Source: an uncultured Mycoplasmatota bacterium
GTDB taxonomy: Bacteria; Bacillota_I; Bacilli_A; RF39; UBA660
Length of the DNA: 64,000 nucleotides
Reading direction: 5' to 3'
Assembly (NCBI GenBank): GCA_900548725.1
Contig: URLV01000002.1
Coordinates: 2,312 to 66,311 of the forward strand
Under the pieces are notes generated by a model, which saw nothing but the letters and a program-made list of their open reading frames with translations, ran no database searches and had not been told where the DNA came from. This document shows, in pieces, positions 1 through 64,000 of the stretch. Position numbers and translations under genes: made by a program. Positions within the stretch are counted from its first letter, which is position 1. Each line of letters begins with the position of its first letter.

Positions 1-858
1 TGCTTTAAAAGCATTTTTTATTTCAGTTTTATTAGGACACTTTATAAAGTCATTGCCATCAACGTATGAATCAAATTTTTCATTATGATAATTATCTAAT
101 ATTTCAGTATCACTTCTTCTAAAATCTTCTTTAGTTAAGAATTCTTCTTCTTCAAAATAAGTTTGGGGCTTACTGCCTAATGATATATCAATTTCTTTCA
201 TTAACAATACAAAATCATGTATATTTCTATAACTTTTTTGTCTTATACCATTACTATCTTTTTTTATCTCTATTCTTCTCTCTTTTGTATATATATCTTT
301 ATCTATTTTATAAAATTCAATATTTATAAAATCTTCTACACATTCTTCAAATTCTTTAAAAACTTCAGATGATTCTAAAGAATTATTTGCTTTTAATACT
401 CTAGCCAAATTTTTTATGCTATAAAATAATGCTAAATGATTAGAAGAACCAGTAATTCTATTGTATGCATTTTTATATTTTTCTAAATAATTATTAGCAA
501 TAGCTATCATATAATCATAATTATCTTTATTTATCATTATCCATTTATAGATATATGAAATTTTTAAATATTCTTTATCATTTTTAAAAAGTAATTTATC
601 CCCATTATATATTTTCTTTTGTCTAATAAAATCAGTTTCTTTTTTATCAATAGTAATAAACAATTTATTACAATCATCGTCTATTAATTCACTATTTTTT
701 AAATATTCTATTAACTCATTTAAATTATTAAAATTAGTTGTAAATTCATCTATTACATCAATGTCTGTATATTTTTTATTTTTAAAAAATTCTAATCCCT
801 GTAAATTAACATTAAAATATCTTCCATATTTTACATAGGATAATCTATATTTACTCAT
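1..858 (-). CDS. hypothetical protein; C-terminal part runs off the left edge (absent from ORF track because no stop lies in the window)
   Basis: ATG at 856-858 (minus) with an AGGGGGA RBS about 8 nt upstream. Uninterrupted frame MSKYRLSYVKYGRYFNVNLQGLEFF... down to position 1. No motif recognised. Confidence 0.5.
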   Translation of the reverse strand, partial: MSKYRLSYVKYGRYFNVNLQGLEFFKNKKYTDIDVIDEFTTNFNNLNELIEYLKNSELIDDDCNKLFITIDKKETDFIRQKKIYNGDKLLFKNDKEYLKISYIYKWIMINKDNYDYMIAIANNYLEKYKNAYNRITGSSNHLALFYSIKNLARVLKANNSLESSEVFKEFEECVEDFINIEFYKIDKDIYTKERRIEIKKDSNGIRQKSYRNIHDFVLLMKEIDISLGSKPQTYFEEEEFLTKEDFRRSDTEILDNYHNEKFDSYVDGNDFIKCPNKTEIKNAFKA

Positions 859-932
859 ATCATAATTCCCCCTAAATATACTCAAATTTTAACAAAAATA
901 CAGCAAATTGTCAAAATTCCAATTAATACCAA

Positions 933-960
933 TTGACTATACAAACAAATGTATTATAAT
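933..960 (+). promoter_or_regulatory. sigma-A-like promoter of the Y-family polymerase/YolD pair
   Basis: TTGACT (933-938), 16-nt spacer, TATAAT (955-960). The spacer contains the inverted repeat ATACA-N6-TGTAT (939-954). Confidence 0.45.
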
Positions 961-977
961 TATATTAGGTGATGCAA

Positions 978-2243
978 ATGGATGAATTAAAAATTAAAAG
1001 AAATATTATATGTATTGATTTAAAAAGTTTTTTTGCTTCTTGTGAATGTGTTGAAAGAAATTTAGATCCATTTATTACTCCACTTGTAGTTGCTGAACCA
1101 AATAGAGAGGGAGCAATAACATTAGCAGTTACACCATATATGAAAAAGTTAGGAGTTAAATCTCGTGGAAGAATATTTGAAATTCCTAAAACCATAAATT
1201 ACAAGATAGCACGTCCTAGAATGAGTTTATATATTAAAAAAAGTAAAGAAGTTGTAGATATATATTTGGATTATGTTGCAAAAGAAGATCTACATATATA
1301 TTCAATTGATGAATGTTTTTTAGATGTTACTAATTATTTAAAATTATATAAAAAAACACCAAAAGAATTAACACTTGATATAATAAATACTGTATATAAA
1401 AAAACTGGTCTTTGTGCTACTGCAGGAATAGGTCCAAATCTCCTACTCGCTAAAATTTCTATGGATATAGAAGCAAAACACAACAAAGATTTTATTGCAG
1501 AATGGACATATGAAGATATACAAACTAAATTATGGAATATTACTCCACTATCAAACATGTGGGGAATTGGTAAACGTATGGAAAAAAAATTAAATGATAT
1601 GGGATTAAAAAAAGTTGGAGATATTGCAAATTATAATAAATTAAAATTAAAAGAAAAATTTGGAATTATTGGTGAAGAACTATGGTATCATGCAAATGGC
1701 ATTGATTTAAGTAAAATATCTGATTTCAAAAAAGAAGCTAAAGAAAAAAGCATTTCTAATAGTCAAGTATTATATAAAGATTATTATAATAATGATGTAA
1801 CTCTAATTATAAAAGAAGTTTTAAATTTATTATTAAAAAGATTAAGAAAAGAAAACTTACTAACTAAACATGTATCACTTCATATAAGTTATTCTAGAAA
1901 TATAGGTGGATATTTTAGTGTATCAAAAAAATTAGAACAAGAAACAAATGATGAATCAGAATTATATAAAGTATTACTAAGTATATTTAATTCATATTAT
2001 GAAGAAGACATGCCAGTTAGAAAAGTTGGTATAAGTTTATCAAAATTAGAAAATAACAATCACATACAATTAAATTTATTTGATAATATTAAAGAAATAG
2101 ATAATAAAACAAATTTAAATAATATAGTTGATGAGATAAATGAAAAGTATGGAAATAATAGCATCTTAAAAGCAACTAGCCTACTTTCTACATCAACAAT
2201 AAAAGATAGAAATAATAAAATAGGAGGACACAATGCAAGATAG
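978..2243 (+). CDS. Y-family (UmuC/ImpB/UvrX-like) translesion DNA polymerase
   Basis: N-terminus IICIDLKSFFASCECVERNLDP and SIDECFLDVT are typical catalytic motifs of Y-family polymerases. AGGTGA RBS at 967-972 favours the ATG at 978 over the track start at 969. Confidence 0.85.
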   Translation: MDELKIKRNIICIDLKSFFASCECVERNLDPFITPLVVAEPNREGAITLAVTPYMKKLGVKSRGRIFEIPKTINYKIARPRMSLYIKKSKEVVDIYLDYVAKEDLHIYSIDECFLDVTNYLKLYKKTPKELTLDIINTVYKKTGLCATAGIGPNLLLAKISMDIEAKHNKDFIAEWTYEDIQTKLWNITPLSNMWGIGKRMEKKLNDMGLKKVGDIANYNKLKLKEKFGIIGEELWYHANGIDLSKISDFKKEAKEKSISNSQVLYKDYYNNDVTLIIKEVLNLLLKRLRKENLLTKHVSLHISYSRNIGGYFSVSKKLEQETNDESELYKVLLSIFNSYYEEDMPVRKVGISLSKLENNNHIQLNLFDNIKEIDNKTNLNNIVDEINEKYGNNSILKATSLLSTSTIKDRNNKIGGHNAR

Positions 2244-2568
2244 AGGATATATTAAATGGGCACCATTTAATTCTGTTATAAACGATAATGTAGTTTTAAA
2301 TGAGTTAACTAAAAAAAGAAATAAAGTATACAAACCTACTTTATCAGAAGATCAAATAAATTTTCTAAATGAAAAAATATTTGAAGCATATACAAATCAC
2401 TTAAAAGTAAATATATTCATATATTCTAACTTTAATATATTAAAATTATCTGGTTTTATCAACAATATTAATTTAAGTAAAAAATATATTACTTTTAATA
2501 ATAATCACATATATTTTAACCAAATTTTAAAAATTACAAACTTTTTCGAAAAAAATAACGAAAACTAA
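2233..2568 (+). CDS. YolD-like protein (UmuD-analogous partner of Gram-positive Y-family polymerases)
   Basis: 111-aa ORF overlapping the polymerase stop by 11 nt. N-terminal GYIKWAPF motif, and same position as B. subtilis yolD/yqzH next to uvrX/yqjW. Confidence 0.6.
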   Translation: MQDRGYIKWAPFNSVINDNVVLNELTKKRNKVYKPTLSEDQINFLNEKIFEAYTNHLKVNIFIYSNFNILKLSGFINNINLSKKYITFNNNHIYFNQILKITNFFEKNNEN

Positions 2569-2597
2569 TTGACAATAGTAATTTTTTATTGTAAAAT
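2569..2597 (+). promoter_or_regulatory. promoter of tRNA-Ala
   Basis: TTGACA (2569-2574), 17-nt spacer, TAAAAT (2592-2597), about 15 nt upstream of the tRNA 5' end. Confidence 0.65.
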
Positions 2598-2612
2598 TAA
2601 TTTATCGTTTAT

Positions 2613-2689
2613 GGGGAATTAGCTCAGTTGGCTAGAGCATCACGCTTGCACCGTGGGGGTCAAGGGTTCGAGTCCCTTATTCTCCACCA
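2613..2689 (+). tRNA. tRNA-Ala (anticodon UGC), CCA encoded
   Basis: Cloverleaf read by hand: acceptor GGGGAAT/ATTCTCC with the G3:U70 Ala identity pair, D arm GCTC..GAGC, anticodon loop CTTGCAC, T arm GGGTTCGAGTCCC, 3' CCA. Confidence 0.9.
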
Positions 2690-2703
2690 TTAAATGATTA
2701 TAG

Positions 2704-2728
2704 AAACGCTTAAAGCGTTTTTTATTTT
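2704..2728 (+). terminator. rho-independent terminator after tRNA-Ala
   Basis: AAACGCT-TAA-AGCGTTT hairpin followed by TTTATTTT. Confidence 0.7.
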
Positions 2729-2782
2729 GTTAATTTTTGACATCAAAAAAAGAACTCATCAAGAGTTCTAATTTATTTATAC

Positions 2783-4171
2783 TTAGATTTGTTTAAATAA
2801 GTTTTTCTTTTTAGCTATCAAGTAAATTCCACCAGCAACGATACCAACAGATATAAATCCAATTATATAAGATGCTACACCAGTAGGTTTTTGTTCACCT
2901 TTACTTGCATTACCCCATTGAGCATATAGTACTATTACATCTGCTTTACCAGGTGATTTATATTCATCTCCAGCATTATAAGTTTTACCAGAACCATCTT
3001 TTTCTGTATTCCATCCTTTAAAAGTATATCCATTTCTAGTAGGAGTTTTAGAATCAATTTCAGCATCTTCAGTAACACTTTTTTGTACTTTTTCAGGAAT
3101 ATTATTAGCACTATTATCATCAGTATTTCCATCATATTTTAATGTCCATTGTTCACTTGTATTAGTACAAACTTCATATTCAACATTTAATACTGCTGGC
3201 CAATAGTAAGCTTTATTTACAAATACATCAACGTCTTCCTTGTCATTAACAATTTTTCTAACAACTGTATCATCTGTTTCAATTTTTTCTAAATTTTTAG
3301 CTTTTACCAAAGCAGAATAACTATTCTTAATAGGATTATCAGCACTATCGTCAGTAAATATTGCATACTTATTTACATTTGCTTCACCACATGAATCTTT
3401 AGTTGCACATAGATATCCAAACTTCTTTGTATTTAAAGTATCCACATCAAGTTTTCTACTTACACGTAGAGCAAATACTTTTTTACCATTAACTTCTTCA
3501 ATATATTCATTATTATCACCACTAGTTAAATTTTTGAAATAATCCTCTAATTTTGTTTCATCTGCAGCTCCAAAACCTTTATTTAATCCTAAAAATCTTG
3601 CAGAAGAAACTGTAATGCCAGAATTATTTCCAAAAATATCTTGCACAGTGTAATTTAAAAATTCGTTTTTATTAGTTGGTATATTTGTCCAATCTACAGA
3701 TTCATAACTTCCGTTTGTATCTCTACCCCATATACCATGTAAAATTTTAACAACTCTATAATCACTTTTATCTTTAGATACATAAGTACCAGATAAATCA
3801 TCACCCGATTTTTGAAAATCACTTCTTTGTAACAATTCTACATCAGACCAAAACTTTTCTAAAGTCATACCATTCTCTGAAGTTGGTGTAGAACCAGTTT
3901 CAATATCTAACACTTTAGTATTTAATATTTTTATAGTCTTACCAGACTCCTCAGGAAACAAATATGGATATATAGTATAAGTTGTATAACCATTAGTAGA
4001 AGTGTATTGTTTCCAATAATCACCATTAGTAACATCAGCAAAATAATATTGCATTACAGTATGGTCAGTACATGTTTCTGTAGCAGCTTTTGCAATAGGC
4101 ATCTCAATAAAAGGTGCTAACATTGCAATTATAATACCAATAACCCCAATTTTTTTAAGTATATTTTTCAT
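2783..4171 (-). CDS. secreted surface protein with a Listeria-Bacteroides (Flg_new) repeat and a C-terminal sorting-signal-like tail
   Basis: Signal peptide MKNILKKIGVIGIIIAMLAPFIEMPIAKA. GYTFKGWNTEKDGSGKTYNAGDEY...LYAQW repeat. C-terminus KPTGV followed by a TM segment and KKKNLFKQI. Confidence 0.6.
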   Translation of the reverse strand: MKNILKKIGVIGIIIAMLAPFIEMPIAKAATETCTDHTVMQYYFADVTNGDYWKQYTSTNGYTTYTIYPYLFPEESGKTIKILNTKVLDIETGSTPTSENGMTLEKFWSDVELLQRSDFQKSGDDLSGTYVSKDKSDYRVVKILHGIWGRDTNGSYESVDWTNIPTNKNEFLNYTVQDIFGNNSGITVSSARFLGLNKGFGAADETKLEDYFKNLTSGDNNEYIEEVNGKKVFALRVSRKLDVDTLNTKKFGYLCATKDSCGEANVNKYAIFTDDSADNPIKNSYSALVKAKNLEKIETDDTVVRKIVNDKEDVDVFVNKAYYWPAVLNVEYEVCTNTSEQWTLKYDGNTDDNSANNIPEKVQKSVTEDAEIDSKTPTRNGYTFKGWNTEKDGSGKTYNAGDEYKSPGKADVIVLYAQWGNASKGEQKPTGVASYIIGFISVGIVAGGIYLIAKKKNLFKQI

Positions 4172-4317
4172 AATAAACCTCTTTCTAATTAAAGTAAAAA
4201 TATTCTCTATTTATATTTATACCCTACCTATAATAAATTATAACATAAAATTAAATTTTGAAAAGACATTTTTCGACATTTTCAAAAAAATATACAACTT
4301 TACGTAAAGAAAAAAGA

Positions 4318-5373
4318 TTATTTTGAAAATAACCTTATAATATCTTGATATGTTACTAAAAGCATTAATAACATTAAAAGTCCAAAACCTACTGTATGTA
4401 TCCAATTTTCTACTTTAGGATTTACAGGTTTTCCAATAATTTTTTCAATTATTACAAACACTATTCTTCCACCATCAAATGCAGGGAAAGGAATAATATT
4501 TATAAAACCAAGATTAACTGATAAGTAAGCAGTTAAATAAAGTAAATTTTGTATTCCTAATTTAGCACTTTGTCCTACAACAGTATACATTCCTACAGGA
4601 CCAGACAAACTCTTAAGTCCAAGTGCTCCACTAAATAATTTAATAATTATTAACGACATACTTGATATAACACTATAGAATTTTATAAATGCATATTTAA
4701 TTGAATTAATAAATCCTTTATTTAAAGTGTTTCCAGCACCAAAACCAAATACTTTTACTTCTTCACCATCTTTATTTTTTTCAACATTAGGTATTACTTC
4801 ATATTTATTTACAGAACCATCTGGTTTTTTTACTACAAATTCATACGTATCACTATCGTTTTTTAAAGCTAAAGCAACTTGTATTTTATCCCAAGTATTA
4901 GTTTTAACACCATTAATACTTATTACTCTATCTCCTTCAGTAATTCCACTTTTTGCAATAGCAGAATTTTCAGTTATCAAATTTATATAACTTAATTGAT
5001 TTGAACTACCCCATATCAAGCCTTGTAAGAAGAATAATACCAATGCAAGAATAAAATTCATTGTTACACCTGCAACCAATATTAAAAACTTTTGATATGG
5101 TTTCTTATTACACATATATTGATCTTTTTTTAATTTCTTATCTGATATTTCTTCAACTTCACCTGCCATGGCACAAAACCCACCAATAGGAAATAATCTT
5201 AAACTATATATTGTCGGATCATTTTTTCTTTTCCATTTAAATAATCTAGGTCCCATACCAAGTGCGAACTCTTCTACATAAACACCAGTCTTCTTAGCAA
5301 CTAAAAAGTGACCTAATTCATGTACAAAAATTAATATACCTAATATTATAATTAATATAATTAATGTTACCAT
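4318..5373 (-). CDS. rseP: RIP site-2 metalloprotease RseP/YluC
   Basis: HELGHF zinc motif in the first TM segment, internal PDZ-like segment, C-terminal FDGGR-type motif (PAFDGGRIV). Located downstream of cdsA, as in Bacillus. Confidence 0.85.
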   Translation of the reverse strand: MVTLIILIIILGILIFVHELGHFLVAKKTGVYVEEFALGMGPRLFKWKRKNDPTIYSLRLFPIGGFCAMAGEVEEISDKKLKKDQYMCNKKPYQKFLILVAGVTMNFILALVLFFLQGLIWGSSNQLSYINLITENSAIAKSGITEGDRVISINGVKTNTWDKIQVALALKNDSDTYEFVVKKPDGSVNKYEVIPNVEKNKDGEEVKVFGFGAGNTLNKGFINSIKYAFIKFYSVISSMSLIIIKLFSGALGLKSLSGPVGMYTVVGQSAKLGIQNLLYLTAYLSVNLGFINIIPFPAFDGGRIVFVIIEKIIGKPVNPKVENWIHTVGFGLLMLLMLLVTYQDIIRLFSK

Positions 5374-5385
5374 ATTTCTAACCTC

Positions 5386-6180
5386 CTAAATATAACTCAT
5401 TACTAGTATAAACGCAAATAAAACAAATATTATACTATCTAATCTATCTAATATACCACCATGTCCCGGTATTAAATTACTAAAATCTTTTTTATTATAT
5501 TCTCTTTTTATAGCACTAAAGAACAAATCACCACATTGTCCTATAATACTTAAGAATATAATTATACAAACTATACTAAATACATTACTAACATTACTAA
5601 TTACATTAATATAATACATAGTACAAACAAATGTAGAAACCAATGTACCTATTAAACAACCTTCTATAGTTTTATTAGGACTAATATTAGTAAATTTATG
5701 TTTACCAACTAACTTACCTCCAAATAACGCAAAAGTATCAGTTAAAGTAGTAATTAAAATTAATAATATAAAATATTTTATCCCATAGTTATAAACTGTT
5801 ATTAATAAATTAAATCCAATTCCTAAAAATAATACATCTGCTAATAAATGAAATGCATCATTTATATTATATCTTTTCTTATAAAGTATTATAGGTATAC
5901 AAATAACTAATATTATCATACACAATACTTTATATGATACTCCAAATAATAATCCATATTTTTCAAAATTACTATATATTAAATATAACATAGATATTAA
6001 TCCTAAACATTTTATTAATAATGGATATTCATTTAATTTATCATGTCTTAAATCAATTATTTCTTTATAAGCCATACATCCTATTAGCCCAACAGCTAAA
6101 CTATAAGGTATACCACCAATAACAATAAGTGGTATAACAATCATTAACATAATTATTGCACTAATAATTCTTTTTTTCAT
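5386..6180 (-). CDS. cdsA: phosphatidate cytidylyltransferase
   Basis: Polytopic 264-aa ORF with the C-terminal CdsA signature FSAIKREYNKKDFSNLIPGHGGILDRLDS. Confidence 0.8.
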   Translation of the reverse strand: MKKRIISAIIMLMIVIPLIVIGGIPYSLAVGLIGCMAYKEIIDLRHDKLNEYPLLIKCLGLISMLYLIYSNFEKYGLLFGVSYKVLCMIILVICIPIILYKKRYNINDAFHLLADVLFLGIGFNLLITVYNYGIKYFILLILITTLTDTFALFGGKLVGKHKFTNISPNKTIEGCLIGTLVSTFVCTMYYINVISNVSNVFSIVCIIIFLSIIGQCGDLFFSAIKREYNKKDFSNLIPGHGGILDRLDSIIFVLFAFILVMSYI

Positions 6181-6236
6181 ATTATCCCTACCATTTCTAT
6201 AAGTAAGTATAACATAATTTTTTATAAAATAATATA

Positions 6237-7010
6237 TTATTCTTTAATTATTTCACTTAAATAAATGATTTTTAAATCTTTATTCTTTATACTGCTCAAA
6301 AATATTTTAAAATTATATAAACTTAATTTATCATCTATTAGTATTATACTACCCTTATCTAAATAATTAATACTACTAACAACATTACTATTTTTTAAAA
6401 TTATACTAGGTTTAACTATATAGTATTTTTTCTTTTTACACATTTCTATATTAGAATAATCTAATATACATATTTTTTTATTTAAATCTTTTTTATTTAA
6501 TATAGTATCTAAATCTAAATATTTATCTTTATTACTTTCTATATTTATATTTTCTTTATCAAATTCATCCATATATTTTATTAAATACGAATATTTTATT
6601 TTATTATTTTTTAAATAGTCTATTATTTCTTTATTATCTTTTACTAACAAACTAATTTGTCTAATATTTTTATTACCAGATATAATTATTAAATCAGTAT
6701 TATCTTCTAAACTAATATCAGGTTTTATATAATCATAAATTAAGTAATTAACATTAAATGATCCAAAGTCTTTCATATTTAAGAAACTTTCCATCTCATT
6801 TACTTTTTTTCCTTTTATTCCAGGTATTATTGTATTATCATCTATTATAGCGTCTACACTCTCTATATTATAATTATCACTATTTTGTTTTATATTATTC
6901 ATTAATGGATTAGAATTAATTGCAAGTTCTGTTACAAAATCAGTTAAATAAAATGAAAATACTAATATAGACATAATTCCAATAAGTTTATAAAATTTCA
7001 TAATGTTCAC
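6237..7010 (-). CDS. hypothetical N-terminally membrane-anchored protein
   Basis: One N-terminal TM segment (LIGIMSILVFSFYL), no motif recognised. Co-oriented with and upstream of cdsA-rseP. Confidence 0.5.
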   Translation of the reverse strand: MNIMKFYKLIGIMSILVFSFYLTDFVTELAINSNPLMNNIKQNSDNYNIESVDAIIDDNTIIPGIKGKKVNEMESFLNMKDFGSFNVNYLIYDYIKPDISLEDNTDLIIISGNKNIRQISLLVKDNKEIIDYLKNNKIKYSYLIKYMDEFDKENINIESNKDKYLDLDTILNKKDLNKKICILDYSNIEMCKKKKYYIVKPSIILKNSNVVSSINYLDKGSIILIDDKLSLYNFKIFLSSIKNKDLKIIYLSEIIKE

Positions 7011-7088
7011 CCTATTAAAATATATAAAATTTATATTGATTTAATTACTATTTATATGTATAATAAATGACAAAAAAGAGGAATTTGT

Positions 7089-8108
7089 ATGGAAAATGAA
7101 ATATTAGATATTATTAAGAAAATGATTTATAAAGATTTAGAAAATGAAGCTTACGAAAATCGCTACAAAACTATTGATTTTCCAACTACTATAAATCTTA
7201 TTCCAAACTTTAAAGTTATAATTGACTTTAACGATTATTATTTTGAAAAATATAAACAAATATTAATTACAAATTCAGTTGTTTATGCACTAGAAAACAA
7301 TAAATCTAGTTACATAGATTTTATTGAAAATCACATATCTAATCTAGAAAAAGCTTTAAATGATTTAAACTTATTCAAAGCTAAAACAACTGAATTTGCA
7401 ATTCTAAATTTAATTAGTAAATCTAATAAAATAGGAAACACATTATTATTTAATATAAATTCAAACAAAAATACTATTGATAATAATAAGACTTTATTTG
7501 ATACGATAAATAAAAATTTTATATCATTCACCAGTTTTACTAACTTTTATAGAAATATATTATTTGATTATTTAAGTCAATTTGATAAACTTGACAGAGA
7601 TATGATTTTAGACGAATTCTTAACATCAAATTCATTAGATGAAGAATTTATTAAATTTTCTAAGAAAAATATACTTATAAATAGAATAAATACATACAAG
7701 TATTTTATAATTAGAAATATTTTATCTGACAATTATTTAATAGTTACTACTACCAAAATTGAAAGTGAATTTGATAAATATATAGATAATATTAATAAAA
7801 ATGAAATAGAAGATGAATATGATAACGATTTAGATTATAAAAGTGAAAAAGAATTTGATGATGAAGATATGTTTAATTTTATTGACGAAAAAATACATGA
7901 TTATCTTGAAAAATGTATAAAAAACAATATATATTTATTACCAACAGAGAATAGTTTAAGATTAAATATGTTAGTAAATTTTTTAACCTACAATGAATCA
8001 AATTCTAAAGAATATGATATAGAAACAGTTGAAGGTAGTCTTAATGATTTGAAAAAGTTAAAATTAATTAATCCATTATATAAATTAGATTTAATAAAAA
8101 CAAACTAA
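7089..8108 (+). CDS. hypothetical acidic cytoplasmic protein
   Basis: 339-aa ORF with a GAGG RBS upstream. No motif recognised. Confidence 0.5.
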   Translation: MENEILDIIKKMIYKDLENEAYENRYKTIDFPTTINLIPNFKVIIDFNDYYFEKYKQILITNSVVYALENNKSSYIDFIENHISNLEKALNDLNLFKAKTTEFAILNLISKSNKIGNTLLFNINSNKNTIDNNKTLFDTINKNFISFTSFTNFYRNILFDYLSQFDKLDRDMILDEFLTSNSLDEEFIKFSKKNILINRINTYKYFIIRNILSDNYLIVTTTKIESEFDKYIDNINKNEIEDEYDNDLDYKSEKEFDDEDMFNFIDEKIHDYLEKCIKNNIYLLPTENSLRLNMLVNFLTYNESNSKEYDIETVEGSLNDLKKLKLINPLYKLDLIKTN

Positions 8109-8437
8109 TCTTCGTCTATTCTTTTACTACTTAAAAAACTAACTTTATCTACTATAATTTCAGTAATATACTTAGTTTCTTCATTTTCAATGTAACTTCT
8201 ATTTTGTATACGACCTTTAATTCCAACTAAATCTCCCTTATGGCAATATTCACTTACTTGAGAAGCAATACCATTCCATAATGAGCATCTTATAAAATCA
8301 CATTCATAAATTCCATCAGAATTTTTAAAATCACGTTGAACTGCAATATTAATTATTCCGTGATTTTTTTCGTTTTGAGATTTTTTTAATTCCGGTTCAT
8401 TGACAAGCCTTCCAATAAGAAAAACTACATTCTTCAT
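8105..8437 (-). CDS. ssb: single-stranded DNA-binding protein, short form lacking the Gly-rich linker and the usual acidic D-D-D-(I/L)-P-F tip
   Basis: OB-fold sequence MKNVVFLIGRLVNEPELKKS...GDLVGIKGRIQNRSY. ATG at 8437 has a GGGAGGTG RBS. The 29-codon extension in the track ORF lies in the promoter/repeat region. Confidence 0.75.
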   Translation of the reverse strand: MKNVVFLIGRLVNEPELKKSQNEKNHGIINIAVQRDFKNSDGIYECDFIRCSLWNGIASQVSEYCHKGDLVGIKGRIQNRSYIENEETKYITEIIVDKVSFLSSKRIDED

Positions 8438-8497
8438 TCCAACACCTCCCTTCAAAATAACCATAGCAAATTGAGTAAAATAATGCAAAAACGTGAT

Positions 8498-8565
8498 TCT
8501 TAAAATCTGCACAAAAAAACGCACAGATTCTTTAAATCTCCCTAGAGAAATCTTAAAATCTGCAC
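8498..8565. repeat. 15-bp perfect direct repeat TCTTAAAATCTGCAC (8498-8512 and 8551-8565) plus a near copy TCTTTAAATCT at 8529-8539, upstream of ssb
   Basis: Read directly. On the minus strand the copies lie upstream of a TTGCAT-17-TATGGT promoter-like element preceding ssb. Confidence 0.7.
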
Positions 8566-8667
8566 GATTTTTTTAACCAATTTTAAAAATCATATAAATT
8601 TAAATTTTTTTTAATTTTTTATAAATTTTAGCATTTTTTATACTATTTTCTAATTTTTGTTACACTT

Positions 8668-10572
8668 TTATGCTATTTTGTAATCATCTTCAAGTGAAAA
8701 TTCTACATTCTCATTAATCCATTCTTTTCTAGGCTCTACTAAATCTCCCATCAAAGTATTAACTCTCTTTTCTGCAAGTACCGCATCATTTATAGAAACT
8801 TTAATTAAATTTCTAGTTTCAGGACACATTGTAGTTTCCCAGAATGGTCCAGGATTCATTTCACCTAATCCTTTATATCTTTGTACTTTATAATTACTTT
8901 TACCAGTAGTATAAAGTTTTAATTCTTCATTAGTCCAAAAATATTTTGTTTCTTTATTATAATCAACTCTGAATAAAGGTGGCATTGCTATATATAAATG
9001 TCCAGCCTCTATTAAAGGTTTCATAAATCTATAAAAGAAAGTTAATAATAAACATTGAATATGTGCTCCATCATCATCGGCATCTGTAGTAATAATAACT
9101 TTATCATAATTTATATCTTTTACGTCAAAATCATTACCAACTCCAGCACCAACACAATGAATTATTGTATTAATTTCTTCATTTTTAAATATATCAGTTA
9201 CGTTAGCTTTTTCTGTATTAATAATTTTACCTCTAAGTGGTAATATAGCTTGGAATTTTCTATCTCTACTTTTCTTTGCAGTACCACCGGCACTATTTCC
9301 TTCAACAATAAATAATTCATTTATTTTAGGATTTCTTGCTTGGGGAGGAGTTAATTTAGCACTTAAGCTCTTCGCTTCTCCTTTTTTATTTTTTCCATTT
9401 CTTGCTTCTTCTCTTGCTTTTCTAGCGGCTAATCTAGCAGTTTTACTTTTTAAAGCTTTTTCTAATATTGAAACAGCAGTATCTCTATTTTCTTCTAAAA
9501 AGAATTTTAAATTATCGTAAACTACAGTTTCTACTACATTTCTAGCTTCAGGAGTACCAAGTTTACCTTTTGTTTGACCTTCAAACTGTAGATATTTTTC
9601 TGGAATCTTTAAATTAATAACAGCAGTTAAGCCTTCCCTTACATCACTACCATCTAAGTTAGTATCTTTTGCTTTTAATATACCATTTGTTCTAGCATAA
9701 TCATTAAATACTTTAGTAATACCTGTTTTAAAACCAACCTCATGTGTTCCACCATCACCAGTTTTTACATTATTAACGAAAGATAATATATCTTCGTTGT
9801 AGCTGTCCGTATATTGAAGAGCTATGTCAACTTCTATTTCATTTTTTACGCCATGTATAGGAACTACTTTATGTAATGGATTTTTGTTTTCATTAATATA
9901 TTCAACAAATGATATAAGACCATTTTCATAATGATAAGTAGCATGTTTATCATCAACAACATCATGTATTTCTACAGTTAATTGTTTTAATAAGAAAGCA
10001 CTTTCTTGCATTCTTTCACATAAAGTTGTAAAAGAAAATTCTCTTTGTTTAAATATTTCTTTATCAGGCATAAAAGTTACTTCAGTACCAGTTTCACGAG
10101 TAGTACCAATAGTTTTCAAACTACTAGCAACATGTCCTCCATTTTTAAATTTTATTTCACTAATTTTACCATCTCTATAAATTACAACGTCCATCCATTC
10201 ACTTAATGCATTAACTACACTAGCACCAACTCCATGAAGTCCTCCAGATACTTTATAACCACTTTCTGTAAATTTACCACCAGCATGAAGTATTGTATAT
10301 ATAACTTCAGGAGTACTTTTACCACTTTCATGTTTCCCAATTGGTACACCTCTACCATTATCTCTAACAGTTAAACTTCCATCTCCATTTATAGTTATTA
10401 TTATTTTAGAACCAAAACCATTAATAATTTCATCGATACCATTATCAATTATTTCCCATGCTAAATGGTGAAGTCCTCTTTTATCTGTTGAGCCAATATA
10501 CATACCAGGTCTTTTTCTAACTGCTTCTAAACCTTCTAGTATTTTTATTGAACTCTCATCATATTTTGCCAT
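8668..10572 (-). CDS. parE: type IIA topoisomerase ATPase (B) subunit, ParE-like
   Basis: GHKL motifs (EIIDNGIDE, DNGRGVP, GLHGVGASVVNALS), QTKGKLG loop, Toprim motifs (VEGNSAGG, TDADDDGAHI), C-terminal RYKGLGEM. The SAKLTPPQ linker resembles ParE (LSGKLTPAQ) rather than GyrB (LPGKLADC). No A-subunit gene is adjacent. Confidence 0.7.
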   Translation of the reverse strand: MAKYDESSIKILEGLEAVRKRPGMYIGSTDKRGLHHLAWEIIDNGIDEIINGFGSKIIITINGDGSLTVRDNGRGVPIGKHESGKSTPEVIYTILHAGGKFTESGYKVSGGLHGVGASVVNALSEWMDVVIYRDGKISEIKFKNGGHVASSLKTIGTTRETGTEVTFMPDKEIFKQREFSFTTLCERMQESAFLLKQLTVEIHDVVDDKHATYHYENGLISFVEYINENKNPLHKVVPIHGVKNEIEVDIALQYTDSYNEDILSFVNNVKTGDGGTHEVGFKTGITKVFNDYARTNGILKAKDTNLDGSDVREGLTAVINLKIPEKYLQFEGQTKGKLGTPEARNVVETVVYDNLKFFLEENRDTAVSILEKALKSKTARLAARKAREEARNGKNKKGEAKSLSAKLTPPQARNPKINELFIVEGNSAGGTAKKSRDRKFQAILPLRGKIINTEKANVTDIFKNEEINTIIHCVGAGVGNDFDVKDINYDKVIITTDADDDGAHIQCLLLTFFYRFMKPLIEAGHLYIAMPPLFRVDYNKETKYFWTNEELKLYTTGKSNYKVQRYKGLGEMNPGPFWETTMCPETRNLIKVSINDAVLAEKRVNTLMGDLVEPRKEWINENVEFSLEDDYKIA

Positions 10573-10753
10573 ATCATCATCACCTTTACCTTATTAATTT
10601 TACCATATTTAAAAATTAATTACAATTAAAGAAAAAATTATTAATTTACCTAACTTACTATTTCCGAATTTAAAAAATAATATATCCTAAAACATAATTT
10701 TAATTATTAAAAAAAAACCATGATATTTCATAGAGATTTGACGACTTACAACT

Positions 10754-11148
10754 TCAAAAGTTTCTTGAGTACCTATCAATATAAAATATATTATAAATTA
10801 TTATTTTTAATAATTCTTTAAGTAAATGATCATTTTCAATTTTACTTATACCAAAACATTTTTTTCATAAATCTTTAAAACTTGCTCCACAAGGTATAAA
10901 GATTTATAATCTAATATTATAAATCTATCATGGTATTTATTAGATATTTTTACTTTTATATTATTATATTGTTTATTATATTTCTCGAAAGTCTCTTTAT
11001 TTATTTCTTTTGTATAAATAATAATATTAACTTTTATTTTTGAACACTAATAGAGTTTGGCTAAATCACTATCAAGCATAACTTGCACTCCTCTTACTTC
11101 ATAAATCATATTTTCTATCTTTTCTTGTTTAACTAATTCATTCATCAT
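10754..11148 (-). pseudogene. decayed ORF6N-domain (KilA-N/antirepressor-like) gene
   Basis: Good RBS and ATG at 11148. MMNELVKQEKIENMIYEVRGVQVMLDSDLAKLY then TAG. Downstream frames read ...NIKVKISNKYHDRFIILDYKSLYL.. and GASFKDL(TGA)KKCFGISKIENDHLLKELL. The family N- and C-termini are present, the middle is deleted, and there is a frameshift plus an in-frame stop. Confidence 0.6.
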
Positions 11149-11334
11149 ATTTTTCTCCTTTTTTAAAACAAAAAAAAAGATATATTATATAAAATATACC
11201 TCGCATACATTCATACAATCTTCGTTGCTTAAAGATTATACACCCTAGTCGTTCAAATTGTCATATTAATATGTAACAACTTAATTAATACATCTAAATT
11301 GTACCAAGCATTTTGTTGACTAACAAGTTGTAAT

Positions 11335-12543
11335 TTAAACTTTTTTTAAAACACACACACTTTCAAAATGAAAAGTATTACTAAACATATCTAACAAGTA
11401 AATTTTTTCTATCATATACTTTTCTTTCAACAAATTAATATCTCTTACCAAAGTAATAGGATTACAAGAAACATATATAATTTTATCAGAACTAATATTT
11501 AATACATCATTTACCATATTCTTATAAAGTCCACTTCTAGGAGGATCAATTATTAAAGTATCAATATTTTCTTTAATATTACTAATTAATTTACTACTAT
11601 CTCCACACATATAATAAGTATTATTAATTTTATTTATTTTAGCATTATTAATTGCATCAATTACACTATTTCTATTTAATTCAATACCATATATTTTATC
11701 AAATTCATAATCTATAACTTGTCCTAAAAAACCTACTCCACAATACAAATCTAATAATATTTTTCCATTACAGTTATCATTTATAACCTTTATCATTTCT
11801 TTAGTAATATAATTATTTATTTGAAAGAAAGAATTATAGTTGACTTTAAATAACTTATTATTAATCATTTCATAAAAAAAGTTATCTCCATAAAATATAT
11901 CATCATTAACAACTATACCAACTAATTTAATGTTCTTTTTTAAACTATCTATATCAATATTAACTTTATCATCAGTTTTAATAACTAATATTATTTCATC
12001 ATTATAATTACTTCTAATTATTATTTTACCATTATTTACATTAATATATTTTTTATTTTCAATAACTTTATTAATAGAATCTTTTGCTAACAAACATTTA
12101 TCTATTTCTACAAAATTATGTGTATTACTATTATAATAACCCCATCTATTATCTTGTATTTTCAACTCAATCTTATTTCTATAACCTATTACATCTTTAT
12201 TTTTTATTACATCAATATCTATATTCAAATTACTAAATTTTTTTAATATATTCTTTAATTTATCTTTTTTATACTGTATTTGATTATCATAATTCATATG
12301 TAATATATTACATCCACCACAAAATTTATAATAAGGACAGCTTACATTTACTCTATCTCTAGATTTTTTTTTATATTTAATTACTTCACCTTCATAATAT
12401 TTATTAGTTTCTTTAATAATATTTACATCAACTACTTCACCTATCATCGCATCACTAATAAATATTATTTTATTATCAACATAACCTATTCCACGACCAA
12501 AATCATCTAATTTTTCAACTTTAACATTATTTTTTATATTCAT
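11335..12543 (-). CDS. RNA (uracil-C5)-methyltransferase, RumA/RlmCD/TrmA family
   Basis: N-terminal TRAM-like domain, Cys cluster CPYYKFCGGCNILH, SAM-binding LDLYCGVG, and IIDPPRSG motif. Confidence 0.8.
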   Translation of the reverse strand: MNIKNNVKVEKLDDFGRGIGYVDNKIIFISDAMIGEVVDVNIIKETNKYYEGEVIKYKKKSRDRVNVSCPYYKFCGGCNILHMNYDNQIQYKKDKLKNILKKFSNLNIDIDVIKNKDVIGYRNKIELKIQDNRWGYYNSNTHNFVEIDKCLLAKDSINKVIENKKYINVNNGKIIIRSNYNDEIILVIKTDDKVNIDIDSLKKNIKLVGIVVNDDIFYGDNFFYEMINNKLFKVNYNSFFQINNYITKEMIKVINDNCNGKILLDLYCGVGFLGQVIDYEFDKIYGIELNRNSVIDAINNAKINKINNTYYMCGDSSKLISNIKENIDTLIIDPPRSGLYKNMVNDVLNISSDKIIYVSCNPITLVRDINLLKEKYMIEKIYLLDMFSNTFHFESVCVLKKV

Positions 12544-13243
12544 ATAACTTTTTCACTTCTTTTATAGATAATTGTCTATATTCTCCACTCTTAAGCCCAT
12601 CTAAATTCAAAAATGCATACTCTATTCTAGTTAATTTATCTACTAAATAATTAAGTTCCATAAATACTCTTTTTATAATATGATTACGTCCTTCAACAAT
12701 ACTTATTTCAATAATACTATAATCTTTTTCTTTATCATTTTTTTTAATTTTAACACGAGTAGGAATACATTTAACTCCATCAACTTTTATGCCATGTTCT
12801 AATTTCTTTAAATCACTTATTTCAAAATATTTATTTAATTTAGCAATGTATTTCTTTTCTACTTTATTGTTTGGATGCATTAATGTATTTGCAAGTTCAC
12901 CATCATTTGTTAAAAGTATTATACCTGTAGTATCATAATCTAATCTTCCAATAGGATATATACGTTTTTTTGTATCTATTAAATCTACTACAGTTTTTCT
13001 ACCCTTATCATCACTAACACTAGAAATAATTTCTCTAGGTTTATTAAGTAAATATACTACTTTATCTTCTTCCAAACTAAGTACTTTACCTTCAACTTCT
13101 ATAGCATCAGTTTTATCTACCTTAGTTCCTAATTCAGTAACTCTTTCTCCATTAACATATACTTTACCTTTACTTATTAATTCTTCTGCTTTTCTTCTAG
13201 AACAATAACCACTATTTGCAATAACCTTTTGTAATCTTTCCAT
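12527..13243 (-). CDS. rluB: pseudouridine synthase RluB family (S4 domain + RsuA/RluB catalytic domain)
   Basis: MERLQKVIANSGYCSRRKAEELI S4 domain and the catalytic GRLDYDTTGIILLTNDGEL motif. Start moved to the seventh codon (ATG 13243), matching the family N-terminus. Confidence 0.8.
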   Translation of the reverse strand: MERLQKVIANSGYCSRRKAEELISKGKVYVNGERVTELGTKVDKTDAIEVEGKVLSLEEDKVVYLLNKPREIISSVSDDKGRKTVVDLIDTKKRIYPIGRLDYDTTGIILLTNDGELANTLMHPNNKVEKKYIAKLNKYFEISDLKKLEHGIKVDGVKCIPTRVKIKKNDKEKDYSIIEISIVEGRNHIIKRVFMELNYLVDKLTRIEYAFLNLDGLKSGEYRQLSIKEVKKLYEYKK

Positions 13244-13304
13244 AAAGTTCACTTCTTTCATAGAAGTATTTTAACATAAATTTTGCAAAATAAAAAGTAG
13301 ATTA

Positions 13305-13829
13305 TTATCTACCAAAGAACAAATAAACTAGTAAAAAACTCATAAGTATTCCCACTAAGTCAGCAAATAAACCAACTGGAAGTGCATATCTAGTTTTTTT
13401 AACTCCAATACTACCAAAATAAAGTGCTAAAACATAAAAAGTGGTATCTGTTGAACCTTGTATAGTACTAGCAAGTTTTCCCATAATAGAATCTGGTCCA
13501 TATTTACCTAATATATTATTTAATATTGCTAAACTAGCATTACCACTTATTGGTCTAAATAATGACATACTTATTATATCAGTACTTAAATTATATTTTG
13601 ATAACATAGGGTTTAAAAATGAACTAATATAATCTATAAAACCACTTTTAATTAAAAGATTTACAGCAAATATCATCGCAAGTATATTAGGAAATATTTC
13701 TACACAAGTTTTAAGTCCTTCTAATACACCTTTCATAAAAGAATCATATATATTAATATGTTTCTTATATCCATAAAGAACTATACTTAAAACTATTAAA
13801 GGAAGTGTTATTATACTAAACGTTGCCAT
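13305..13829 (-). CDS. spmB: spore maturation protein B-like (nucleoside-recognition domain membrane protein)
   Basis: Polytopic 174-aa ORF immediately after the spmA-like ORF and a dacB-like PBP. Same order as the B. subtilis dacB-spmA-spmB operon. Confidence 0.65.
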   Translation of the reverse strand: MATFSIITLPLIVLSIVLYGYKKHINIYDSFMKGVLEGLKTCVEIFPNILAMIFAVNLLIKSGFIDYISSFLNPMLSKYNLSTDIISMSLFRPISGNASLAILNNILGKYGPDSIMGKLASTIQGSTDTTFYVLALYFGSIGVKKTRYALPVGLFADLVGILMSFLLVYLFFGR

Positions 13830-14400
13830 TTTTTCTCCTTATAAAATAATCTAATATTAATCCAGATATACAAGATGAAAATGTTGCTATTATACAAGTT
13901 GGTATTACTTCTGTAGGAGAAGCACTTCCATGCATAACACGTAAAGATATTATAGTAGTTGGTATTATTGTAACACCACCAGTATTAAGTACTAAAAATG
14001 TTATCATAGCTGTAGTTGCTCTATCTTTTTTATCATTTAATTTTTGTAACTCTTTCATAGCTTTTAAACCACATGGTGTTGCAGCAGAACCTAAACCAGC
14101 CATATTTATAGCAACGTTACTAGCTATCAAACCCAACGCTTCATTATCTTTTGGTATCGTAGGAAATAATCGTTTAAGTATAAAACTTAATTTATGTGCA
14201 ATTTTTTTTAATAAACCACTATCTTCTGCAATACGCATTAATCCCATCCATAAAGCAAGCATAGGAAGCATTTCTAACATTAATTCTAAAGCACTTTTTC
14301 CACTATTTATTATTTCTGTATTTATTAAATCAATTTTACCATTTATATAACCAAAAACAATACCAATTATTATAAAACTACCCCATAAGACATTTACCAT
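13816..14400 (-). CDS. spmA: spore maturation protein A-like (nucleoside-recognition domain membrane protein)
   Basis: MVNVLWGSFIIIGIVFG... N-terminus and membrane topology typical of SpmA. Synteny with dacB and spmB. Confidence 0.65.
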   Translation of the reverse strand: MVNVLWGSFIIIGIVFGYINGKIDLINTEIINSGKSALELMLEMLPMLALWMGLMRIAEDSGLLKKIAHKLSFILKRLFPTIPKDNEALGLIASNVAINMAGLGSAATPCGLKAMKELQKLNDKKDRATTAMITFLVLNTGGVTIIPTTIISLRVMHGSASPTEVIPTCIIATFSSCISGLILDYFIRRKNGNV

Positions 14401-14409
14401 TAAATCATC

Positions 14410-15453
14410 CTATCTAAAAAAACTTTTTATCTTATCTATAAAACTTTTTTTCTTTTCTTTTTTAATAATTTTTTTCTTCTCATAAATATATTCTTTCACT
14501 AATACTTTATCATCTAATTTAACTAAAACATATCCAACTATATCACTAACATTATCATCATATAAAACAACTTCTTTATTAATTTTTTTATATTCATCAT
14601 TAGTTAAAGCAATGTACTTATCATTTTTTATATAATAATTCTTATTTTGAAACTTTTCATCTTTACTTAATATCTTATAACTCTTATACTTATTAAAATA
14701 TTTTTCATACAATGCTTTGTGATTGCTAAAATCATTTGGATCATTTAAAGTAACTACAACAAAATTCATACCGTCTTTACTAGCAGTAGTTACTAAAGTT
14801 CTTCTTGCTTTTTCTGTAAATCCAGTTTTACCACCATTACAATATTTATATTCTTTTAATAATCTATTTTTGTTATACCACATATAAGTTTTATAATTTG
14901 TTTTTACCATTTTTTCTTTTGTACTAACAATAGTTCTAAATTTTTCATTCTTCATAGCATAACTCATTAAGAGTGCCATATCATTACTCGTACTAGTATT
15001 TCCAACTCCATCATTATTTTCTAAACCACTAGAATTAACAAAATTTGTATGTTTCATTCCAATTGATTTTGCAGTATCATTCATCATTTTTACAAAATTT
15101 TCCATACTTCCACCAACAGTGTTTGCAATTTGTATAGCAGCGTCATTTCCACTTCTAAGCATCAATCCATATAGTAAGTTTTCCATACTAATTTCTTCTC
15201 CAACTTCAACATATATACCACTACCATAACTTTTTAAAACACTTTCATCTATTTTAACCATTTTAGAAATATCATAATTATTTATTGTAACAATAGCAGT
15301 CATTATTTTAGAAATACTAGCAATCAATCTAACGTCGTTACCGTTACTATTATAAAGTACTCTATTAGTATCCATATCCATTAATGTAGTACTTGTTGCA
15401 TTTACTCTCAAAGGAAATAAAATAATTATCAAAAATATAATATACTTTTTCAT
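14410..15453 (-). CDS. dacB: D-alanyl-D-alanine carboxypeptidase (S11 low-MW PBP, DacB-like)
   Basis: Signal peptide, SxxK (ASISKIMT), SGN (RSGND) and KTG (GKTGFT) motifs. Confidence 0.75.
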   Translation of the reverse strand: MKKYIIFLIIILFPLRVNATSTTLMDMDTNRVLYNSNGNDVRLIASISKIMTAIVTINNYDISKMVKIDESVLKSYGSGIYVEVGEEISMENLLYGLMLRSGNDAAIQIANTVGGSMENFVKMMNDTAKSIGMKHTNFVNSSGLENNDGVGNTSTSNDMALLMSYAMKNEKFRTIVSTKEKMVKTNYKTYMWYNKNRLLKEYKYCNGGKTGFTEKARRTLVTTASKDGMNFVVVTLNDPNDFSNHKALYEKYFNKYKSYKILSKDEKFQNKNYYIKNDKYIALTNDEYKKINKEVVLYDDNVSDIVGYVLVKLDDKVLVKEYIYEKKKIIKKEKKKSFIDKIKSFFR

Positions 15454-15510
15454 ATATTCACCTATAAAATTGTATGAAAAAAAAGACTTATTTAGTCTTA
15501 TAAATTTCGA

Positions 15511-16269
15511 TTAAAATATAACTTTAATAATTTCACTAATAATATTCATATTTAGATAAATAATTAATAAACTACTTACCAAAAATGGTCCAAAAGGTAA
15601 CATATTATCTTTATTTTTTAAAGTAACATAAACAGCATAAGGAAAAGCTAAAAATGAAGCCAAAACTATATAAAGTATACCAAGTTTAACTCCAAGTACC
15701 ATACCAGCAACAAAAGATAATTTAATATCTCCTCCACCTAATGCTTCTTGTTTAAATGCTAATGAACCAAATAGCATTAATAAATATGCTACACCAAAAA
15801 TTATTAATCCATAAACTAATGACAATAATGCACTTACTATACCAGTATCTAACCATCTAATTATAAATATAAGTATAGCACTTACAATTAATGGACTATC
15901 ATTTATAATCATATATTTAGAATCACTTACAAATATAATTATAACTAAACTTGAAATTATTACTGCTATAAAAAATTCATAACTAATACCAAAAACTTTA
16001 TAACATAATGCAAATAAACATCCACTTAATAATTCTGTCATAAAATAAACAAATCCAATAGGAGTTTTACATTTTTTACAATGTCCTCCTAAAAATATAT
16101 AACTCAACAACGGTATATTCTCATACCATTTCAAATAATGACCACATTTTTCACAATGACTCCCAGGTTTTACTATACTTTTTTCTTCTGGAAGTCTTGT
16201 CCCTACTACTCCATAAAAGGAACCAAATATGGCTCCAATAATAAACATAAAATATAACACTAAAATCAC
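15511..16269 (-). CDS. type IV prepilin leader peptidase (A24 family, PilD/ComC-like)
   Basis: N-terminal Cys-pair zinc motif (SHCEKCGHYL...GHCKKCKTPIG), polytopic body, and GGGDIKL active-site motif. Confidence 0.8.
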   Translation of the reverse strand: MILVLYFMFIIGAIFGSFYGVVGTRLPEEKSIVKPGSHCEKCGHYLKWYENIPLLSYIFLGGHCKKCKTPIGFVYFMTELLSGCLFALCYKVFGISYEFFIAVIISSLVIIIFVSDSKYMIINDSPLIVSAILIFIIRWLDTGIVSALLSLVYGLIIFGVAYLLMLFGSLAFKQEALGGGDIKLSFVAGMVLGVKLGILYIVLASFLAFPYAVYVTLKNKDNMLPFGPFLVSSLLIIYLNMNIISEIIKVIF

Positions 16270-17895
16270 CTAACTTATTTGTCCATATAAACTAAACATT
16301 GGTATAATTACAGATAAAACTACACCACCTACAACAACTGCTAAGAATATAATCATTATTGGTTCTATTAATGATTTTAAAGAGTTAATTATATTTTTAT
16401 GTTCTTCTTGATAATATAAACTAACTTTTGCCATCATTTCAGCAAGTTCTCCAGTAGATTCACCAGTAACTATCATATAATATGCTACTTCAGGAATCGC
16501 CCAATTATCTTTAAATGATGTACTTATCTTTTCTCCTACAGCAATATTGTTAATAGTATTAAACATTATTTCTTTATATATTTCATTATTTGTAATCTTA
16601 GTTAATATTTCCATACTATCAGTAATAAATACATTATTCTTTAACAATGAAGAGAATGTCTTAGTAAATATTGTCATTTCATTATATATTATTATTTTAC
16701 CAAATAAAGGTAATTTCATTGCAAACTTCTGTAAAGCATATTTAATACTTTTAACATTAGTATATAAATAATATATAATTAAAATAATAACAACAATAAC
16801 GATTAATATATACATAATATTATTTTTCAAAAAATCACTAGCACTCATTACAAACAATGTAAGTCCATTAAGTTCAACACCAGCTGATTCATAAATTCCA
16901 CTAAATTGAGGAACTACATATAGTAAAATAAATGTTACAACAGCAATAGAAAATATCATAACAGCAGTTGGATAAGTCAATGCACTTATCATTTGTTTTC
17001 TTGTACTTTCTATTTCATTATAATATTCTGCCATATCATCAAGCGTTGCCTCTAAATCACCTGTTGCTTCAGCAGCTTTAATCATATTTATTAAAAGTGA
17101 TGGAAAAGCATTCCCTTGTTTTAATAATGCATCACTAAAACTTTCACCCATAATCAATTGATAAACAATCGCATCAAATAAACGCTTTTTATATTGGTCT
17201 CTCTTACCCATTTGCATACCAAGTATTCTCATTGCATCAGTTAAAGGTATACTAGATTTTAAATATGTAGATAATTGTGTTAACCAAAATATTAAATCTT
17301 TAGTTTTTAATTTTCTTTTAGAAAAACTTTTTTGTCCATACAATAATTCTATAAATTTATTATTTTCTAACTTAAATACTGTATATCCTTCAGATTCTAA
17401 GAAATTAAATACTTCTTGCTTAGTATAAGCAACTAAATATCCAACAACGTCATGTCCTTCACTATCTCTAGCAGTATATCTATATGTATTAGGATATTCT
17501 GTTCTAACACTATCTTGTTTATTAATTTCACTTATTAATAAATCTCTTTCTTTTAATTTTTTTTCATTTATTTTTTTATTAATTTTCTTATTTTCTTTTT
17601 TTACTTTCAAAGTACTATGACTCTTACTTGCTTCTTTTTGCTTTATTTCATTATTCTTTTTAATTTTATCATCTATAGAATCCATTTCTAAATTAACAGC
17701 TTTAATAACATCTTGCTTCTCTTTTTTATTTCTACTATTAGCATAACTTTTATATATAGAACTAGAAATTAAATTATATATAAATATAAATGGATAAACT
17801 AACGCATAAAATGTATAATAACATCCTAAACAAAAATATATAAAAGGAGATAATAATATCAAAAATATATTTTTCTTTTTTTTATTATTCTTCAT
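16270..17895 (-). CDS. type II secretion / type IV pilus platform protein (GspF/PilC family) with an extra N-terminal membrane plus Lys-rich extension
   Basis: Two T2SSF repeats (…SSIPLTDAMRILG…, …EATGDLEATLDDMAEYY…, …ESTGELAEMMAKVSLYY…). ATG at 17895 has a GAAGGAG RBS. The first ~130 aa contain two TM segments and a KKxNKK-rich segment not normally present. Confidence 0.8.
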   Translation of the reverse strand: MKNNKKKKNIFLILLSPFIYFCLGCYYTFYALVYPFIFIYNLISSSIYKSYANSRNKKEKQDVIKAVNLEMDSIDDKIKKNNEIKQKEASKSHSTLKVKKENKKINKKINEKKLKERDLLISEINKQDSVRTEYPNTYRYTARDSEGHDVVGYLVAYTKQEVFNFLESEGYTVFKLENNKFIELLYGQKSFSKRKLKTKDLIFWLTQLSTYLKSSIPLTDAMRILGMQMGKRDQYKKRLFDAIVYQLIMGESFSDALLKQGNAFPSLLINMIKAAEATGDLEATLDDMAEYYNEIESTRKQMISALTYPTAVMIFSIAVVTFILLYVVPQFSGIYESAGVELNGLTLFVMSASDFLKNNIMYILIVIVVIILIIYYLYTNVKSIKYALQKFAMKLPLFGKIIIYNEMTIFTKTFSSLLKNNVFITDSMEILTKITNNEIYKEIMFNTINNIAVGEKISTSFKDNWAIPEVAYYMIVTGESTGELAEMMAKVSLYYQEEHKNIINSLKSLIEPIMIIFLAVVVGGVVLSVIIPMFSLYGQIS

Positions 17896-17999
17896 ATTCT
17901 CTACTCCTTCTATCATTACTATAAATAGTATAACATATAATAAGTATAAAATGTAAAGTTTTTTATTAAATTTCATATAATTATATGAGTGTGATATAT

Positions 18000-18305
18000 A
18001 TGAATAATGACCCATCTACTTTAACAAAAATATTATCGGGAATAAACAATACCTTAAATATTGCTAACAAAGCAATGCCCATATACAAAGAAGCAAAGCC
18101 AATTTTTAAAACAATAAATAATACTTATAAAAATATTAAAACAAATAAAACAGATTTATCAAATATGATAAAATTAATGAAATTAAAAAATACTATAAAA
18201 AAAGATATGAATACAAATACTATATCAAATATAGAAGATAACATATCAACTACTATAACTAAAGATACTTATAATAATGTTAATAATCCTACATTCTTTA
18301 TTTAA
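18000..18305 (+). CDS. small Asn/Lys-rich protein, possibly VrrA/YqfQ-like
   Basis: The only plus-strand ORF in a 445-bp gap, ending at a bidirectional terminator. The segment INNTLNIANKAMPIYKEAKPIFKTINNTYKNIK loosely recalls YqfQ-family repeats. Weak RBS. Confidence 0.35.
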   Translation: MNNDPSTLTKILSGINNTLNIANKAMPIYKEAKPIFKTINNTYKNIKTNKTDLSNMIKLMKLKNTIKKDMNTNTISNIEDNISTTITKDTYNNVNNPTFFI

Positions 18306-18338
18306 AAAGTCTGTTATAAAAATATATAACAGACTTTT
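18305..18338. terminator. bidirectional rho-independent terminator
   Basis: AAAAGTCTGTTATA-loop-TATAACAGACTTTT with A/T runs on both sides. It sits between convergent ORFs ending at 18305 (+) and 18341 (-). Confidence 0.7.
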
Positions 18339-18340
18339 AT

Positions 18341-18784
18341 TTATTTACATTCATATTTTTTATCATTAAAATATTTTATAATATCTTTCTCATTATTCAA
18401 TTTAACAATATCTTTTATTCCATATAAATCATAATCTTTTTGATTTATTTTTTTCATATCATAATTCATATAGTATGTTAATTTTTTTTCTTCTTGCTCT
18501 ATATTAGTTATTACACCTTCATTTTTTTTAATAATATTTAAATATGCTTTAACATTATCATAATTATCGACTACTTCATCCATTGTTTTATAATTTAAAT
18601 CATACTTAATATTTAAATTTTTTATATTTTTCTTAAATACAATTTTATAAGTAATTTTATTATCATTTATCTTATTAACACATACCAATTCTCTTTCTTT
18701 ATTTAACATAAAATACAATATAATTGATACGATAATAAGAATTGATAAGAATATTATAATTATGTATTTTTTACTAGTTTTCAT
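18341..18784 (-). CDS. hypothetical N-terminally anchored small protein (last gene of the secreted-paralog operon)
   Basis: N-terminal TM segment YIIIIFLSILIIVSIILYF. Start overlaps the stop of the upstream ORF by 11 nt. Confidence 0.55.
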   Translation of the reverse strand: MKTSKKYIIIIFLSILIIVSIILYFMLNKERELVCVNKINDNKITYKIVFKKNIKNLNIKYDLNYKTMDEVVDNYDNVKAYLNIIKKNEGVITNIEQEEKKLTYYMNYDMKKINQKDYDLYGIKDIVKLNNEKDIIKYFNDKKYECK

Positions 18785-20711
18785 ATATAGTTGATGAAAT
18801 ATCAGATATTACAAAATTAGATTTTTCTTGAGATAAAGTTTCTAAATCATTAATAAATTTAGTTTCTTCTTCTGTTTTTTCTCTATTAAAGAAATAGTAA
18901 ATTTTTACATCATCTTCCCCAATATAATTTTCTAAACTTCCTGAAGTTATAATACTTATATCTTTATCTGAAATGGTAGAAATTCCAAAATTTGGACGTA
19001 AAATAACAGCAAAAACATCTGATAATTTTATTAATTCATTTTCATCTTTATATAATGTTTGAATTCCAATATTATTTTTCATTAAAGGAAAATAATTACT
19101 TTCAAAATTTACATAATATAATTTTTTAGTTCTTTCATTAAAATAAGTATTATAATATGAACTAACATTTGAATCTATTTTTATTAGTGAAACTGTATCA
19201 TCTTCATTTTTACTAAATTCAACAATTTCATTTTTTTCATAATTATAGTCAATGCTATTATTAGAATTATAACTGCTAAATGATAATTCAAAATCCACAT
19301 GTCCATTACCAGTAGTTGATAAATCCTGAATTGAAATATGAATATTACTATAATTAATTGTACCAGAAGCAATATAAATTCTTAATCTATCACTTAACTT
19401 CTCATAATAATAGTTATCACTACTTCCTCCTCTAATATTGACATTAAGAGAATCATAATCTACACCATCATTAAACTTTATATCTGTAGCAATCCATTCT
19501 TTGGCATTAAGATTTGAACCATCTATTTGATATGATACTAAATCACCAACAACATAATAATGATAATCATTATATTGCAAAGTAATTTCATTGCCTTGAG
19601 AATCATTAGCTTTACTCTCCTTAGAAATTGTTTTTAGTTCACTTATTTTTGATTGATTATTATTTTCTATACTTAATTCACTAGGTTTAACATTTGTAAC
19701 TGATAAATTATAATTACTTTTATCTTTTGGCATAATATATATATTTACAGTTTTATAAGTATTATGGTAACCATCAACTAAAACAAAATTACCACTATAT
19801 GTACTATATGTATCAGTTGAAATAAAACATCTTATTTTATTTTTACCAATATATTTAGTTTTTACATTCATATTTGAATAATTGTTTTCATAAACTTCTG
19901 GTTGTACACTATTTTCATTTAAAGTTATATCAAATACAATATATTTACCAGTTTGACCATCTACCATAAACTCTTGAAGATTATCTTTAATTTTATAATA
20001 AGAACCATTATATTCTAATTTATTTTGATTAATAAAATTTTCATCGCTTGCAAGTTCAACTGAAACTACGTCTAGTGGAACCAATTTTTTTTCATATTCG
20101 GTTACTAAAGTAAAACCATTTATACCACAGTATCCATAAAACTTTTCTGATGATTCTGACTCAACAGCAGTTTTAAAATTTACTTTAAATGTAAATTCAT
20201 ATTCATAAGGACATGTTATGGTTTCATTTGTAGTATCTACTACAACATTTTTATCATCTAATTCTATATTATAATTTTCAGCATCAGTAACATAATGAAG
20301 TAATATATCTACAGAATCATCTTCTTCACCTGTTTTTTGATATGTATTTAATAATCCCTCATTATTTTCATAATAAATATTTAAATTAGTATTTAAATTA
20401 TTTATTTCTTCCTCTGATAAGAGATTATATTTTTCTTCACTTTCATTATAAACATATATTATATTATCATTAACATAATAATAAATATAAATATTCGTAT
20501 CACCAATATTATTTCTTGTAAATAATGCTCCTGCTTTACTTGCTCTAGCAGCACTTATCCATGTATCTTCATGAAATACAGTATTTCCAATTACAATATC
20601 TCCTTTAGTTAAAATAGAACTTGAAGCTGCATTTGTAATCATACCAAAAGCAAAGAACATTATAAACATTATTAATATTTTTTCTATTTTATTATTCATT
20701 ACACTTTTCAC
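18774..20711 (-). CDS. secreted protein, paralog family member (645 aa)
   Basis: Signal peptide. The N-terminal ~300 aa are collinear with the 409-aa neighbour (GDIVIGNTVFHEDTWISAARASKAGALFT, TCPYEYEFTF, KYIVFDITLNEN). Confidence 0.6.
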   Translation of the reverse strand: MKSVMNNKIEKILIMFIMFFAFGMITNAASSSILTKGDIVIGNTVFHEDTWISAARASKAGALFTRNNIGDTNIYIYYYVNDNIIYVYNESEEKYNLLSEEEINNLNTNLNIYYENNEGLLNTYQKTGEEDDSVDILLHYVTDAENYNIELDDKNVVVDTTNETITCPYEYEFTFKVNFKTAVESESSEKFYGYCGINGFTLVTEYEKKLVPLDVVSVELASDENFINQNKLEYNGSYYKIKDNLQEFMVDGQTGKYIVFDITLNENSVQPEVYENNYSNMNVKTKYIGKNKIRCFISTDTYSTYSGNFVLVDGYHNTYKTVNIYIMPKDKSNYNLSVTNVKPSELSIENNNQSKISELKTISKESKANDSQGNEITLQYNDYHYYVVGDLVSYQIDGSNLNAKEWIATDIKFNDGVDYDSLNVNIRGGSSDNYYYEKLSDRLRIYIASGTINYSNIHISIQDLSTTGNGHVDFELSFSSYNSNNSIDYNYEKNEIVEFSKNEDDTVSLIKIDSNVSSYYNTYFNERTKKLYYVNFESNYFPLMKNNIGIQTLYKDENELIKLSDVFAVILRPNFGISTISDKDISIITSGSLENYIGEDDVKIYYFFNREKTEEETKFINDLETLSQEKSNFVISDISSTIYEN

Positions 20712-21937
20712 TCCTCTTTACTAATATTTGTTATGTCTAAAACAACATCACTTAATAATAATTTACCTGTTTCAGGCACATAAATTCTTTCTTCATAATT
20801 TGTATCTTTATATTTTATAGTAGCATAACCATCTATTTTAATTCCGTCTTTATCATATAAAAATAATCGTTGTTTTCCAGCGGTATCTTTCTCAGAATCC
20901 CATTCATAATAATATGTATTATCTTTTCTATCATCTATATCAATATATAAATCTTTATAATTTTGTCTATAATTATCTAATATAACAAAGTGATATGTAT
21001 TTAAAATTGTAGATTTAATTGGAACATATATTCTAACCGTATTATTATCTATATTTCTACTGACAACTTTAAGTTTATTATTACTTTCTTTATTTAAAAA
21101 ACTATAATGATAAATATTGTTGTTTTCATCAAATTTTATATCAAACATTACATATTTATTTTCATCTAGTGATAATCCTAGATCTTCATCAATGATATCA
21201 AATGTTTCCAACTCTTCATTTACTTTATAAGTATAATAAAAATTTTCTACACTATTTTTTAAAGATATTTTTGACTGATTAGGATAATTTACATTTGATA
21301 TCTGAACATTATTTATTTTTATATCTATCAAATTATGTAAATCTTTTTCTTCAAAAACAATATCATCCTGAGAACAACGTCCCACATAATCAATGCTAGT
21401 ATTATCAGCATATAATAAACTAAATTCAAATTCGTAATCAAATGGACATGTAACTGTGTTATCTGATTTATCAAATATTATATTTGAATCATTTATAATA
21501 AAAGTACTGTCTTCTGAATTATATAAATTAAGTAAAAAAGATAATTCAGTTGGCACTCCTAATTCATTTTTTAGTTTGTCATACTTAATATTAATTGGAT
21601 TATTATTTTCATAAAAAATTTTCAAATTATTTTCTAATTCATCTAATTCGTAATCTTCTAATTTACGATATTGACCATCATCATCCAATTCATACCACAA
21701 GTTAGTAGTAATAACTTTATAGGTTTTTACATCTATACTAGATGTGTTTTTAGTAAATAAAGCACCAGCTTTACCAGCTCTCGTAGCACTAATCCACGTA
21801 CCACTTCTAAAAGCAGTATTACCAATTATTATATCTCCATTCTTTACATTATCATAAATTCCTTGTGCATCAACAAATGAAATAAATGAAAATGAAATAA
21901 TAAATGAAAATATTAATTTTATTATTTTATTCTTCAT
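20708..21937 (-). CDS. secreted protein, paralog family member (409 aa)
   Basis: Signal peptide ...SFVDA. Shares its N-terminal module with the 645-aa ORF and its C-terminal ~65-aa module with the 305-aa ORF. Confidence 0.6.
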   Translation of the reverse strand: MKNKIIKLIFSFIISFSFISFVDAQGIYDNVKNGDIIIGNTAFRSGTWISATRAGKAGALFTKNTSSIDVKTYKVITTNLWYELDDDGQYRKLEDYELDELENNLKIFYENNNPINIKYDKLKNELGVPTELSFLLNLYNSEDSTFIINDSNIIFDKSDNTVTCPFDYEFEFSLLYADNTSIDYVGRCSQDDIVFEEKDLHNLIDIKINNVQISNVNYPNQSKISLKNSVENFYYTYKVNEELETFDIIDEDLGLSLDENKYVMFDIKFDENNNIYHYSFLNKESNNKLKVVSRNIDNNTVRIYVPIKSTILNTYHFVILDNYRQNYKDLYIDIDDRKDNTYYYEWDSEKDTAGKQRLFLYDKDGIKIDGYATIKYKDTNYEERIYVPETGKLLLSDVVLDITNISKEE

Positions 21938-21950
21938 TAAACTTCCCTTC

Positions 21951-22868
21951 TTAATTTCCTTTTACATTGCTAATTGTAACAATATCTTTAATAAGTAAAA
22001 TTCCATTTGTAGTAACATTCATTGTTTCACTATAATCAGAACCTTTATAACTTACTAAAACACTTCCTGAAACTTTAGTTCCACTTTCATCAACAATATA
22101 TAAATATTGTTGTCCTGCTGCATCTTTATCATTGCCCCAAACAACATTATAAGTTTTAACCTTTTTTGTTGTCGTTGTAGTTGTCGTAGTTTCTTGAGGT
22201 TTTTTAGTTGTTGTAGGTTCTTGTTTTTTTGTTGTTTCCTGTTTTTTAGTAGTTGATTCTTGCTTTTTAATAGTTTCTTGTTGTTTTACTGTAGTAGTAT
22301 TAGAACCATTCTTTTTAGTAGTCTGTTGTTTTATTGTAGTAGTACTAGTTGTTGTTGTATTCTCTTCTTTTGTAGCAACTATAGCATATCTACTTAAATG
22401 ATTTACATAAAAAATTATATTTCCATTATTATAAGTAGCATTTATAGTTTCTTTTACTTCATTATTATCTAAATATAATACTTTAAAATTATTATAATTA
22501 AATGAATTATCAAAAGGAATTCTTATCTTAAGTTTAGTATTATCTACATTGACTAAATTATTATTTTTATCAACAATATTTATATCATAAACAGAAATCA
22601 AATTTTCAATATCTATTTTATCATTTACTCTACTAACTACTAATTTATTTGTATCTTTTATTTCACTAGAATCACTATAATTAATAATAATACCAGTACT
22701 ACTATCTTTCAAAATGTTTTCTTTTTTTATTGAAGTAGTTGTAGTAGACATTTTATTATTATCATTCCTTTTTAAACTATTTCCAAGTACAAATATTAGA
22801 AAAAATATTAATAATAATATACATACAATTAATCCTATAACAACATATTTCTTTTTATTATTTTCCAC
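21951..22868 (-). CDS. membrane-anchored/secreted protein with Thr/Lys/Gln-rich linker (first gene of the operon)
   Basis: GTG start with an AAAGGAG RBS. N-terminal TM segment, (T)nKKQE-type low-complexity linker, and a C-terminal module YNVVWGNDKDAAGQQYLYIVDESGTKVSG... shared with the 409-aa ORF. Confidence 0.6.
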   Translation of the reverse strand: MENNKKKYVVIGLIVCILLLIFFLIFVLGNSLKRNDNNKMSTTTTSIKKENILKDSSTGIIINYSDSSEIKDTNKLVVSRVNDKIDIENLISVYDINIVDKNNNLVNVDNTKLKIRIPFDNSFNYNNFKVLYLDNNEVKETINATYNNGNIIFYVNHLSRYAIVATKEENTTTTSTTTIKQQTTKKNGSNTTTVKQQETIKKQESTTKKQETTKKQEPTTTKKPQETTTTTTTTKKVKTYNVVWGNDKDAAGQQYLYIVDESGTKVSGSVLVSYKGSDYSETMNVTTNGILLIKDIVTISNVKGN

Positions 22869-22894
22869 TATTTTTGCTCCTTTCTACAACGAAA

Positions 22895-22959
22895 AAATTA
22901 TATCTTTTTTTATACCCCCCCCCCCGACTGCTTTTCGAGGCGGAGAGAAGATATAATTT
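22895..22959. repeat. 12-bp perfect inverted repeat AAATTATATCTT / AAGATATAATTT (22895-22906 and 22948-22959) bracketing a 41-bp GC-rich core
   Basis: Read directly. Each arm presents a GATATAAT (-10-like) box pointing outward. Confidence 0.8.
22915..22925. repeat. homopolymeric C11 (G11 on the coding strand) tract in the promoter region of the secreted-paralog operon
   Basis: Eleven consecutive C counted at 22915-22925, 47-57 nt upstream of the GTG at 22868 and 12 nt upstream of the TATAAT at 22897-22902 (minus). Confidence 0.9.
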
Positions 22960-23087
22960 CATTAATTTTTTCATTAGTTTTTAATTTTTTTGTTAATTCA
23001 AAAATATAAAATTAAATAATATTAGTAAATCAACATTAGAGCATTACTACTCTAAATAAATTATAGTATATTAAAAATAATTTGTAA

Positions 23088-23120
23088 AGAAAAAGATTAG
23101 AACTAAACTAATTCTAATCT
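23088..23120 (-). terminator. terminator of the alpha operon (after rplQ)
   Basis: AGATTAGAA-9 nt-TTCTAATCT hairpin overlapping the rplQ stop, followed on the minus strand by TTTTTCTTT. Confidence 0.5.
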
Positions 23121-23444
23121 TACCATTAAAGCATCGTCTCCGATTCTTTCTTTTAATTTTATAATACGAGTATATCCACCATTACGGTCAGCATACTTAG
23201 GTGCTAATTCATTAAATACTTTACTAACAACAGCTTTATCATTATGTAAGAAAGCTAAAGCTTGTCTACGACTTACTAAAGTACCTTTTTTTCCATAAGT
23301 AATCATTTTATCAATGAACTTACGTGCTTCTTTAGCTCTTGCTTCAGTAGTTACTACATATCCGTTAGTTATAACATCTTTAGTAATACCAGCTAATATG
23401 CTTCTTCTAATACGTGATTCTCTTCCTAATTTTCTGTATGACAT
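23103..23444 (-). CDS. rplQ: 50S ribosomal protein L17
   Basis: [17 protein letters not shown]... follows rpoA in the canonical position. Confidence 0.95.
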
Positions 23445-23455
23445 ATTTTCACTCC

Positions 23456-24397
23456 TTATTCGTGGAACTTAAGTCCCATTTCTTTTACTTTATCTATTAC
23501 TTCTTTTAAAGATTTCTTACCTAAATTACGTATCTTAGTAACTTCAACTTCTTTTTTATCAATTAAATCTTGCATTGTATTTATACCAGCTCTTTTTAAG
23601 CAGTTATATGCTCTAACACTAAATTCAATTTCTTCAATTGGAGTTTCTAAAGTTTTTGTAATAGTATCAACTTTCTTTTCAGCTATGATACCAGTAATAT
23701 CTGAAATTTGATTTAAATCTGCTACTATATTTAAGTGTTCAATTAATATTTTACTAGCTAAAGCTATAGCTTCTTCTGGAGTAATTGAACCGTTTGTGTA
23801 AACATTCATAGTTAATTTATCATAATTTTCATTTTGACCAACACGAGCATCAGTTACTTCATAACTAACTCTTTCGATTGGTGAATATAATGAATCAATT
23901 GGAATAACATCTACACCAACATTATCTAATAACACTTTATTTTGTTTAGAATCAACATATCCACGACCGTTTCCAACAGTCATTTCCATATCAATTTTTC
24001 CACCTTCAACTAAGTTACAAATAACTAAGTCTGGGTTGATTATTTCTATATCAGCATCATGTTCTATCATACCAGCAGTTACAGGTCCTTCTGTATTTGC
24101 TGATAATCTCATAACTTTATTTTCTTTAGTATGATTTTTTACAACTAAACTTTTTAAATTGATAATAATAGTTGTTACATCTTCTCTAATTCCATCTATT
24201 TTTTGGAATTCATGTAAAACTCCATCAATTTTAACACTTGTTACTGCACTTCCAGGTAAACTAGAAAGCATAACTCTTCTTAATGCATTTCCAATAGTAG
24301 TACCAAAACCTCTTTCTAAAGGTTCTAATTCAAATTTTCCATAACTATTTTTTTCAACATATTCAGTTATTTTATATTCTGGTTTTTCAAAATTCAT
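23456..24397 (-). CDS. rpoA: DNA-directed RNA polymerase alpha subunit
   Basis: 313 aa. [18 protein letters not shown] motif and C-terminal domain [13 protein letters not shown]. Confidence 0.95.
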
Positions 24398-24408
24398 AAC
24401 TTTCCTCC

Positions 24409-24792
24409 TTAATTTCTTGGACGTTTAGGTGGTCTACAACCATTATGTGGAACTGGTGTTTCATCATTTATAGCAGTAATTTCAAGTCCAGCAGTTTGTA
24501 ATGCACGAATAGCATTTTCTCTACCATTACCCATTCCTCTTACAAATACTTCAACCTTTTTTACTCCAGCATCACTAGCAGCACGTCCAGCTTGTTCAGC
24601 AGCTTGTCCTGCAGCAAAAGGAGTCTTTTTCTTTGATCCCTTATAACCAATTGTTCCAGCAGAAGCCCAACTAATTACATTTCCTAATGTATCAGTAATT
24701 GATACAACTGTATTATTGTAAGTTGAATGTATATGTGCTTGACCTTCTGGAATATTTTTCTTTACTTTTCTTTTTCTTCTATTATAAGCCAT
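24409..24792 (-). CDS. rpsK: 30S ribosomal protein S11
   Basis: [18 protein letters not shown]...[12 protein letters not shown]-type C-terminus. Confidence 0.95.
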
Positions 24793-24813
24793 AATTCTTT
24801 ATCCTCCTAAATA

Positions 24814-25188
24814 CTATTTACCAACTTTTTTCTTGTTAGCAACTACTTTTCCTCTACCTTTACGAGTTCTAGCATTTCTATTAGTTCTTTGTCCACGAAC
24901 TGGTAAACCTTTTTTATGTCTAACACCTTCGTATGAACCAATTTCCATTTTATTCTTAATGTTCATATTTACTTCACGACGTAACTCACCTTCAACTAAA
25001 TATTTGTCTACTTCATTTCTTAAAAGAGCTTCTTCTTCATTAGTTAAATCTTTAACTTTTTTAAGTACGTCTACATTAGCAGCTTCACAAATAGTTTTTG
25101 CTAAGCTTCTTCCTATACCATAAATATGAGTAAGTCCTGTTTGTATATTTTTATCTTTTGGTAATTCGATATTTTTAATACGTGCCAT
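24814..25188 (-). CDS. rpsM: 30S ribosomal protein S13
   Basis: [13 protein letters not shown]...LTHIYGIG motif. Confidence 0.95.
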
Positions 25189-25200
25189 AATTTCCTCCTA

Positions 25201-25314
25201 TTAACCTTGTCTTTGTTTGTGTTTTGGATTTTCACAAATAACCATAACTTTACCTTTTCTTCTTATTATTCTACATTTAGCACAAATTTTCTTTACAGAT
25301 GGTCTAACTTTCAT
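25201..25314 (-). CDS. rpmJ: 50S ribosomal protein L36 (below the ORF-track size cut-off)
   Basis: Hand translation gives [37 protein letters not shown]. Lies between infA and rpsM. Confidence 0.9.
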
Positions 25315-25329
25315 AATTAAATTCCTCCA

Positions 25330-25542
25330 TTATCTTCTATAAGTAATTCGCCCACGTTTTAAATCATATGGTGAAAACTCTACTGTAACCTTGTCACCTG
25401 GTAAGACACGAATCATATTCATTCGCATTTTACCAGAAACGCGAGCCATTACAATAGTTCCATTCTCTAATTCCACTTTATAATCGTCTTTTATACTATC
25501 TAGTACTTTACCTTCGACTTCTATTGTAGCTTCTTTAGCCAT
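25330..25542 (-). CDS. infA: translation initiation factor IF-1
   Basis: 70 aa; ...[33 protein letters not shown]. Confidence 0.95.
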
Positions 25543-25545
25543 TTT

Positions 25546-26292
25546 TCACTCTCCCGTTAATATTTCATATCCATCATCACGAACAACTATTGTGTGCTCG
25601 AAATGTGCGCTAGGTTTTTGATCACGAGTCACAATAGTCCAATCATCATCAAGGACATAAATTTTTCTAGTACCACTGTTCAACATTGGCTCAACTGCCA
25701 AAGTCATACCAGTTTTTAAAGTTATTCCTGTATTATATTTACCATAATTTGGAACATCTGGATCTTCATGAAGACTTGTTCCAACACCATGACCAACTAA
25801 TTCACGAACAACTCCTAAATTATGCTTTTTAGCATATTGTTCAATTCTTGCACCGACATTACCGAGCTTAGCACCATTCTTAATTTCCTTAAGACCAGTG
25901 AATAAAGCCTTTTCAGTATGATGTAGTAAATACTCTTTTTCTTTACTAATCTTTCCTACAGGATATGTCCAAGCAGAATCTGAATGATATCCGTCAAGAA
26001 GTACTCCAATATCAAGCGAAACAATATCTCCTTCTTTTAAAACTTTATCTCCAGGAATTCCGTGAACTATTTCTTCATTAACAGAAACACAAATTGAACC
26101 AGGAAACCCATAAAGTCCTAAAAATCCAGGAATACCGCCATGACTTCTAATAAATTTATCAGCTTCATCACTTAAGTATTTTGTAGTAATACCAGGTTTA
26201 ATTAAAGACTTCAAATATTGATGTGTCAAATAATTAATATGACCTGCTTTTTTCATTTTTGATATTTCTTCTTCACTTTTAATAGATATCAT
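25546..26292 (-). CDS. map: type I methionine aminopeptidase
   Basis: 248 aa. Metal-ligand context DIVSLDIG, GHGVG, EPM, FEHT. Located between adk and infA. Confidence 0.9.
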   Translation of the reverse strand: MISIKSEEEISKMKKAGHINYLTHQYLKSLIKPGITTKYLSDEADKFIRSHGGIPGFLGLYGFPGSICVSVNEEIVHGIPGDKVLKEGDIVSLDIGVLLDGYHSDSAWTYPVGKISKEKEYLLHHTEKALFTGLKEIKNGAKLGNVGARIEQYAKKHNLGVVRELVGHGVGTSLHEDPDVPNYGKYNTGITLKTGMTLAVEPMLNSGTRKIYVLDDDWTIVTRDQKPSAHFEHTIVVRDDGYEILTGE

Positions 26293-26936
26293 TTACCAAT
26301 CACTTTCTTTACCTCCATAAATGTTTCATCTGGAGTATCAATTTTATCAATAACAACTAACTTTCCTTTATTCTTGTAATAATCTAATAAAGGTTTAGTA
26401 TTTTCTAAATAAGTATCAAATCTAACCTTAAATGATTCTTCATTATCATCAGTACGACTAACTAACTCTACATTACAATTATCACATAGATTATCATTTT
26501 TAGGTTTCATTATTTCATTATACTTATTATAAATCTTATTACATTTAGGACAAGTAATACGTCCTAATGCTCTATGCATTGCAGTTTCACGATTAACATT
26601 TAAATATATAACTGCATCTATATCTAAATTGAGTTCTAATAGTAAATTTTCTAATATATCTGCTTGTTTTATATTTCTTGGATATCCATCTAATATAAAT
26701 GACGTAGATATATTTTCTAATTTTTCTTTTAGTAAATCAGTTACGATATTATCATCAACTAATTTACCAGTAGACAATAGTTCTTTTAGTTTATTACCTA
26801 ATTCACTACCATCTTGTTGTTTGACACGAAGTAAATCTCCTGTAGATATATGTTCATATCCACATGCACTTACGAGTTGTTCACTCAAAGTACCTTTTCC
26901 AGCAGCTGGAGGCGCAATAAGAATTAAATTTTTCAT
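26289..26936 (-). CDS. adk: adenylate kinase (zinc-lid type)
   Basis: P-loop APPAAGKGT and lid CPKCNKIY...CDNCNVELVSRTDD. Confidence 0.9.
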   Translation of the reverse strand: MKNLILIAPPAAGKGTLSEQLVSACGYEHISTGDLLRVKQQDGSELGNKLKELLSTGKLVDDNIVTDLLKEKLENISTSFILDGYPRNIKQADILENLLLELNLDIDAVIYLNVNRETAMHRALGRITCPKCNKIYNKYNEIMKPKNDNLCDNCNVELVSRTDDNEESFKVRFDTYLENTKPLLDYYKNKGKLVVIDKIDTPDETFMEVKKVIGK

Positions 26937-28201
26937 CTTCTGCGTCTCTTTCTACTAGTTTTATAACTACGACTAACAATTGAACTTTCAAGTTGTTTAT
27001 AAGTTTCTAATGCAACACCAACCACAATTAGTAATCCAGTTCCACCAAGTGTTACAGAACTAGATATATTTGGTATCTTCCCCATTAATATAGGTAAAGC
27101 TGCAATAACAATTAAGAAAATTGAACCAACAACTGTAAGTCTAGTTATAACATATTTTAAATATTGGCTAGTTTTTTCACCTGGAGTAATACCAGGAATA
27201 TAGCTTCTATTTTTATCTAAATTTTCACTCATCTCATCAGGATTTAATTCCATTAATGTATAAACATATCCAAATACAAATATTAATACAATATAAAGTA
27301 TAAATCCAGTTAATGATGTATAATTAATATAATTATTAACGAAGTTTTTAAAAGCTTCATTTTTTATAACACTAGCAATTAAAGATGGTATACCAATAAA
27401 TGCTGATGCAAATATTACGGGCATAACACTAGCACTATTTAACTTAATTGGTATATATGATTGCTCTTTATTATATGCTGTACTAGTTCTATTACTATAT
27501 TGAATTGGTATTCTTCTTTGAGCAGTCTCAATAAATATTACACCAACTAATATAAGTACATAAACAAGTACAAACAAGATAAACCATGCTATACCAGCAC
27601 CAGTACTAAAATTACCAGAAGTAACAAGATCATTAAATGCAGTTACAAAAGTATTTGGCAATTGTTGAACAATACCTGCCATTATTAACAATGACATACC
27701 ATTTCCAATACCTTTATTAGTTACTTCATCAGCTAACCATATCAATAGTGAACTACCAGCAGTTAAATAAAGAGTAGTCTTCATAACAGTTAAAGTTCCC
27801 ATACCTTTTAAATATGCATAACTAAATATATAACCTTGAACAAAAGCAAATAATATTCCTAAATATCTATTAATTCTGTTAATTTTTTGTCTTCCTGTAG
27901 CCCCTTCTTCTTTTAATTCTTTAAAGTATGGTATTATATCCATTTGTAATAATTGAGTTATAATTGAAGCCGAAATATAAGGAATAACTCCTAACGCAAA
28001 TATACTAAATGTCTTTAAACTACCACCACTCATTAAATTCAAAAGCTCTAAGAATCCTAAATCACTAGTAATTTGTTTAGCACCAGGAACAACTATTCCA
28101 GTACCAATTACGAATATAGCCAAAACGGCTAAAGTGAATAGAATTCTTTTTCTTAAATCTTTATTAGTAGGACTAAATAATCCTTTAAGATTTGAAAACA
28201 T
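26933..28201 (-). CDS. secY: preprotein translocase subunit SecY
   Basis: 422-aa, 10-TM ORF in the canonical position after rplO. Confidence 0.95.
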   Translation of the reverse strand: MFSNLKGLFSPTNKDLRKRILFTLAVLAIFVIGTGIVVPGAKQITSDLGFLELLNLMSGGSLKTFSIFALGVIPYISASIITQLLQMDIIPYFKELKEEGATGRQKINRINRYLGILFAFVQGYIFSYAYLKGMGTLTVMKTTLYLTAGSSLLIWLADEVTNKGIGNGMSLLIMAGIVQQLPNTFVTAFNDLVTSGNFSTGAGIAWFILFVLVYVLILVGVIFIETAQRRIPIQYSNRTSTAYNKEQSYIPIKLNSASVMPVIFASAFIGIPSLIASVIKNEAFKNFVNNYINYTSLTGFILYIVLIFVFGYVYTLMELNPDEMSENLDKNRSYIPGITPGEKTSQYLKYVITRLTVVGSIFLIVIAALPILMGKIPNISSSVTLGGTGLLIVVGVALETYKQLESSIVSRSYKTSRKRRRR

Positions 28202-28641
28202 TAAATCACCTCAGCAGTTCCGCCAGCATTCTCTATTTTAGTTACAGCACTTGAAGAAAATCTATTAGCTTTTATAGTTAATTTTTTTTCTAAAGTACCA
28301 TTTCCTAATACTTTTAATCCACAAAGTTCTTTTTTAATAATACCTTTTTCTTTTAATAATTCAAGAGTTATAACATCTCCATCATTAAATCTGTTTAAAT
28401 CACTTAAATTAATTGTAGCGAATTCAATTCTAAATCTAGCATTATTAAATCCTCTTTTTGGTATTCTTCTATATAATGGGCTTTGTCCACCTTCGAACCA
28501 AGCTTTAATACTTGCTCCACTTCTAGACTTTTGTCCATTTTCTCCACGAGTTGAAGTTTTACCCATTCCACTTCCGGCTCCACGTCCAACTCTTTTTGTT
28601 GCTTTTCTTTCAGGAGTACGAGATAAATTTTCTAATTTCAT
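28201..28641 (-). CDS. rplO: 50S ribosomal protein L15
   Basis: MKLENLSRTPERKATKRVGRGAGSGMGKTS... Start set at ATG 28641, 1 nt after the rpsE stop. Confidence 0.9.
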   Translation of the reverse strand: MKLENLSRTPERKATKRVGRGAGSGMGKTSTRGENGQKSRSGASIKAWFEGGQSPLYRRIPKRGFNNARFRIEFATINLSDLNRFNDGDVITLELLKEKGIIKKELCGLKVLGNGTLEKKLTIKANRFSSSAVTKIENAGGTAEVI

Positions 28642-28642
28642 A

Positions 28643-29152
28643 TTACAACTCCTCAACTTTCTTTCCACGTAACTCAGCAATATGTTCACGAGTACGTTCT
28701 GATTTTAAAGCTTCTAAAGTAGCTTTTGCCATGTTAACTTTTGTATTAGATCCAAGTGATTTAGATACGATATCTTTAACACCAGCTAATTCTAATATAA
28801 CACGTACAGGACCACCAGCTATAACTCCAGTACCTTCTTTTGCAGGTTTAATTAAAACTCTAGCTTTACCACATTCACCAATAGCATCATGAGGTATAGT
28901 TCTATTATCAACAATACTAACTTTTGATAGGTTTTTATTTGCTGCTTGGATACCTTTCTTTATAGCTTCTGGAACTTCATTAGCTTTACCTGTTCCAATA
29001 CCAACAAGTCCTTTTCCATCTCCTACAGCCATTGTAGCAGCGAAACGGAAATGACGACCTCCCTTTGTAACTTTAGTTACACGAGAGATAGAAACAACTC
29101 TTTCTTCAAGAAGTTTCTTTTTAGAGTCCATATTTTTTTCTTGTCTTGCCAT
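28643..29152 (-). CDS. rpsE: 30S ribosomal protein S5
   Basis: [30 protein letters not shown] motif. Confidence 0.95.
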
Positions 29153-29166
29153 ATCTTATCCTCCCA

Positions 29167-29523
29167 CTAAAATTCTAATCCGTTTTCACGTGCAGCTTCA
29201 GCTAAAGCTTCTACACGTCCATGATATTGGTATCCACCTCTATCAAATACTACCTTAGTTATTTTTGCAACTTTACATTTTTCTGCAATATCTTTTCCAA
29301 CTAATTTAGCACTTTCGATGTTTCCACCTTTTTCTAATTTTAAACTTAAGCTTGATGAACTAACTAAGGTAACACCTTTTTCGTCATCAATTACTTGAGC
29401 AAAAATTTGAGAATTAGATCTGAAAACATTTAATCTTGGACATTCACTTGTACCACTAACTTTGTTACGTACACGAGCATGTCTTTTTTTTCTTAATTCA
29501 TTTCTTGACTTATTCTTAATCAT
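29167..29523 (-). CDS. rplR: 50S ribosomal protein L18
   Basis: [18 protein letters not shown]...[25 protein letters not shown]. Confidence 0.95.
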
Positions 29524-29540
29524 ATACTAATCTCCTTACC

Positions 29541-30080
29541 TTATTTAGCTGCTTTCTTTCCTTCTTTACGTCTAATATGTTCACCCTTAAATCTAATACC
29601 TTTACCCTTATATGGTTCTGGTTTTCTAAGTTTTCTTATATTAGCTGCAAATTCAGAAACTTTTTGTTTATCAATACCACTTATAGCTATTTCAGTAGTA
29701 CTAACTTGTTCTGCTTTTAAGTCACTAGGAACAATAACTTCTACTGGATGACTAAATCCTGCATTTACGTTAATTTTATTCCCTTGAACATTAAATCTGT
29801 ATCCGACACCAACTATTTCTAATTCCTTTTTATATCCTTCACTAACACCAATAATCATATTTTCGATTAAAGCATTAGTAGTTCCATGTAAACTCTTAGT
29901 AGTTTTTAAATCATTTGGTCTAGTTATTGTTAAAATGTTTTCATTAACATCAATTTTCATATCTTTATTAAATGAATTTGTAAGTTCTCCTTTAGGACCT
30001 TTTACAGTAACTACATTATCATTAACTGTAACAGTTACACCTTCAGGAATAGTTATTTTTCTATTTCCAATTCTACTCAT
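29541..30080 (-). CDS. rplF: 50S ribosomal protein L6
   Basis: MSRIGNRKITIPEGVTV... AAGGAAA RBS before ATG 30080. Confidence 0.9.
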   Translation of the reverse strand: MSRIGNRKITIPEGVTVTVNDNVVTVKGPKGELTNSFNKDMKIDVNENILTITRPNDLKTTKSLHGTTNALIENMIIGVSEGYKKELEIVGVGYRFNVQGNKINVNAGFSHPVEVIVPSDLKAEQVSTTEIAISGIDKQKVSEFAANIRKLRKPEPYKGKGIRFKGEHIRRKEGKKAAK

Positions 30081-30091
30081 AACATGTTTCC

Positions 30092-30490
30092 TTACCAAAT
30101 ATAGGCAAGTACTTCTCCTCCTAGATGTTTACTTCTAGCGTTTTTATCAGTCATAAGACCTTCTGAAGTAGAAATAATTGCAATACCTAATCCATTTAAA
30201 ACTCTAGGAAGTTCATCATGTTTTGCATAAACTCTAAGTCCAGGTTTACTAATTCTTTTTAAACCAGTTATAACTCTTTCCTTTTTATCTGCACTATATT
30301 TTAAATCTAATACCATTTCATCACCATTAGTATTTTTAGTGATTTTATAATTACTAATATAACCTTCATCTTTTAAGATTTTAGCAATTTCTTCAATCAT
30401 TTTAGAACTTAATACAGTAACAGTATCATATTTCATTTGATTTGCATTACGTATTCTTGTAAGCATATCTGCTATTCTATCATTTACCAT
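30092..30490 (-). CDS. rpsH: 30S ribosomal protein S8
   Basis: [16 protein letters not shown]... GGAAGG RBS before ATG 30490. Confidence 0.9.
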
Positions 30491-30504
30491 AATTACCTTC
30501 CTTT

Positions 30505-30690
30505 CTACCAACTAGACTTTTTAACACCAGGTATTTGTCCTTCGTTTGCAAGTTCTCTGAAACAAATACGGCATAAACCAAATTTTCTAATAACTCCATG
30601 AGGACGTCCACATCTCTCACAACGAGTATAACTTCTTACTTTAAATTTAGGTGTACGTTTATTTTTAACTTTCATACTTGTTCTTGCCAT
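30505..30690 (-). CDS. rpsN: 30S ribosomal protein S14, zinc-binding type Z (61 aa)
   Basis: [23 protein letters not shown] contains two CxxC pairs. Confidence 0.95.
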
Positions 30691-30698
30691 ACATGCAC

Positions 30699-31238
30699 CT
30701 ACTTTCTAAATGGCATTCCGAATCCACTTAATAATTCTAAAGCTTCTTCGTTAGTTTCTGCAGTTGTTACAAAAACTATATCCATTCCTCTCAATTTTAC
30801 TATTTCATCATAATTTATTTCTGGAAATATTAATTGTTCTTTAATTCCTAAAGTATAGTTTCCAAAACCATCAAATGCTTTAGAACTAATTCCTCTAAAA
30901 TCTCTAACACGTGGTAGTGCTACTTTAATTAATTTTTCCATAAAATTATACATAGCGTCTCCTCTTAAAGTTACTTTAACTCCAATAGGTTGACCTTCTC
31001 TTAATTTAAATGCTGCTATAGACTTTTTAGCTTTAGTTATAATAGCTTTTTGTCCAGTAATAGCCTCTAAATCTTTCTTAGCTGCTTCTATGAATTTGCT
31101 ATCATGAGAAGCATCTCCAACACCAATATTAACAACTATTTTTGATAATTTTGGTACTTGCATAACAGAAGAATAGTTAAATTTTTCCATTAAATTATTT
31201 TTAATTTCTGTATTATATAAATTTCTTAATTCGTTCAT
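30699..31238 (-). CDS. rplE: 50S ribosomal protein L5
   Basis: 179 aa in the canonical spc-operon position. NIGVGDA...RDFRG motifs. Confidence 0.95.
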
Positions 31239-31558
31239 TATTTTTCACCTACTTCTTTCTTAGTAGATTTTTTTGTAGTATTTTTCTTAGCTTTAGTATC
31301 CTTTACTTCAGCTTTTTTAGTAGTTTTTTTATCTTCTTTTGCTTCGATAACTTTTACATTAGATACATGAATAGGTGCTTCTACACTAAGTATTCCACCA
31401 GTTTCATTCATTGCATTTGGTTTCATATGTTTTTTAACAATATTAATTCCTTCAACTACGACTTTATCTTTCTTTTTTAGAGTAAGAATAACTTTTCCTT
31501 CTTTACCTCTATCTTTTCCAGCTAAAATACATACTTTATCTCCAACTCTAACTTTCAT
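31238..31558 (-). CDS. rplX: 50S ribosomal protein L24 with Lys-rich C-terminal tail
   Basis: [23 protein letters not shown] (KOW motif). The tail reads [30 protein letters not shown]. Confidence 0.9.
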
Positions 31559-31566
31559 ATATCCTC

Positions 31567-31935
31567 CTATAATACTTCAGGTGCAAGTGAAACGATCTTC
31601 ATATAATCTTTATCACGTAATTCTCTTGCAACTGGTCCTAGAACACGAGTTCCAATTGGACTCTTATCATCTTTTATTAATACACATGCATTGTCACCGA
31701 ATCTTATATAAGAACCATCTTTACGTCTAACGCCTTCAACACTTCTTACGATAACAGCTTTAACTACTTTACCTTTTTTAATATTTGAATTAGGTATAGC
31801 TTTCTTAACTGATGCTACTACTACATCACCTATATTACCATACTTTCTTTTGCTTCCACCCATTACTCTAATAACCATTAGTTCACGAGCTCCAGAGTTA
31901 TCAGCTACTTTTAATCTTGTTTGTTGTTGTATCAT
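31567..31935 (-). CDS. rplN: 50S ribosomal protein L14
   Basis: [24 protein letters not shown]. Confidence 0.95.
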
Positions 31936-31946
31936 AATAACCCTCC

Positions 31947-32207
31947 TTAAAGAATCACAGCTTCTTTAACAACACTAACTAATTCATATCTCTTAGTCTT
32001 TGATAATGGACGAGTCATTGCTATTTTTACTGTGTCTCCTACTTTCGCTATATTTTTTTCATCGTGTGCACGATATTTTTTTGAATATTTTACCATCTTG
32101 TGGTATAAAGGATGTTTTCTGTGAGTTTCAACTAAAACAGTAATAGTTTTATCATTTTTATCACTTACAACACGACCTACAAGTTCAGTTCTCTTAGTCT
32201 TTTCCAT
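31947..32207 (-). CDS. rpsQ: 30S ribosomal protein S17
   Basis: 86 aa; [18 protein letters not shown]. Confidence 0.95.
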
Positions 32208-32410
32208 TAGTTTTCACTCCCATCATTTTCTTTTTCTGTTAAAACAGTTTTTAATCTTGCAACATCTTTTCTTAATTTATTAATCATATGAGGTTTTTCT
32301 AGATTACCAGTAGATGCCTTCATACGAAGTTCAAATAATTCATGTTTTAATTCAACTATTTTAGTATTAATTTCTTCAACACTCATTTTTCTTATATCAC
32401 TAGTTTTCAT
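32207..32410 (-). CDS. rpmC: 50S ribosomal protein L29
   Basis: 67 aa; [12 protein letters not shown] motif. Confidence 0.9.
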
Positions 32411-32831
32411 CTTTTACCTCACTTTCTTTCATAACAAATTTAGTTTTTACACATAATTTGTGGCTAGCAAGTCTTAAAGCTTCACGAGCAACCTCTTCGC
32501 TTACCCCAGCTATTTCAAACATAATTTTACCTTTTTTAACAACTGCTACCCATTCATCAACGTTACCTTTACCTTTACCTTGACGAGTTTCTAAAGGTTT
32601 TTTAGTTCTAGCTAGATGTGGGAAAATATTAATCCAAACTTTTCCTCCACGTTTCATATAACGTGTCATAGCGATACGAGCTGCTTCTATTTGACGAGCA
32701 CTAACATATCCACCTTCTTTAGCTTGTAAACCATAATCACCAAAATGTAATTCTAAGTTTCCTTTAGCTTTACCATCATAAGTAAGTCTATGTGGTTTTC
32801 TATATTTAGTTCTTTTTGGCATTAGTGGCAT
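32400..32831 (-). CDS. rplP: 50S ribosomal protein L16
   Basis: M(P)[13 protein letters not shown]... AAGGAGG RBS 9 nt before ATG 32831. Confidence 0.95.
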
Positions 32832-33483
32832 TACGACCAGCCTCCTTTACCTTTTTATTACCAAGGATTTCTCCTTTGTAAATCCAAACTTTAACACCGA
32901 TTTTACCATAAGTTGTATTAGCTTCACTTGTTGCATAATCTATATTAGCTCTAATAGTGTGTAGTGGAACTGTACCTTCTGTATAACCTTCAGTACGAGC
33001 CATTTCAGCACCAGCTAATCTTCCTGAGACACTAGTTTTAATTCCTTTTGCTCCAGCTTTCATAGTATTTTTGATAGCTTTCTTTTGAACATTACGGAAA
33101 TTTGCTCTATTTTCAATTTGTTTAGCAATTGAATCAGCAACTAATTTAGCATTTAAATCAGGATTTTTTTCTTCAACTATACTTACGTATATTTCTTCAT
33201 TAACTTGTTTTTTTAATGCTTTCTTTAATTTTTCGATATCTTCTCCACCACGTCCGATTACAACGCCTGGTTTAGCAGTATGAATTTTAACTTCAACTTT
33301 ATCTTTTCTTCTTTCGATTTCAACACTACTAACAGCAGCATCAGATAAAGTCTTCAATAAATATTCACGAATTTTGATATCGTTATTTAATTTAACTGCA
33401 TAATCTTTATCAGCAAACCAATTACTTTGCCAATTTTTATTAACACCTAATCTTAAACCATTAGGATTTACTTTTTGTCCCAT
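32806..33483 (-). CDS. rpsC: 30S ribosomal protein S3
   Basis: [24 protein letters not shown]. Confidence 0.95.
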
Positions 33484-33830
33484 TAGTTTGCCTCCTTAAC
33501 TCCGTCACTAACTTTAACAGTTATATGACTTGTTCTTTTATCTCTTCTATCAACCTTAGAACGTGATCCAATTTTAGATCTTTTAAGTACAGGTCCTGGA
33601 TTGATAAAACATTCAGATATTACTAAATCTTCGAATTTCATATTATAATTATTAGTTGCATTAGCACATGCACTATTTAAAACTTTACTTATTAATCTAC
33701 TTGACTTAGTATTAGTATTTTTTAATATTGCCATAGCTTCACTAGCTTTCTTTCCTCTTATTAAATCAAGAGTCATTCTAGCTTTTCTTGGAGCAACCAT
33801 AGCAGATTTATGAATTGCAAAAGTTTCCAT
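33483..33830 (-). CDS. rplV: 50S ribosomal protein L22
   Basis: 115 aa; [15 protein letters not shown]. Confidence 0.9.
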
Positions 33831-33844
33831 CTAATCCTTACCTC

Positions 33845-34108
33845 CTACTTTTGTCCTGCATGTCCGCCGAATTTACGAGTTAAAGCAAATTCGCCTAATT
33901 TGTGTCCTACCATATCTTCAGTTACATAAACTGGAATAAATTCTTTACCATTATGAACTGCTATAGTATGTCCAACAAATTCAGGAAAGATTGTTGAACG
34001 ACGAGACCAAGTTTTAACAACTTCTTTTTTATTTTCTTCATTTAATTTTTCGATCTTTTTCATTAGATGTCCATCTATGAAAGGACCTTTTTTAATACTT
34101 CTTGCCAT
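33845..34108 (-). CDS. rpsS: 30S ribosomal protein S19
   Basis: [18 protein letters not shown]...[23 protein letters not shown]. Confidence 0.95.
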
Positions 34109-34123
34109 TTAAACACACTCTCC

Positions 34124-34954
34124 TTATTTCTTTCTCTTACTAACGATTAATTTGTTAGAAGCTTTCTTATTTTTACGAGTTTTAAGTCCAAGAGCTGGTT
34201 TACCCCAAGGAGTAACAGGCCCTTTTCTTCCTATTGGTGTACGTCCTTCACCACCACCATGTGGATGGTCGTTAGGGTTCATTACACTACCACGGTTAGT
34301 AGGTCTGATTCCCATATGACGAGTACGTCCTGCTTTACCGATGTTAACAAGTTCATAGTCTTCGTTACCAACTACACCAACTGTAGCCATACAAGTACCT
34401 AGTACTAATCTTGTTTCACCACTTTGTAGACGAATCATAACATATTTATCTTCTCTACCTAATATTTGAGCACTACTTCCTGCAGATCTTACAAGACTAG
34501 CACCTTTACCTGGATTTAATTCAATATTGTGAATAACTGTACCAACTGGAATGTTTTTAATCATCATTGCATTACCAACTTTGATATCTACAGCTTCTCC
34601 ACTTTCAACTATCATACCTACTTTTAAATCTTTAGGAGCGATAATATATCTTTTTTCTCCATCTTTATAAGTAAGTAATGCTATATTTGCACTACGATTT
34701 GGATCGTACTCAATAGTTGTAACTTTAGCAGGTATTCCAAATTTATTTCTCTTAAAATCTATTAATCTGTATTTTCTTTTAGCTCCTCCACCAATGTGTT
34801 GAACTGTCATTCTACCTTGATTATTTCTACCACCAGTTTTAGTCTTTTTAACTAATAAACTTTTAGTAGGCTTACTAGTAGTTAACTCTTCATTAGCTAA
34901 AGTACTCATACCTCTACGACCATTAGTCGTTGGTTTATATTTTTTTATAGCCAT
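34124..34954 (-). CDS. rplB: 50S ribosomal protein L2
   Basis: [17 protein letters not shown]...[13 protein letters not shown]. Confidence 0.95.
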
Positions 34955-34967
34955 TATTTACACCGCC

Positions 34968-35243
34968 TTACATTTCTATAGCTTGACCGTCAACTAAAGT
35001 AACGTAAGCTTTCTTATAAGTCTTAGTCTTCCCAGTATACTTACCAACTCTTTTATCTTTTGCTTTAGTATTAAGTGTATTAACACTCTTAACCTTAACA
35101 TTAAATAAATCTTCAATAGCAAGTTTTATTTGAGTTTTATTAGCACGTGCATCAACTTTAAATACATAAGTCTTACCATCTGTAGCTAATACTTGACTTT
35201 TTTCAGTTATAACTGGTGCAATAATAATTTCACTATTCATCAT
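34968..35243 (-). CDS. rplW: 50S ribosomal protein L23
   Basis: 91 aa; IIAPVITEKS motif. Confidence 0.9.
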   Translation of the reverse strand: MMNSEIIIAPVITEKSQVLATDGKTYVFKVDARANKTQIKLAIEDLFNVKVKSVNTLNTKAKDKRVGKYTGKTKTYKKAYVTLVDGQAIEM

Positions 35244-35866
35244 TATTTAAGCACCTCCTCTATATATTTAACTGCTCCTTCTTCTACAACCATAGTATCA
35301 GCATTAACAATGTCATAAACATTTAATTCATTAGCCATTAATACTAAAGCATATCCTAAATTTCTAGTAGCTAAATATAAATTTTCAGCATCATTTTCAG
35401 TAACAAATAATACTTTACCAGCTAATTTTAAATCAGCCATTAATTTTTTAATATCTTTAGTTTTTACACTATCAATATTTAAACTATCAATTACAACTAA
35501 TTCTTTATTATTAACTTTATCAGTTAATGCAGAACGAATTGCAAGTCCTCTTTCCTTTTTATTCATTTTGAAAGTATAACTTCTTGGAGTAACACCAAAT
35601 ACAACTCCACCACCTCTATAATGAGGAGCACGAATAGTACCTTGTCTTGCGTTACCAGTACCTTTTTGTCTATATGGTTTTCTTCCTCCACCGCTAACTT
35701 CACCACGAGTTTTAGTTTTATGTGTACCTTGTCTTAAAGATGCAAGTTGTAAATCAATTGCTTTCTTTAAAACGATATCATTAGTTTCAATTTTCCAAAT
35801 ATTATCATTAAGTTTTAAATCACTAGTTTTTTCACCCTTAAGGTTAATTACATCTATTTTTGCCAT
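35243..35866 (-). CDS. rplD: 50S ribosomal protein L4
   Basis: 207 aa; GGGRKPYRQKGTGNARQGTIRAPHYRGGGVVFG. Confidence 0.95.
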   Translation of the reverse strand: MAKIDVINLKGEKTSDLKLNDNIWKIETNDIVLKKAIDLQLASLRQGTHKTKTRGEVSGGGRKPYRQKGTGNARQGTIRAPHYRGGGVVFGVTPRSYTFKMNKKERGLAIRSALTDKVNNKELVVIDSLNIDSVKTKDIKKLMADLKLAGKVLFVTENDAENLYLATRNLGYALVLMANELNVYDIVNADTMVVEEGAVKYIEEVLK

Positions 35867-35889
35867 TATAAATCTCCTTTCGACTGAAG

Positions 35890-36654
35890 TTATGCTTCAG
35901 TAGTTTCCTCGATTTCTTTAGTTTCAGTAGAATCTTCTACATTAGTATCTTCTACTACTTCTTCTACTGTATCAATAACAGTTTCTTCCTCAGTTTCATA
36001 TTTAACTAGTTCTTTAGGTTCAACTTTCTTGTTTCCTTTAACAGCAGATTTAATTAAAACTAATGAATTCTTTGCTCCTGGAACATTTCCACTAACTAAA
36101 ATGTAGTTATCATTTACGTTAACTTCAACAATTTCAAGATTTTGAATAGTAACTGTTTCACTTCCCATGTGTCCAGCTAACTTTTTACCCTTTAATACTC
36201 TCATTGGTCTCATAGTTCCCATTGATCCTGGTCTTCTATGATATCTTGAACCATGTGTTTCTGGTCCACGAGATTGGTTATGACGTTTAATTACACCAGC
36301 AAATCCTTTACCTTTACTAGTACCAGTAACATCAACCTTTTCTCCAGCTTCAAATGTGTCGGCTTTTATAGTACTTCCTAATTCGTAAGTTGTTGTATCT
36401 TCAACTCTGATTTCTTTTAAGAAGCGCTTAGGAGCAACACCTGCTTTTTTAGCATGTCCTATTTCTTGTTTTGTGGCATGTTTTTCCTTTTTATCAACAA
36501 CACCTAATTGAATAGCATTATAACCATCAGTATCAACTGTTTTAATTTGAGTTATAACATTTGGTTCAACAGATATTACTGTAACAGGAATAACTTTACC
36601 ATCAGTCGTAAATTTTTCGGTCATACCGATTTTACGTCCTAAGATTCCTTTCAT
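35890..36654 (-). CDS. rplC: 50S ribosomal protein L3 with ~50-aa acidic C-terminal extension
   Basis: [12 protein letters not shown]... GGAGGGA RBS before ATG 36654. The tail after ...SAVKGNKK reads [44 protein letters not shown]. Confidence 0.9.
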
Positions 36655-36669
36655 TTCTTTTCCCTCCAA

Positions 36670-36975
36670 CTATTTTGTTTCTATTTTTACATCAACACCA
36701 CTTGGAACATCTAAGTGAGTTAAAGCATCAATAACTTCCTTACTAGGATTCTTTATATCAATAAGTCTTTTATGAGTACGTCTTTCAAATTGTTCTCTAC
36801 TATCTTTATATTTATGTACCGCTCTTAATACAGTAAATTTTTCAATTTCTGTAGGAAGAGGAATCGGTCCAGATATTTCTCCACCAATTCTTTTAATAGT
36901 AGTAACAATCTTACTAGCAGTATCATCAAGCACTTTATGATCATAAGCTTTTAATCTGATTCTTACTTTTGACAT
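36670..36975 (-). CDS. rpsJ: 30S ribosomal protein S10
   Basis: [17 protein letters not shown]... First gene of the S10 operon. Confidence 0.95.
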
Positions 36976-37111
36976 TTTATATGTCCTCCCTTCGTTTATA
37001 TCTTTGTATAAACATAGCTCCGTAACGAATTCCCCAATAACTATTCAAAGCAACAACTCCGCCTAGTGTATCAGCCACCTCGTACATCATAGCCAAATGA
37101 ATACAAAATAA

Positions 37112-37140
37112 ATTATATACTAATCTTAGTAAATATGCAA
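37112..37140 (-). promoter_or_regulatory. promoter of the S10 ribosomal operon
   Basis: On the minus strand: TTGCAT (37140-37135), 17-nt spacer, TATAAT (37117-37112). This predicts a leader of about 130 nt before rpsJ. Confidence 0.6.
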
Positions 37141-37275
37141 GCAAAAATTTAAATTTTTTTAAAATTTCCATAAAAAATTATAAAATCACAAAAAAACTAC
37201 TCTATTTATCAATAACTATAATTAATATTACCCTTACTCTATATTTAATGTTATAATTATAATGAGGTGTAAAAA

Positions 37276-38211
37276 ATGTTATTATCAATATTAATTCCTT
37301 CATATAATGAAGAAGGAAATATAAATGAATTAAATAAAAAATTAATAGAATCATTAAAAAATATAGATTACGAAATAATATATATAAATGATGGCTCCAA
37401 AGATAAAACTTTAGATAAAATAAAGACAGTATCTAAAAGCAATGAAAATATCAAATATATTTCATTTAGTAAAAATTTTGGTAAAGATGCTGCAATATAT
37501 GCAGGATTAAAAAGAAGCAATGGAACATACACATGTATTCTAGACGCAGATTTACAACAAAACCCCAAATACATAATTAGTATGTTGGACTATTTAAAAA
37601 AACATCCAGAAACAGACCAAATAGCAATGGTAATGAAAAATAGAAATAAAGAAAATGTATTTAATAGAATAATGAAAAAAAATTTTTATAGATTAATAAA
37701 TAAATTATCAGATACAAAACTAGTTGATGGTGCAAGTGATTTTAGAATGTTCAATAAATCAGTTAAAGATGCAATATTATCTTTAACGGAAAAAAATAGA
37801 TTTACAAAAGGAATGTTTTCGTGGATTGGTTTTAACACAGAATATATGTATTACAACGTAGAAGAAAGATTCAGCGGAAAAACAAAATTTGATACTAAAT
37901 CAAGTATAAAATATGCATTAACAGGAATAACAAACTATTCAATTAAACCATTATATTTATCAACATTCATTGGTGCAATAACTTCTAGTCTTTCATTATT
38001 ATATATATTAGTAATAATTTTTAAAACACTAATATTAGGAAAAGACACACCAGGTTATGCTTCACTTATTGTAATTAGTTTATTTATGGGTGGCTTGCAA
38101 TTATTATTTATTGGTATTCTTGGAACTTACTTAGGTAAAACTTATATAGAAACAAAACAAAGACCAATGTACATAGAAAAAGAAACTAAAGGTTTTGACG
38201 AAATACTTTAG
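37276..38211 (+). CDS. GT2 polyprenyl-phosphate glycosyltransferase (GtrB/CsbB-like)
   Basis: LSILIPSYNEEGNI, YINDGSKDKT and DADLQQNP motifs, plus two C-terminal TM segments. Confidence 0.8.
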   Translation: MLLSILIPSYNEEGNINELNKKLIESLKNIDYEIIYINDGSKDKTLDKIKTVSKSNENIKYISFSKNFGKDAAIYAGLKRSNGTYTCILDADLQQNPKYIISMLDYLKKHPETDQIAMVMKNRNKENVFNRIMKKNFYRLINKLSDTKLVDGASDFRMFNKSVKDAILSLTEKNRFTKGMFSWIGFNTEYMYYNVEERFSGKTKFDTKSSIKYALTGITNYSIKPLYLSTFIGAITSSLSLLYILVIIFKTLILGKDTPGYASLIVISLFMGGLQLLFIGILGTYLGKTYIETKQRPMYIEKETKGFDEIL

Positions 38212-38221
38212 TTTCTTTTTT

Positions 38222-40483
38222 TTATTCATCTTGGAAGAAATCATCAAAATATTGATCATCTGTAATATTTGCATTACTATTAGTATTATTTACAATAGTT
38301 TTATCTTCCAATTTATTTTTATCTTCTATTTTATCATTAGAATTTTCCATAAGTAAATCATTAAATGTTTTTGAAACATCTTTATTAGCATCATTGGCAT
38401 TTGCATCTAATATTTCAATATCATCAGACTTATCATTTTTCTGATTCATACTTTCATCCAAGTCAAATTTAAATTCTTCAAGAACTTTATCCATATCTTT
38501 CTTTTCGATTTCTGGAACTTCTTCTTTTTTACCTGCATTTTCTTTTTCAAGTCTTTCTTCTTCTTCAAGTTCTGCAATCTTAGCATCAATTTTTTTCAAA
38601 AGTTCATCAACATCTACTTCTCCACCACCATCAAATGGATTTGGAGGAAGACTATTATTTGAACTAACGGAATTTTGAAATGGATTAAATTTTTCTCCAC
38701 CAAATGGATTAGCACCACCAGGTAATCCAAAACCACCACCAAATGGACTTTGGTTATTCATTCCATCCATAACTTTATTTTTTCTTCTTTTATCTACAAA
38801 ATCTTTTAAATCAAATATTCCAATTTCACCTTTTGCACGTTCAGGAAATTCTGCTAAAGGAAATTTTTCACCCCAGTCAATTTCAAAGCTAGGTTTTAAT
38901 TTAGTTTTAAATGGATTTAATCTTGAACGCATAATAATTGCTTCAAACAATTTCATTTTTTGTAAATCACTAACTGTTACAAGAGGAGTTGAAGCAGTTT
39001 TTTCTTTATCTTTACTCTTCCTTTCCCCGCATAATTTACTAATTTCTTCAAGAGCAGCAAGCTCAGTCGTTAATAAGTAAATTAAATTACCACAGTTACT
39101 ACGTATAGTCTCTGCATCTTCTTTACCATAAACATCATTTAATTGCGCAAAATTCTGAATTATAAACGTAAATCTAATTTGTCTACTACGTGCAGCAGTT
39201 ACCATTGTTGTAACATCTTTTAAAGGAGGCATATTTGCAAACTCATCTAATATAAAATTTGTTCTAACAGGTAATTTGCCACCACATTCTTGTGCTACAT
39301 CAATAAGTGTTTCATAACATTGTTTAATGAATATTGTAGCTAATGCATGATATGTGGTTTTTTCATCATGAATTACCATAAATACAGCAGTAGGTTTCTT
39401 ACCTATATCTCTCATATTGAAATCACTTCTTGATAACATTTCAGACAATTGTTCACGAGAAGCAAATAATCTTATTTTTTGTCTAAATACAGATAAAATA
39501 CCCCCCTTTGTTTCCGTAGGAGAATTTATTGTGTTACTAGCAAATACATATGGTGTACTTGATTCACCTTTCATATTAAAATATTCTTTAATATAATTAC
39601 TAGGCGGACATTTATCTTCCCCAACAGTAGTTACATAATTTATTGAATTTAAATTAATTTCATCTTCTTTTGCATCTTCAAATAAACCTAAAGCAACACC
39701 AGAAAAATAATCAGCTGCACTATTTTCCCAAAACGGATCTTGTGCTTTTTTATCTTTTAAAATATTTAGTGCAACATCATCAACTAATTCTGTAGCTTTA
39801 TCAGTATTACCAGCTTTATATAACTGATATGGAAGTGTTAATGGATTCCAACAATTACCATGTTGTGGTTCACGGAAGTTAAGGACAATAATATCATATC
39901 CTCTATCTCTTAACATATTTGAATGCTCTTTATATATTTCACCTTTAGGATCAGTAATAATCATACTTTCTTTAGCTTTAGCTAAACTATAAACTAATGG
40001 ATCTACAACACTTTTAGTTTTACCACTACCAGTAGCACCAATAACTAATGTATGATTTTCACTATTATCAACCCACATATCTTTACCATTATTTATTAAT
40101 ACTGCACCAGCTGCTTTACAATCCTTTTCACTAATAGGAACTCTAACTACTTTTGGAGCATTTTTTATTTCTTTTTCTTTAGACCATCTAGCATAACCTT
40201 TTTCATCTTTTTCACCAATATTTAATCCAAAGCCTTTACCCTTTTCTCTATCAAATATATAACTTGATACACTCGCAAAAATAGCAATTAAAATAATAAA
40301 AAACAATAATAATGTACCAAATATATATTTAGGCCCAAAACCTAAAAATGGATTAACTCCTAAAAACTCACCAGTATTAATTATACTAACTGCATTACTA
40401 ACCGCAATACTAGACATAAATAATAAAAATATACAAAATACCACAAATATTATTAAATCCTTAGAACTTACATTAAATTTCAT
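38222..40483 (-). CDS. type IV coupling protein, VirD4/TraG family, with long low-complexity C-terminal tail
   Basis: Two N-terminal TM segments, Walker A VIGATGSGKTKS, Walker B FILDEFANMPPL. The start is probably ATG 40483 (GAAGGGA RBS). The C-terminal ~200 aa are Gly/Asn/Asp/Glu-rich. Confidence 0.85.
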   Translation of the reverse strand: MKFNVSSKDLIIFVVFCIFLLFMSSIAVSNAVSIINTGEFLGVNPFLGFGPKYIFGTLLLFFIILIAIFASVSSYIFDREKGKGFGLNIGEKDEKGYARWSKEKEIKNAPKVVRVPISEKDCKAAGAVLINNGKDMWVDNSENHTLVIGATGSGKTKSVVDPLVYSLAKAKESMIITDPKGEIYKEHSNMLRDRGYDIIVLNFREPQHGNCWNPLTLPYQLYKAGNTDKATELVDDVALNILKDKKAQDPFWENSAADYFSGVALGLFEDAKEDEINLNSINYVTTVGEDKCPPSNYIKEYFNMKGESSTPYVFASNTINSPTETKGGILSVFRQKIRLFASREQLSEMLSRSDFNMRDIGKKPTAVFMVIHDEKTTYHALATIFIKQCYETLIDVAQECGGKLPVRTNFILDEFANMPPLKDVTTMVTAARSRQIRFTFIIQNFAQLNDVYGKEDAETIRSNCGNLIYLLTTELAALEEISKLCGERKSKDKEKTASTPLVTVSDLQKMKLFEAIIMRSRLNPFKTKLKPSFEIDWGEKFPLAEFPERAKGEIGIFDLKDFVDKRRKNKVMDGMNNQSPFGGGFGLPGGANPFGGEKFNPFQNSVSSNNSLPPNPFDGGGEVDVDELLKKIDAKIAELEEEERLEKENAGKKEEVPEIEKKDMDKVLEEFKFDLDESMNQKNDKSDDIEILDANANDANKDVSKTFNDLLMENSNDKIEDKNKLEDKTIVNNTNSNANITDDQYFDDFFQDE

Positions 40484-40538
40484 TCTTAACATCCCTTCAA
40501 TACAATTATTATAAAACAAATAGTATATTTTTTCTATA

Positions 40539-41195
40539 CTATTTATTAGATTTTTTTACCTTATTATAAATTACCACAAAAGAAAATAATATTGTTATAA
40601 CAATTAAATAAATTATAATAACAAAAAATTTAGAAACATTACTTTGATTATTAATATTATTTTTATTAATTTTTAAAGATATTTTAATAGGCTTACTATT
40701 GTAATTTGTTCTATCAATATTCCATATATATGTATTACCATCTTTATTATCATAATTGCCACTCAACTTATAATCGGTTTTAACTGTAATATTAATATTC
40801 GATAAATAATTATAGTACTCAAAACACTTAAAATTATCCGAAGTATTTATATTTAAATAACCACTATTAGTATATACATCAACATTCTCATAACATTCTT
40901 TTAATAAAATTGATTGACCATAATTATTAAAATTGTATTTATTATAATAATTTATACCATATACATTATTATTATCTATATTTTCAATCAATAAATTATC
41001 TTTATTATTAATACTTTCTATTGCACCATATAAATTAGCATTAAAATCACTAATTAATTTATCATAATCTTCTTCATTTTTATTTATTAAAATACTACTT
41101 TTTTCTTCTATACCATCATCATTTATAATGATATCATAATTAGCAGAACAAGCCGTACATAATATTACTATAAAGATCAACATTATTTTTTTCAT
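40539..41195 (-). CDS. putative lipoprotein with C-terminal TM anchor
   Basis: MKKIMLIFIVILCTAC lipobox-like signal and a C-terminal hydrophobic segment FFVIIIYLIVITILFSFVVIY. Confidence 0.55.
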   Translation of the reverse strand: MKKIMLIFIVILCTACSANYDIIINDDGIEEKSSILINKNEEDYDKLISDFNANLYGAIESINNKDNLLIENIDNNNVYGINYYNKYNFNNYGQSILLKECYENVDVYTNSGYLNINTSDNFKCFEYYNYLSNINITVKTDYKLSGNYDNKDGNTYIWNIDRTNYNSKPIKISLKINKNNINNQSNVSKFFVIIIYLIVITILFSFVVIYNKVKKSNK

Positions 41196-41203
41196 TCATC
41201 CTC

Positions 41204-42625
41204 CTAATGATTTGTATAACTAAAGTGCATTGGATCATAATATTTTTTACTCCAATCTCCACCCCAATAAAATCCGTGATTTTTCCATATTGCTACAACC
41301 CTATCATTATTATAAAAAGCACTATTTTTATCAGGCGATCTTCCCCAATACACTGCAGGATTATCATTAGCGTTTAAGTCTATTGCTACACCATAACTAT
41401 GATGAGATCTGCTTCCTGTTCCACTTGCTTGTTGTCTCCAACTATAAGCATATGCATCCTTTACAGGAAATTTTATTGCAGCAAGTTCATTAAATACAGC
41501 TTCCACCTCACTAGCAATATTTTTATGAAGAGTAATTTTAATATTTCTTACACTTCCATCTTGTTTACAAGCAGGAACAGTTATTGTAGTTAGATATTTT
41601 GACATTTGAGATTCAGAATTTGGAGTTCCATCAGGAAATAAATATTTCATTCTATCACCTTTACTTATTTTAGCTGCTTCACCCACTTCTCCCGATATAT
41701 TCCCAGAATTTAAATATATTTTACTATATATTTCATTCAAAGGACTATCAACATTTTCAAGAACTTTATCTTGAAATTCATTTTTTAACTTTGTATCAAC
41801 CTCAGTATTACCAGTAGGTTTAATATAAAAATTATATTCACTCATAATATTCTTTATAGTATTAATACCTTCATCAACAGTTTCTAAATCTGTTATCGTA
41901 ATAACATAAATAGAGTCTTTATTTAATTCACTATTTCCTAAATCTGTATCATTTAAATATACTAATTTATTAGCAATTTCTTCCTCCGTTACCATACCAC
42001 CCTTACTTGATAATTCAGTATTATTAGTTAGTCCCATATTGACATCATCAGGTTCTGCAAATACAGTCATAAAAATCATAATAAATAATAAAAATCCTGC
42101 AAAACTTCCAACAATAATTAATTTCATTTTAAATGACAATAAATTATTTGCCTTAAAAGAACCACTCCCAAATAAACTACTTTTATTATTACTTTTACCC
42201 TTTAACTTAGATAAATTATTTAATATATTAGATTTATTAGAACTATTATTAGTATTAGTAGTAGAATTATTACTAGATATTTGCCCACTCGCCATATTAT
42301 AAGCATCCTTAACACCTCTTGCTGTATCAGTAATTCCAACATCATCTGCCTTTTTAGCAATATCTCCAATCGGTGTTTTAGATAACATACCAGCAGCTTT
42401 ATTAACAGATTTATCCCATTTCTTTTGTGCCATCTTACCAACTATAGGTACACTTGTAACTGTATTTTTTACTTTACTAAAAGCACCAGCAGTATAAATA
42501 TCAAGCCCTGTTTCTAAACCAACATCTACAGCTTTAGCAGTAGATTCTTTTTTTTGCTCTTTTTCACTTTTTTCTTCTTCTCTAACTACATCATTATTAT
42601 TTCTACTAGCTCTATATGTACCCAT
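41204..42625 (-). CDS. bitopic protein with C-terminal M15-family (VanY/L-Ala-D-Glu peptidase-like) wall hydrolase domain
   Basis: Central TM segment LIIVGSFAGFLLFIMIFMTVFA. C-terminal SRSHHSYGVAIDLN (SxHxxGxAxD) and GGDW...DPMHFSY motifs. Confidence 0.7.
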   Translation of the reverse strand: MGTYRASRNNNDVVREEEKSEKEQKKESTAKAVDVGLETGLDIYTAGAFSKVKNTVTSVPIVGKMAQKKWDKSVNKAAGMLSKTPIGDIAKKADDVGITDTARGVKDAYNMASGQISSNNSTTNTNNSSNKSNILNNLSKLKGKSNNKSSLFGSGSFKANNLLSFKMKLIIVGSFAGFLLFIMIFMTVFAEPDDVNMGLTNNTELSSKGGMVTEEEIANKLVYLNDTDLGNSELNKDSIYVITITDLETVDEGINTIKNIMSEYNFYIKPTGNTEVDTKLKNEFQDKVLENVDSPLNEIYSKIYLNSGNISGEVGEAAKISKGDRMKYLFPDGTPNSESQMSKYLTTITVPACKQDGSVRNIKITLHKNIASEVEAVFNELAAIKFPVKDAYAYSWRQQASGTGSRSHHSYGVAIDLNANDNPAVYWGRSPDKNSAFYNNDRVVAIWKNHGFYWGGDWSKKYYDPMHFSYTNH

Positions 42626-42641
42626 AATTTCACCACCTAAC

Positions 42642-43136
42642 TCACTTAATTTCTACAGTATAATCATCTAAATAAACCTCATAATTCATAATAGAATTTT
42701 CTTTAAATATAAATTGATTCTTGTTATTAGCAATAACGTTATAAACTTTCTTTCCATTAATACTAGAAACACTATATTTATCTATACCCAATGAATAAGT
42801 ATACTCTGTCACATTATTATCTAAATAACTTAAAAAATTATCATAATTATTAAATCTTTTTTCTCTATAATCTTTATTTAACAAATTATAAGCTTCTTCT
42901 TTATTATTAATTAATATATTTTTATAATCATTAAAATATTTTCTTATAACATCTTCAGTTGAAATATATAAATAATTAATTTCATTGATATCATAATGAT
43001 CTTTAATACCAAACTCATTATCTATATTTTTATCTTCACCAAAATTATAATTTGATAAAATAACAATTAAAATTACAATAAATACTAATGACAAACATAC
43101 AACAATTATTTTTTTATTATATTTTAAATCATTCAT
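42642..43136 (-). CDS. N-terminally anchored small protein in the VirB8/TcpC/PrgL-equivalent position (paralog of the next ORF)
   Basis: Single N-terminal TM segment plus a ~130-aa ectodomain. ATG 43136 has a GGAGG RBS and overlaps the upstream stop (ATGAATGA). Confidence 0.5.
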   Translation of the reverse strand: MNDLKYNKKIIVVCLSLVFIVILIVILSNYNFGEDKNIDNEFGIKDHYDINEINYLYISTEDVIRKYFNDYKNILINNKEEAYNLLNKDYREKRFNNYDNFLSYLDNNVTEYTYSLGIDKYSVSSINGKKVYNVIANNKNQFIFKENSIMNYEVYLDDYTVEIK

Positions 43137-43644
43137 TACTAACCTCCATATATTTATTACCATCAATAGGAGTTATACTAAATAAATTATTAGTTAAATC
43201 AAATTTAACAATATAATACTTATCAATTTTATCATTACTAATATTATCCAATTCATCACTAACTAAATATCCCTTAACATAATAATTAATAACTTTTTCA
43301 CTTAATTCAGTATAAAATACTTTCTTAGTAATGTAATTATAGTTACCATCTAAATTATCTACATAATTACTGACATTATCTGAAGAAATATTATTTTCCT
43401 CTACATAGTTTTTATCTAACAACTTCAAAACATTATCATATTTATTATTTTGTAAAGAAGTAACATACTTATTTATACAAGAATTTATTGTAAAAAATCT
43501 AGAATAATCATTTAATAAATAATATTTAGTTTCTTCTTTATCATCATTATTAGATTCTGTTTTATTTAAATACAATAATCCCAAAACAGAAACTAATATA
43601 CAAGTTATAATTATTAATAATATATAATTATCTTTTTTTTTCAT
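43129..43644 (-). CDS. N-terminally anchored small protein in the VirB8/TcpC/PrgL-equivalent position
   Basis: Single N-terminal TM segment plus a ~130-aa ectodomain. Same architecture and similar size as the neighbouring ORF. Confidence 0.5.
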   Translation of the reverse strand: MKKKDNYILLIIITCILVSVLGLLYLNKTESNNDDKEETKYYLLNDYSRFFTINSCINKYVTSLQNNKYDNVLKLLDKNYVEENNISSDNVSNYVDNLDGNYNYITKKVFYTELSEKVINYYVKGYLVSDELDNISNDKIDKYYIVKFDLTNNLFSITPIDGNKYMEVSNE

Positions 43645-43653
43645 ATTTAACTC

Positions 43654-45693
43654 CTAACAATTATCCGAATAAGTATATTTACCATTATGAAATAAATTCC
43701 AAGTTGCCTCGGCTCTACCATTTTGAGTTGATGGATTACTCTTAAAATAATGCCAAGATGGTTTTCCTCCAGATATACTATAGACAACATCTCTCAATGT
43801 ATCAGTATTACCATATTGTTTATACATTTTTGGAAAATTACCAATATTACCAAATTGATATGAAATCATAATTAAACAATCAATTTGATATTGTTCTAAT
43901 GTAACTCCTTCTTTTGATAATTTATTTTTTACACTCTCAGAAAAAGAATTTACTTCATCACTTTCAACCTTATCAACAATATCAATTGGTATTAAACTTC
44001 CAAACGACATACCATTAACATCTATTCCATATTTTTTAAAATTTTCTATATTATATTTAAGAGCTACTCCATAACCAACTGTAGGAATCCCATATCCATC
44101 ATCATCAACAACATAATTATTTCCACTAGTTTTTGCAGAACAACCACCTTCGAAATAATGAAGCATTTTTAAAAATTCACTACCCGCTGTTCCACCTGAA
44201 CTACATGTACCACCACTCGACCTAGGAGATGATTGACTTACAAAATTTAACGGATCTTGAACAGAACTAGATTCCTGTTCTCCTACACGAACTTCAAAAT
44301 GCAAATGAGGTCCAGTACTACTACCAGTACTACCAACTTTTGCAATAACTTGACCTGCTATAACAGAATCACCCTCGTTAACCATAACACTATCTTCATA
44401 CAAATGAGCATATAAAGTATAATTACCATCCTGATGCTCAATAATTATATGATTACCATATCCTCCGCCACAACTTGTATTACCTTCTATACATCCAGTT
44501 ACAACTTTAGAAATTACACCATTTTTAACTGCAATAACATTAGTAGTACCTCTTGTAGCACCAATATCTATACCATTGTGATTACGTTCTTTACCACTTA
44601 TAGGATGAGTACGCTTACCAAATTGACTTGTAATAGACGTAGTTTCAGGTTCTTCTATAGCAATTTGTTTACCGTCGCTATCAGAAACATTTGAACTACC
44701 AATTGGCCACAAATATCCATCAGAACACATTTTATTATATTGATCGCTTATACCTTTATAATACTCTAATACTTCTTTAATTCCTTTAATAATACGTCTA
44801 CGAACTTCTTTTATTTCTTCATTATACTTTTCATATGTAGTAGTATCAGCTTCTAATTCTTTCATAGTTTTATATTTGGTTTTTGCTAAAACGGAAATAT
44901 AATAATCTTGTAAATGACTTTTATTATCAAGATAATTTGTATTTTCTAAAAAATCCCAATAAAACTCCTCATTTACCTCTTTATCAGAATTAACTTTAAT
45001 ATTTGAATTATTATATCCTTTTTCTTTAGCCAAAGAACTGCATCTATTTTTGGCAGAATCACTATCAAAATTTAAACCCAATTTATCCCAAAAATTACTT
45101 TTCAAAGTATCATCAATAACAATGACACATTTATTATCTATTAATGTTTTCCCAGAAGAACAAGTATCATTAGAAGGAGTTTCCTCAGTTTCAGTATAAC
45201 AAGTTGTTTTATAACCAATAAAAGCATTAATTAAGGTTTTTAAACTATTAGTTTCATTTTTAAAATATTCTTTAGCACTTTCATCAACTTCTCCTAAATA
45301 AGTTGAATCATCATCATTAGCATCCAAATTATATGGATTAGATTCATTATCAATAGGATCACGAAATGAATCACTATCAAGACCATAAAAAACAGTTGCA
45401 ATTATAATATTATCATCAATTAATTTTTGACTAGGATACTGACTTTGAACTTTAGCAAGTAACTTATATAATTGTGTATAAAATTTCTTCTTAGTAGCTA
45501 AAACTCTATCAACACAATTAGGATCTTTACTAGTTTCACAACTACTTACCCAAAAAGTTTTATTCTTACTAGCAAACTCATCCCAATCAAAATCACTATA
45601 TTTAAAACTAGCAGCATCTACTTTAACACTAAAAAAAGTTACAAAAAGAAAAACTACTAAAAGTCCAATAACTCTAAATATATTTCTTTTCAT
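43654..45693 (-). CDS. secreted bifunctional peptidoglycan hydrolase: M23 (LytM) endopeptidase + lysozyme-like (GH24-type) domain
   Basis: Signal peptide. HNGIDIG (HxxxD) and GPHLHFEV (HxH) M23 motifs. C-terminal YFEGG...VVDDDGYGIPTVGYG resembles the T4-lysozyme E-D-T spacing. Confidence 0.75.
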   Translation of the reverse strand: MKRNIFRVIGLLVVFLFVTFFSVKVDAASFKYSDFDWDEFASKNKTFWVSSCETSKDPNCVDRVLATKKKFYTQLYKLLAKVQSQYPSQKLIDDNIIIATVFYGLDSDSFRDPIDNESNPYNLDANDDDSTYLGEVDESAKEYFKNETNSLKTLINAFIGYKTTCYTETEETPSNDTCSSGKTLIDNKCVIVIDDTLKSNFWDKLGLNFDSDSAKNRCSSLAKEKGYNNSNIKVNSDKEVNEEFYWDFLENTNYLDNKSHLQDYYISVLAKTKYKTMKELEADTTTYEKYNEEIKEVRRRIIKGIKEVLEYYKGISDQYNKMCSDGYLWPIGSSNVSDSDGKQIAIEEPETTSITSQFGKRTHPISGKERNHNGIDIGATRGTTNVIAVKNGVISKVVTGCIEGNTSCGGGYGNHIIIEHQDGNYTLYAHLYEDSVMVNEGDSVIAGQVIAKVGSTGSSTGPHLHFEVRVGEQESSSVQDPLNFVSQSSPRSSGGTCSSGGTAGSEFLKMLHYFEGGCSAKTSGNNYVVDDDGYGIPTVGYGVALKYNIENFKKYGIDVNGMSFGSLIPIDIVDKVESDEVNSFSESVKNKLSKEGVTLEQYQIDCLIMISYQFGNIGNFPKMYKQYGNTDTLRDVVYSISGGKPSWHYFKSNPSTQNGRAEATWNLFHNGKYTYSDNC

Positions 45694-45709
45694 AACTTAT
45701 CACCACCTA

Positions 45710-47512
45710 TTAAAGTCCTCCACCAGTACCAAATGAATCTAACTCTTCTTGAGTTAATACCACATTTATTCTCATACGTCTAGCTCCGCAAACAAACAAT
45801 GCTTCACCTTGACTATAGCCTTTTATACTTTCCTTTTCATTATCATTCAAATCTATTAATTTACTTAAATCTTCAACAGCTTGTTTCTTAAGTCCCATAA
45901 CTAGATAATATGATGCATTATCAAATATTGCTTTACCATGCACTATAACATTTTCAGCAGCAAAATCTGTAGGTTGTTGAGTAATTATTATAGTACCAGT
46001 ATTATATTTTCTGCTACGTCTTTGCATTTGAGCTAAAAATTCAGCACCCAACTCATTTCTACCACCAAGTAACACATGAGCTTCATCAACCATAAGCACT
46101 GTATTAACACTAGGATCTAAACATAAACCCCAAGCATATTTTAATATATTAAAGAACAATGCATTTCTTATACTCTCATCACTATTCATTAATTCTCTTA
46201 TATTAAATACCATAAAGTCACTATCTTGTCTAATAGTTGTATGACCATTAAAATAGTATCTTAATTCTTTTACAAATGGACGAATTTTAAGTTCAAGCCT
46301 TTCCATAACATCTTTTTCACGTGTGGCTTCAGGCATAGATAATAATCTTCCTTTAATAGTACTATATACATCATCAAACGTTGGATAATCCCTAGATGTA
46401 AAATTACTAAAATCAGTATTAAAATCTATATTAAAACGTTTATAAGTATCTTGAACAACTTCACTAAACATTGCAAGGACATCTTCTTCAACATTAGGAC
46501 TATAATATTTCAAAAATGCTTTCAATGATTGTAAAGTACGTGTAAGTATAGTATAACCTAACCCTTGTTTTAATTCATCTTCATCAGCATCTGCAATTAC
46601 TTCAAGTGGATTAATTATACCAAAATCTCCACCTTTACCTAAATCAATAAAATCTCCACCAAAGGCTTTCGTCATTTCTTCTAATTCACCTTCAGGATCA
46701 ATACAAATTAATTGACAGCCATTACGTATGTGAGTTCTAAGCATCAATTTAGCAGCAGTACTTTTACCACTACCACTTGTACCTAAAATAATCATATTTG
46801 CATTATTTCTATTAAACTCTTTTTTTGTTTGATATAAAAATTGATTAAATAAAACAACTCCTCCAGAAAAATCTACTCCTAATAATGTTGGGGCAGTAAA
46901 CTCTCCACCCGGATCTTTTATGCTATCAAACACAAATGGATACATTGCAGCAATTGTAGGACTTGGTATAGGAATACCAACTCTTTCTTCAATATCTTGT
47001 TTTGGAAAAATTGGTATCATTGATTTAAGAACTTTTTCCTGTTCAAACATCATTGGTATACCTCTCATCCCTAATGCATCCAAGTAGTTTCTAGTTTGCA
47101 TTTTCTTAATTTCTAATTCTTCTTTTGAATCAGCGCTTAACATAACATGCATTTGAAAATCAAATATTTTAGATTGAGTAGCAGCAAGCATAGAAACAAA
47201 ACTTTCTAATGATTCATAATCTTGTCTTATTGATTCTTGCATTGTTCTATCATTTTCATGTTGATATCTTTCTTTTAAATCAGCAATCTCTTTATTAATC
47301 ATTTTACTCATAGTACTAAATTCAATAGGAATATGTTTAACAACAACTTTAACTCCAGGTAAATTAGTTATATTACTTAAAAAACCAGGAGGTATTAATT
47401 TAGGATAATTTATTATGGTAAGTATAGTACAATACTTATCACTTATAACAAAATCATTCAATTTAAAATCAATACCCTTAGGAGCAATTTCACTTTTAAA
47501 TGTACTAGACAC
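45710..47512 (-). CDS. VirB4-family T4SS ATPase, ATPase portion (600 aa, GTG start)
   Basis: Walker A ILGTSGSGKSTAAK and Walker B VLMVDEAHVLL. Starts at a GTG overlapping the upstream ORF by 8 nt. Confidence 0.85.
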   Translation of the reverse strand: MSSTFKSEIAPKGIDFKLNDFVISDKYCTILTIINYPKLIPPGFLSNITNLPGVKVVVKHIPIEFSTMSKMINKEIADLKERYQHENDRTMQESIRQDYESLESFVSMLAATQSKIFDFQMHVMLSADSKEELEIKKMQTRNYLDALGMRGIPMMFEQEKVLKSMIPIFPKQDIEERVGIPIPSPTIAAMYPFVFDSIKDPGGEFTAPTLLGVDFSGGVVLFNQFLYQTKKEFNRNNANMIILGTSGSGKSTAAKLMLRTHIRNGCQLICIDPEGELEEMTKAFGGDFIDLGKGGDFGIINPLEVIADADEDELKQGLGYTILTRTLQSLKAFLKYYSPNVEEDVLAMFSEVVQDTYKRFNIDFNTDFSNFTSRDYPTFDDVYSTIKGRLLSMPEATREKDVMERLELKIRPFVKELRYYFNGHTTIRQDSDFMVFNIRELMNSDESIRNALFFNILKYAWGLCLDPSVNTVLMVDEAHVLLGGRNELGAEFLAQMQRRSRKYNTGTIIITQQPTDFAAENVIVHGKAIFDNASYYLVMGLKKQAVEDLSKLIDLNDNEKESIKGYSQGEALFVCGARRMRINVVLTQEELDSFGTGGGL

Positions 47513-48062
47513 TACTCATCACCGTCCCAAACTCAGTTTTCATATTTCCATTAAAGAAACTATCTAATATAACTCTTAAATCATCATCACTAACTTGCCT
47601 AGAATTTAACCCACTAGTAGCTAAGTTAGCTATTAAATTATGTATTCTTTTTTGTAATATTTCCAATTTTTTATCTCTAAATAAAATATAATATTCAGTA
47701 TCAACTGCATTTACAGTAGTAGTTCTAAAACTTTCTCCTTTATCTATATCTTGTTGTATAAGTTTTCTAATTTGTTGAGTCTGTGCATTTGCATACATTA
47801 ATTGTAATTGAGCTAAATACATATTTATATCTACAGGTCTATCACATACCACTAACCAAAATTCATAATCTATTACGTTATAAAAATTTCTTAAGTTAAA
47901 TATTATATTATTTTGTTCTTGATAATCAAGTATAAATATATTTTTAGGTTCTATTCTTATTCCAGTAACGTAATAATTATTTTCTAATTGTATCATTCCA
48001 TTTTTTATATTTTTTATTGGAACCCAATCTTCTGTATATTTACTAGCATTATTTTTCGCCAT
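47505..48062 (-). CDS. VirB4 N-terminal domain encoded as a separate 185-aa ORF
   Basis: EDWVPIKNIKNGMIQLENNYYVTGIRIEPKNIFIL... looks like the N-terminal domain of single-chain Gram-positive VirB4 proteins (~780-830 aa). 185 + 600 aa adds up to that size. Confidence 0.6.
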   Translation of the reverse strand: MAKNNASKYTEDWVPIKNIKNGMIQLENNYYVTGIRIEPKNIFILDYQEQNNIIFNLRNFYNVIDYEFWLVVCDRPVDINMYLAQLQLMYANAQTQQIRKLIQQDIDKGESFRTTTVNAVDTEYYILFRDKKLEILQKRIHNLIANLATSGLNSRQVSDDDLRVILDSFFNGNMKTEFGTVMSSV

Positions 48063-48360
48063 GTTTCATACACCAACCTCTCCAAAAATATGTTCTTCTA
48101 TTTGTAAAATACATATATACATTTTTTATAAATGTTCTTATATTATGATGATTAGGTATAGGAAGTACTAAAAACGCTCCTATACATGCAGGACTTATTA
48201 TAAAGAGTAATTGTTTTAAACTATCTTTAGGTGTAAATAACAACAAGAATGTAAGTAAAAGTCCTGTACCAAATATAATCAAATCAGTAACATTGAAGAA
48301 ACCAAGTATCAACATTGATTTCTTCGAGTTAGCTGGTATCAAATAACTATTATTATCCAC
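48049..48360 (-). CDS. small two-TM protein, PrgI/VirB3-like by position
   Basis: 103 aa with two hydrophobic helices. Lies immediately upstream of, and overlaps, virB4, as PrgI and Orf17-type genes do. Confidence 0.5.
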   Translation of the reverse strand: MDNNSYLIPANSKKSMLILGFFNVTDLIIFGTGLLLTFLLLFTPKDSLKQLLFIISPACIGAFLVLPIPNHHNIRTFIKNVYMYFTNRRTYFWRGWCMKHGEK

Positions 48361-48372
48361 TTTTTATTCCTC

Positions 48373-50580
48373 CTATTTCTTTTCAGAACTTCCTTCTTTT
48401 TTCACTACATTTCTATTAGCAACATGTCTATCATAATTTTCGCCAAAGTCTTTTTGTGAATGTTGTGCTAATTGAGCAGATTCATTACCTAAAGCACCCA
48501 TAAGTCTACCTAACGTAGCAGCATCATCAATACTGTTCTCTTTCCAACCAGTACCTGCAATTTCTTTACCATCTTTATCATATTTAACACCCAAAGCACC
48601 TTTTGAAGCTTCTGAAACGATAGCATTTGCAGCTGATTGAATTGTACCAACATCCACACCTTTAATATTATAATCATCATTTAAATTTTGCAATTCTGTT
48701 TGTGTTTTAGCTTTCAATGCATTACCAACAACATCATTGACAGCTTTTTTCTCAACTTCAACCAGCCTTGATTGAAATTGTTGATATGCTTGATATGCTT
48801 TAGCTTTTTCAGTATCAGTTTTTGCACCAGAAATTGCTTGATATAAACCTTCTTCATATTTATGTAATTGATACAAATTACCAGTTACACCATTAACATC
48901 ATAAGTTTGCTTAGTATCTTCCTTATTCAATGCATCTTTTACAGTAGATTTAATCTTTTTAGCATTTTTCATTGCTTCGTCATTTCTCTTCATTCTCTCA
49001 GTAATATGCCACTTACCTTCTACTTCTCTATTTGCTCGTCTTTCATCTGCATCTGCTACTGTTTCCATACCAACAGCCAATCTAGCCCTGTCAAGTGTTC
49101 TTCCATATAAAGTAGATCCGTTCGCTTTTTCAGTTCTTATTTTATCAATTCCCTTTACAGCTTTATCATAACCACCAGTTGCACCACGAATAGCACCACT
49201 TAATGCTCCACCAACTATTCCACCAAAACCTTTTCCTGTTGTAGCCCCATAGACGCTTGCTCTTGTAGCGTTTGTAAGAGGATTTTCTTTAAGTTTCTTA
49301 AATCCACCTTTAACACTAAATCTTCCACTATTTCCAAAGAATTCTTTAATCAAATCTGGACACTCTTTACCAAATTGTAATATACCAAGGATTATAAATA
49401 CGGTTGCTAACGCTTGTATTACACCATTACTATCAATATCGCCAATACTACTAAATAAAGTTTTAATAACACCAGGAATCAAACTTACAGCAAATAAAGC
49501 AAAATTGATAATTAATAGTCTAATAAATACGTCTAAATACGTATCCTTAACATTTTTAAACCACTTATCAAAAAAAGCTTCTTTTTGTTTAGGAACAATC
49601 CTAAGCATCACAGCAATAGGTGAAAGTATTTGTAATACTCCCAATTTAGCAACACGAACACCAATTTCTATACAATAAGAAAAATACATAATTGCGGCTA
49701 TAACACCTGAAACAATAGCAAATAAAGCATTTAACTCCATTCCTTCTTTTGTATCATCTGTTGCACTATTAATCAAATATTTATCTTTAGTAAATTTTGA
49801 AGTATCGCCAGACAATTTAGAATATTCAACATCATAGTAATAATTAATACAAATTTGTTTATCATCATCAGTTCCAAAATCACCTGAAGCATGATTTTGC
49901 TCAACAAAAGTAACACAATCATCATAAGTAAAATTTGTCGGTCTATAAAAAGCAGACAATATTGTAGGAGCAACTAAATAAGCACCTTTTAATGATTTAA
50001 ACTTCTGAGTTTTTGTATTAAATTTATTACACTCTTGAGTTATTTCGTCTATTTTATTATCGACACCAAAACTTCCCTGACCTTTTATGATACCAGTACC
50101 ACTATAAGTTGCATAATTATCAAATCCATAATCAGAATAATTACAACTAATATCAACATTATCATTACTTCCAACATTATTAAGTATAATACTAGTTATT
50201 ATACCGGAATTAATTATGTTATTTTGAAATACATACATCCAGTTAAATATGGTTGGAAGCAATATTACTAAAACTAATGATATAATAGTTTCTTTAACTA
50301 CTTTAGTAGTACTTCCAGTACTCTTTTTATCATCAGGATTAATAATCATAAGCACAATGTTATACGCAAATATAAATAGCATAGCAATCCCCATAACTAC
50401 ATACATATTACGAGTAATTTGTGTAAAGGTTTCTCTATCAAACAAATTAACTTGAGTTATAGAAACAAACACCTGATACAATAAACCTATTACTCTATAT
50501 AACATATCACACAGCCACAACATCAATAAATTTATAGTTTCTTTAAACCATGACGCAGAACCTAAACTAAATAAATTCAC
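48373..50580 (-). CDS. polytopic VirB6-like channel protein with large C-terminal soluble domain
   Basis: At least 6 predicted TM helices in the first ~420 aa, then a ~300-aa hydrophilic, coiled-coil-like tail. Position matches PrgH/TcpH/ConG/Orf15. Confidence 0.65.
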   Translation of the reverse strand: MNLFSLGSASWFKETINLLMLWLCDMLYRVIGLLYQVFVSITQVNLFDRETFTQITRNMYVVMGIAMLFIFAYNIVLMIINPDDKKSTGSTTKVVKETIISLVLVILLPTIFNWMYVFQNNIINSGIITSIILNNVGSNDNVDISCNYSDYGFDNYATYSGTGIIKGQGSFGVDNKIDEITQECNKFNTKTQKFKSLKGAYLVAPTILSAFYRPTNFTYDDCVTFVEQNHASGDFGTDDDKQICINYYYDVEYSKLSGDTSKFTKDKYLINSATDDTKEGMELNALFAIVSGVIAAIMYFSYCIEIGVRVAKLGVLQILSPIAVMLRIVPKQKEAFFDKWFKNVKDTYLDVFIRLLIINFALFAVSLIPGVIKTLFSSIGDIDSNGVIQALATVFIILGILQFGKECPDLIKEFFGNSGRFSVKGGFKKLKENPLTNATRASVYGATTGKGFGGIVGGALSGAIRGATGGYDKAVKGIDKIRTEKANGSTLYGRTLDRARLAVGMETVADADERRANREVEGKWHITERMKRNDEAMKNAKKIKSTVKDALNKEDTKQTYDVNGVTGNLYQLHKYEEGLYQAISGAKTDTEKAKAYQAYQQFQSRLVEVEKKAVNDVVGNALKAKTQTELQNLNDDYNIKGVDVGTIQSAANAIVSEASKGALGVKYDKDGKEIAGTGWKENSIDDAATLGRLMGALGNESAQLAQHSQKDFGENYDRHVANRNVVKKEGSSEKK

Positions 50581-50590
50581 TAAATATCAC

Positions 50591-50941
50591 CTACTTTACA
50601 CAAACAGTACTATTAACCCCAGCCATATCTAAAAACATATTAATTAATACTGGTAAGAAAAAGAATATAACCGCTAATATTAATCTTTTAAGAAAAGTTT
50701 GATATGCTTTTTTAACGTCTTTTGCTTCTTTACTAGTTATAGCTTTAACAAAATCATAACTACTTAATCCAATAACAAGTAAAGGTATAATAATTTTTAA
50801 TAAATCAAATAAATTTTGTAAATCTTGTAAAGCATCACCCCATGCATTGCATTGTATACTGTCAGCAAATACAATAGTTTTAAAACCAAACATAACTAAA
50901 TATAAGCATAAAATTAATTTAACTATTCTTTTCTTTTTCAT
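50591..50941 (-). CDS. pilin-like (VirB2/TrbC-style) hairpin membrane protein, copy 2
   Basis: Signal peptide MKKKRIVKLILCLYLVMFGFKTIVFA, then a TM-loop-TM unit LLKIIIPLLVIGLSSYDFVKAI...KRLILAVIFFFLPVLI. GAGGAA RBS before ATG 50941. Confidence 0.6.
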   Translation of the reverse strand: MKKKRIVKLILCLYLVMFGFKTIVFADSIQCNAWGDALQDLQNLFDLLKIIIPLLVIGLSSYDFVKAITSKEAKDVKKAYQTFLKRLILAVIFFFLPVLINMFLDMAGVNSTVCVK

Positions 50942-51014
50942 ATATTTCCTCATTCTAAATATTACATTTATACTAATAAAGTATATCATAAAAAAAAACA
51001 ACAGTAAAGTTGTT

Positions 51015-51368
51015 TTAATTACATTTTGTTAATGGACTCAAGAAACAATCTTTACATGATTGGAATGATGAAGCATCATCAGCGTATCCTCTAGCAAATG
51101 TTTCAAAAATATAGAATATTATACTAGGTATTAAGAATATAACAATACCAGCAACTACTCTCATAAGTAATCTCTTAGTTTGTTTCTTTATCTCGTCATC
51201 CTTATCAGCAACAACTGCTTTACCAAAGTCAAATATACCTAATGCGACTATTAATATTGGAATAGCAATTTTAAATATTAAAATAATTCCTCCTATTAAT
51301 TGAATTATATCTTTAGTACTATTACAAAAAGAACTAACGTCAAATGCACCTAAACTTAATAAATTCAT
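51015..51368 (-). CDS. pilin-like (VirB2/TrbC-style) hairpin membrane protein, copy 1
   Basis: IFKIAIPILIVALGIFDFGKAVV...MRVVAGIVIFLIPSII. Same TM-loop-TM unit as 50591-50941 and as the C-terminus of 53412-54695. Confidence 0.6.
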   Translation of the reverse strand: MNLLSLGAFDVSSFCNSTKDIIQLIGGIILIFKIAIPILIVALGIFDFGKAVVADKDDEIKKQTKRLLMRVVAGIVIFLIPSIIFYIFETFARGYADDASSFQSCKDCFLSPLTKCN

Positions 51369-51430
51369 AATATACCTCTTCTTTCTTTATATCTCTATTT
51401 TAAAAAATATCTTATCTAATGTCAATAAAT

Positions 51431-52465
51431 TTATCTAAATTTACTAAACAAACCATGTTTTTTTACTTCTTTATTACATTTTGTATATCCTAATTTAACT
51501 AATAATCTATCAACACTAATTACTCTATCTATATTATCTCTAAAGTTAGAAACAACACTAAATATCTTACATTTAGTTTCTACTTCAAATTCACTTATAT
51601 TACTATCATCCATATTTGTTCTATTAAGTACTATTTTACTACCACTTAATTCTTCAAATATTTTACCATTTCTTTTAAGTAATTTAGTTATCTTAATGGT
51701 ACCAGGTTCCATTAAATAAATTATATCATTACAAAATTCTTTCGAATCATATTCATTCAAATCAACTATAACAGCATCTACATCTTGATGTTCTTTAATT
51801 TTTCTAAGTACATCATCCCTATTAGTACAAGAATAAATACTAGGAGTATTAAAGAATACAAAATCCTGTTTATTCATTTCTATCCCAATGGCTTTATAAT
51901 AAATATTTAATTGTTTAATCATCTGTACAACTAATGTAGTAGCTCCAGCATGCTCAGTTAAATTAACTACACCTATTATTTTTTTATTACCATCATATTC
52001 TCCAGGCAATGTAAAATCTTCAAATGTAAATTCTTTATTTTCTTGATTTATACCTAATTCACTATCAATTTCTTTATTTATATCATAATTACTTTTACTT
52101 ATTTGTAAATTACTTACATCATTATAAGTTTTAGGATTATTAAATAATTCTAAAATTTCATTATAATTAATAGTAAAATTATATACTCCTAAAGTAACTA
52201 AATCACTTATATATTCCTTATTATTAGTACTTTCATTCAAATATAGTATTACTTTATTACCATCTATATTACTAAATAATCTCTTTAAGTTACTATAATC
52301 ATGATAATCTTTTATACTAGTAACATCTAATATCATTTTATTAAAGAAAAAATTAGTAAACATACCTATTAATTCTTCAACACTATATACACCTTCAACA
52401 CTCTTTATTACATCAATAGTTAAATTATTTAATTCTTTTCTTTCATTACATACTATAACATTCAT
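51431..52465 (-). CDS. hypothetical cytoplasmic protein, possibly a degenerate ParA/MinD/TadZ-like P-loop fold
   Basis: KKIIGVVNLTEHAGATTLVVQMIKQL occupies the position of a KGGxGKTT Walker A but lacks both lysines. Later DAVIVDLN is Walker-B-like. The ~150-aa N-terminal domain is of unknown type. Confidence 0.35.
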   Translation of the reverse strand: MNVIVCNERKELNNLTIDVIKSVEGVYSVEELIGMFTNFFFNKMILDVTSIKDYHDYSNLKRLFSNIDGNKVILYLNESTNNKEYISDLVTLGVYNFTINYNEILELFNNPKTYNDVSNLQISKSNYDINKEIDSELGINQENKEFTFEDFTLPGEYDGNKKIIGVVNLTEHAGATTLVVQMIKQLNIYYKAIGIEMNKQDFVFFNTPSIYSCTNRDDVLRKIKEHQDVDAVIVDLNEYDSKEFCNDIIYLMEPGTIKITKLLKRNGKIFEELSGSKIVLNRTNMDDSNISEFEVETKCKIFSVVSNFRDNIDRVISVDRLLVKLGYTKCNKEVKKHGLFSKFR

Positions 52466-52476
52466 AACTATATCTC

Positions 52477-52956
52477 CTAACTACAAGTTCTTGAAGCACT
52501 TTCATCTTTAGCATAATATATTGATTCTGTTTCACCTTTTATTTTAAATGTTGTTAAGTTACCAATAACAGGTAAATCTACCCTAAAAAATACCATCACT
52601 CTATAATACGATTTATCTATATCAGTATTACTTCCAGTATTATCTTTAGCAACACAGTAATATCCTTTATTACTTCCAGTAACCTCATTTCCATTTAAAT
52701 CATAAGGTATATAATCAACACCATCAACATTAGTACACTCACCAGTAACCAAATAACCAACATCATTTAAATATTTACCAATATTTTTTCTAGCATTACA
52801 ATTATTACCTTCATATTTACTAATTAAATCTACTACGTTATTTTTTACATTAAACGCTTTACTATAATTTACGGAAATAGCCAAAAAAGAGGCAAAGAAC
52901 ACTATAAATGTTATTACCAACCCAAATAGCCAAGTTCCTCCAATTGCCTCTCTCAT
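52477..52956 (-). CDS. small exported/anchored protein with N-terminal hydrophobic helix and 4 Cys
   Basis: MREAIGGTWLFGLVITFIVFFASFLAI... followed by a ~125-aa hydrophilic domain. Confidence 0.5.
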   Translation of the reverse strand: MREAIGGTWLFGLVITFIVFFASFLAISVNYSKAFNVKNNVVDLISKYEGNNCNARKNIGKYLNDVGYLVTGECTNVDGVDYIPYDLNGNEVTGSNKGYYCVAKDNTGSNTDIDKSYYRVMVFFRVDLPVIGNLTTFKIKGETESIYYAKDESASRTCS

Positions 52957-52973
52957 ATTTTATTACCTCACTT

Positions 52974-53264
52974 TTATCTAGAAAAAATTATCATTCCACC
53001 AGTTGAAGTTCCAGTAGCTGTTTTATCCTTATCATCACAATATACCGTACCGGTTGTAGAACATGTATCATTTGTACAATATTCACACTTCATCTTTCCA
53101 CTATTACCATCAGGAGAACAATTAAAAGCTTGCGCACAATTAGTACTAGCAGTAATCCCTCTTTTTATACTAGGCCAAATCAATGTTGTAAACAACACTC
53201 CTACTGCTGCTATTGCAACTACTGCTACTGCAGTCATACTTAATTCTCCACTTGCTTCTTTCAT
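52974..53264 (-). CDS. small protein: N-terminal Ala/Val-rich hydrophobic helix + 6-Cys C-terminal domain
   Basis: MKEASGELSMTAVAVVAIAAVGVLFTT... The start is probably ATG 53264 (GAAAGGA RBS), downstream of an internal promoter. Confidence 0.5.
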   Translation of the reverse strand: MKEASGELSMTAVAVVAIAAVGVLFTTLIWPSIKRGITASTNCAQAFNCSPDGNSGKMKCEYCTNDTCSTTGTVYCDDKDKTATGTSTGGMIIFSR

Positions 53265-53298
53265 ATATATCATATCCTTTCTTATTATATCTATAAAA

Positions 53299-53326
53299 AT
53301 TATATCAAATATAATCAAGTTTGCAA
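53299..53326 (-). promoter_or_regulatory. internal promoter of the T4SS core genes
   Basis: Minus strand: TTGCAA (53326-53321), 16-nt spacer, TATAAT (53304-53299), directly after an intrinsic terminator. Confidence 0.55.
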
Positions 53327-53380
53327 TATTTTAATGTAAAGTTTTTAAAAAAATATGTAAAATAATAAAATTAATGTTTT

Positions 53381-53403
53381 AAAAAAAGAGATATCTCTAT
53401 CTC
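53381..53403 (-). terminator. intrinsic terminator between the adhesin genes and the T4SS core genes
   Basis: Minus strand: GAGATA-GAGA-TATCTC hairpin followed by TTTTTTT, 9 nt after the stop at 53412. Confidence 0.6.
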
Positions 53404-53411
53404 ATTCATCA

Positions 53412-54695
53412 TTATCTAGAACCTCCACCAGTTCCACCACCAGAATAGCCACTACCTCCAGTTTCACTAGCAGATCCACCAGTTCCTTGTACTCTACCTG
53501 CAGTAGTTGTTGTGGTATTTCTATTTAAATATTCCTCATTCTCATTCACACTACAAACTTGTCCATTTAACGGATCTAATAAACAATTTGCACATATTTT
53601 ATAATCTTCTTTTTCAGTAACTTCTTCTAAATTAGAACTTATCTTAAAGAACGCTCCAACAATTGTTGGTAAAAAGAATATTGTCAATCCCCCAACAATT
53701 CTCCAAACTAATATTCTAAGTTGTTTTCCTAAAGCTTTATCATCTTGTCCATAAACAGCTTTAAAAATATCAAAGGATCCCATAATAATTATTATTAAAG
53801 GAATACAAATTTTAGCAATCATAAGTACATATCCAAATAATCTAAATACTTTTTTCACATCATCTTCCTGACAAGGCTTACTTGCAACATTCTCTTTCTT
53901 ATTTAAAACACAAGTAATTCCATCTTTAGAAACGTAACCTTCTGGACATTCTCCTGTTGTAGAATCAACTTTTTTACCATTACTATTACTGTTATTAACT
54001 TTCTCTGCATATAGAGTATAAAGACTTCCATCCCTTTTAATATTAAAATAATTTTTACTAACATTACAATTAAAGAAGTCGTCAACATTACTAGAATTAA
54101 TAGTAAATGAAACTTTTTCAGACACACTAGATCTAATAATTTCAGTTGGAACAGTTAAAACATCTGTTCCACTAAATGCTAAATTATCACCATACGTTTT
54201 ACCATCATATGTTACCGTAAATTTTCTAATACCACTACCAGAAGTTATAAATTTAAAATAAATACTATATGTAGACTTTATTTCTAAATCTAAATCATTC
54301 ATATTTATATTATTATTATAATTCGTATTTTTATTTAAACTAAGTTCACAAATATTTTCTTTTGAATCTTTATCGTATCCATTAAGCTTTAAAACTTCAG
54401 AGGAAGTATCTATTTCATCAGTCGTATCACCCAATTTATGCAAAAATACACTACCTGATTTTCCTATAGATAAATATTCATAACATTTATCAACATTTTT
54501 AAGATTTGACTTTTTATTATAACTTTTACCTTTATATTTCTTTACAGTAATTTTTTTTCCATCAGTTTCATACGATGCAGTAGTTTTACCATCTTTTGAT
54601 TTATATGAGCAAGTTTCTGCATAAACACTCTTATTTACAATAAAGAAACTAAACAAAGCAATAATAAATAGAAATATTTTTTTATTCATATTCAT
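53412..54695 (-). CDS. secreted ~280-aa ectodomain fused to a C-terminal pilin-like TM hairpin (copy 3) and a Gly/Ser tail
   Basis: Signal peptide ...IVNKSVYA. C-terminus IAKICIPLIIIIMGSFDIFKAVY...WRIVGGLTIFFLPTIV, then CANCLLDPLNGQVC and GGSGYSGGGTGGGSR. Start ambiguous (54689, 54695 or 54707). Confidence 0.6.
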   Translation of the reverse strand: MNMNKKIFLFIIALFSFFIVNKSVYAETCSYKSKDGKTTASYETDGKKITVKKYKGKSYNKKSNLKNVDKCYEYLSIGKSGSVFLHKLGDTTDEIDTSSEVLKLNGYDKDSKENICELSLNKNTNYNNNINMNDLDLEIKSTYSIYFKFITSGSGIRKFTVTYDGKTYGDNLAFSGTDVLTVPTEIIRSSVSEKVSFTINSSNVDDFFNCNVSKNYFNIKRDGSLYTLYAEKVNNSNSNGKKVDSTTGECPEGYVSKDGITCVLNKKENVASKPCQEDDVKKVFRLFGYVLMIAKICIPLIIIIMGSFDIFKAVYGQDDKALGKQLRILVWRIVGGLTIFFLPTIVGAFFKISSNLEEVTEKEDYKICANCLLDPLNGQVCSVNENEEYLNRNTTTTTAGRVQGTGGSASETGGSGYSGGGTGGGSR

Positions 54696-55794
54696 ATTTA
54701 TCACCACTCTTACTTAATACAAATTTTTTATATATATAATAAGCACCAGCTAATATAGATAATATTAAAACAATTATAAATAATATTTTTATAAAATTAG
54801 ATTTTTTCTTAACTCTAATATTTATATTATATTTATTAACAGTAACTCCATCTTCTGCAGTAACACTTATAATAACTTTACTTCCATCTTTTAAATTATT
54901 ATTTCCACTAACGTCTGTAATTTTAGCATTTTTATCTTCTGCTTCCATAGACATATCTAACTCATTAACGCCACTATCAATAATTAATGTATAATCAAAT
55001 TTATTAGAATTAAATTCTATATCATAGTCATTTATAATTAGTGATTTTAATTTAGCATTACTTGATAATTTAGTTTCTTCAACTTTTTTTACAGTTATTT
55101 TATATTGATTAGTACTACCATCACTACCAGTAACAATTATACTAATTACACTTCCATTAACAATATTACTATTACCAGTTATATCGACTTTACTGTTACT
55201 ATCAGCAGGAACTGCATTAACGTTTATAGAATTAACATTACTTTCTACTTCTATTTGATACTCATTTATATCACTATTAAATTCTATATTTCCAATTGAT
55301 AATGTTAATGAAGCTAATTTTGTATTAACAACAATTTGCGTTGTTGTAGTTTGAGTAGTAGTTGTTGTTGACTTAGTTGTATTATATCTTTTTCTAGTAG
55401 TTGTAGTATAAAAACTTTCTCCATTACTTTTTCTAGAACAATCATAATACATTAAAACTGAACAATATTTTACAATAGAATTATTCTTTTCCGAACTTGT
55501 ACATGATAAATTATCACATCCATTTTTTTCCATTTTTACATAAGGATTAATATTTCCATTAGAACAAGTCACTCTATTATTATTATAATATTTAGTTTTA
55601 CTATCTCTACATTTATATTCCATACAATGACCAAAATAAATATCTTTATTTATACTTATACTACTATCTTGATATTTGCTTGTACATTCATTTAAATTGC
55701 CACCTGAATACACAGAACTACTTGCAGTTCTTGCATTTACAAATAGTGGTAAACTTACTAACATTATTACAAACAACAAAACTTTTTTATACAT
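54682..55794 (-). CDS. surface protein: Cys-rich N-domain, Thr-rich linker, two cadherin-like beta-sandwich repeats, C-terminal TM anchor
   Basis: Signal peptide. The repeats LASLTLSIGNIEFNSDINEYQIEV...YKITVKK and LKSLIINDYDIEFNSNKFDYTLII...YNINIRVKK fit the cadherin-like (PF12733-type) pattern. No LPXTG. Confidence 0.65.
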   Translation of the reverse strand: MYKKVLLFVIMLVSLPLFVNARTASSSVYSGGNLNECTSKYQDSSISINKDIYFGHCMEYKCRDSKTKYYNNNRVTCSNGNINPYVKMEKNGCDNLSCTSSEKNNSIVKYCSVLMYYDCSRKSNGESFYTTTTRKRYNTTKSTTTTTQTTTTQIVVNTKLASLTLSIGNIEFNSDINEYQIEVESNVNSINVNAVPADSNSKVDITGNSNIVNGSVISIIVTGSDGSTNQYKITVKKVEETKLSSNAKLKSLIINDYDIEFNSNKFDYTLIIDSGVNELDMSMEAEDKNAKITDVSGNNNLKDGSKVIISVTAEDGVTVNKYNINIRVKKKSNFIKILFIIVLILSILAGAYYIYKKFVLSKSGDKYEYE

Positions 55795-55805
55795 AATAAC
55801 ACTCC

Positions 55806-55835
55806 TTAAAAAAGAAGATAATACGATTATCTTCT
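55806..55835 (-). terminator. hairpin + T-run inside the adhesin gene set (terminator or attenuator)
   Basis: Minus strand: AGAAGATAAT-CGT-ATTATCTTCT followed by TTTTT, running directly into the AAGGAG RBS of the 370-aa ORF. Confidence 0.5.
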
Positions 55836-55888
55836 ACATTTATTAATCATATTCTATATAAATATGATATACCATTTTTATTATAAAA

Positions 55889-56536
55889 TCAAATGTTTTT
55901 AAACAAATTATATTTTTTTACACACATCATGAATATACCAGATATCAGTGCAACTAACCCTAATACAATGAAATATGCTGTAACACCAGTTTGTTCTTGA
56001 TTTACAGTAGATGATGAATTGTAATTAGAATTAGTAGAAGGCGTAGTAGTTGTTGTACTTCCACTACCATTTCCATTATCAGTTAATTCAATATACGTTC
56101 CTTTAGATTCATTAGTACATACAACTTGATAATCTTCACTCCAATATCCATCTCCAGTATAATTTAATGATGAATTTTTAGTTTTATCAAATCTATCTTT
56201 TCCACTAGCAGCTAATTGATAAACTATATATTTTTCACCTGTAGAACAAGTGACACTTTTATTTAATGCATTTTTTAACGAATCATCATTACTAGCAGCA
56301 TATGTATTAGTACAACTACTACCAGTACATACCGCCTTACCATATAAGGTAACATTAGCACTACTATATGTTTCTGAAGAAGAAAGTGTAATTTTTTGCA
56401 AACCTTGATTATATTTAGACTTCAATTCTTCAAAATTACTTTGCGTACTATCAGCATTGGTTGCCGCAAATACATTAATTTGCAAACAACTAATTACAAT
56501 CACTAAAGTAAACAATTTAAAAATTATCTTTTTCAT
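55889..56536 (-). CDS. secreted protein with C-terminal sorting-signal-like tail
   Basis: Start at ATG 56536 (GAGGTG RBS) gives the signal peptide MKKIIFKLFTLVIVISCLQINVFA. C-terminus EQTGV followed by a TM segment and KKYNLFKNI, parallel to the tail of 2783-4171. Confidence 0.6.
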   Translation of the reverse strand: MKKIIFKLFTLVIVISCLQINVFAATNADSTQSNFEELKSKYNQGLQKITLSSSETYSSANVTLYGKAVCTGSSCTNTYAASNDDSLKNALNKSVTCSTGEKYIVYQLAASGKDRFDKTKNSSLNYTGDGYWSEDYQVVCTNESKGTYIELTDNGNGSGSTTTTTPSTNSNYNSSSTVNQEQTGVTAYFIVLGLVALISGIFMMCVKKYNLFKNI

Positions 56537-56550
56537 ATTTAACACCTCTA

Positions 56551-64000: not shown

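Follow-up and report, generated by a model that had tools for sequence, protein, structure and literature searches.

A length-polymorphic G tract as a predicted strand of a terminator-like leader hairpin upstream of secreted-protein genes in uncultured gut Bacilli

In the 64,000-nt stretch of DNA analysed here (the window), a run of eleven G on the gene strand precedes an operon of four secreted or membrane-anchored proteins. Comparison of homologous loci indicates that this run most likely sits in the transcribed leader of the operon and not in a promoter spacer. An RNA hairpin in this leader, with the G run as one strand of its upper helix, is well supported by folding and by sequence changes between lineages, and the view that the tract is hypermutable, or at least polymorphic, is supported by length differences between near-identical strains. 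The explanation we favor, to which we give about an even chance, is that a slippage-prone G run has been built into a terminator-like attenuator in the leader, and that its length would set graded, heritable variation in the expression of the operon. Both termination at the hairpin and the dependence of expression on tract length are what we infer from this arrangement.

The tract is the only C or G run of at least 7 nt in the window, C11 on the plus strand and thus G11 on the gene strand. At the window's G+C content of 26%, ~3e-4 C11 runs would be expected by chance, and in ~100 kb of related low-GC loci the G/C runs of at least 6 nt all belong to the same element. The original prediction had read these letters as a phase-variable promoter, and its description of them was accurate: eleven C at 22915-22925 in a G+C-poor region, a TATAAT at 22902-22897 (minus strand) 12 nt from the tract, the GTG of the 305-aa ORF at 22868, 47-57 nt from the tract, a TATAAA (22914-22909, minus strand) adjoining it, and a TCGAAA -35-like hexamer (22938-22933, minus strand) 18 nt upstream of that TATAAA. 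The perfect inverted repeats said to bracket the tract are also there, an exact 12-nt pair formed by AAATTATATCTT at 22895-22906 and its complement AAGATATAATTT at 22948-22959. This repeat by itself is weak evidence, since AT-only 12-nt inverted repeats are frequent in the window, which has 57 inverted pairs with a 12-nt seed within 60 nt. It is meaningful because it is conserved across lineages. The parts of the predicted leader and of the operon are listed in Table 1.

Table 1. Parts of the predicted leader and of the downstream operon, ordered along the gene strand (minus).
Feature	Position in window	Strand	Basis or remark
rplQ	23103-23444	-	
rplQ (L17) terminator hairpin, AAGATTAGAA/TTCTAATCTT, plus T run	23093-23121	-	sequence; upstream limit of variable island
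Promoter P1: TTTACA 23088-23083, 17-nt spacer, TATAAT 23065-23060	23060-23088	-	promoter scan, 11/12
5' stem-loop TTAGAG-TAGTAATG-CTCTAA, beginning 5 nt past the -10 box	23036-23055	-	comparison of loci
A/U-rich linker, variable in length	22960-23035	-	alignment; TTCTATT motif here in other lineages
Lower AU stem, 5' arm, RNA AAAUUAUAUCUU	22948-22959	-	exact complement of 22895-22906
C/U-rich arm CUCUCCGCCUC plus GA, predicted partner of the G run and the preceding UC	22935-22947	-	MFE folds, 9 sequences
Apical loop AAAGCAG, differing between strains and lineages	22928-22934	-	comparison
G11 tract, predicted 3' strand of upper helix, length-polymorphic	22915-22925	-	sequence, comparison, folding
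8-nt bulge on 3' side, UAUAAAAA, including the TATAAA of the original prediction	22907-22914	-	folding
Lower stem, 3' arm AAGAUAUAAUUU, including TATAAT and running into U6 (22897-22892)	22892-22906	-	sequence, folding
Shine-Dalgarno (SD) AAAGGAG of 305-aa gene	22877-22883	-	sequence; AGAAAGGAG conserved in homologous loci
Gene 1, 305 aa: TM anchor at the N-terminus, then a beta-sandwich, a disordered stalk rich in Thr, and a small beta domain at the C-terminus	21951-22868	-	
Gene 2, 409 aa: paralogous to gene 3, with Sec signal peptide, matching no known family	20708-21937	-	
Gene 3, 645 aa: Sec signal peptide, no known family	18774-20711	-	
Gene 4, 147 aa: N-terminal membrane anchor	18341-18784	-	
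Terminator hairpin closing operon and island, 14-nt perfect arms	18305-18338	-	

The same architecture was found in seven lineages of low-GC uncultured gut Bacilli. The order of elements is a sigma-A promoter (P1), a 5' stem-loop, an A-rich linker, an AU lower stem, a C/U arm facing a pure G run, and U6-8. The rplQ-locus lineages are those of the window, L044, L013 and L016 (gene 1 amino acid identity of 65%, 53% and 46% for the last three), and in L044, L013 and L016 the arrangement stands upstream of the 305-aa homologue with G11 each time. The TasA/camelysin-like lineages are L020/L025/L041, L029/L035 and L064 (PF12389, E 1e-7). A pattern scan of metagenome contigs added five loci with tracts of G10, G11, G12, G9 and G8; three of these reach a downstream gene, whose product of 630-710 aa has an N-terminus of TasA/camelysin type, and the other two contigs stop just past the element. 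Each of the six lineages found via protein homology has the U6-8 after the stem, and in all ~25 independent contigs the orientation is identical, with G on the gene strand.

The module is found at some members of these protein families and is missing at others. On a contig from a Hadza metagenome (L064), four TasA-like paralogues stand in tandem: one has a full module with G11, gene 1 has a module with a degenerate tract, GGGAGGGG, and genes 2 and 4 have none, as is the case for the TasA-like homologues L054-L063. The module can thus exist without a homopolymer, as at L064 gene 1. Two homologues of the 305-aa protein, L017 and L046, also lack the arrangement. A covariance model built from 12 copies found no further copy in the window or in 219 kb of collected loci. 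When searched against Rfam 15, the window gave archaeal sRNA41 as its best match, at 27 bits against a threshold of 45 (E 0.019), and five other loci gave no match.

Our placement of the tract in the leader depends on where transcription starts. Upstream of the tract, at a distance of 80-135 nt (~135 nt in the window), each lineage has a canonical sigma-A promoter. Its -35 element is TTGxAA or TTTACA, its spacer is always 17 nt, and its -10 element is mostly TGn-extended. The P1 of the window is the region's best promoter match. Across lineages the 5' stem-loop begins 5-9 nt past the -10 box, and its arms differ in sequence while complementarity is kept; it is present in all module-bearing loci and absent from module-less paralogues. 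In the hairpin-less paralogues (L054-L063, and genes 2 and 4 of L064), the same promoter stands ~27 nt before the ATG, which argues that P1 is the promoter of these genes and that the hairpin is an optional insert in a transcribed leader. The promoter of hairpin-less paralogues is often nested in the terminator of the preceding gene.

The promoter that the original prediction had placed astride the tract, TCGAAA-(7+Gn)-TATAAA, is already lost in the nearest lineage. There, L044 keeps G11, but its loop is 3 nt shorter, leaving TCGCAA-15-TATAAA, and in lineages beyond L044 no -35-like hexamer was seen at that place. A second candidate (P2), with the right-arm TATAAT as its -10 box, is retained only as a minor rival: a TTG anchor exists in the L020 lineage only, and between the 5' end of the tract and the right-arm TATAAT there are anywhere from 18 to 23 nt across lineages. 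Since the straddling promoter is unconserved and P1 lies upstream, the tract would be transcribed as part of the leader, and the inverted repeat, earlier taken for a promoter pair with outward-facing boxes, is better read as the stem of an RNA. In L020 and L035 the module is ~125 nt from the ATG, and other promoters could intervene there.

The window hairpin has a predicted energy of -30.2 kcal/mol (z = -5.35), and minimum free energy folding gave the same fold in 9/9 representatives, with stabilities from -22 to -34 kcal/mol. The common fold has a 10-14 bp AU lower stem, a bulge of 4-8 nt on the 3' side, an upper stem formed by the C/U arm and the G run and locked at the top by GA/UC pairs, and a variable loop, with U6-8 coming after the hairpin. 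In all nine sequences the sense RNA exceeds the antisense RNA in stability by 3-16 kcal/mol, because of its many G.U pairs. The consensus structure pairs 92% of cells, compared with 58-72% when partners are slid. Compensatory double changes between lineages occur in three pairs of the lower stem, the innermost ones (CUU/AAG in the window), and C-to-U changes opposite G occur in seven pairs of the upper stem. In L044 the right arm reads TATAGT, and pairing there survives only as G.U. The spacing between the two arms ranges from 34 to 52 nt across lineages, which fits a hairpin with a variable top and not a protein bridging two DNA half-sites. Judged by the fold, the C-to-U changes, the strand asymmetry and the length matching described below, the G run pairs in cis with the C/U-rich segment.

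Located between P1 and the ribosome binding site (RBS) and followed directly by a U tract, this hairpin has the anatomy of an intrinsic terminator. A simple terminator scan did not call it, owing to the hairpin's length and the AU-only base of its stem; the ordinary terminators of these genomes are short, with hairpins of 6-10 bp. For the leader hairpin we found no alternative antiterminator fold, no antitermination factor and no ligand-binding domain.

Tract-length heterogeneity across strains, suggested at the outset as a check on phase variation, was found: near-identical strains carry G10 or G11, and copies range from G8 to G12. Within the window lineage, the tract is G11 in six contigs (the window, L002, L003, L006, L049 and L050) and G10 in two (L007 and L008), a one-base difference that can be technical when it lies between Illumina assemblies. 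The window and L008 align over 6343 bases with 0 mismatches and one gap, and this gap is the tract. The full range of G8-G12 is seen across paralogous and orthologous copies, with G11 modal in five of seven lineages. Several contigs (L012/L048, L014, L015, L025 and L050) start or end in or beside the tract, which is expected if reads disagree there and equally expected from homopolymer sequencing error. The idea of a phase-variation switch thus survives in part, in that the tract is polymorphic and always stands before secreted/surface-protein genes; the promoter-spacer mechanism attached to it is not supported, as the required geometry is not conserved.

We then asked how tract length relates to the helix. 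The number of G was varied in silico, and the point at which predicted stability saturates was compared with the number observed. Saturation and observation coincide at 11 G in the window, L044 and L020, at 9 in L029, and at 12 in L041, whose C/U arm has one extra C. In L035 saturation falls at 9 with 8 observed, and in both L013 and L016 it falls at 12 with 11 observed. Each G below saturation costs ~1-3 kcal/mol, and Gs beyond it give no gain. That saturation tracks the observed G number argues for selection of the run as one strand of the helix. The equilibrium model has the lower stem forming whatever the tract length between 4 and 16, so the effect of each G should be modest and a sharp ON/OFF switch is not predicted. 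A role for the C/U arm as an anti-SD sequence titrated by the G run was considered and rejected: in the window, SD accessibility is flat (0.77-0.86) from G4 to G14, and in L020 and L035 the SD is >100 nt away from the module. Tract length affected SD accessibility in L041 only, and noisily in L013.

The mechanism we propose on these grounds is as follows. The operon mRNA would start at P1, and the G11 run would form the 3' strand of the upper helix in a conserved hairpin of the 5' leader. This hairpin, together with the U6-8 that follows it, would attenuate or gate transcription into the secreted-protein genes from its position between promoter and RBS. A pure homopolymer of 8-12 G is expected to slip during replication. 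Each G lost would weaken the hairpin by ~1-3 kcal/mol and alter the junction between the two stems, so that slippage in the tract may provide a bypass of termination. The outcome would be heritable, reversible, rheostat-like differences in read-through between cells, with the promoter spacer left unaffected.

The four ORFs downstream (305/409/645/147 aa) are closely packed, with a hairpin terminator at the end. Each has an N-terminal signal peptide or membrane anchor, and the earlier label of a secreted/surface-protein operon is therefore a fair one. None of the four products matched Pfam, NCBIfam or PDB sequences. The domain layout given for the 305-aa protein is that of its AlphaFold model, for which Foldseek returned no significant fold match. 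The neighborhood, otherwise coded on the minus strand, includes a small plus-strand ORF and genes for a T2SS-F/PilC-like protein and a prepilin peptidase. By exact-protein look-ups, the locus occurs in assemblies of human-gut metagenomes from the Hadza and other cohorts. A scan of GTDB genomes returned a sole relative, 28% identical, in a MAG named "uncultured Bacilli bacterium", and a scan of viral contigs gave unrelated matches only.

Strains with identical L17 may have the four-gene block, a variant block (305/506/147) or no block at all, in which case the small reverse ORF and pilC come directly after rplQ. This pattern marks the block as a variable island of ~4.8 kb, at 18309-23080 of the window. 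In strains without the island the shared sequence reaches only to 23081, and the start of the island coincides with the promoter-like site. No target-site duplication is evident at the island ends, and both junctions lie within the T runs of terminators.

Several other explanations have to be weighed against an attenuator tuned by slippage. The hairpin could be a constitutive leader structure (an mRNA stabiliser, a processing site, an insulating terminator or a protein-binding site), its length differences being neutral slippage or sequencing noise. We hold this to be unlikely, yet it is the alternative we take most seriously. A G run is the cheapest partner for a pyrimidine arm, since G pairs with both C and U, and the match between tract length and C/U arm, with 11 modal in five of seven lineages, suits a fixed helix too. 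Adding or removing one G changes predicted stability little, with the lower stem present at all lengths, and Illumina assemblies can be off by one base at G10-11. The degenerate, non-homopolymeric copy at L064 gene 1 points the same way, as does the tract-less homologue L017, which also has an AU-only hairpin right before the RBS. What such a structure does not account for is the purity of the run: the G homopolymer is uninterrupted in 11/12 copies, though G-to-A changes opposite U would be tolerable and, with so many U in the arm, would make the stem stronger, and there are no other G/C runs of at least 6 nt in ~160 kb of sequence with 23-26% G+C. In addition, the paralogues of one metagenome carry G10, G11 and G12, with G8 and G9 in two others, and the module stands at only some of the surface-protein paralogues, as is usual for contingency loci.

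We consider it distinctly improbable that the tract lies in or next to a promoter spacer whose geometry is altered by slippage, be it TCGAAA-18-TATAAA or P2. The loss of the TCGAAA/TATAAA spacing in the closest lineage (15 nt in L044), the lack of a -35 element in the others, and the variable 18-23 nt between tract and TATAAT all speak against it, even though the hexamers are present in the window and the TATAAT, which has a purine 7-9 nt further on, is kept in every copy except one. The right-arm TATAAT has no preceding TGn. In favor of such a promoter, the tract-less homologue L046 has a TGnTATAAT promoter at equal distance from the RBS, and in L020/L025/L041 the tract is flanked by TTG, so that G11 yields TTGGGG-17-TATAAT and G10 and G12 yield spacers of 16 and 18. 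A promoter of this kind would nevertheless leave the length-matched C/U arm and the G.U strand asymmetry unexplained, along with the conserved P1 and 5' stem-loop. Attenuation through a leader peptide, as in pil1 of S. gallolyticus (PMC3894217), would have a small ORF run through the tract, the length of which decides where the ribosome stops relative to a terminator. An ATG ORF (MKKLMKLYLLSASKSSRGGGYKK...) does span the tract in the window; with G11 its end lies a little beyond the GTG of gene 1, with G12 it would stop right after the tract, and with G10 the end comes sooner, inside the 3' arm of the hairpin or a short way past it, depending on local poly-A length. However, the ATG has no Shine-Dalgarno sequence, and the ORF is confined to the window, L007 and L044 lineages, in another frame in L044, and is absent in L013, L016 and L020. 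We therefore disfavor a leader peptide across the tract and think it very unlikely. Least probable of all is that the 12-bp inverted repeats bound an inverton, or that the tract is an artefact of assembly or sequencing. Inverted repeats do flank the segment, and poly-G is a known artefact of two-colour Illumina chemistry. Yet the ~25 contigs share one orientation, the internal segment is just 34-52 bp, a recombinase gene is absent nearby, unique sequence stands on both sides of the tract in assemblies from many studies and platforms, and the tract is conserved between diverged lineages.

Most known phase variation in gut commensals involves invertible promoters, and most known repeat-based switches come from Gram-negative pathogens. 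If the slippage-tuned attenuator is real, abundant uncultured Gram-positive gut bacteria would vary their secreted/surface proteins through a repeat inside an RNA hairpin. Annotation would gain a new structured RNA motif, the distribution of tract lengths would be a marker of surface variation in vivo, readable from metagenomic reads, and the breaks of assemblies at the tract in these genomes would be accounted for. On a more tentative footing, and possible rather than probable, is the broader proposal of an undescribed class of cis-regulatory leaders, in which a hypermutable G homopolymer would be a strand of a terminator helix, slippage would retune read-through, and the module would have been installed independently at several surface-protein paralogues. 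Such a class would allow combinatorial, graded surface variation with no change of promoter or coding frame.

How does this element compare with known systems? In N. meningitidis porA and opc, Mycoplasma hyorhinis vlp and Bordetella fim, a homopolymer separates the -10 element from the -35 element or from an activator site. Our locus resembles these in having a slippage-prone homopolymer upstream of surface-protein genes and, at paralogues, a tract for each, but differs in that spacer geometry is not conserved and a conserved promoter is found 80-135 nt upstream. With Firmicutes intrinsic terminators and attenuators it shares a stable hairpin plus U6-8 between promoter and RBS, with an A tract on the 5' side, while being far longer than ordinary Firmicutes terminators and composite, with an AU lower stem, a 4-8 nt bulge and a G:C/U upper stem. 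We class the element as a variant of the 5'-UTR repeat switches such as uspA1 and tlpB/RepG, and its RNA motif family as undescribed, with no Rfam match to a known RNA family in the window or the five other loci searched. The uspA1 tract, according to Lafontaine and colleagues (2001), is reportedly downstream of the transcription start.

In Moraxella catarrhalis uspA1, a poly-G tract of 8-12 upstream of the adhesin ORF gives graded mRNA, which in strain 195ME is low with G8-10 and high with G11-12 (PMC7302503). A complementary C/U arm, a hairpin and a U tract are undescribed for uspA1, and uspA1 is a single locus, whereas here we have a family of modules. Streptococcus gallolyticus pil1, in a fellow Firmicute, offers a leader repeat between promoter and surface-structure operon that acts via a premature stem-loop terminator, and it depends on translation of a leader peptide, with GCAGA repeats determining how long that peptide is (PMC3894217). 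The likeness is in the leader repeat and the terminator-type stem-loop before surface genes; unlike in pil1, there is no conserved leader ORF or RBS here, and the repeat itself would be a strand of the hairpin. The closest known case is the tlpB leader of Helicobacter pylori, where in tlpB-hp0102 a G-repeat in the leader is targeted by the sRNA RepG (PMC8295292). In our locus the C/U partner is in cis, directly upstream in the leader, the duplex itself is the terminator-like hairpin, the host is a low-GC Gram-positive gut bacterium, and the effect on expression is a predicted one. The cis partner makes an sRNA partner in trans unnecessary, without excluding one. The mechanism, if true, would be intermediate between the G-repeat/sRNA system of H. 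pylori and terminator-based attenuation.

On sequence comparison, the promoter, leader module and operon downstream of rplQ together form a variable island. The block is absent from four related strains (L001, L004, L005 and L009), although their L17 is identical to that encoded in the window. Other strains with this L17 carry an alternative cassette in place of the window operon, encoding proteins of 305/506/147 aa in L002, L003 and L049 and of 307/660/152 aa in L013. Both island junctions lie inside terminator T runs, and no target-site duplication was evident at either. One related strain carries an additional 286-aa ORF, which, judged by eye, resembles Rpn/PD-(D/E)XK transposase-like proteins.

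Coordinates of the island, its neighbors and related features
Feature	Location	Strand	Comment
Variable island	window 18309-23080		promoter, leader, operon
Small ORF, 106 aa	window 17985-18305	+	conserved, no family
PilC/T2SS-F and prepilin peptidase genes	window 15511-18015	-
Poly-A between Shine-Dalgarno and GTG	window 22871-22875		A5 or A6 by strain
Hairpin-bulge poly-A	window 22907-22913		A7 or A6 by strain
286-aa ORF	L013:2919-3779		between rplQ and leader module; one related strain
AAAAATTCTATT	linker, 10-20 nt before hairpin		L013, L016, L020, L025, L064
Tract-less 305-aa gene homologue	L017:3516-3808
In-frame TTG frame, G12 tract	L041:2299-2541	-	TasA-like gene

The small plus-strand ORF, which in other strains measures 95-101 aa, stands between the island and the PilC/T2SS-F and prepilin peptidase genes, an arrangement pointing to a type IV pilus or competence pseudopilus locus beside the ribosomal protein cluster. 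GC skew is negative throughout the window (1-64000), and of the 48 ORFs that reach at least 150 aa, 44 lie on the minus strand. Both features are consistent with a ribosomal-protein region on the leading strand that is presented here in reverse orientation. Because related contigs L010, L061 and L064 carry the sporulation genes CotE, GerA, YabP and YqfD, this gut lineage of roughly 25% G+C probably forms endospores. The only relative found in the genome collection was L018, labelled 'uncultured Bacilli bacterium'.

Promoters of the TasA-like genes are nested in the terminator of the preceding gene at L020, L025, L041, L054, L061 and L064. In these nested promoters the -35 TTGAAA lies within the terminator loop or 3' arm, while the terminator T run provides the TGn-extended -10 context. 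Such a compact terminator-promoter unit was seen repeatedly, at many loci.

Within the leader linker, the short motif AAAAATTCTATT is shared by several lineages and is similar to the left arm of the hairpin, AAAAATTATAT; it could serve as an alternative pairing partner of the right arm. The window has CTAATGAAAAAA at the linker position where other lineages have AAAAATTCTATT. Two poly-A runs close to the tract show 1-base differences between strains (window, L003 and L007), and the one preceding the GTG alters the Shine-Dalgarno-to-start spacing of the 305-aa gene. At L041, where the tract is G12, the reading frame beginning from a TTG at the head of the tract continues in frame into the downstream TasA-like gene, probably by chance.

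A homologue of the 305-aa gene that lacks the tract is found in L017, with an AU-only hairpin directly ahead of its RBS. It follows a C39-peptidase ABC transporter and two ORFs (48 and 49 aa), surroundings that constitute a bacteriocin-like export context.

What the first reader, a model, noticed from the sequence alone, without database searches (positions are those of the whole stretch)
50591..51368. Three paralogous pilin-like TM-hairpin modules, one fused to a ~280-aa ectodomain
SEEN: the same ~55-aa unit occurs three times.
- Copy 1 (51015-51368): IFKIAIPILIVALGIFDFGKAVVADKDDEIKKQTKRLLMRVVAGIVIFLIPSII.
- Copy 2 (50591-50941): LLKIIIPLLVIGLSSYDFVKAITSKEAKDVKKAYQTFLKRLILAVIFFFLPVLI.
- Copy 3: IAKICIPLIIIIMGSFDIFKAVYGQDDKALGKQLRILVWRIVGGLTIFFLPTIV, at the C-terminus of the 431-aa ORF (about 53640-53849).

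The shared pattern is KIxIPL-TM-(F/Y)D(F/I)xKA-charged loop-R-TM-FF(L)P. Each copy is followed by Cys-containing tails. Copy 2 also has a long cleavable-looking signal peptide.

ESTABLISHED: VirB2/TrbC conjugative pilins are small hairpins of two TM helices behind a long signal peptide. Pilin-like conjugal proteins of this general shape have been annotated in Mollicutes ICEs.

INFERENCE: these are a multi-copy pilin set. The third copy would be a pilin carrying a covalently attached ectodomain, which suggests a tip adhesin. Gram-positive T4SS are generally thought to lack pili, so this would be unusual.
Basis: partly seen in the sequence, partly recalled or inferred. Interest (0 to 1): 0.72.

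Follow-up and report, generated by a model that had tools for sequence, protein, structure and literature searches.

The report
VirB2-like pilin set in gut Bacilli
Three related two-helix membrane proteins, one carrying a large hypervariable outer domain, belong to the pilin family of type IV secretion systems and sit in a chromosomal, apparently non-mobile secretion machine of uncultured gut Bacilli, a group of bacteria said to lack such pilins.

Summary
Three paralogous hairpin modules occur at the stated coordinates, with pairwise BLASTP E-values of 3e-13, 2e-13 and 7e-5.

They belong to the PF18895 "T4SS_pilin" (VirB2-like) superfamily. The window copies score below the Pfam cut-off, but 21 of 30 copy-1 orthologues match, and 15 of 32 diverse modules (best E 4e-8).

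They lie directly upstream of VirB6, VirB3 and a split VirB4. This 21-kb cluster keeps its gene order in about 30 species-level gut, rumen and digester MAGs labelled Bacilli or Mollicutes. Where upstream sequence is held, the cluster starts beside RNase J. I found no relaxase.

Copy 1 has its own near-consensus promoter, conserved in 44 of 46 loci, as expected for a major subunit.

The fusion protein keeps its signal peptide and module, but its ectodomain has no detectable match in 26 related species-level loci. Nothing shows that it is an adhesin or sits at a tip.

The topology is N-out, C-out, with a cytoplasmic loop.

The closest known analogue is the relaxase-less T4SS of Patescibacteria with its VirB2-like pilin arrays. 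Pilus formation is inferred, not shown.

The parts
51015..51368 (-). Copy 1: 117-aa VirB2-like hairpin with no signal peptide and no appended domain. Proposed major subunit.
   Evidence: ORF. 105 homologues of about 116 aa. 21 of 30 family members hit PF18895, best E 2.6e-6. AlphaFold2 gives a helical hairpin, H19-53 and H57-91, mean pLDDT 75. Conserved Cys15, Cys105, Cys108 and Cys116.
51397..51425 (-). Near-consensus sigma-70 promoter (TTGACA-17-TAAAAT), about 28 nt upstream of the copy-1 start codon.
   Evidence: Best-scoring site in 48-60 kb. A match of at least 10 of 12, at 22-38 nt from the start codon, is present in 44 of 46 related loci. Other cluster genes show 0-2 such loci, apart from the Flp-like gene (27 of 39), copy 2 (16 of 34) and the two cadherin-like surface protein genes (10 of 33 and 4 of 16).
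50591..50941 (-). Copy 2: 116-aa VirB2-like hairpin behind a cleavable-looking signal peptide, 10 nt upstream of virB6.
   Evidence: PF18895 E=2.9e-3. An orthologue is present at this position in most loci. In some loci it is 297-390 aa long with an N-terminal extension.
53412..54707 (-). Fusion protein of 431 aa (likely start at 54695, MNMNKK). Signal peptide 54615-54707; hypervariable beta-rich ectodomain about 53874-54614; VirB2-like module with Cys tails 53553-53873; Thr/Gly-rich tail 53415-53552.
   Evidence: In 17 homologues the signal peptide and module are conserved but the ectodomains are unrelated. The ectodomain has no BLASTP hit in 26 species-level loci. AlphaFold2: residues 120-235 beta-rich at pLDDT 74-90, the rest low. 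No Foldseek match.
48373..50580 (-). VirB6-like polytopic membrane protein (735 aa) with a possible degenerate pilin-like hairpin at residues 59-114.
   Evidence: NF045848 E=1.6e-13. PF18895 E=2.3e-4 on residues 59-114. hhalign against the module E=0.02, inconclusive.
45710..48360 (-). VirB3-like protein (48049-48360), VirB4 N-domain protein (47505-48062, TrsD-like) and VirB4 ATPase (45710-47512), as three overlapping ORFs.
   Evidence: The three ORFs match consecutive parts of NF045975 (2-80, 97-281, 295-891). The split is conserved in every locus with VirB4. PF26593 TraC-like is recorded on the orthologue in L052.
38222..45693 (-). Rest of the T4SS: M23 peptidase (43654-45693), two bitopic proteins (43129-43644 and 42642-43166), M15 peptidase (41204-42625), a 218-aa protein (40539-41195) and the VirD4 coupling protein (38222-40519).
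   Evidence: Pfam hits. Synteny across loci.
51431..53264 (-). Tad/Flp-like genes embedded between the fusion gene and copy 1: an Flp-like small pilin candidate (52974-53264), a TadE-like bitopic protein (52477-52956) and a cytoplasmic 344-aa protein with a degenerate TadZ-like P-loop (51431-52465).
   Evidence: Invariant N-terminus MKEASGELSMTAIAVVAIAAIG. In the related contig L052 these genes follow an RcpC/CpaB-like gene, a T2SSE ATPase and two genes without a Pfam hit. Pfam gives only hints (Pilin_N 0.1, Tad 0.078, DUF4320 0.004). hhalign of the 344-aa family against the unnamed 'AAA family ATPase' of plasmid pBMB68, encoded beside that plasmid's pilus-type ATPase, gives E=0.011.
54682..59724 (-). 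Cys-rich surface proteins with cadherin-like beta-sandwich domains and C-terminal TM anchors (370 aa and 1057 aa), plus a 239-aa membrane protein. They form the upstream end of the conserved cluster.
   Evidence: PF12733 E=1e-13 and 4e-21. TM segments and Cys counts. Synteny.

Best explanation
The three modules are VirB2-family (T4SS pilin-type) subunits of a chromosomally fixed, relaxase-less MPF-FATA-like type IV secretion system in an uncultured low-GC lineage of gut Bacilli.

SHOWN
- Each module is a hairpin of two long helices joined by a short basic loop.
- Each has one invariant Cys before helix 1 and one after helix 2.
- The signal peptides and the Cys-rich exported parts fix the topology as N-out, C-out, with the loop in the cytoplasm.
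- The genes lie immediately upstream of virB6-virB3-virB4.
- Copy 1 has no appended domain, is the most conserved of the three, and has its own conserved near-consensus promoter.

INFERRED
- The hairpins insert through Sec or YidC, and the two outer tails are locked by a disulfide. This would be a functional analogue of the head-to-tail cyclisation of T-pilin and TrbC.
- The split VirB4 ATPase, anchored by VirB3, extracts them from the membrane on the VirB6 platform.
- They polymerise into a tube, either a short wall-spanning conduit or a true pilus, through a breach made by the M23 and M15 peptidases.
- Copy 1 is the major subunit. Copy 2 is a second structural or initiating subunit.
- The ectodomain-bearing paralogue is a minor subunit that displays a fast-evolving, strain-specific domain on the outside of the structure. 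In the solved pili of this family the termini face outward.
- Because there is no relaxase and the ATPase is as conserved as a housekeeping gene, the machine probably serves cell-to-cell interaction or exchange rather than self-transfer of a mobile element. This has been proposed for the Patescibacteria T4SS.
For: HOMOLOGY
- PF18895 T4SS_pilin is the top family for copy 1, copy 2 and the VirB6 N-terminus.
- 21 of 30 copy-1 orthologues match it, best E 2.6e-6. 15 of 32 diverse modules match, best E 4.2e-8.
- Single cross-hits to T4SS_CagC and DUF4134. From memory, DUF4134 is the CTnDOT TraE family, which the 2014 survey relates to VirB2.
- The precomputed Pfam column lists PF18895 for several homologues.

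STRUCTURE AND TOPOLOGY
- AlphaFold2 hairpin.
- TM segments, charge distribution, signal peptides and Cys positions.

CONTEXT
- The order fusion, Flp-like, TadE-like, 344-aa, copy 1, copy 2, VirB6, VirB3, VirB4N, VirB4C, M23 is conserved in about 30 of 46 genome loci and in two metagenome contigs.
- There are 1-4 modules per locus.

EXPRESSION SIGNAL
- Promoter before copy 1 in 44 of 46 loci, against a background of 0-2 for most other cluster genes.

EVOLUTIONARY RATES
- Median identity across 26 loci: VirB4C 85%. RNase J is also 85% (measured in the 8 of these loci that hold it).
- Copy 1 51%, copy 2 42%, fusion module 39%. The ectodomain is undetectable.

MOBILITY
- No relaxase or integrase in Pfam scans of the window's larger ORFs. 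The flanks are RNase J/MiaB and the S10 ribosomal operon.

PRECEDENT
- Patescibacteria carry chromosomal, mostly relaxase-less MPF-FATA-like T4SS with arrays of 2-11 VirB2-like pilins, a separate TrsD protein and peptidases downstream of virB4. The pilin array is essential in a cultured strain.
- VirB4-driven dislocation of membrane VirB2 and the VirB6 assembly platform are described in the literature cited.
Against: - No filament has been seen, and polymerisation is pure inference.
- The window's own copies score below the Pfam gathering threshold (19.1 and 18.1 bits vs 26.6).
- No hit to PF04956 TrbC/VirB2 in any scan.
- Foldseek and a sequence profile found no solved pilin. Simple hairpins score poorly in such searches, so this is weak evidence.
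- Copy 1 lacks the long leader typical of VirB2 and TraA.
- Ten loci keep the surface protein, the Tad-like genes and copy 1, but are followed by housekeeping genes instead of VirB6/VirB4.
- Module-enzyme fusions occur among housekeeping genes, although one lies 1.7 kb from a VirB6-like/copy-2-like pair.
- No VirB5-like tip protein was recognised.
- The loop is more conserved than the exposed tails. That would also fit a protein that stays in the membrane and contacts a cytoplasmic partner.
Confidence: 0.55

Rival explanations
1. The hairpins are membrane-resident T4SS components or anchors. They are homologous to VirB2 but never leave the membrane. They form part of the translocon around VirB6 and tether variable ectodomains (binding domains, hydrolases) at the cell surface near the secretion site. 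No pilus or tube is built.
For: - Gram-positive T4SS are not known to make pili.
- The cytoplasmic loop and TM helices are the most conserved parts.
- The module is attached to enzymes (esterase, C39-like peptidase) and a Big_2 domain at its C-terminal end. GDSL lipase also occurs in two or three members, position not determined. This is what one would expect of a generic anchor.
- Some such genes lie among housekeeping genes.
- VirB2 is required even in Gram-negative systems that make no pilus (review text).
Against: - Copy 1 has no ectodomain to anchor. Yet it is the most conserved copy, is present in every locus, and is the only T4SS gene with a strong dedicated promoter in nearly every locus. 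That points to a high-copy structural role.
- Both tails carry invariant cysteines positioned to close the hairpin, which a simple anchor does not need.
- The helices are about 35 residues long, longer than a membrane span.
Confidence: 0.3
2. Copy 1 (and perhaps its paralogues) works with the embedded Tad/Flp-like pilus genes rather than with VirB4/VirB6, for example as an assembly platform or anchor of a type IVc pilus. Its resemblance to T4SS pilins is then secondary.
For: - In ten loci copy 1 stays with the surface protein, the TadE-like and Flp-like genes and the 344-aa gene, while VirB6/VirB4 are not adjacent.
- In L052 the same genes continue upstream into RcpC-like, T2SSE ATPase and two genes without a Pfam hit.
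- The window encodes a prepilin peptidase and a T2SSF platform protein elsewhere.
Against: - The sequence family is T4SS_pilin, not any known Tad component.
- Known Tad systems have no such hairpin protein (my own knowledge).
- Copy 2 abuts virB6 in most loci, and the VirB6-like/copy-2-like pair recurs on its own in L048.
- In the ten reduced loci the rest of the genome could not be inspected, so VirB genes may simply lie elsewhere.
Confidence: 0.1
3. The resemblance among the three copies and to pilins is a by-product of hydrophobic composition, so the 'family' has no meaning.
For: - TM hairpins give spurious low-level matches. Many unrelated membrane families appear at E of 1e-2 to 1e-3.
- Foldseek found nothing specific.
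Against: - Composition-adjusted BLASTP E-values reach 1e-13.
- Polar motifs are conserved (FDxxKA, basic loop, R, FFxPT), and Cys residues are invariant in the soluble tails.
- Gene position is conserved across 46 loci.
- There are 5,836 representative clusters at E<=1e-10.
- PF18895 is by far the most frequent family hit, whereas the others are scattered singletons.
Confidence: 0.02

Closest known systems
VirB2-like pilin arrays of the Patescibacteria (CPR) chromosomal T4SS (Wang et al. 2023, as cited in the two papers read; Quinonero-Coronel et al. 2025, PMC12102498; review PMC12857230)
   Same: - Monoderm host.
- Chromosomal, relaxase-less MPF-FATA-like T4SS.
- Separate VirB3, TrsD-like VirB4 N-domain and VirB4 ATPase.
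- VirB6.
- Peptidases (M23) downstream of virB4.
- Several divergent PF18895-type pilin genes in an array.
- A type IV pilus system in the same organism.
   Different: - The host here is a genuine member of Bacilli: its uL2 is closest to those of Bacillus, Listeria and Staphylococcus.
- VirD4 is part of the cluster.
- The pilin modules carry disulfide-capable tails.
- One or more modules are fused to large hypervariable ectodomains or enzymes.
- Tad-like genes are interleaved with the pilin genes.
- Whether the two systems are directly related (VirB4 phylogeny) was not tested.
Conjugative pilins VirB2 / TrbC / TraA of Gram-negative T4SS (PF04956 and relatives)
   Same: - Small helical hairpin with a basic loop.
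- N-out, C-out membrane topology.
- Gene next to virB3/virB4/virB6.
- Signal peptide on two of the three copies.
   Different: - No PF04956 match and no significant structural match.
- Longer, with Cys-rich tails.
- Copy 1 has no leader.
- No VirB5 partner and no outer membrane to cross.
- As far as I know, no fusion of these pilins to domains of 100-400 aa has been described.
Archaeal Ced/Ted DNA-import pili (CedA1, TedC; Beltran et al. 2023, PMC9905601, listed but not read)
   Same: VirB2-like subunits, proven to form pili, in a monoderm, chromosomally encoded, relaxase-independent VirB4/VirB6 system.
   Different: - A different domain of life.
- No sequence link was tested here.
- Those systems import DNA and lack a VirD4-type coupling protein in the cluster (my own knowledge).
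Mycoplasma ICE conjugation module (Mbov_0395 pilin-like protein NF045849, MMCAP2_0566, Mbov_0397 VirB4)
   Same: The best NCBIfam matches for VirB4 (351 bits), VirB6 (E 1.6e-13) and, weakly, copy 1 (E 5e-3) come from this set. The order is the same: small hairpin, then polytopic protein, then VirB4.
   Different: - All scores are below the family cut-offs.
- The mycoplasma genes are on a mobile ICE, with VirB3 and VirB4 in a single 894-aa protein.
- No ectodomain fusions, peptidases or Tad-like genes are reported there.
Bartonella Trw T4SS with multiple variant VirB2/VirB5 copies
   Same: Tandem, sequence-variable pilin paralogues, thought to diversify surface interactions.
   Different: A Gram-negative system that lacks VirD4. 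Variation lies in whole small pilins and VirB5, not in appended ectodomains.
Bacillus thuringiensis conjugative plasmid pBMB68 (NZ_CP010581.1)
   Same: - Closest plasmid VirB4, at 29% identity.
- Gene order VirD4, 126-aa leader-plus-hairpin protein, TrbL/VirB6, PrgI, VirB4 N-domain protein, VirB4 ATPase, cell-wall hydrolase.
- Further on: DUF5411, a SAF-domain (CpaB-like, my reading) protein, an unnamed AAA ATPase and a T2SS/T4P/T4SS-family ATPase.
- Its SAF-domain protein is homologous to the RcpC-like gene of L052 (E 1.6e-29).
   Different: - It is a true mobile element with a MobP3 relaxase.
- Its 126-aa hairpin is not detected by the module profile (E 4.5).
- Single pilin-like gene, no ectodomain fusion.

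Membership tests
Pfam PF18895 T4SS_pilin (VirB2-like superfamily) | HMM score at or above the gathering threshold (26.6 bits) | tested here: inconclusive
   Window copies score 19.1 bits (copy 1) and 18.1 bits (copy 2), below the cut-off. The fusion has no hit. However, 21 of 30 orthologues and 15 of 32 diverse modules match at E<0.01, best 2.6e-6 and 4.2e-8, and the precomputed annotation lists PF18895 for several.
VirB2-type conjugative pilin | Two long hydrophobic helices forming a hairpin, joined by a short basic loop | tested here: met
   AlphaFold2 gives H19-53 and H57-91 with a 3-residue turn. Hydropathy segments at 28-46 and 67-85; the loop carries 7 K/R.
VirB2-type conjugative pilin | Membrane topology with both termini outside and the loop in the cytoplasm before assembly | tested here: met
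   Deduced from the signal peptides on copy 2 and the fusion, the exported Cys-rich ectodomain, invariant Cys in both tails and the basic loop. No dedicated topology predictor was available.
VirB2-type conjugative pilin | Gene located beside virB3/virB4/virB6 | tested here: met
   Copy 2 ends 10 nt before virB6. The order is conserved in about 30 genome loci and in contigs L051 and L052.
VirB2-type conjugative pilin | Sequence or fold match to experimentally proven pilins (PF04956 TrbC/VirB2, solved pilus structures) | tested here: not met
   No PF04956 hit. A profile against PDB sequences found nothing relevant. The best Foldseek hit against the PDB had E=2.2 and no pilin was listed. Hairpins are poorly discriminated by these methods.
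VirB2-type conjugative pilin | Polymerises, with lipid, into an extracellular tube | not testable with these tools
   Needs multimer modelling or microscopy. The only indirect support is the conserved strong promoter of copy 1.
NCBIfam NF045849 Mbov_0395 family pilin-like conjugal transfer protein (Mollicutes ICE) | HMM score of at least 40 bits | tested here: not met
   Copy 1 scores 16.4 bits, E=5.4e-3. Copies 2 and 3 have no hit.
Patescibacteria-type non-conjugative T4SS | Chromosomal location without a relaxase | tested here: met
   No relaxase or integrase domain in the window's ORFs scanned with Pfam. The flanks are housekeeping genes. The same chromosomal position next to RNase J is seen in every locus that holds the upstream flank. 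Caveat: three ORFs (18774-22868) have no Pfam hit, and the rest of the genome was not seen.
Patescibacteria-type non-conjugative T4SS | Separate VirB3, TrsD-like VirB4 N-domain and VirB4 ATPase; array of 2-11 VirB2-like genes; peptidase downstream of virB4 | tested here: met
   compared with the description. Phylogenetic placement of VirB4 relative to the Patescibacteria clade was not tested.
Tad/Flp type IVc pilus (for the embedded 95-, 159- and 344-aa genes) | Flp prepilin motif G/XXXXEY, TadE/TadZ profile matches, adjacent TadA (T2SSE) ATPase | tested here: inconclusive
   - The N-terminus MKEASG/ELSMTAIAVV has a Gly followed by a hydrophobic stretch, but no EY.
- Pfam gives only hints: Pilin_N 0.1, Tad 0.078, DUF4320 0.004.
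- Profiles against PDB sequences found nothing.
- The window cluster has no T2SSE gene, but the orthologous cluster in L052 has RcpC-like and T2SSE genes directly upstream.
- A prepilin peptidase and a T2SSF protein lie at 15511-18015.

The most novel reading that the evidence does not exclude
A whole lineage of uncultured gut Bacilli keeps, at a fixed chromosomal site, a domesticated conjugation machine that has lost its relaxase. It builds a Gram-positive conjugative-type pilus or conduit from disulfide-locked VirB2-like subunits and uses the same hairpin as a carrier to display fast-evolving binding domains and hydrolases. This would be the Bacillota counterpart, and possibly the source lineage, of the essential 'epibiont' T4SS of Patescibacteria. 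It would imply that these bacteria interact physically with other cells through it.
Probability: 0.25. Interest if true: 0.85.

Novelty: new variant of a known kind. Interest (0 to 1): 0.64.

Why it matters
Current reviews state that Gram-positive T4SS have no VirB2 pilin, with Patescibacteria as the single exception.

The 2025 Patescibacteria study left one question open. Either the MPF-FATA-type system those bacteria acquired already had VirB2-like pilins, or it co-opted them from elsewhere.

A conserved VirB2-like array inside an MPF-FATA-like T4SS of true Bacilli bears directly on that question. It gives a concrete set of sequences for a VirB4 and VirB2 phylogeny. A related layout also occurs on a Bacillus conjugative plasmid.

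The finding also points to a large unannotated protein family: 9,684 representative clusters at E<=1e-3. In this family a pilin-type hairpin is joined to variable extracellular domains. If the hairpin polymerises, that would be a new way of decorating a secretion pilus.

Finally, the T4SS ATPase is as conserved as RNase J. This suggests the machine is important for the lifestyle of a common but uncultured group of gut bacteria.

Tried and rejected
1. Foldseek of the copy-1 model against the PDB: best E=2.2, generic helical hairpins only. Uninformative rather than negative.
2. Copy-1 family profile against PDB sequences: only chance GPCR and glutamate-receptor hits.
3. AlphaFold2 of the fusion protein plus Foldseek: part of the ectodomain is a confident beta structure, but no match below E=0.18. 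No support for an adhesin fold.
4. tblastn of copy 1 against 72,556 plasmids: no match.
5. A third homologue search with a diverse module alignment returned only close copy-1 relatives in the rows shown. It did not reach annotated distant pilins.
7. 'Fourth copy' at the VirB6 N-terminus: Pfam hint, but hhalign E=0.02, probability 2%. Left as possible.
8. The Flp-like, TadE-like and 344-aa families against PDB profiles and Pfam: nothing significant. Their Tad-like assignment rests on context in L052 and pBMB68.
9. Literature searches found nothing describing this system: RF39 plus type IV secretion, 'T4SS_pilin', 'VirB2-like' plus monoderm, CAG-582, Ventrenecus. I could not establish the order-level taxonomy of the organism.
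10. The 645-aa and 409-aa ORFs at 18774-21937 against PDB sequences: nothing.
11. Considered and rejected: frameshift artefact for the split VirB4 (conserved in all loci); a mobile ICE (fixed synteny, no relaxase found); a type IV (PilA-like) pilin identity for the modules (they have two TM helices and no class III signal).
Full report
THE OBSERVATION

All genes discussed are on the minus strand.
- The three quoted peptides are present exactly as written.
- Copy 1 is the 117-aa ORF 51015-51368.
- Copy 2 is the 116-aa ORF 50591-50941.
- Copy 3 is residues 297-350 (53658-53819) of the 431-aa ORF 53412-54707.
- Composition-adjusted BLASTP gives E=3e-13 (copy 1 vs copy 2), 2e-13 (copy 1 vs fusion) and 7e-5 (copy 2 vs fusion). 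The paralogy is real.

The homologous unit is longer than the 55 aa quoted.
- Across 32 diverse modules from related genomes, one Cys before helix 1 and one after helix 2 are invariant. So are the loop Lys and the Pro of the FFxPT motif.
- The copy-1 family has four conserved Cys and a nearly invariant stretch FDFGKAVVAEKEDEIKKQTKR.

WHAT FAMILY IT IS

- Against Pfam, the best family for copy 1 and for copy 2 is PF18895 T4SS_pilin, but below the gathering score (19.1 and 18.1 bits vs 26.6).
- The link holds at family level. 21 of 30 copy-1 orthologues match PF18895, best E 2.6e-6. So do 15 of 32 diverse modules, including copy-2-type and fusion-type ones, best E 4.2e-8.
- There are single cross-hits to CagC and DUF4134. 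All other families appear as scattered singletons.
- PF04956 TrbC/VirB2 never matched.
- The Mollicutes-ICE 'pilin-like' NCBIfam model is hit only weakly (16.4 vs 40 bits).
- AlphaFold2 with 30 sequences predicts two 35-residue helices (19-53 and 57-91) joined by a three-residue turn, at mean pLDDT 75.
- Foldseek against the PDB and a sequence profile against PDB chains found no pilin. I treat this as uninformative, because a bare hairpin scores poorly in such searches.

TOPOLOGY

- Copy 2 and the fusion begin with signal peptides.
- The fusion's exported part is Cys-rich, and all modules have Cys in both tails.
- The loop carries the excess of Lys and Arg.
- Hence both termini are outside and the loop is in the cytoplasm.
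- This is the established arrangement of F-pilin and VirB2 in the membrane before assembly (my own knowledge). In assembled pili the loop lines the lumen.

GENOMIC SETTING

The modules lie in a cluster of about 21 kb (38222-59724), in this order:
- two Cys-rich cadherin-like surface proteins and a 239-aa membrane protein;
- the fusion protein;
- three small conserved genes;
- copy 1, then copy 2;
- a VirB6-like protein;
- a VirB3-like protein, a VirB4 N-domain protein and the VirB4 ATPase, as three ORFs;
- an M23 peptidase and two bitopic proteins;
- an M15 peptidase and a 218-aa protein;
- VirD4.

The flanks are RNase J/MiaB on one side. A glycosyltransferase and the S10 ribosomal operon lie on the other. 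No relaxase or integrase domain was found in the window. GC content is uniform across the cluster and its flanks.

The organism is a genuine member of Bacilli. Its uL2 scores about 420 bits against Bacillus, Listeria and Staphylococcus, about 340 against Thermus and about 306 against Mycoplasma.

CONSERVATION ELSEWHERE

- A scan of one genome per species returned 46 loci. All are gut, rumen or digester MAGs labelled Bacilli, Mollicutes, Tenericutes or Erysipelotrichaceae, plus a few labelled Muribaculaceae, Phocaeicola, Clostridium, Bacillales or only 'bacterium'.
- In about 30 loci the whole gene order is kept. Where the held sequence reaches far enough upstream, the cluster starts next to RNase J.
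- The three-ORF VirB3/VirB4N/VirB4C split is present in every such locus, so it is not a frameshift.
- Median identity to the window across 26 loci: VirB4C 85%. RNase J is also 85% (measured in the 8 of these loci that hold it).
- The same measure gives copy 1 51%, copy 2 42% and fusion module 39%. The fusion ectodomain has no detectable hit at all.
- This is a vertically inherited, strongly constrained machine whose exposed parts evolve fast.
- The closest plasmid VirB4 is only 29% identical, and copy 1 has no plasmid match.

THE FUSION PROTEIN

- Its 17 database homologues share the signal peptide, the module and the Cys tail. Their ectodomains have quite different lengths and sequences, in several alternative types.
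- AlphaFold2 gives a confident beta-rich domain for residues 120-235 only. Foldseek finds nothing below E=0.18.
- A profile search of 1.84 billion representative proteins found 9,684 clusters at E<=1e-3 and 5,836 at E<=1e-10. Most of the best 150 hits have the module at the C-terminus of a 200-500-aa protein. That profile also contained signal-peptide columns, which favours long forms.
- Most appended regions have no Pfam domain. A few have the module first and then Big_2, an alpha/beta-hydrolase or a C39-like peptidase. GDSL lipases also occur in two or three members, position not determined.
- The hairpin is therefore a carrier for many kinds of extracellular domain, at either end. 'Adhesin' and 'tip' are not supported by any result.

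AN INDEPENDENT CLUE TO STOICHIOMETRY

- The best sigma-70-like site in 48-60 kb (TTGACA-17-TAAAAT, 51425-51397) lies in the 62-nt gap before copy 1.
- A match of at least 10 of 12, at 22-38 nt from the start codon, is present in 44 of 46 loci.
- The same measure gives 27 of 39 for the small Flp-like gene and 16 of 34 for copy 2. It gives 10 of 33 and 4 of 16 for the two cadherin-like surface protein genes.
- It gives 0-2 for the fusion gene, VirB6, VirB3, VirB4, M23 and the remaining cluster genes.
- A dedicated strong promoter inside an operon is what one expects of a subunit needed in many copies.

The three genes between the fusion and copy 1 look like type IVc (Tad/Flp) pilus parts.
- The first is a small protein with an invariant N-terminus MKEASG/ELSMTAIAVVAIAAIG and a Cys-rich tail.
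- The second is a bitopic protein.
- The third is a cytoplasmic 344-aa protein with a degenerate 'HAGATTL' P-loop.
- Pfam and PDB searches gave only hints.
- In a related metagenome contig (L052) the same genes are directly preceded by an RcpC/CpaB-like gene, a T2SSE ATPase and two genes without a Pfam hit. They are followed by five module genes, VirB6, VirB3 and the split VirB4.
- The Bacillus thuringiensis conjugative plasmid pBMB68 has the same composite layout plus a MobP3 relaxase. In order: VirD4; a 126-aa leader-plus-hairpin protein; TrbL/VirB6; PrgI; a VirB4 N-domain protein; VirB4; a hydrolase. Further on come DUF5411, a SAF-domain protein, an unnamed AAA ATPase and a T2SS/T4P/T4SS-family ATPase. 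I read these last three as CpaB-, TadZ- and TadA-like.
- The window also encodes a prepilin peptidase and a T2SSF protein at 15511-18015.
- The chromosomal cluster thus looks like a domesticated descendant of a Gram-positive conjugation module that already combined a T4SS with a Tad-like pilus.

POINTS THAT CUT THE OTHER WAY

- Ten loci keep the surface protein, the Tad-like genes and copy 1, but are followed by housekeeping genes rather than VirB6/VirB4. I could not see the rest of those genomes.
- One module-esterase fusion lies among Mur ligase genes, though 1.7 kb from a VirB6-like/copy-2-like pair.
- These cases keep two rivals alive. One is that the hairpin is a membrane-resident component or anchor. 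The other is that copy 1 serves the Tad-like system.

COMPARISON WITH WHAT IS KNOWN

- The 2014 profile survey found no pilin homologues in MPF-FATA systems and noted that monoderms lack VirB2.
- A December 2025 review repeats that VirB2 and VirB5 are absent from Gram-positive T4SS, except in Patescibacteria.
- The Patescibacteria system is chromosomal and mostly relaxase-less. It has separate VirB3, TrsD and VirB4, a VirB6, peptidases after virB4 and arrays of 2-11 divergent VirB2-like genes found with PF18895 and PF04956. Its pilin array is essential in a cultured strain.
- The present cluster matches that description feature by feature, but sits in Bacilli. It adds VirD4 in the cluster, disulfide-capable tails, ectodomain fusions and interleaved Tad-like genes.
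- I found no paper describing it.

VERDICT

- That the modules are VirB2-family T4SS components is well supported (about 0.85).
- That they polymerise into a conduit or pilus, with copy 1 as the major subunit, is the best reading but is inferred (about 0.5). The full mechanism as stated in the best explanation gets 0.55.
- That the fusion is a tip adhesin is unsupported (about 0.2).
- I class the finding as a new variant of a known kind.

Noticed in passing
window 51431-53264 (-); L052 866-8224: Three conserved genes between the fusion gene and copy 1 look like Tad/Flp pilus parts: a small pilin-like protein with invariant N-terminus MKEASGELSMTAIAVVAIAAIG, a bitopic TadE-like protein, and a 344-aa protein with a degenerate TadZ-like P-loop. 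In contig L052 they are preceded by an RcpC/CpaB-like gene, a T2SSE ATPase and two genes without a Pfam hit.
   Followed up: partly
window 45710-48360 (-): VirB4 is encoded as three overlapping ORFs: VirB3-like (103 aa), N-domain (185 aa) and ATPase (600 aa). They match consecutive parts of the 894-aa mycoplasma VirB4 model. The split is conserved in all related loci, like TrsD plus VirB4 in Patescibacteria.
   Followed up: yes
window 15511-18015 (-): A prepilin peptidase (A24) and a 581-aa protein with two T2SSF domains lie 20 kb from the T4SS cluster. No T2SSE ATPase was found in the window. Just upstream of them (at higher coordinates), ORFs of 147, 645, 409 and 305 aa (18341-22868) have no Pfam hit. 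The 645-aa and 409-aa ORFs also have no PDB sequence hit.
   Followed up: partly
window 54682-59724 (-): The exported proteins of the cluster are unusually rich in cysteine: about 28 Cys in the 1057-aa cadherin-like protein, 8 in the 370-aa one, and Cys in every pilin-like tail. This implies systematic disulfide bonding of surface proteins in this bacterium.
   Followed up: no
window 48373-50580 (-), residues 1-120: The VirB6-like protein starts with MNLFSLG, like copy 1 (MNLLSLG). It contains a highly conserved hairpin (MLFIFAYN...INPDDKKSTG...LLPTIFNY) that weakly resembles the pilin module: Pfam E 2e-4, hhalign E 0.02.
   Followed up: partly
L019, L027, L028, L029, L031, L033, L034, L036, L038 (around 6000-10400): A clade of MAGs has only surface protein, TadE-like, Flp-like (1-3 tandem copies), TadE-like, 344-aa protein and copy 1. 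DnaB_2/DnaI-like genes and RNase J lie upstream. Housekeeping genes follow, and no VirB6/VirB4 lies nearby.
   Followed up: partly
L054 (plasmid pBMB68, NZ_CP010581.1) 9667-10047: A Bacillus thuringiensis conjugative plasmid encodes an unannotated 126-aa protein between VirD4 and TrbL/VirB6. It has a long leader and a two-helix hairpin, which is a VirB2-like layout. The plasmid also has a split VirB4 and Tad-like genes. The hairpin is not detected by the module profile.
   Followed up: partly
L009, L010, L012, L013, L014, L018: Several loci carrying this Bacilli-type cluster come from MAGs labelled Muribaculaceae or Phocaeicola vulgatus. These are probably binning or labelling errors in the public records.
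   Followed up: no
window 41204-45693 (-): Two different cell-wall peptidases belong to the cluster: an M23 peptidase (679 aa) and an M15 (VanY-like) D-Ala-D-Ala carboxypeptidase domain protein (473 aa). They take the place of the usual VirB1-type lytic transglycosylase or CHAP enzyme.
   Followed up: no
L047-L050; P0230, P0254, P0266, P0289: Some family members have the hairpin at the N-terminus, followed by a C39-like peptidase, an alpha/beta-hydrolase or a Big_2 domain. GDSL lipase domains occur in two or three others.
   Followed up: partly
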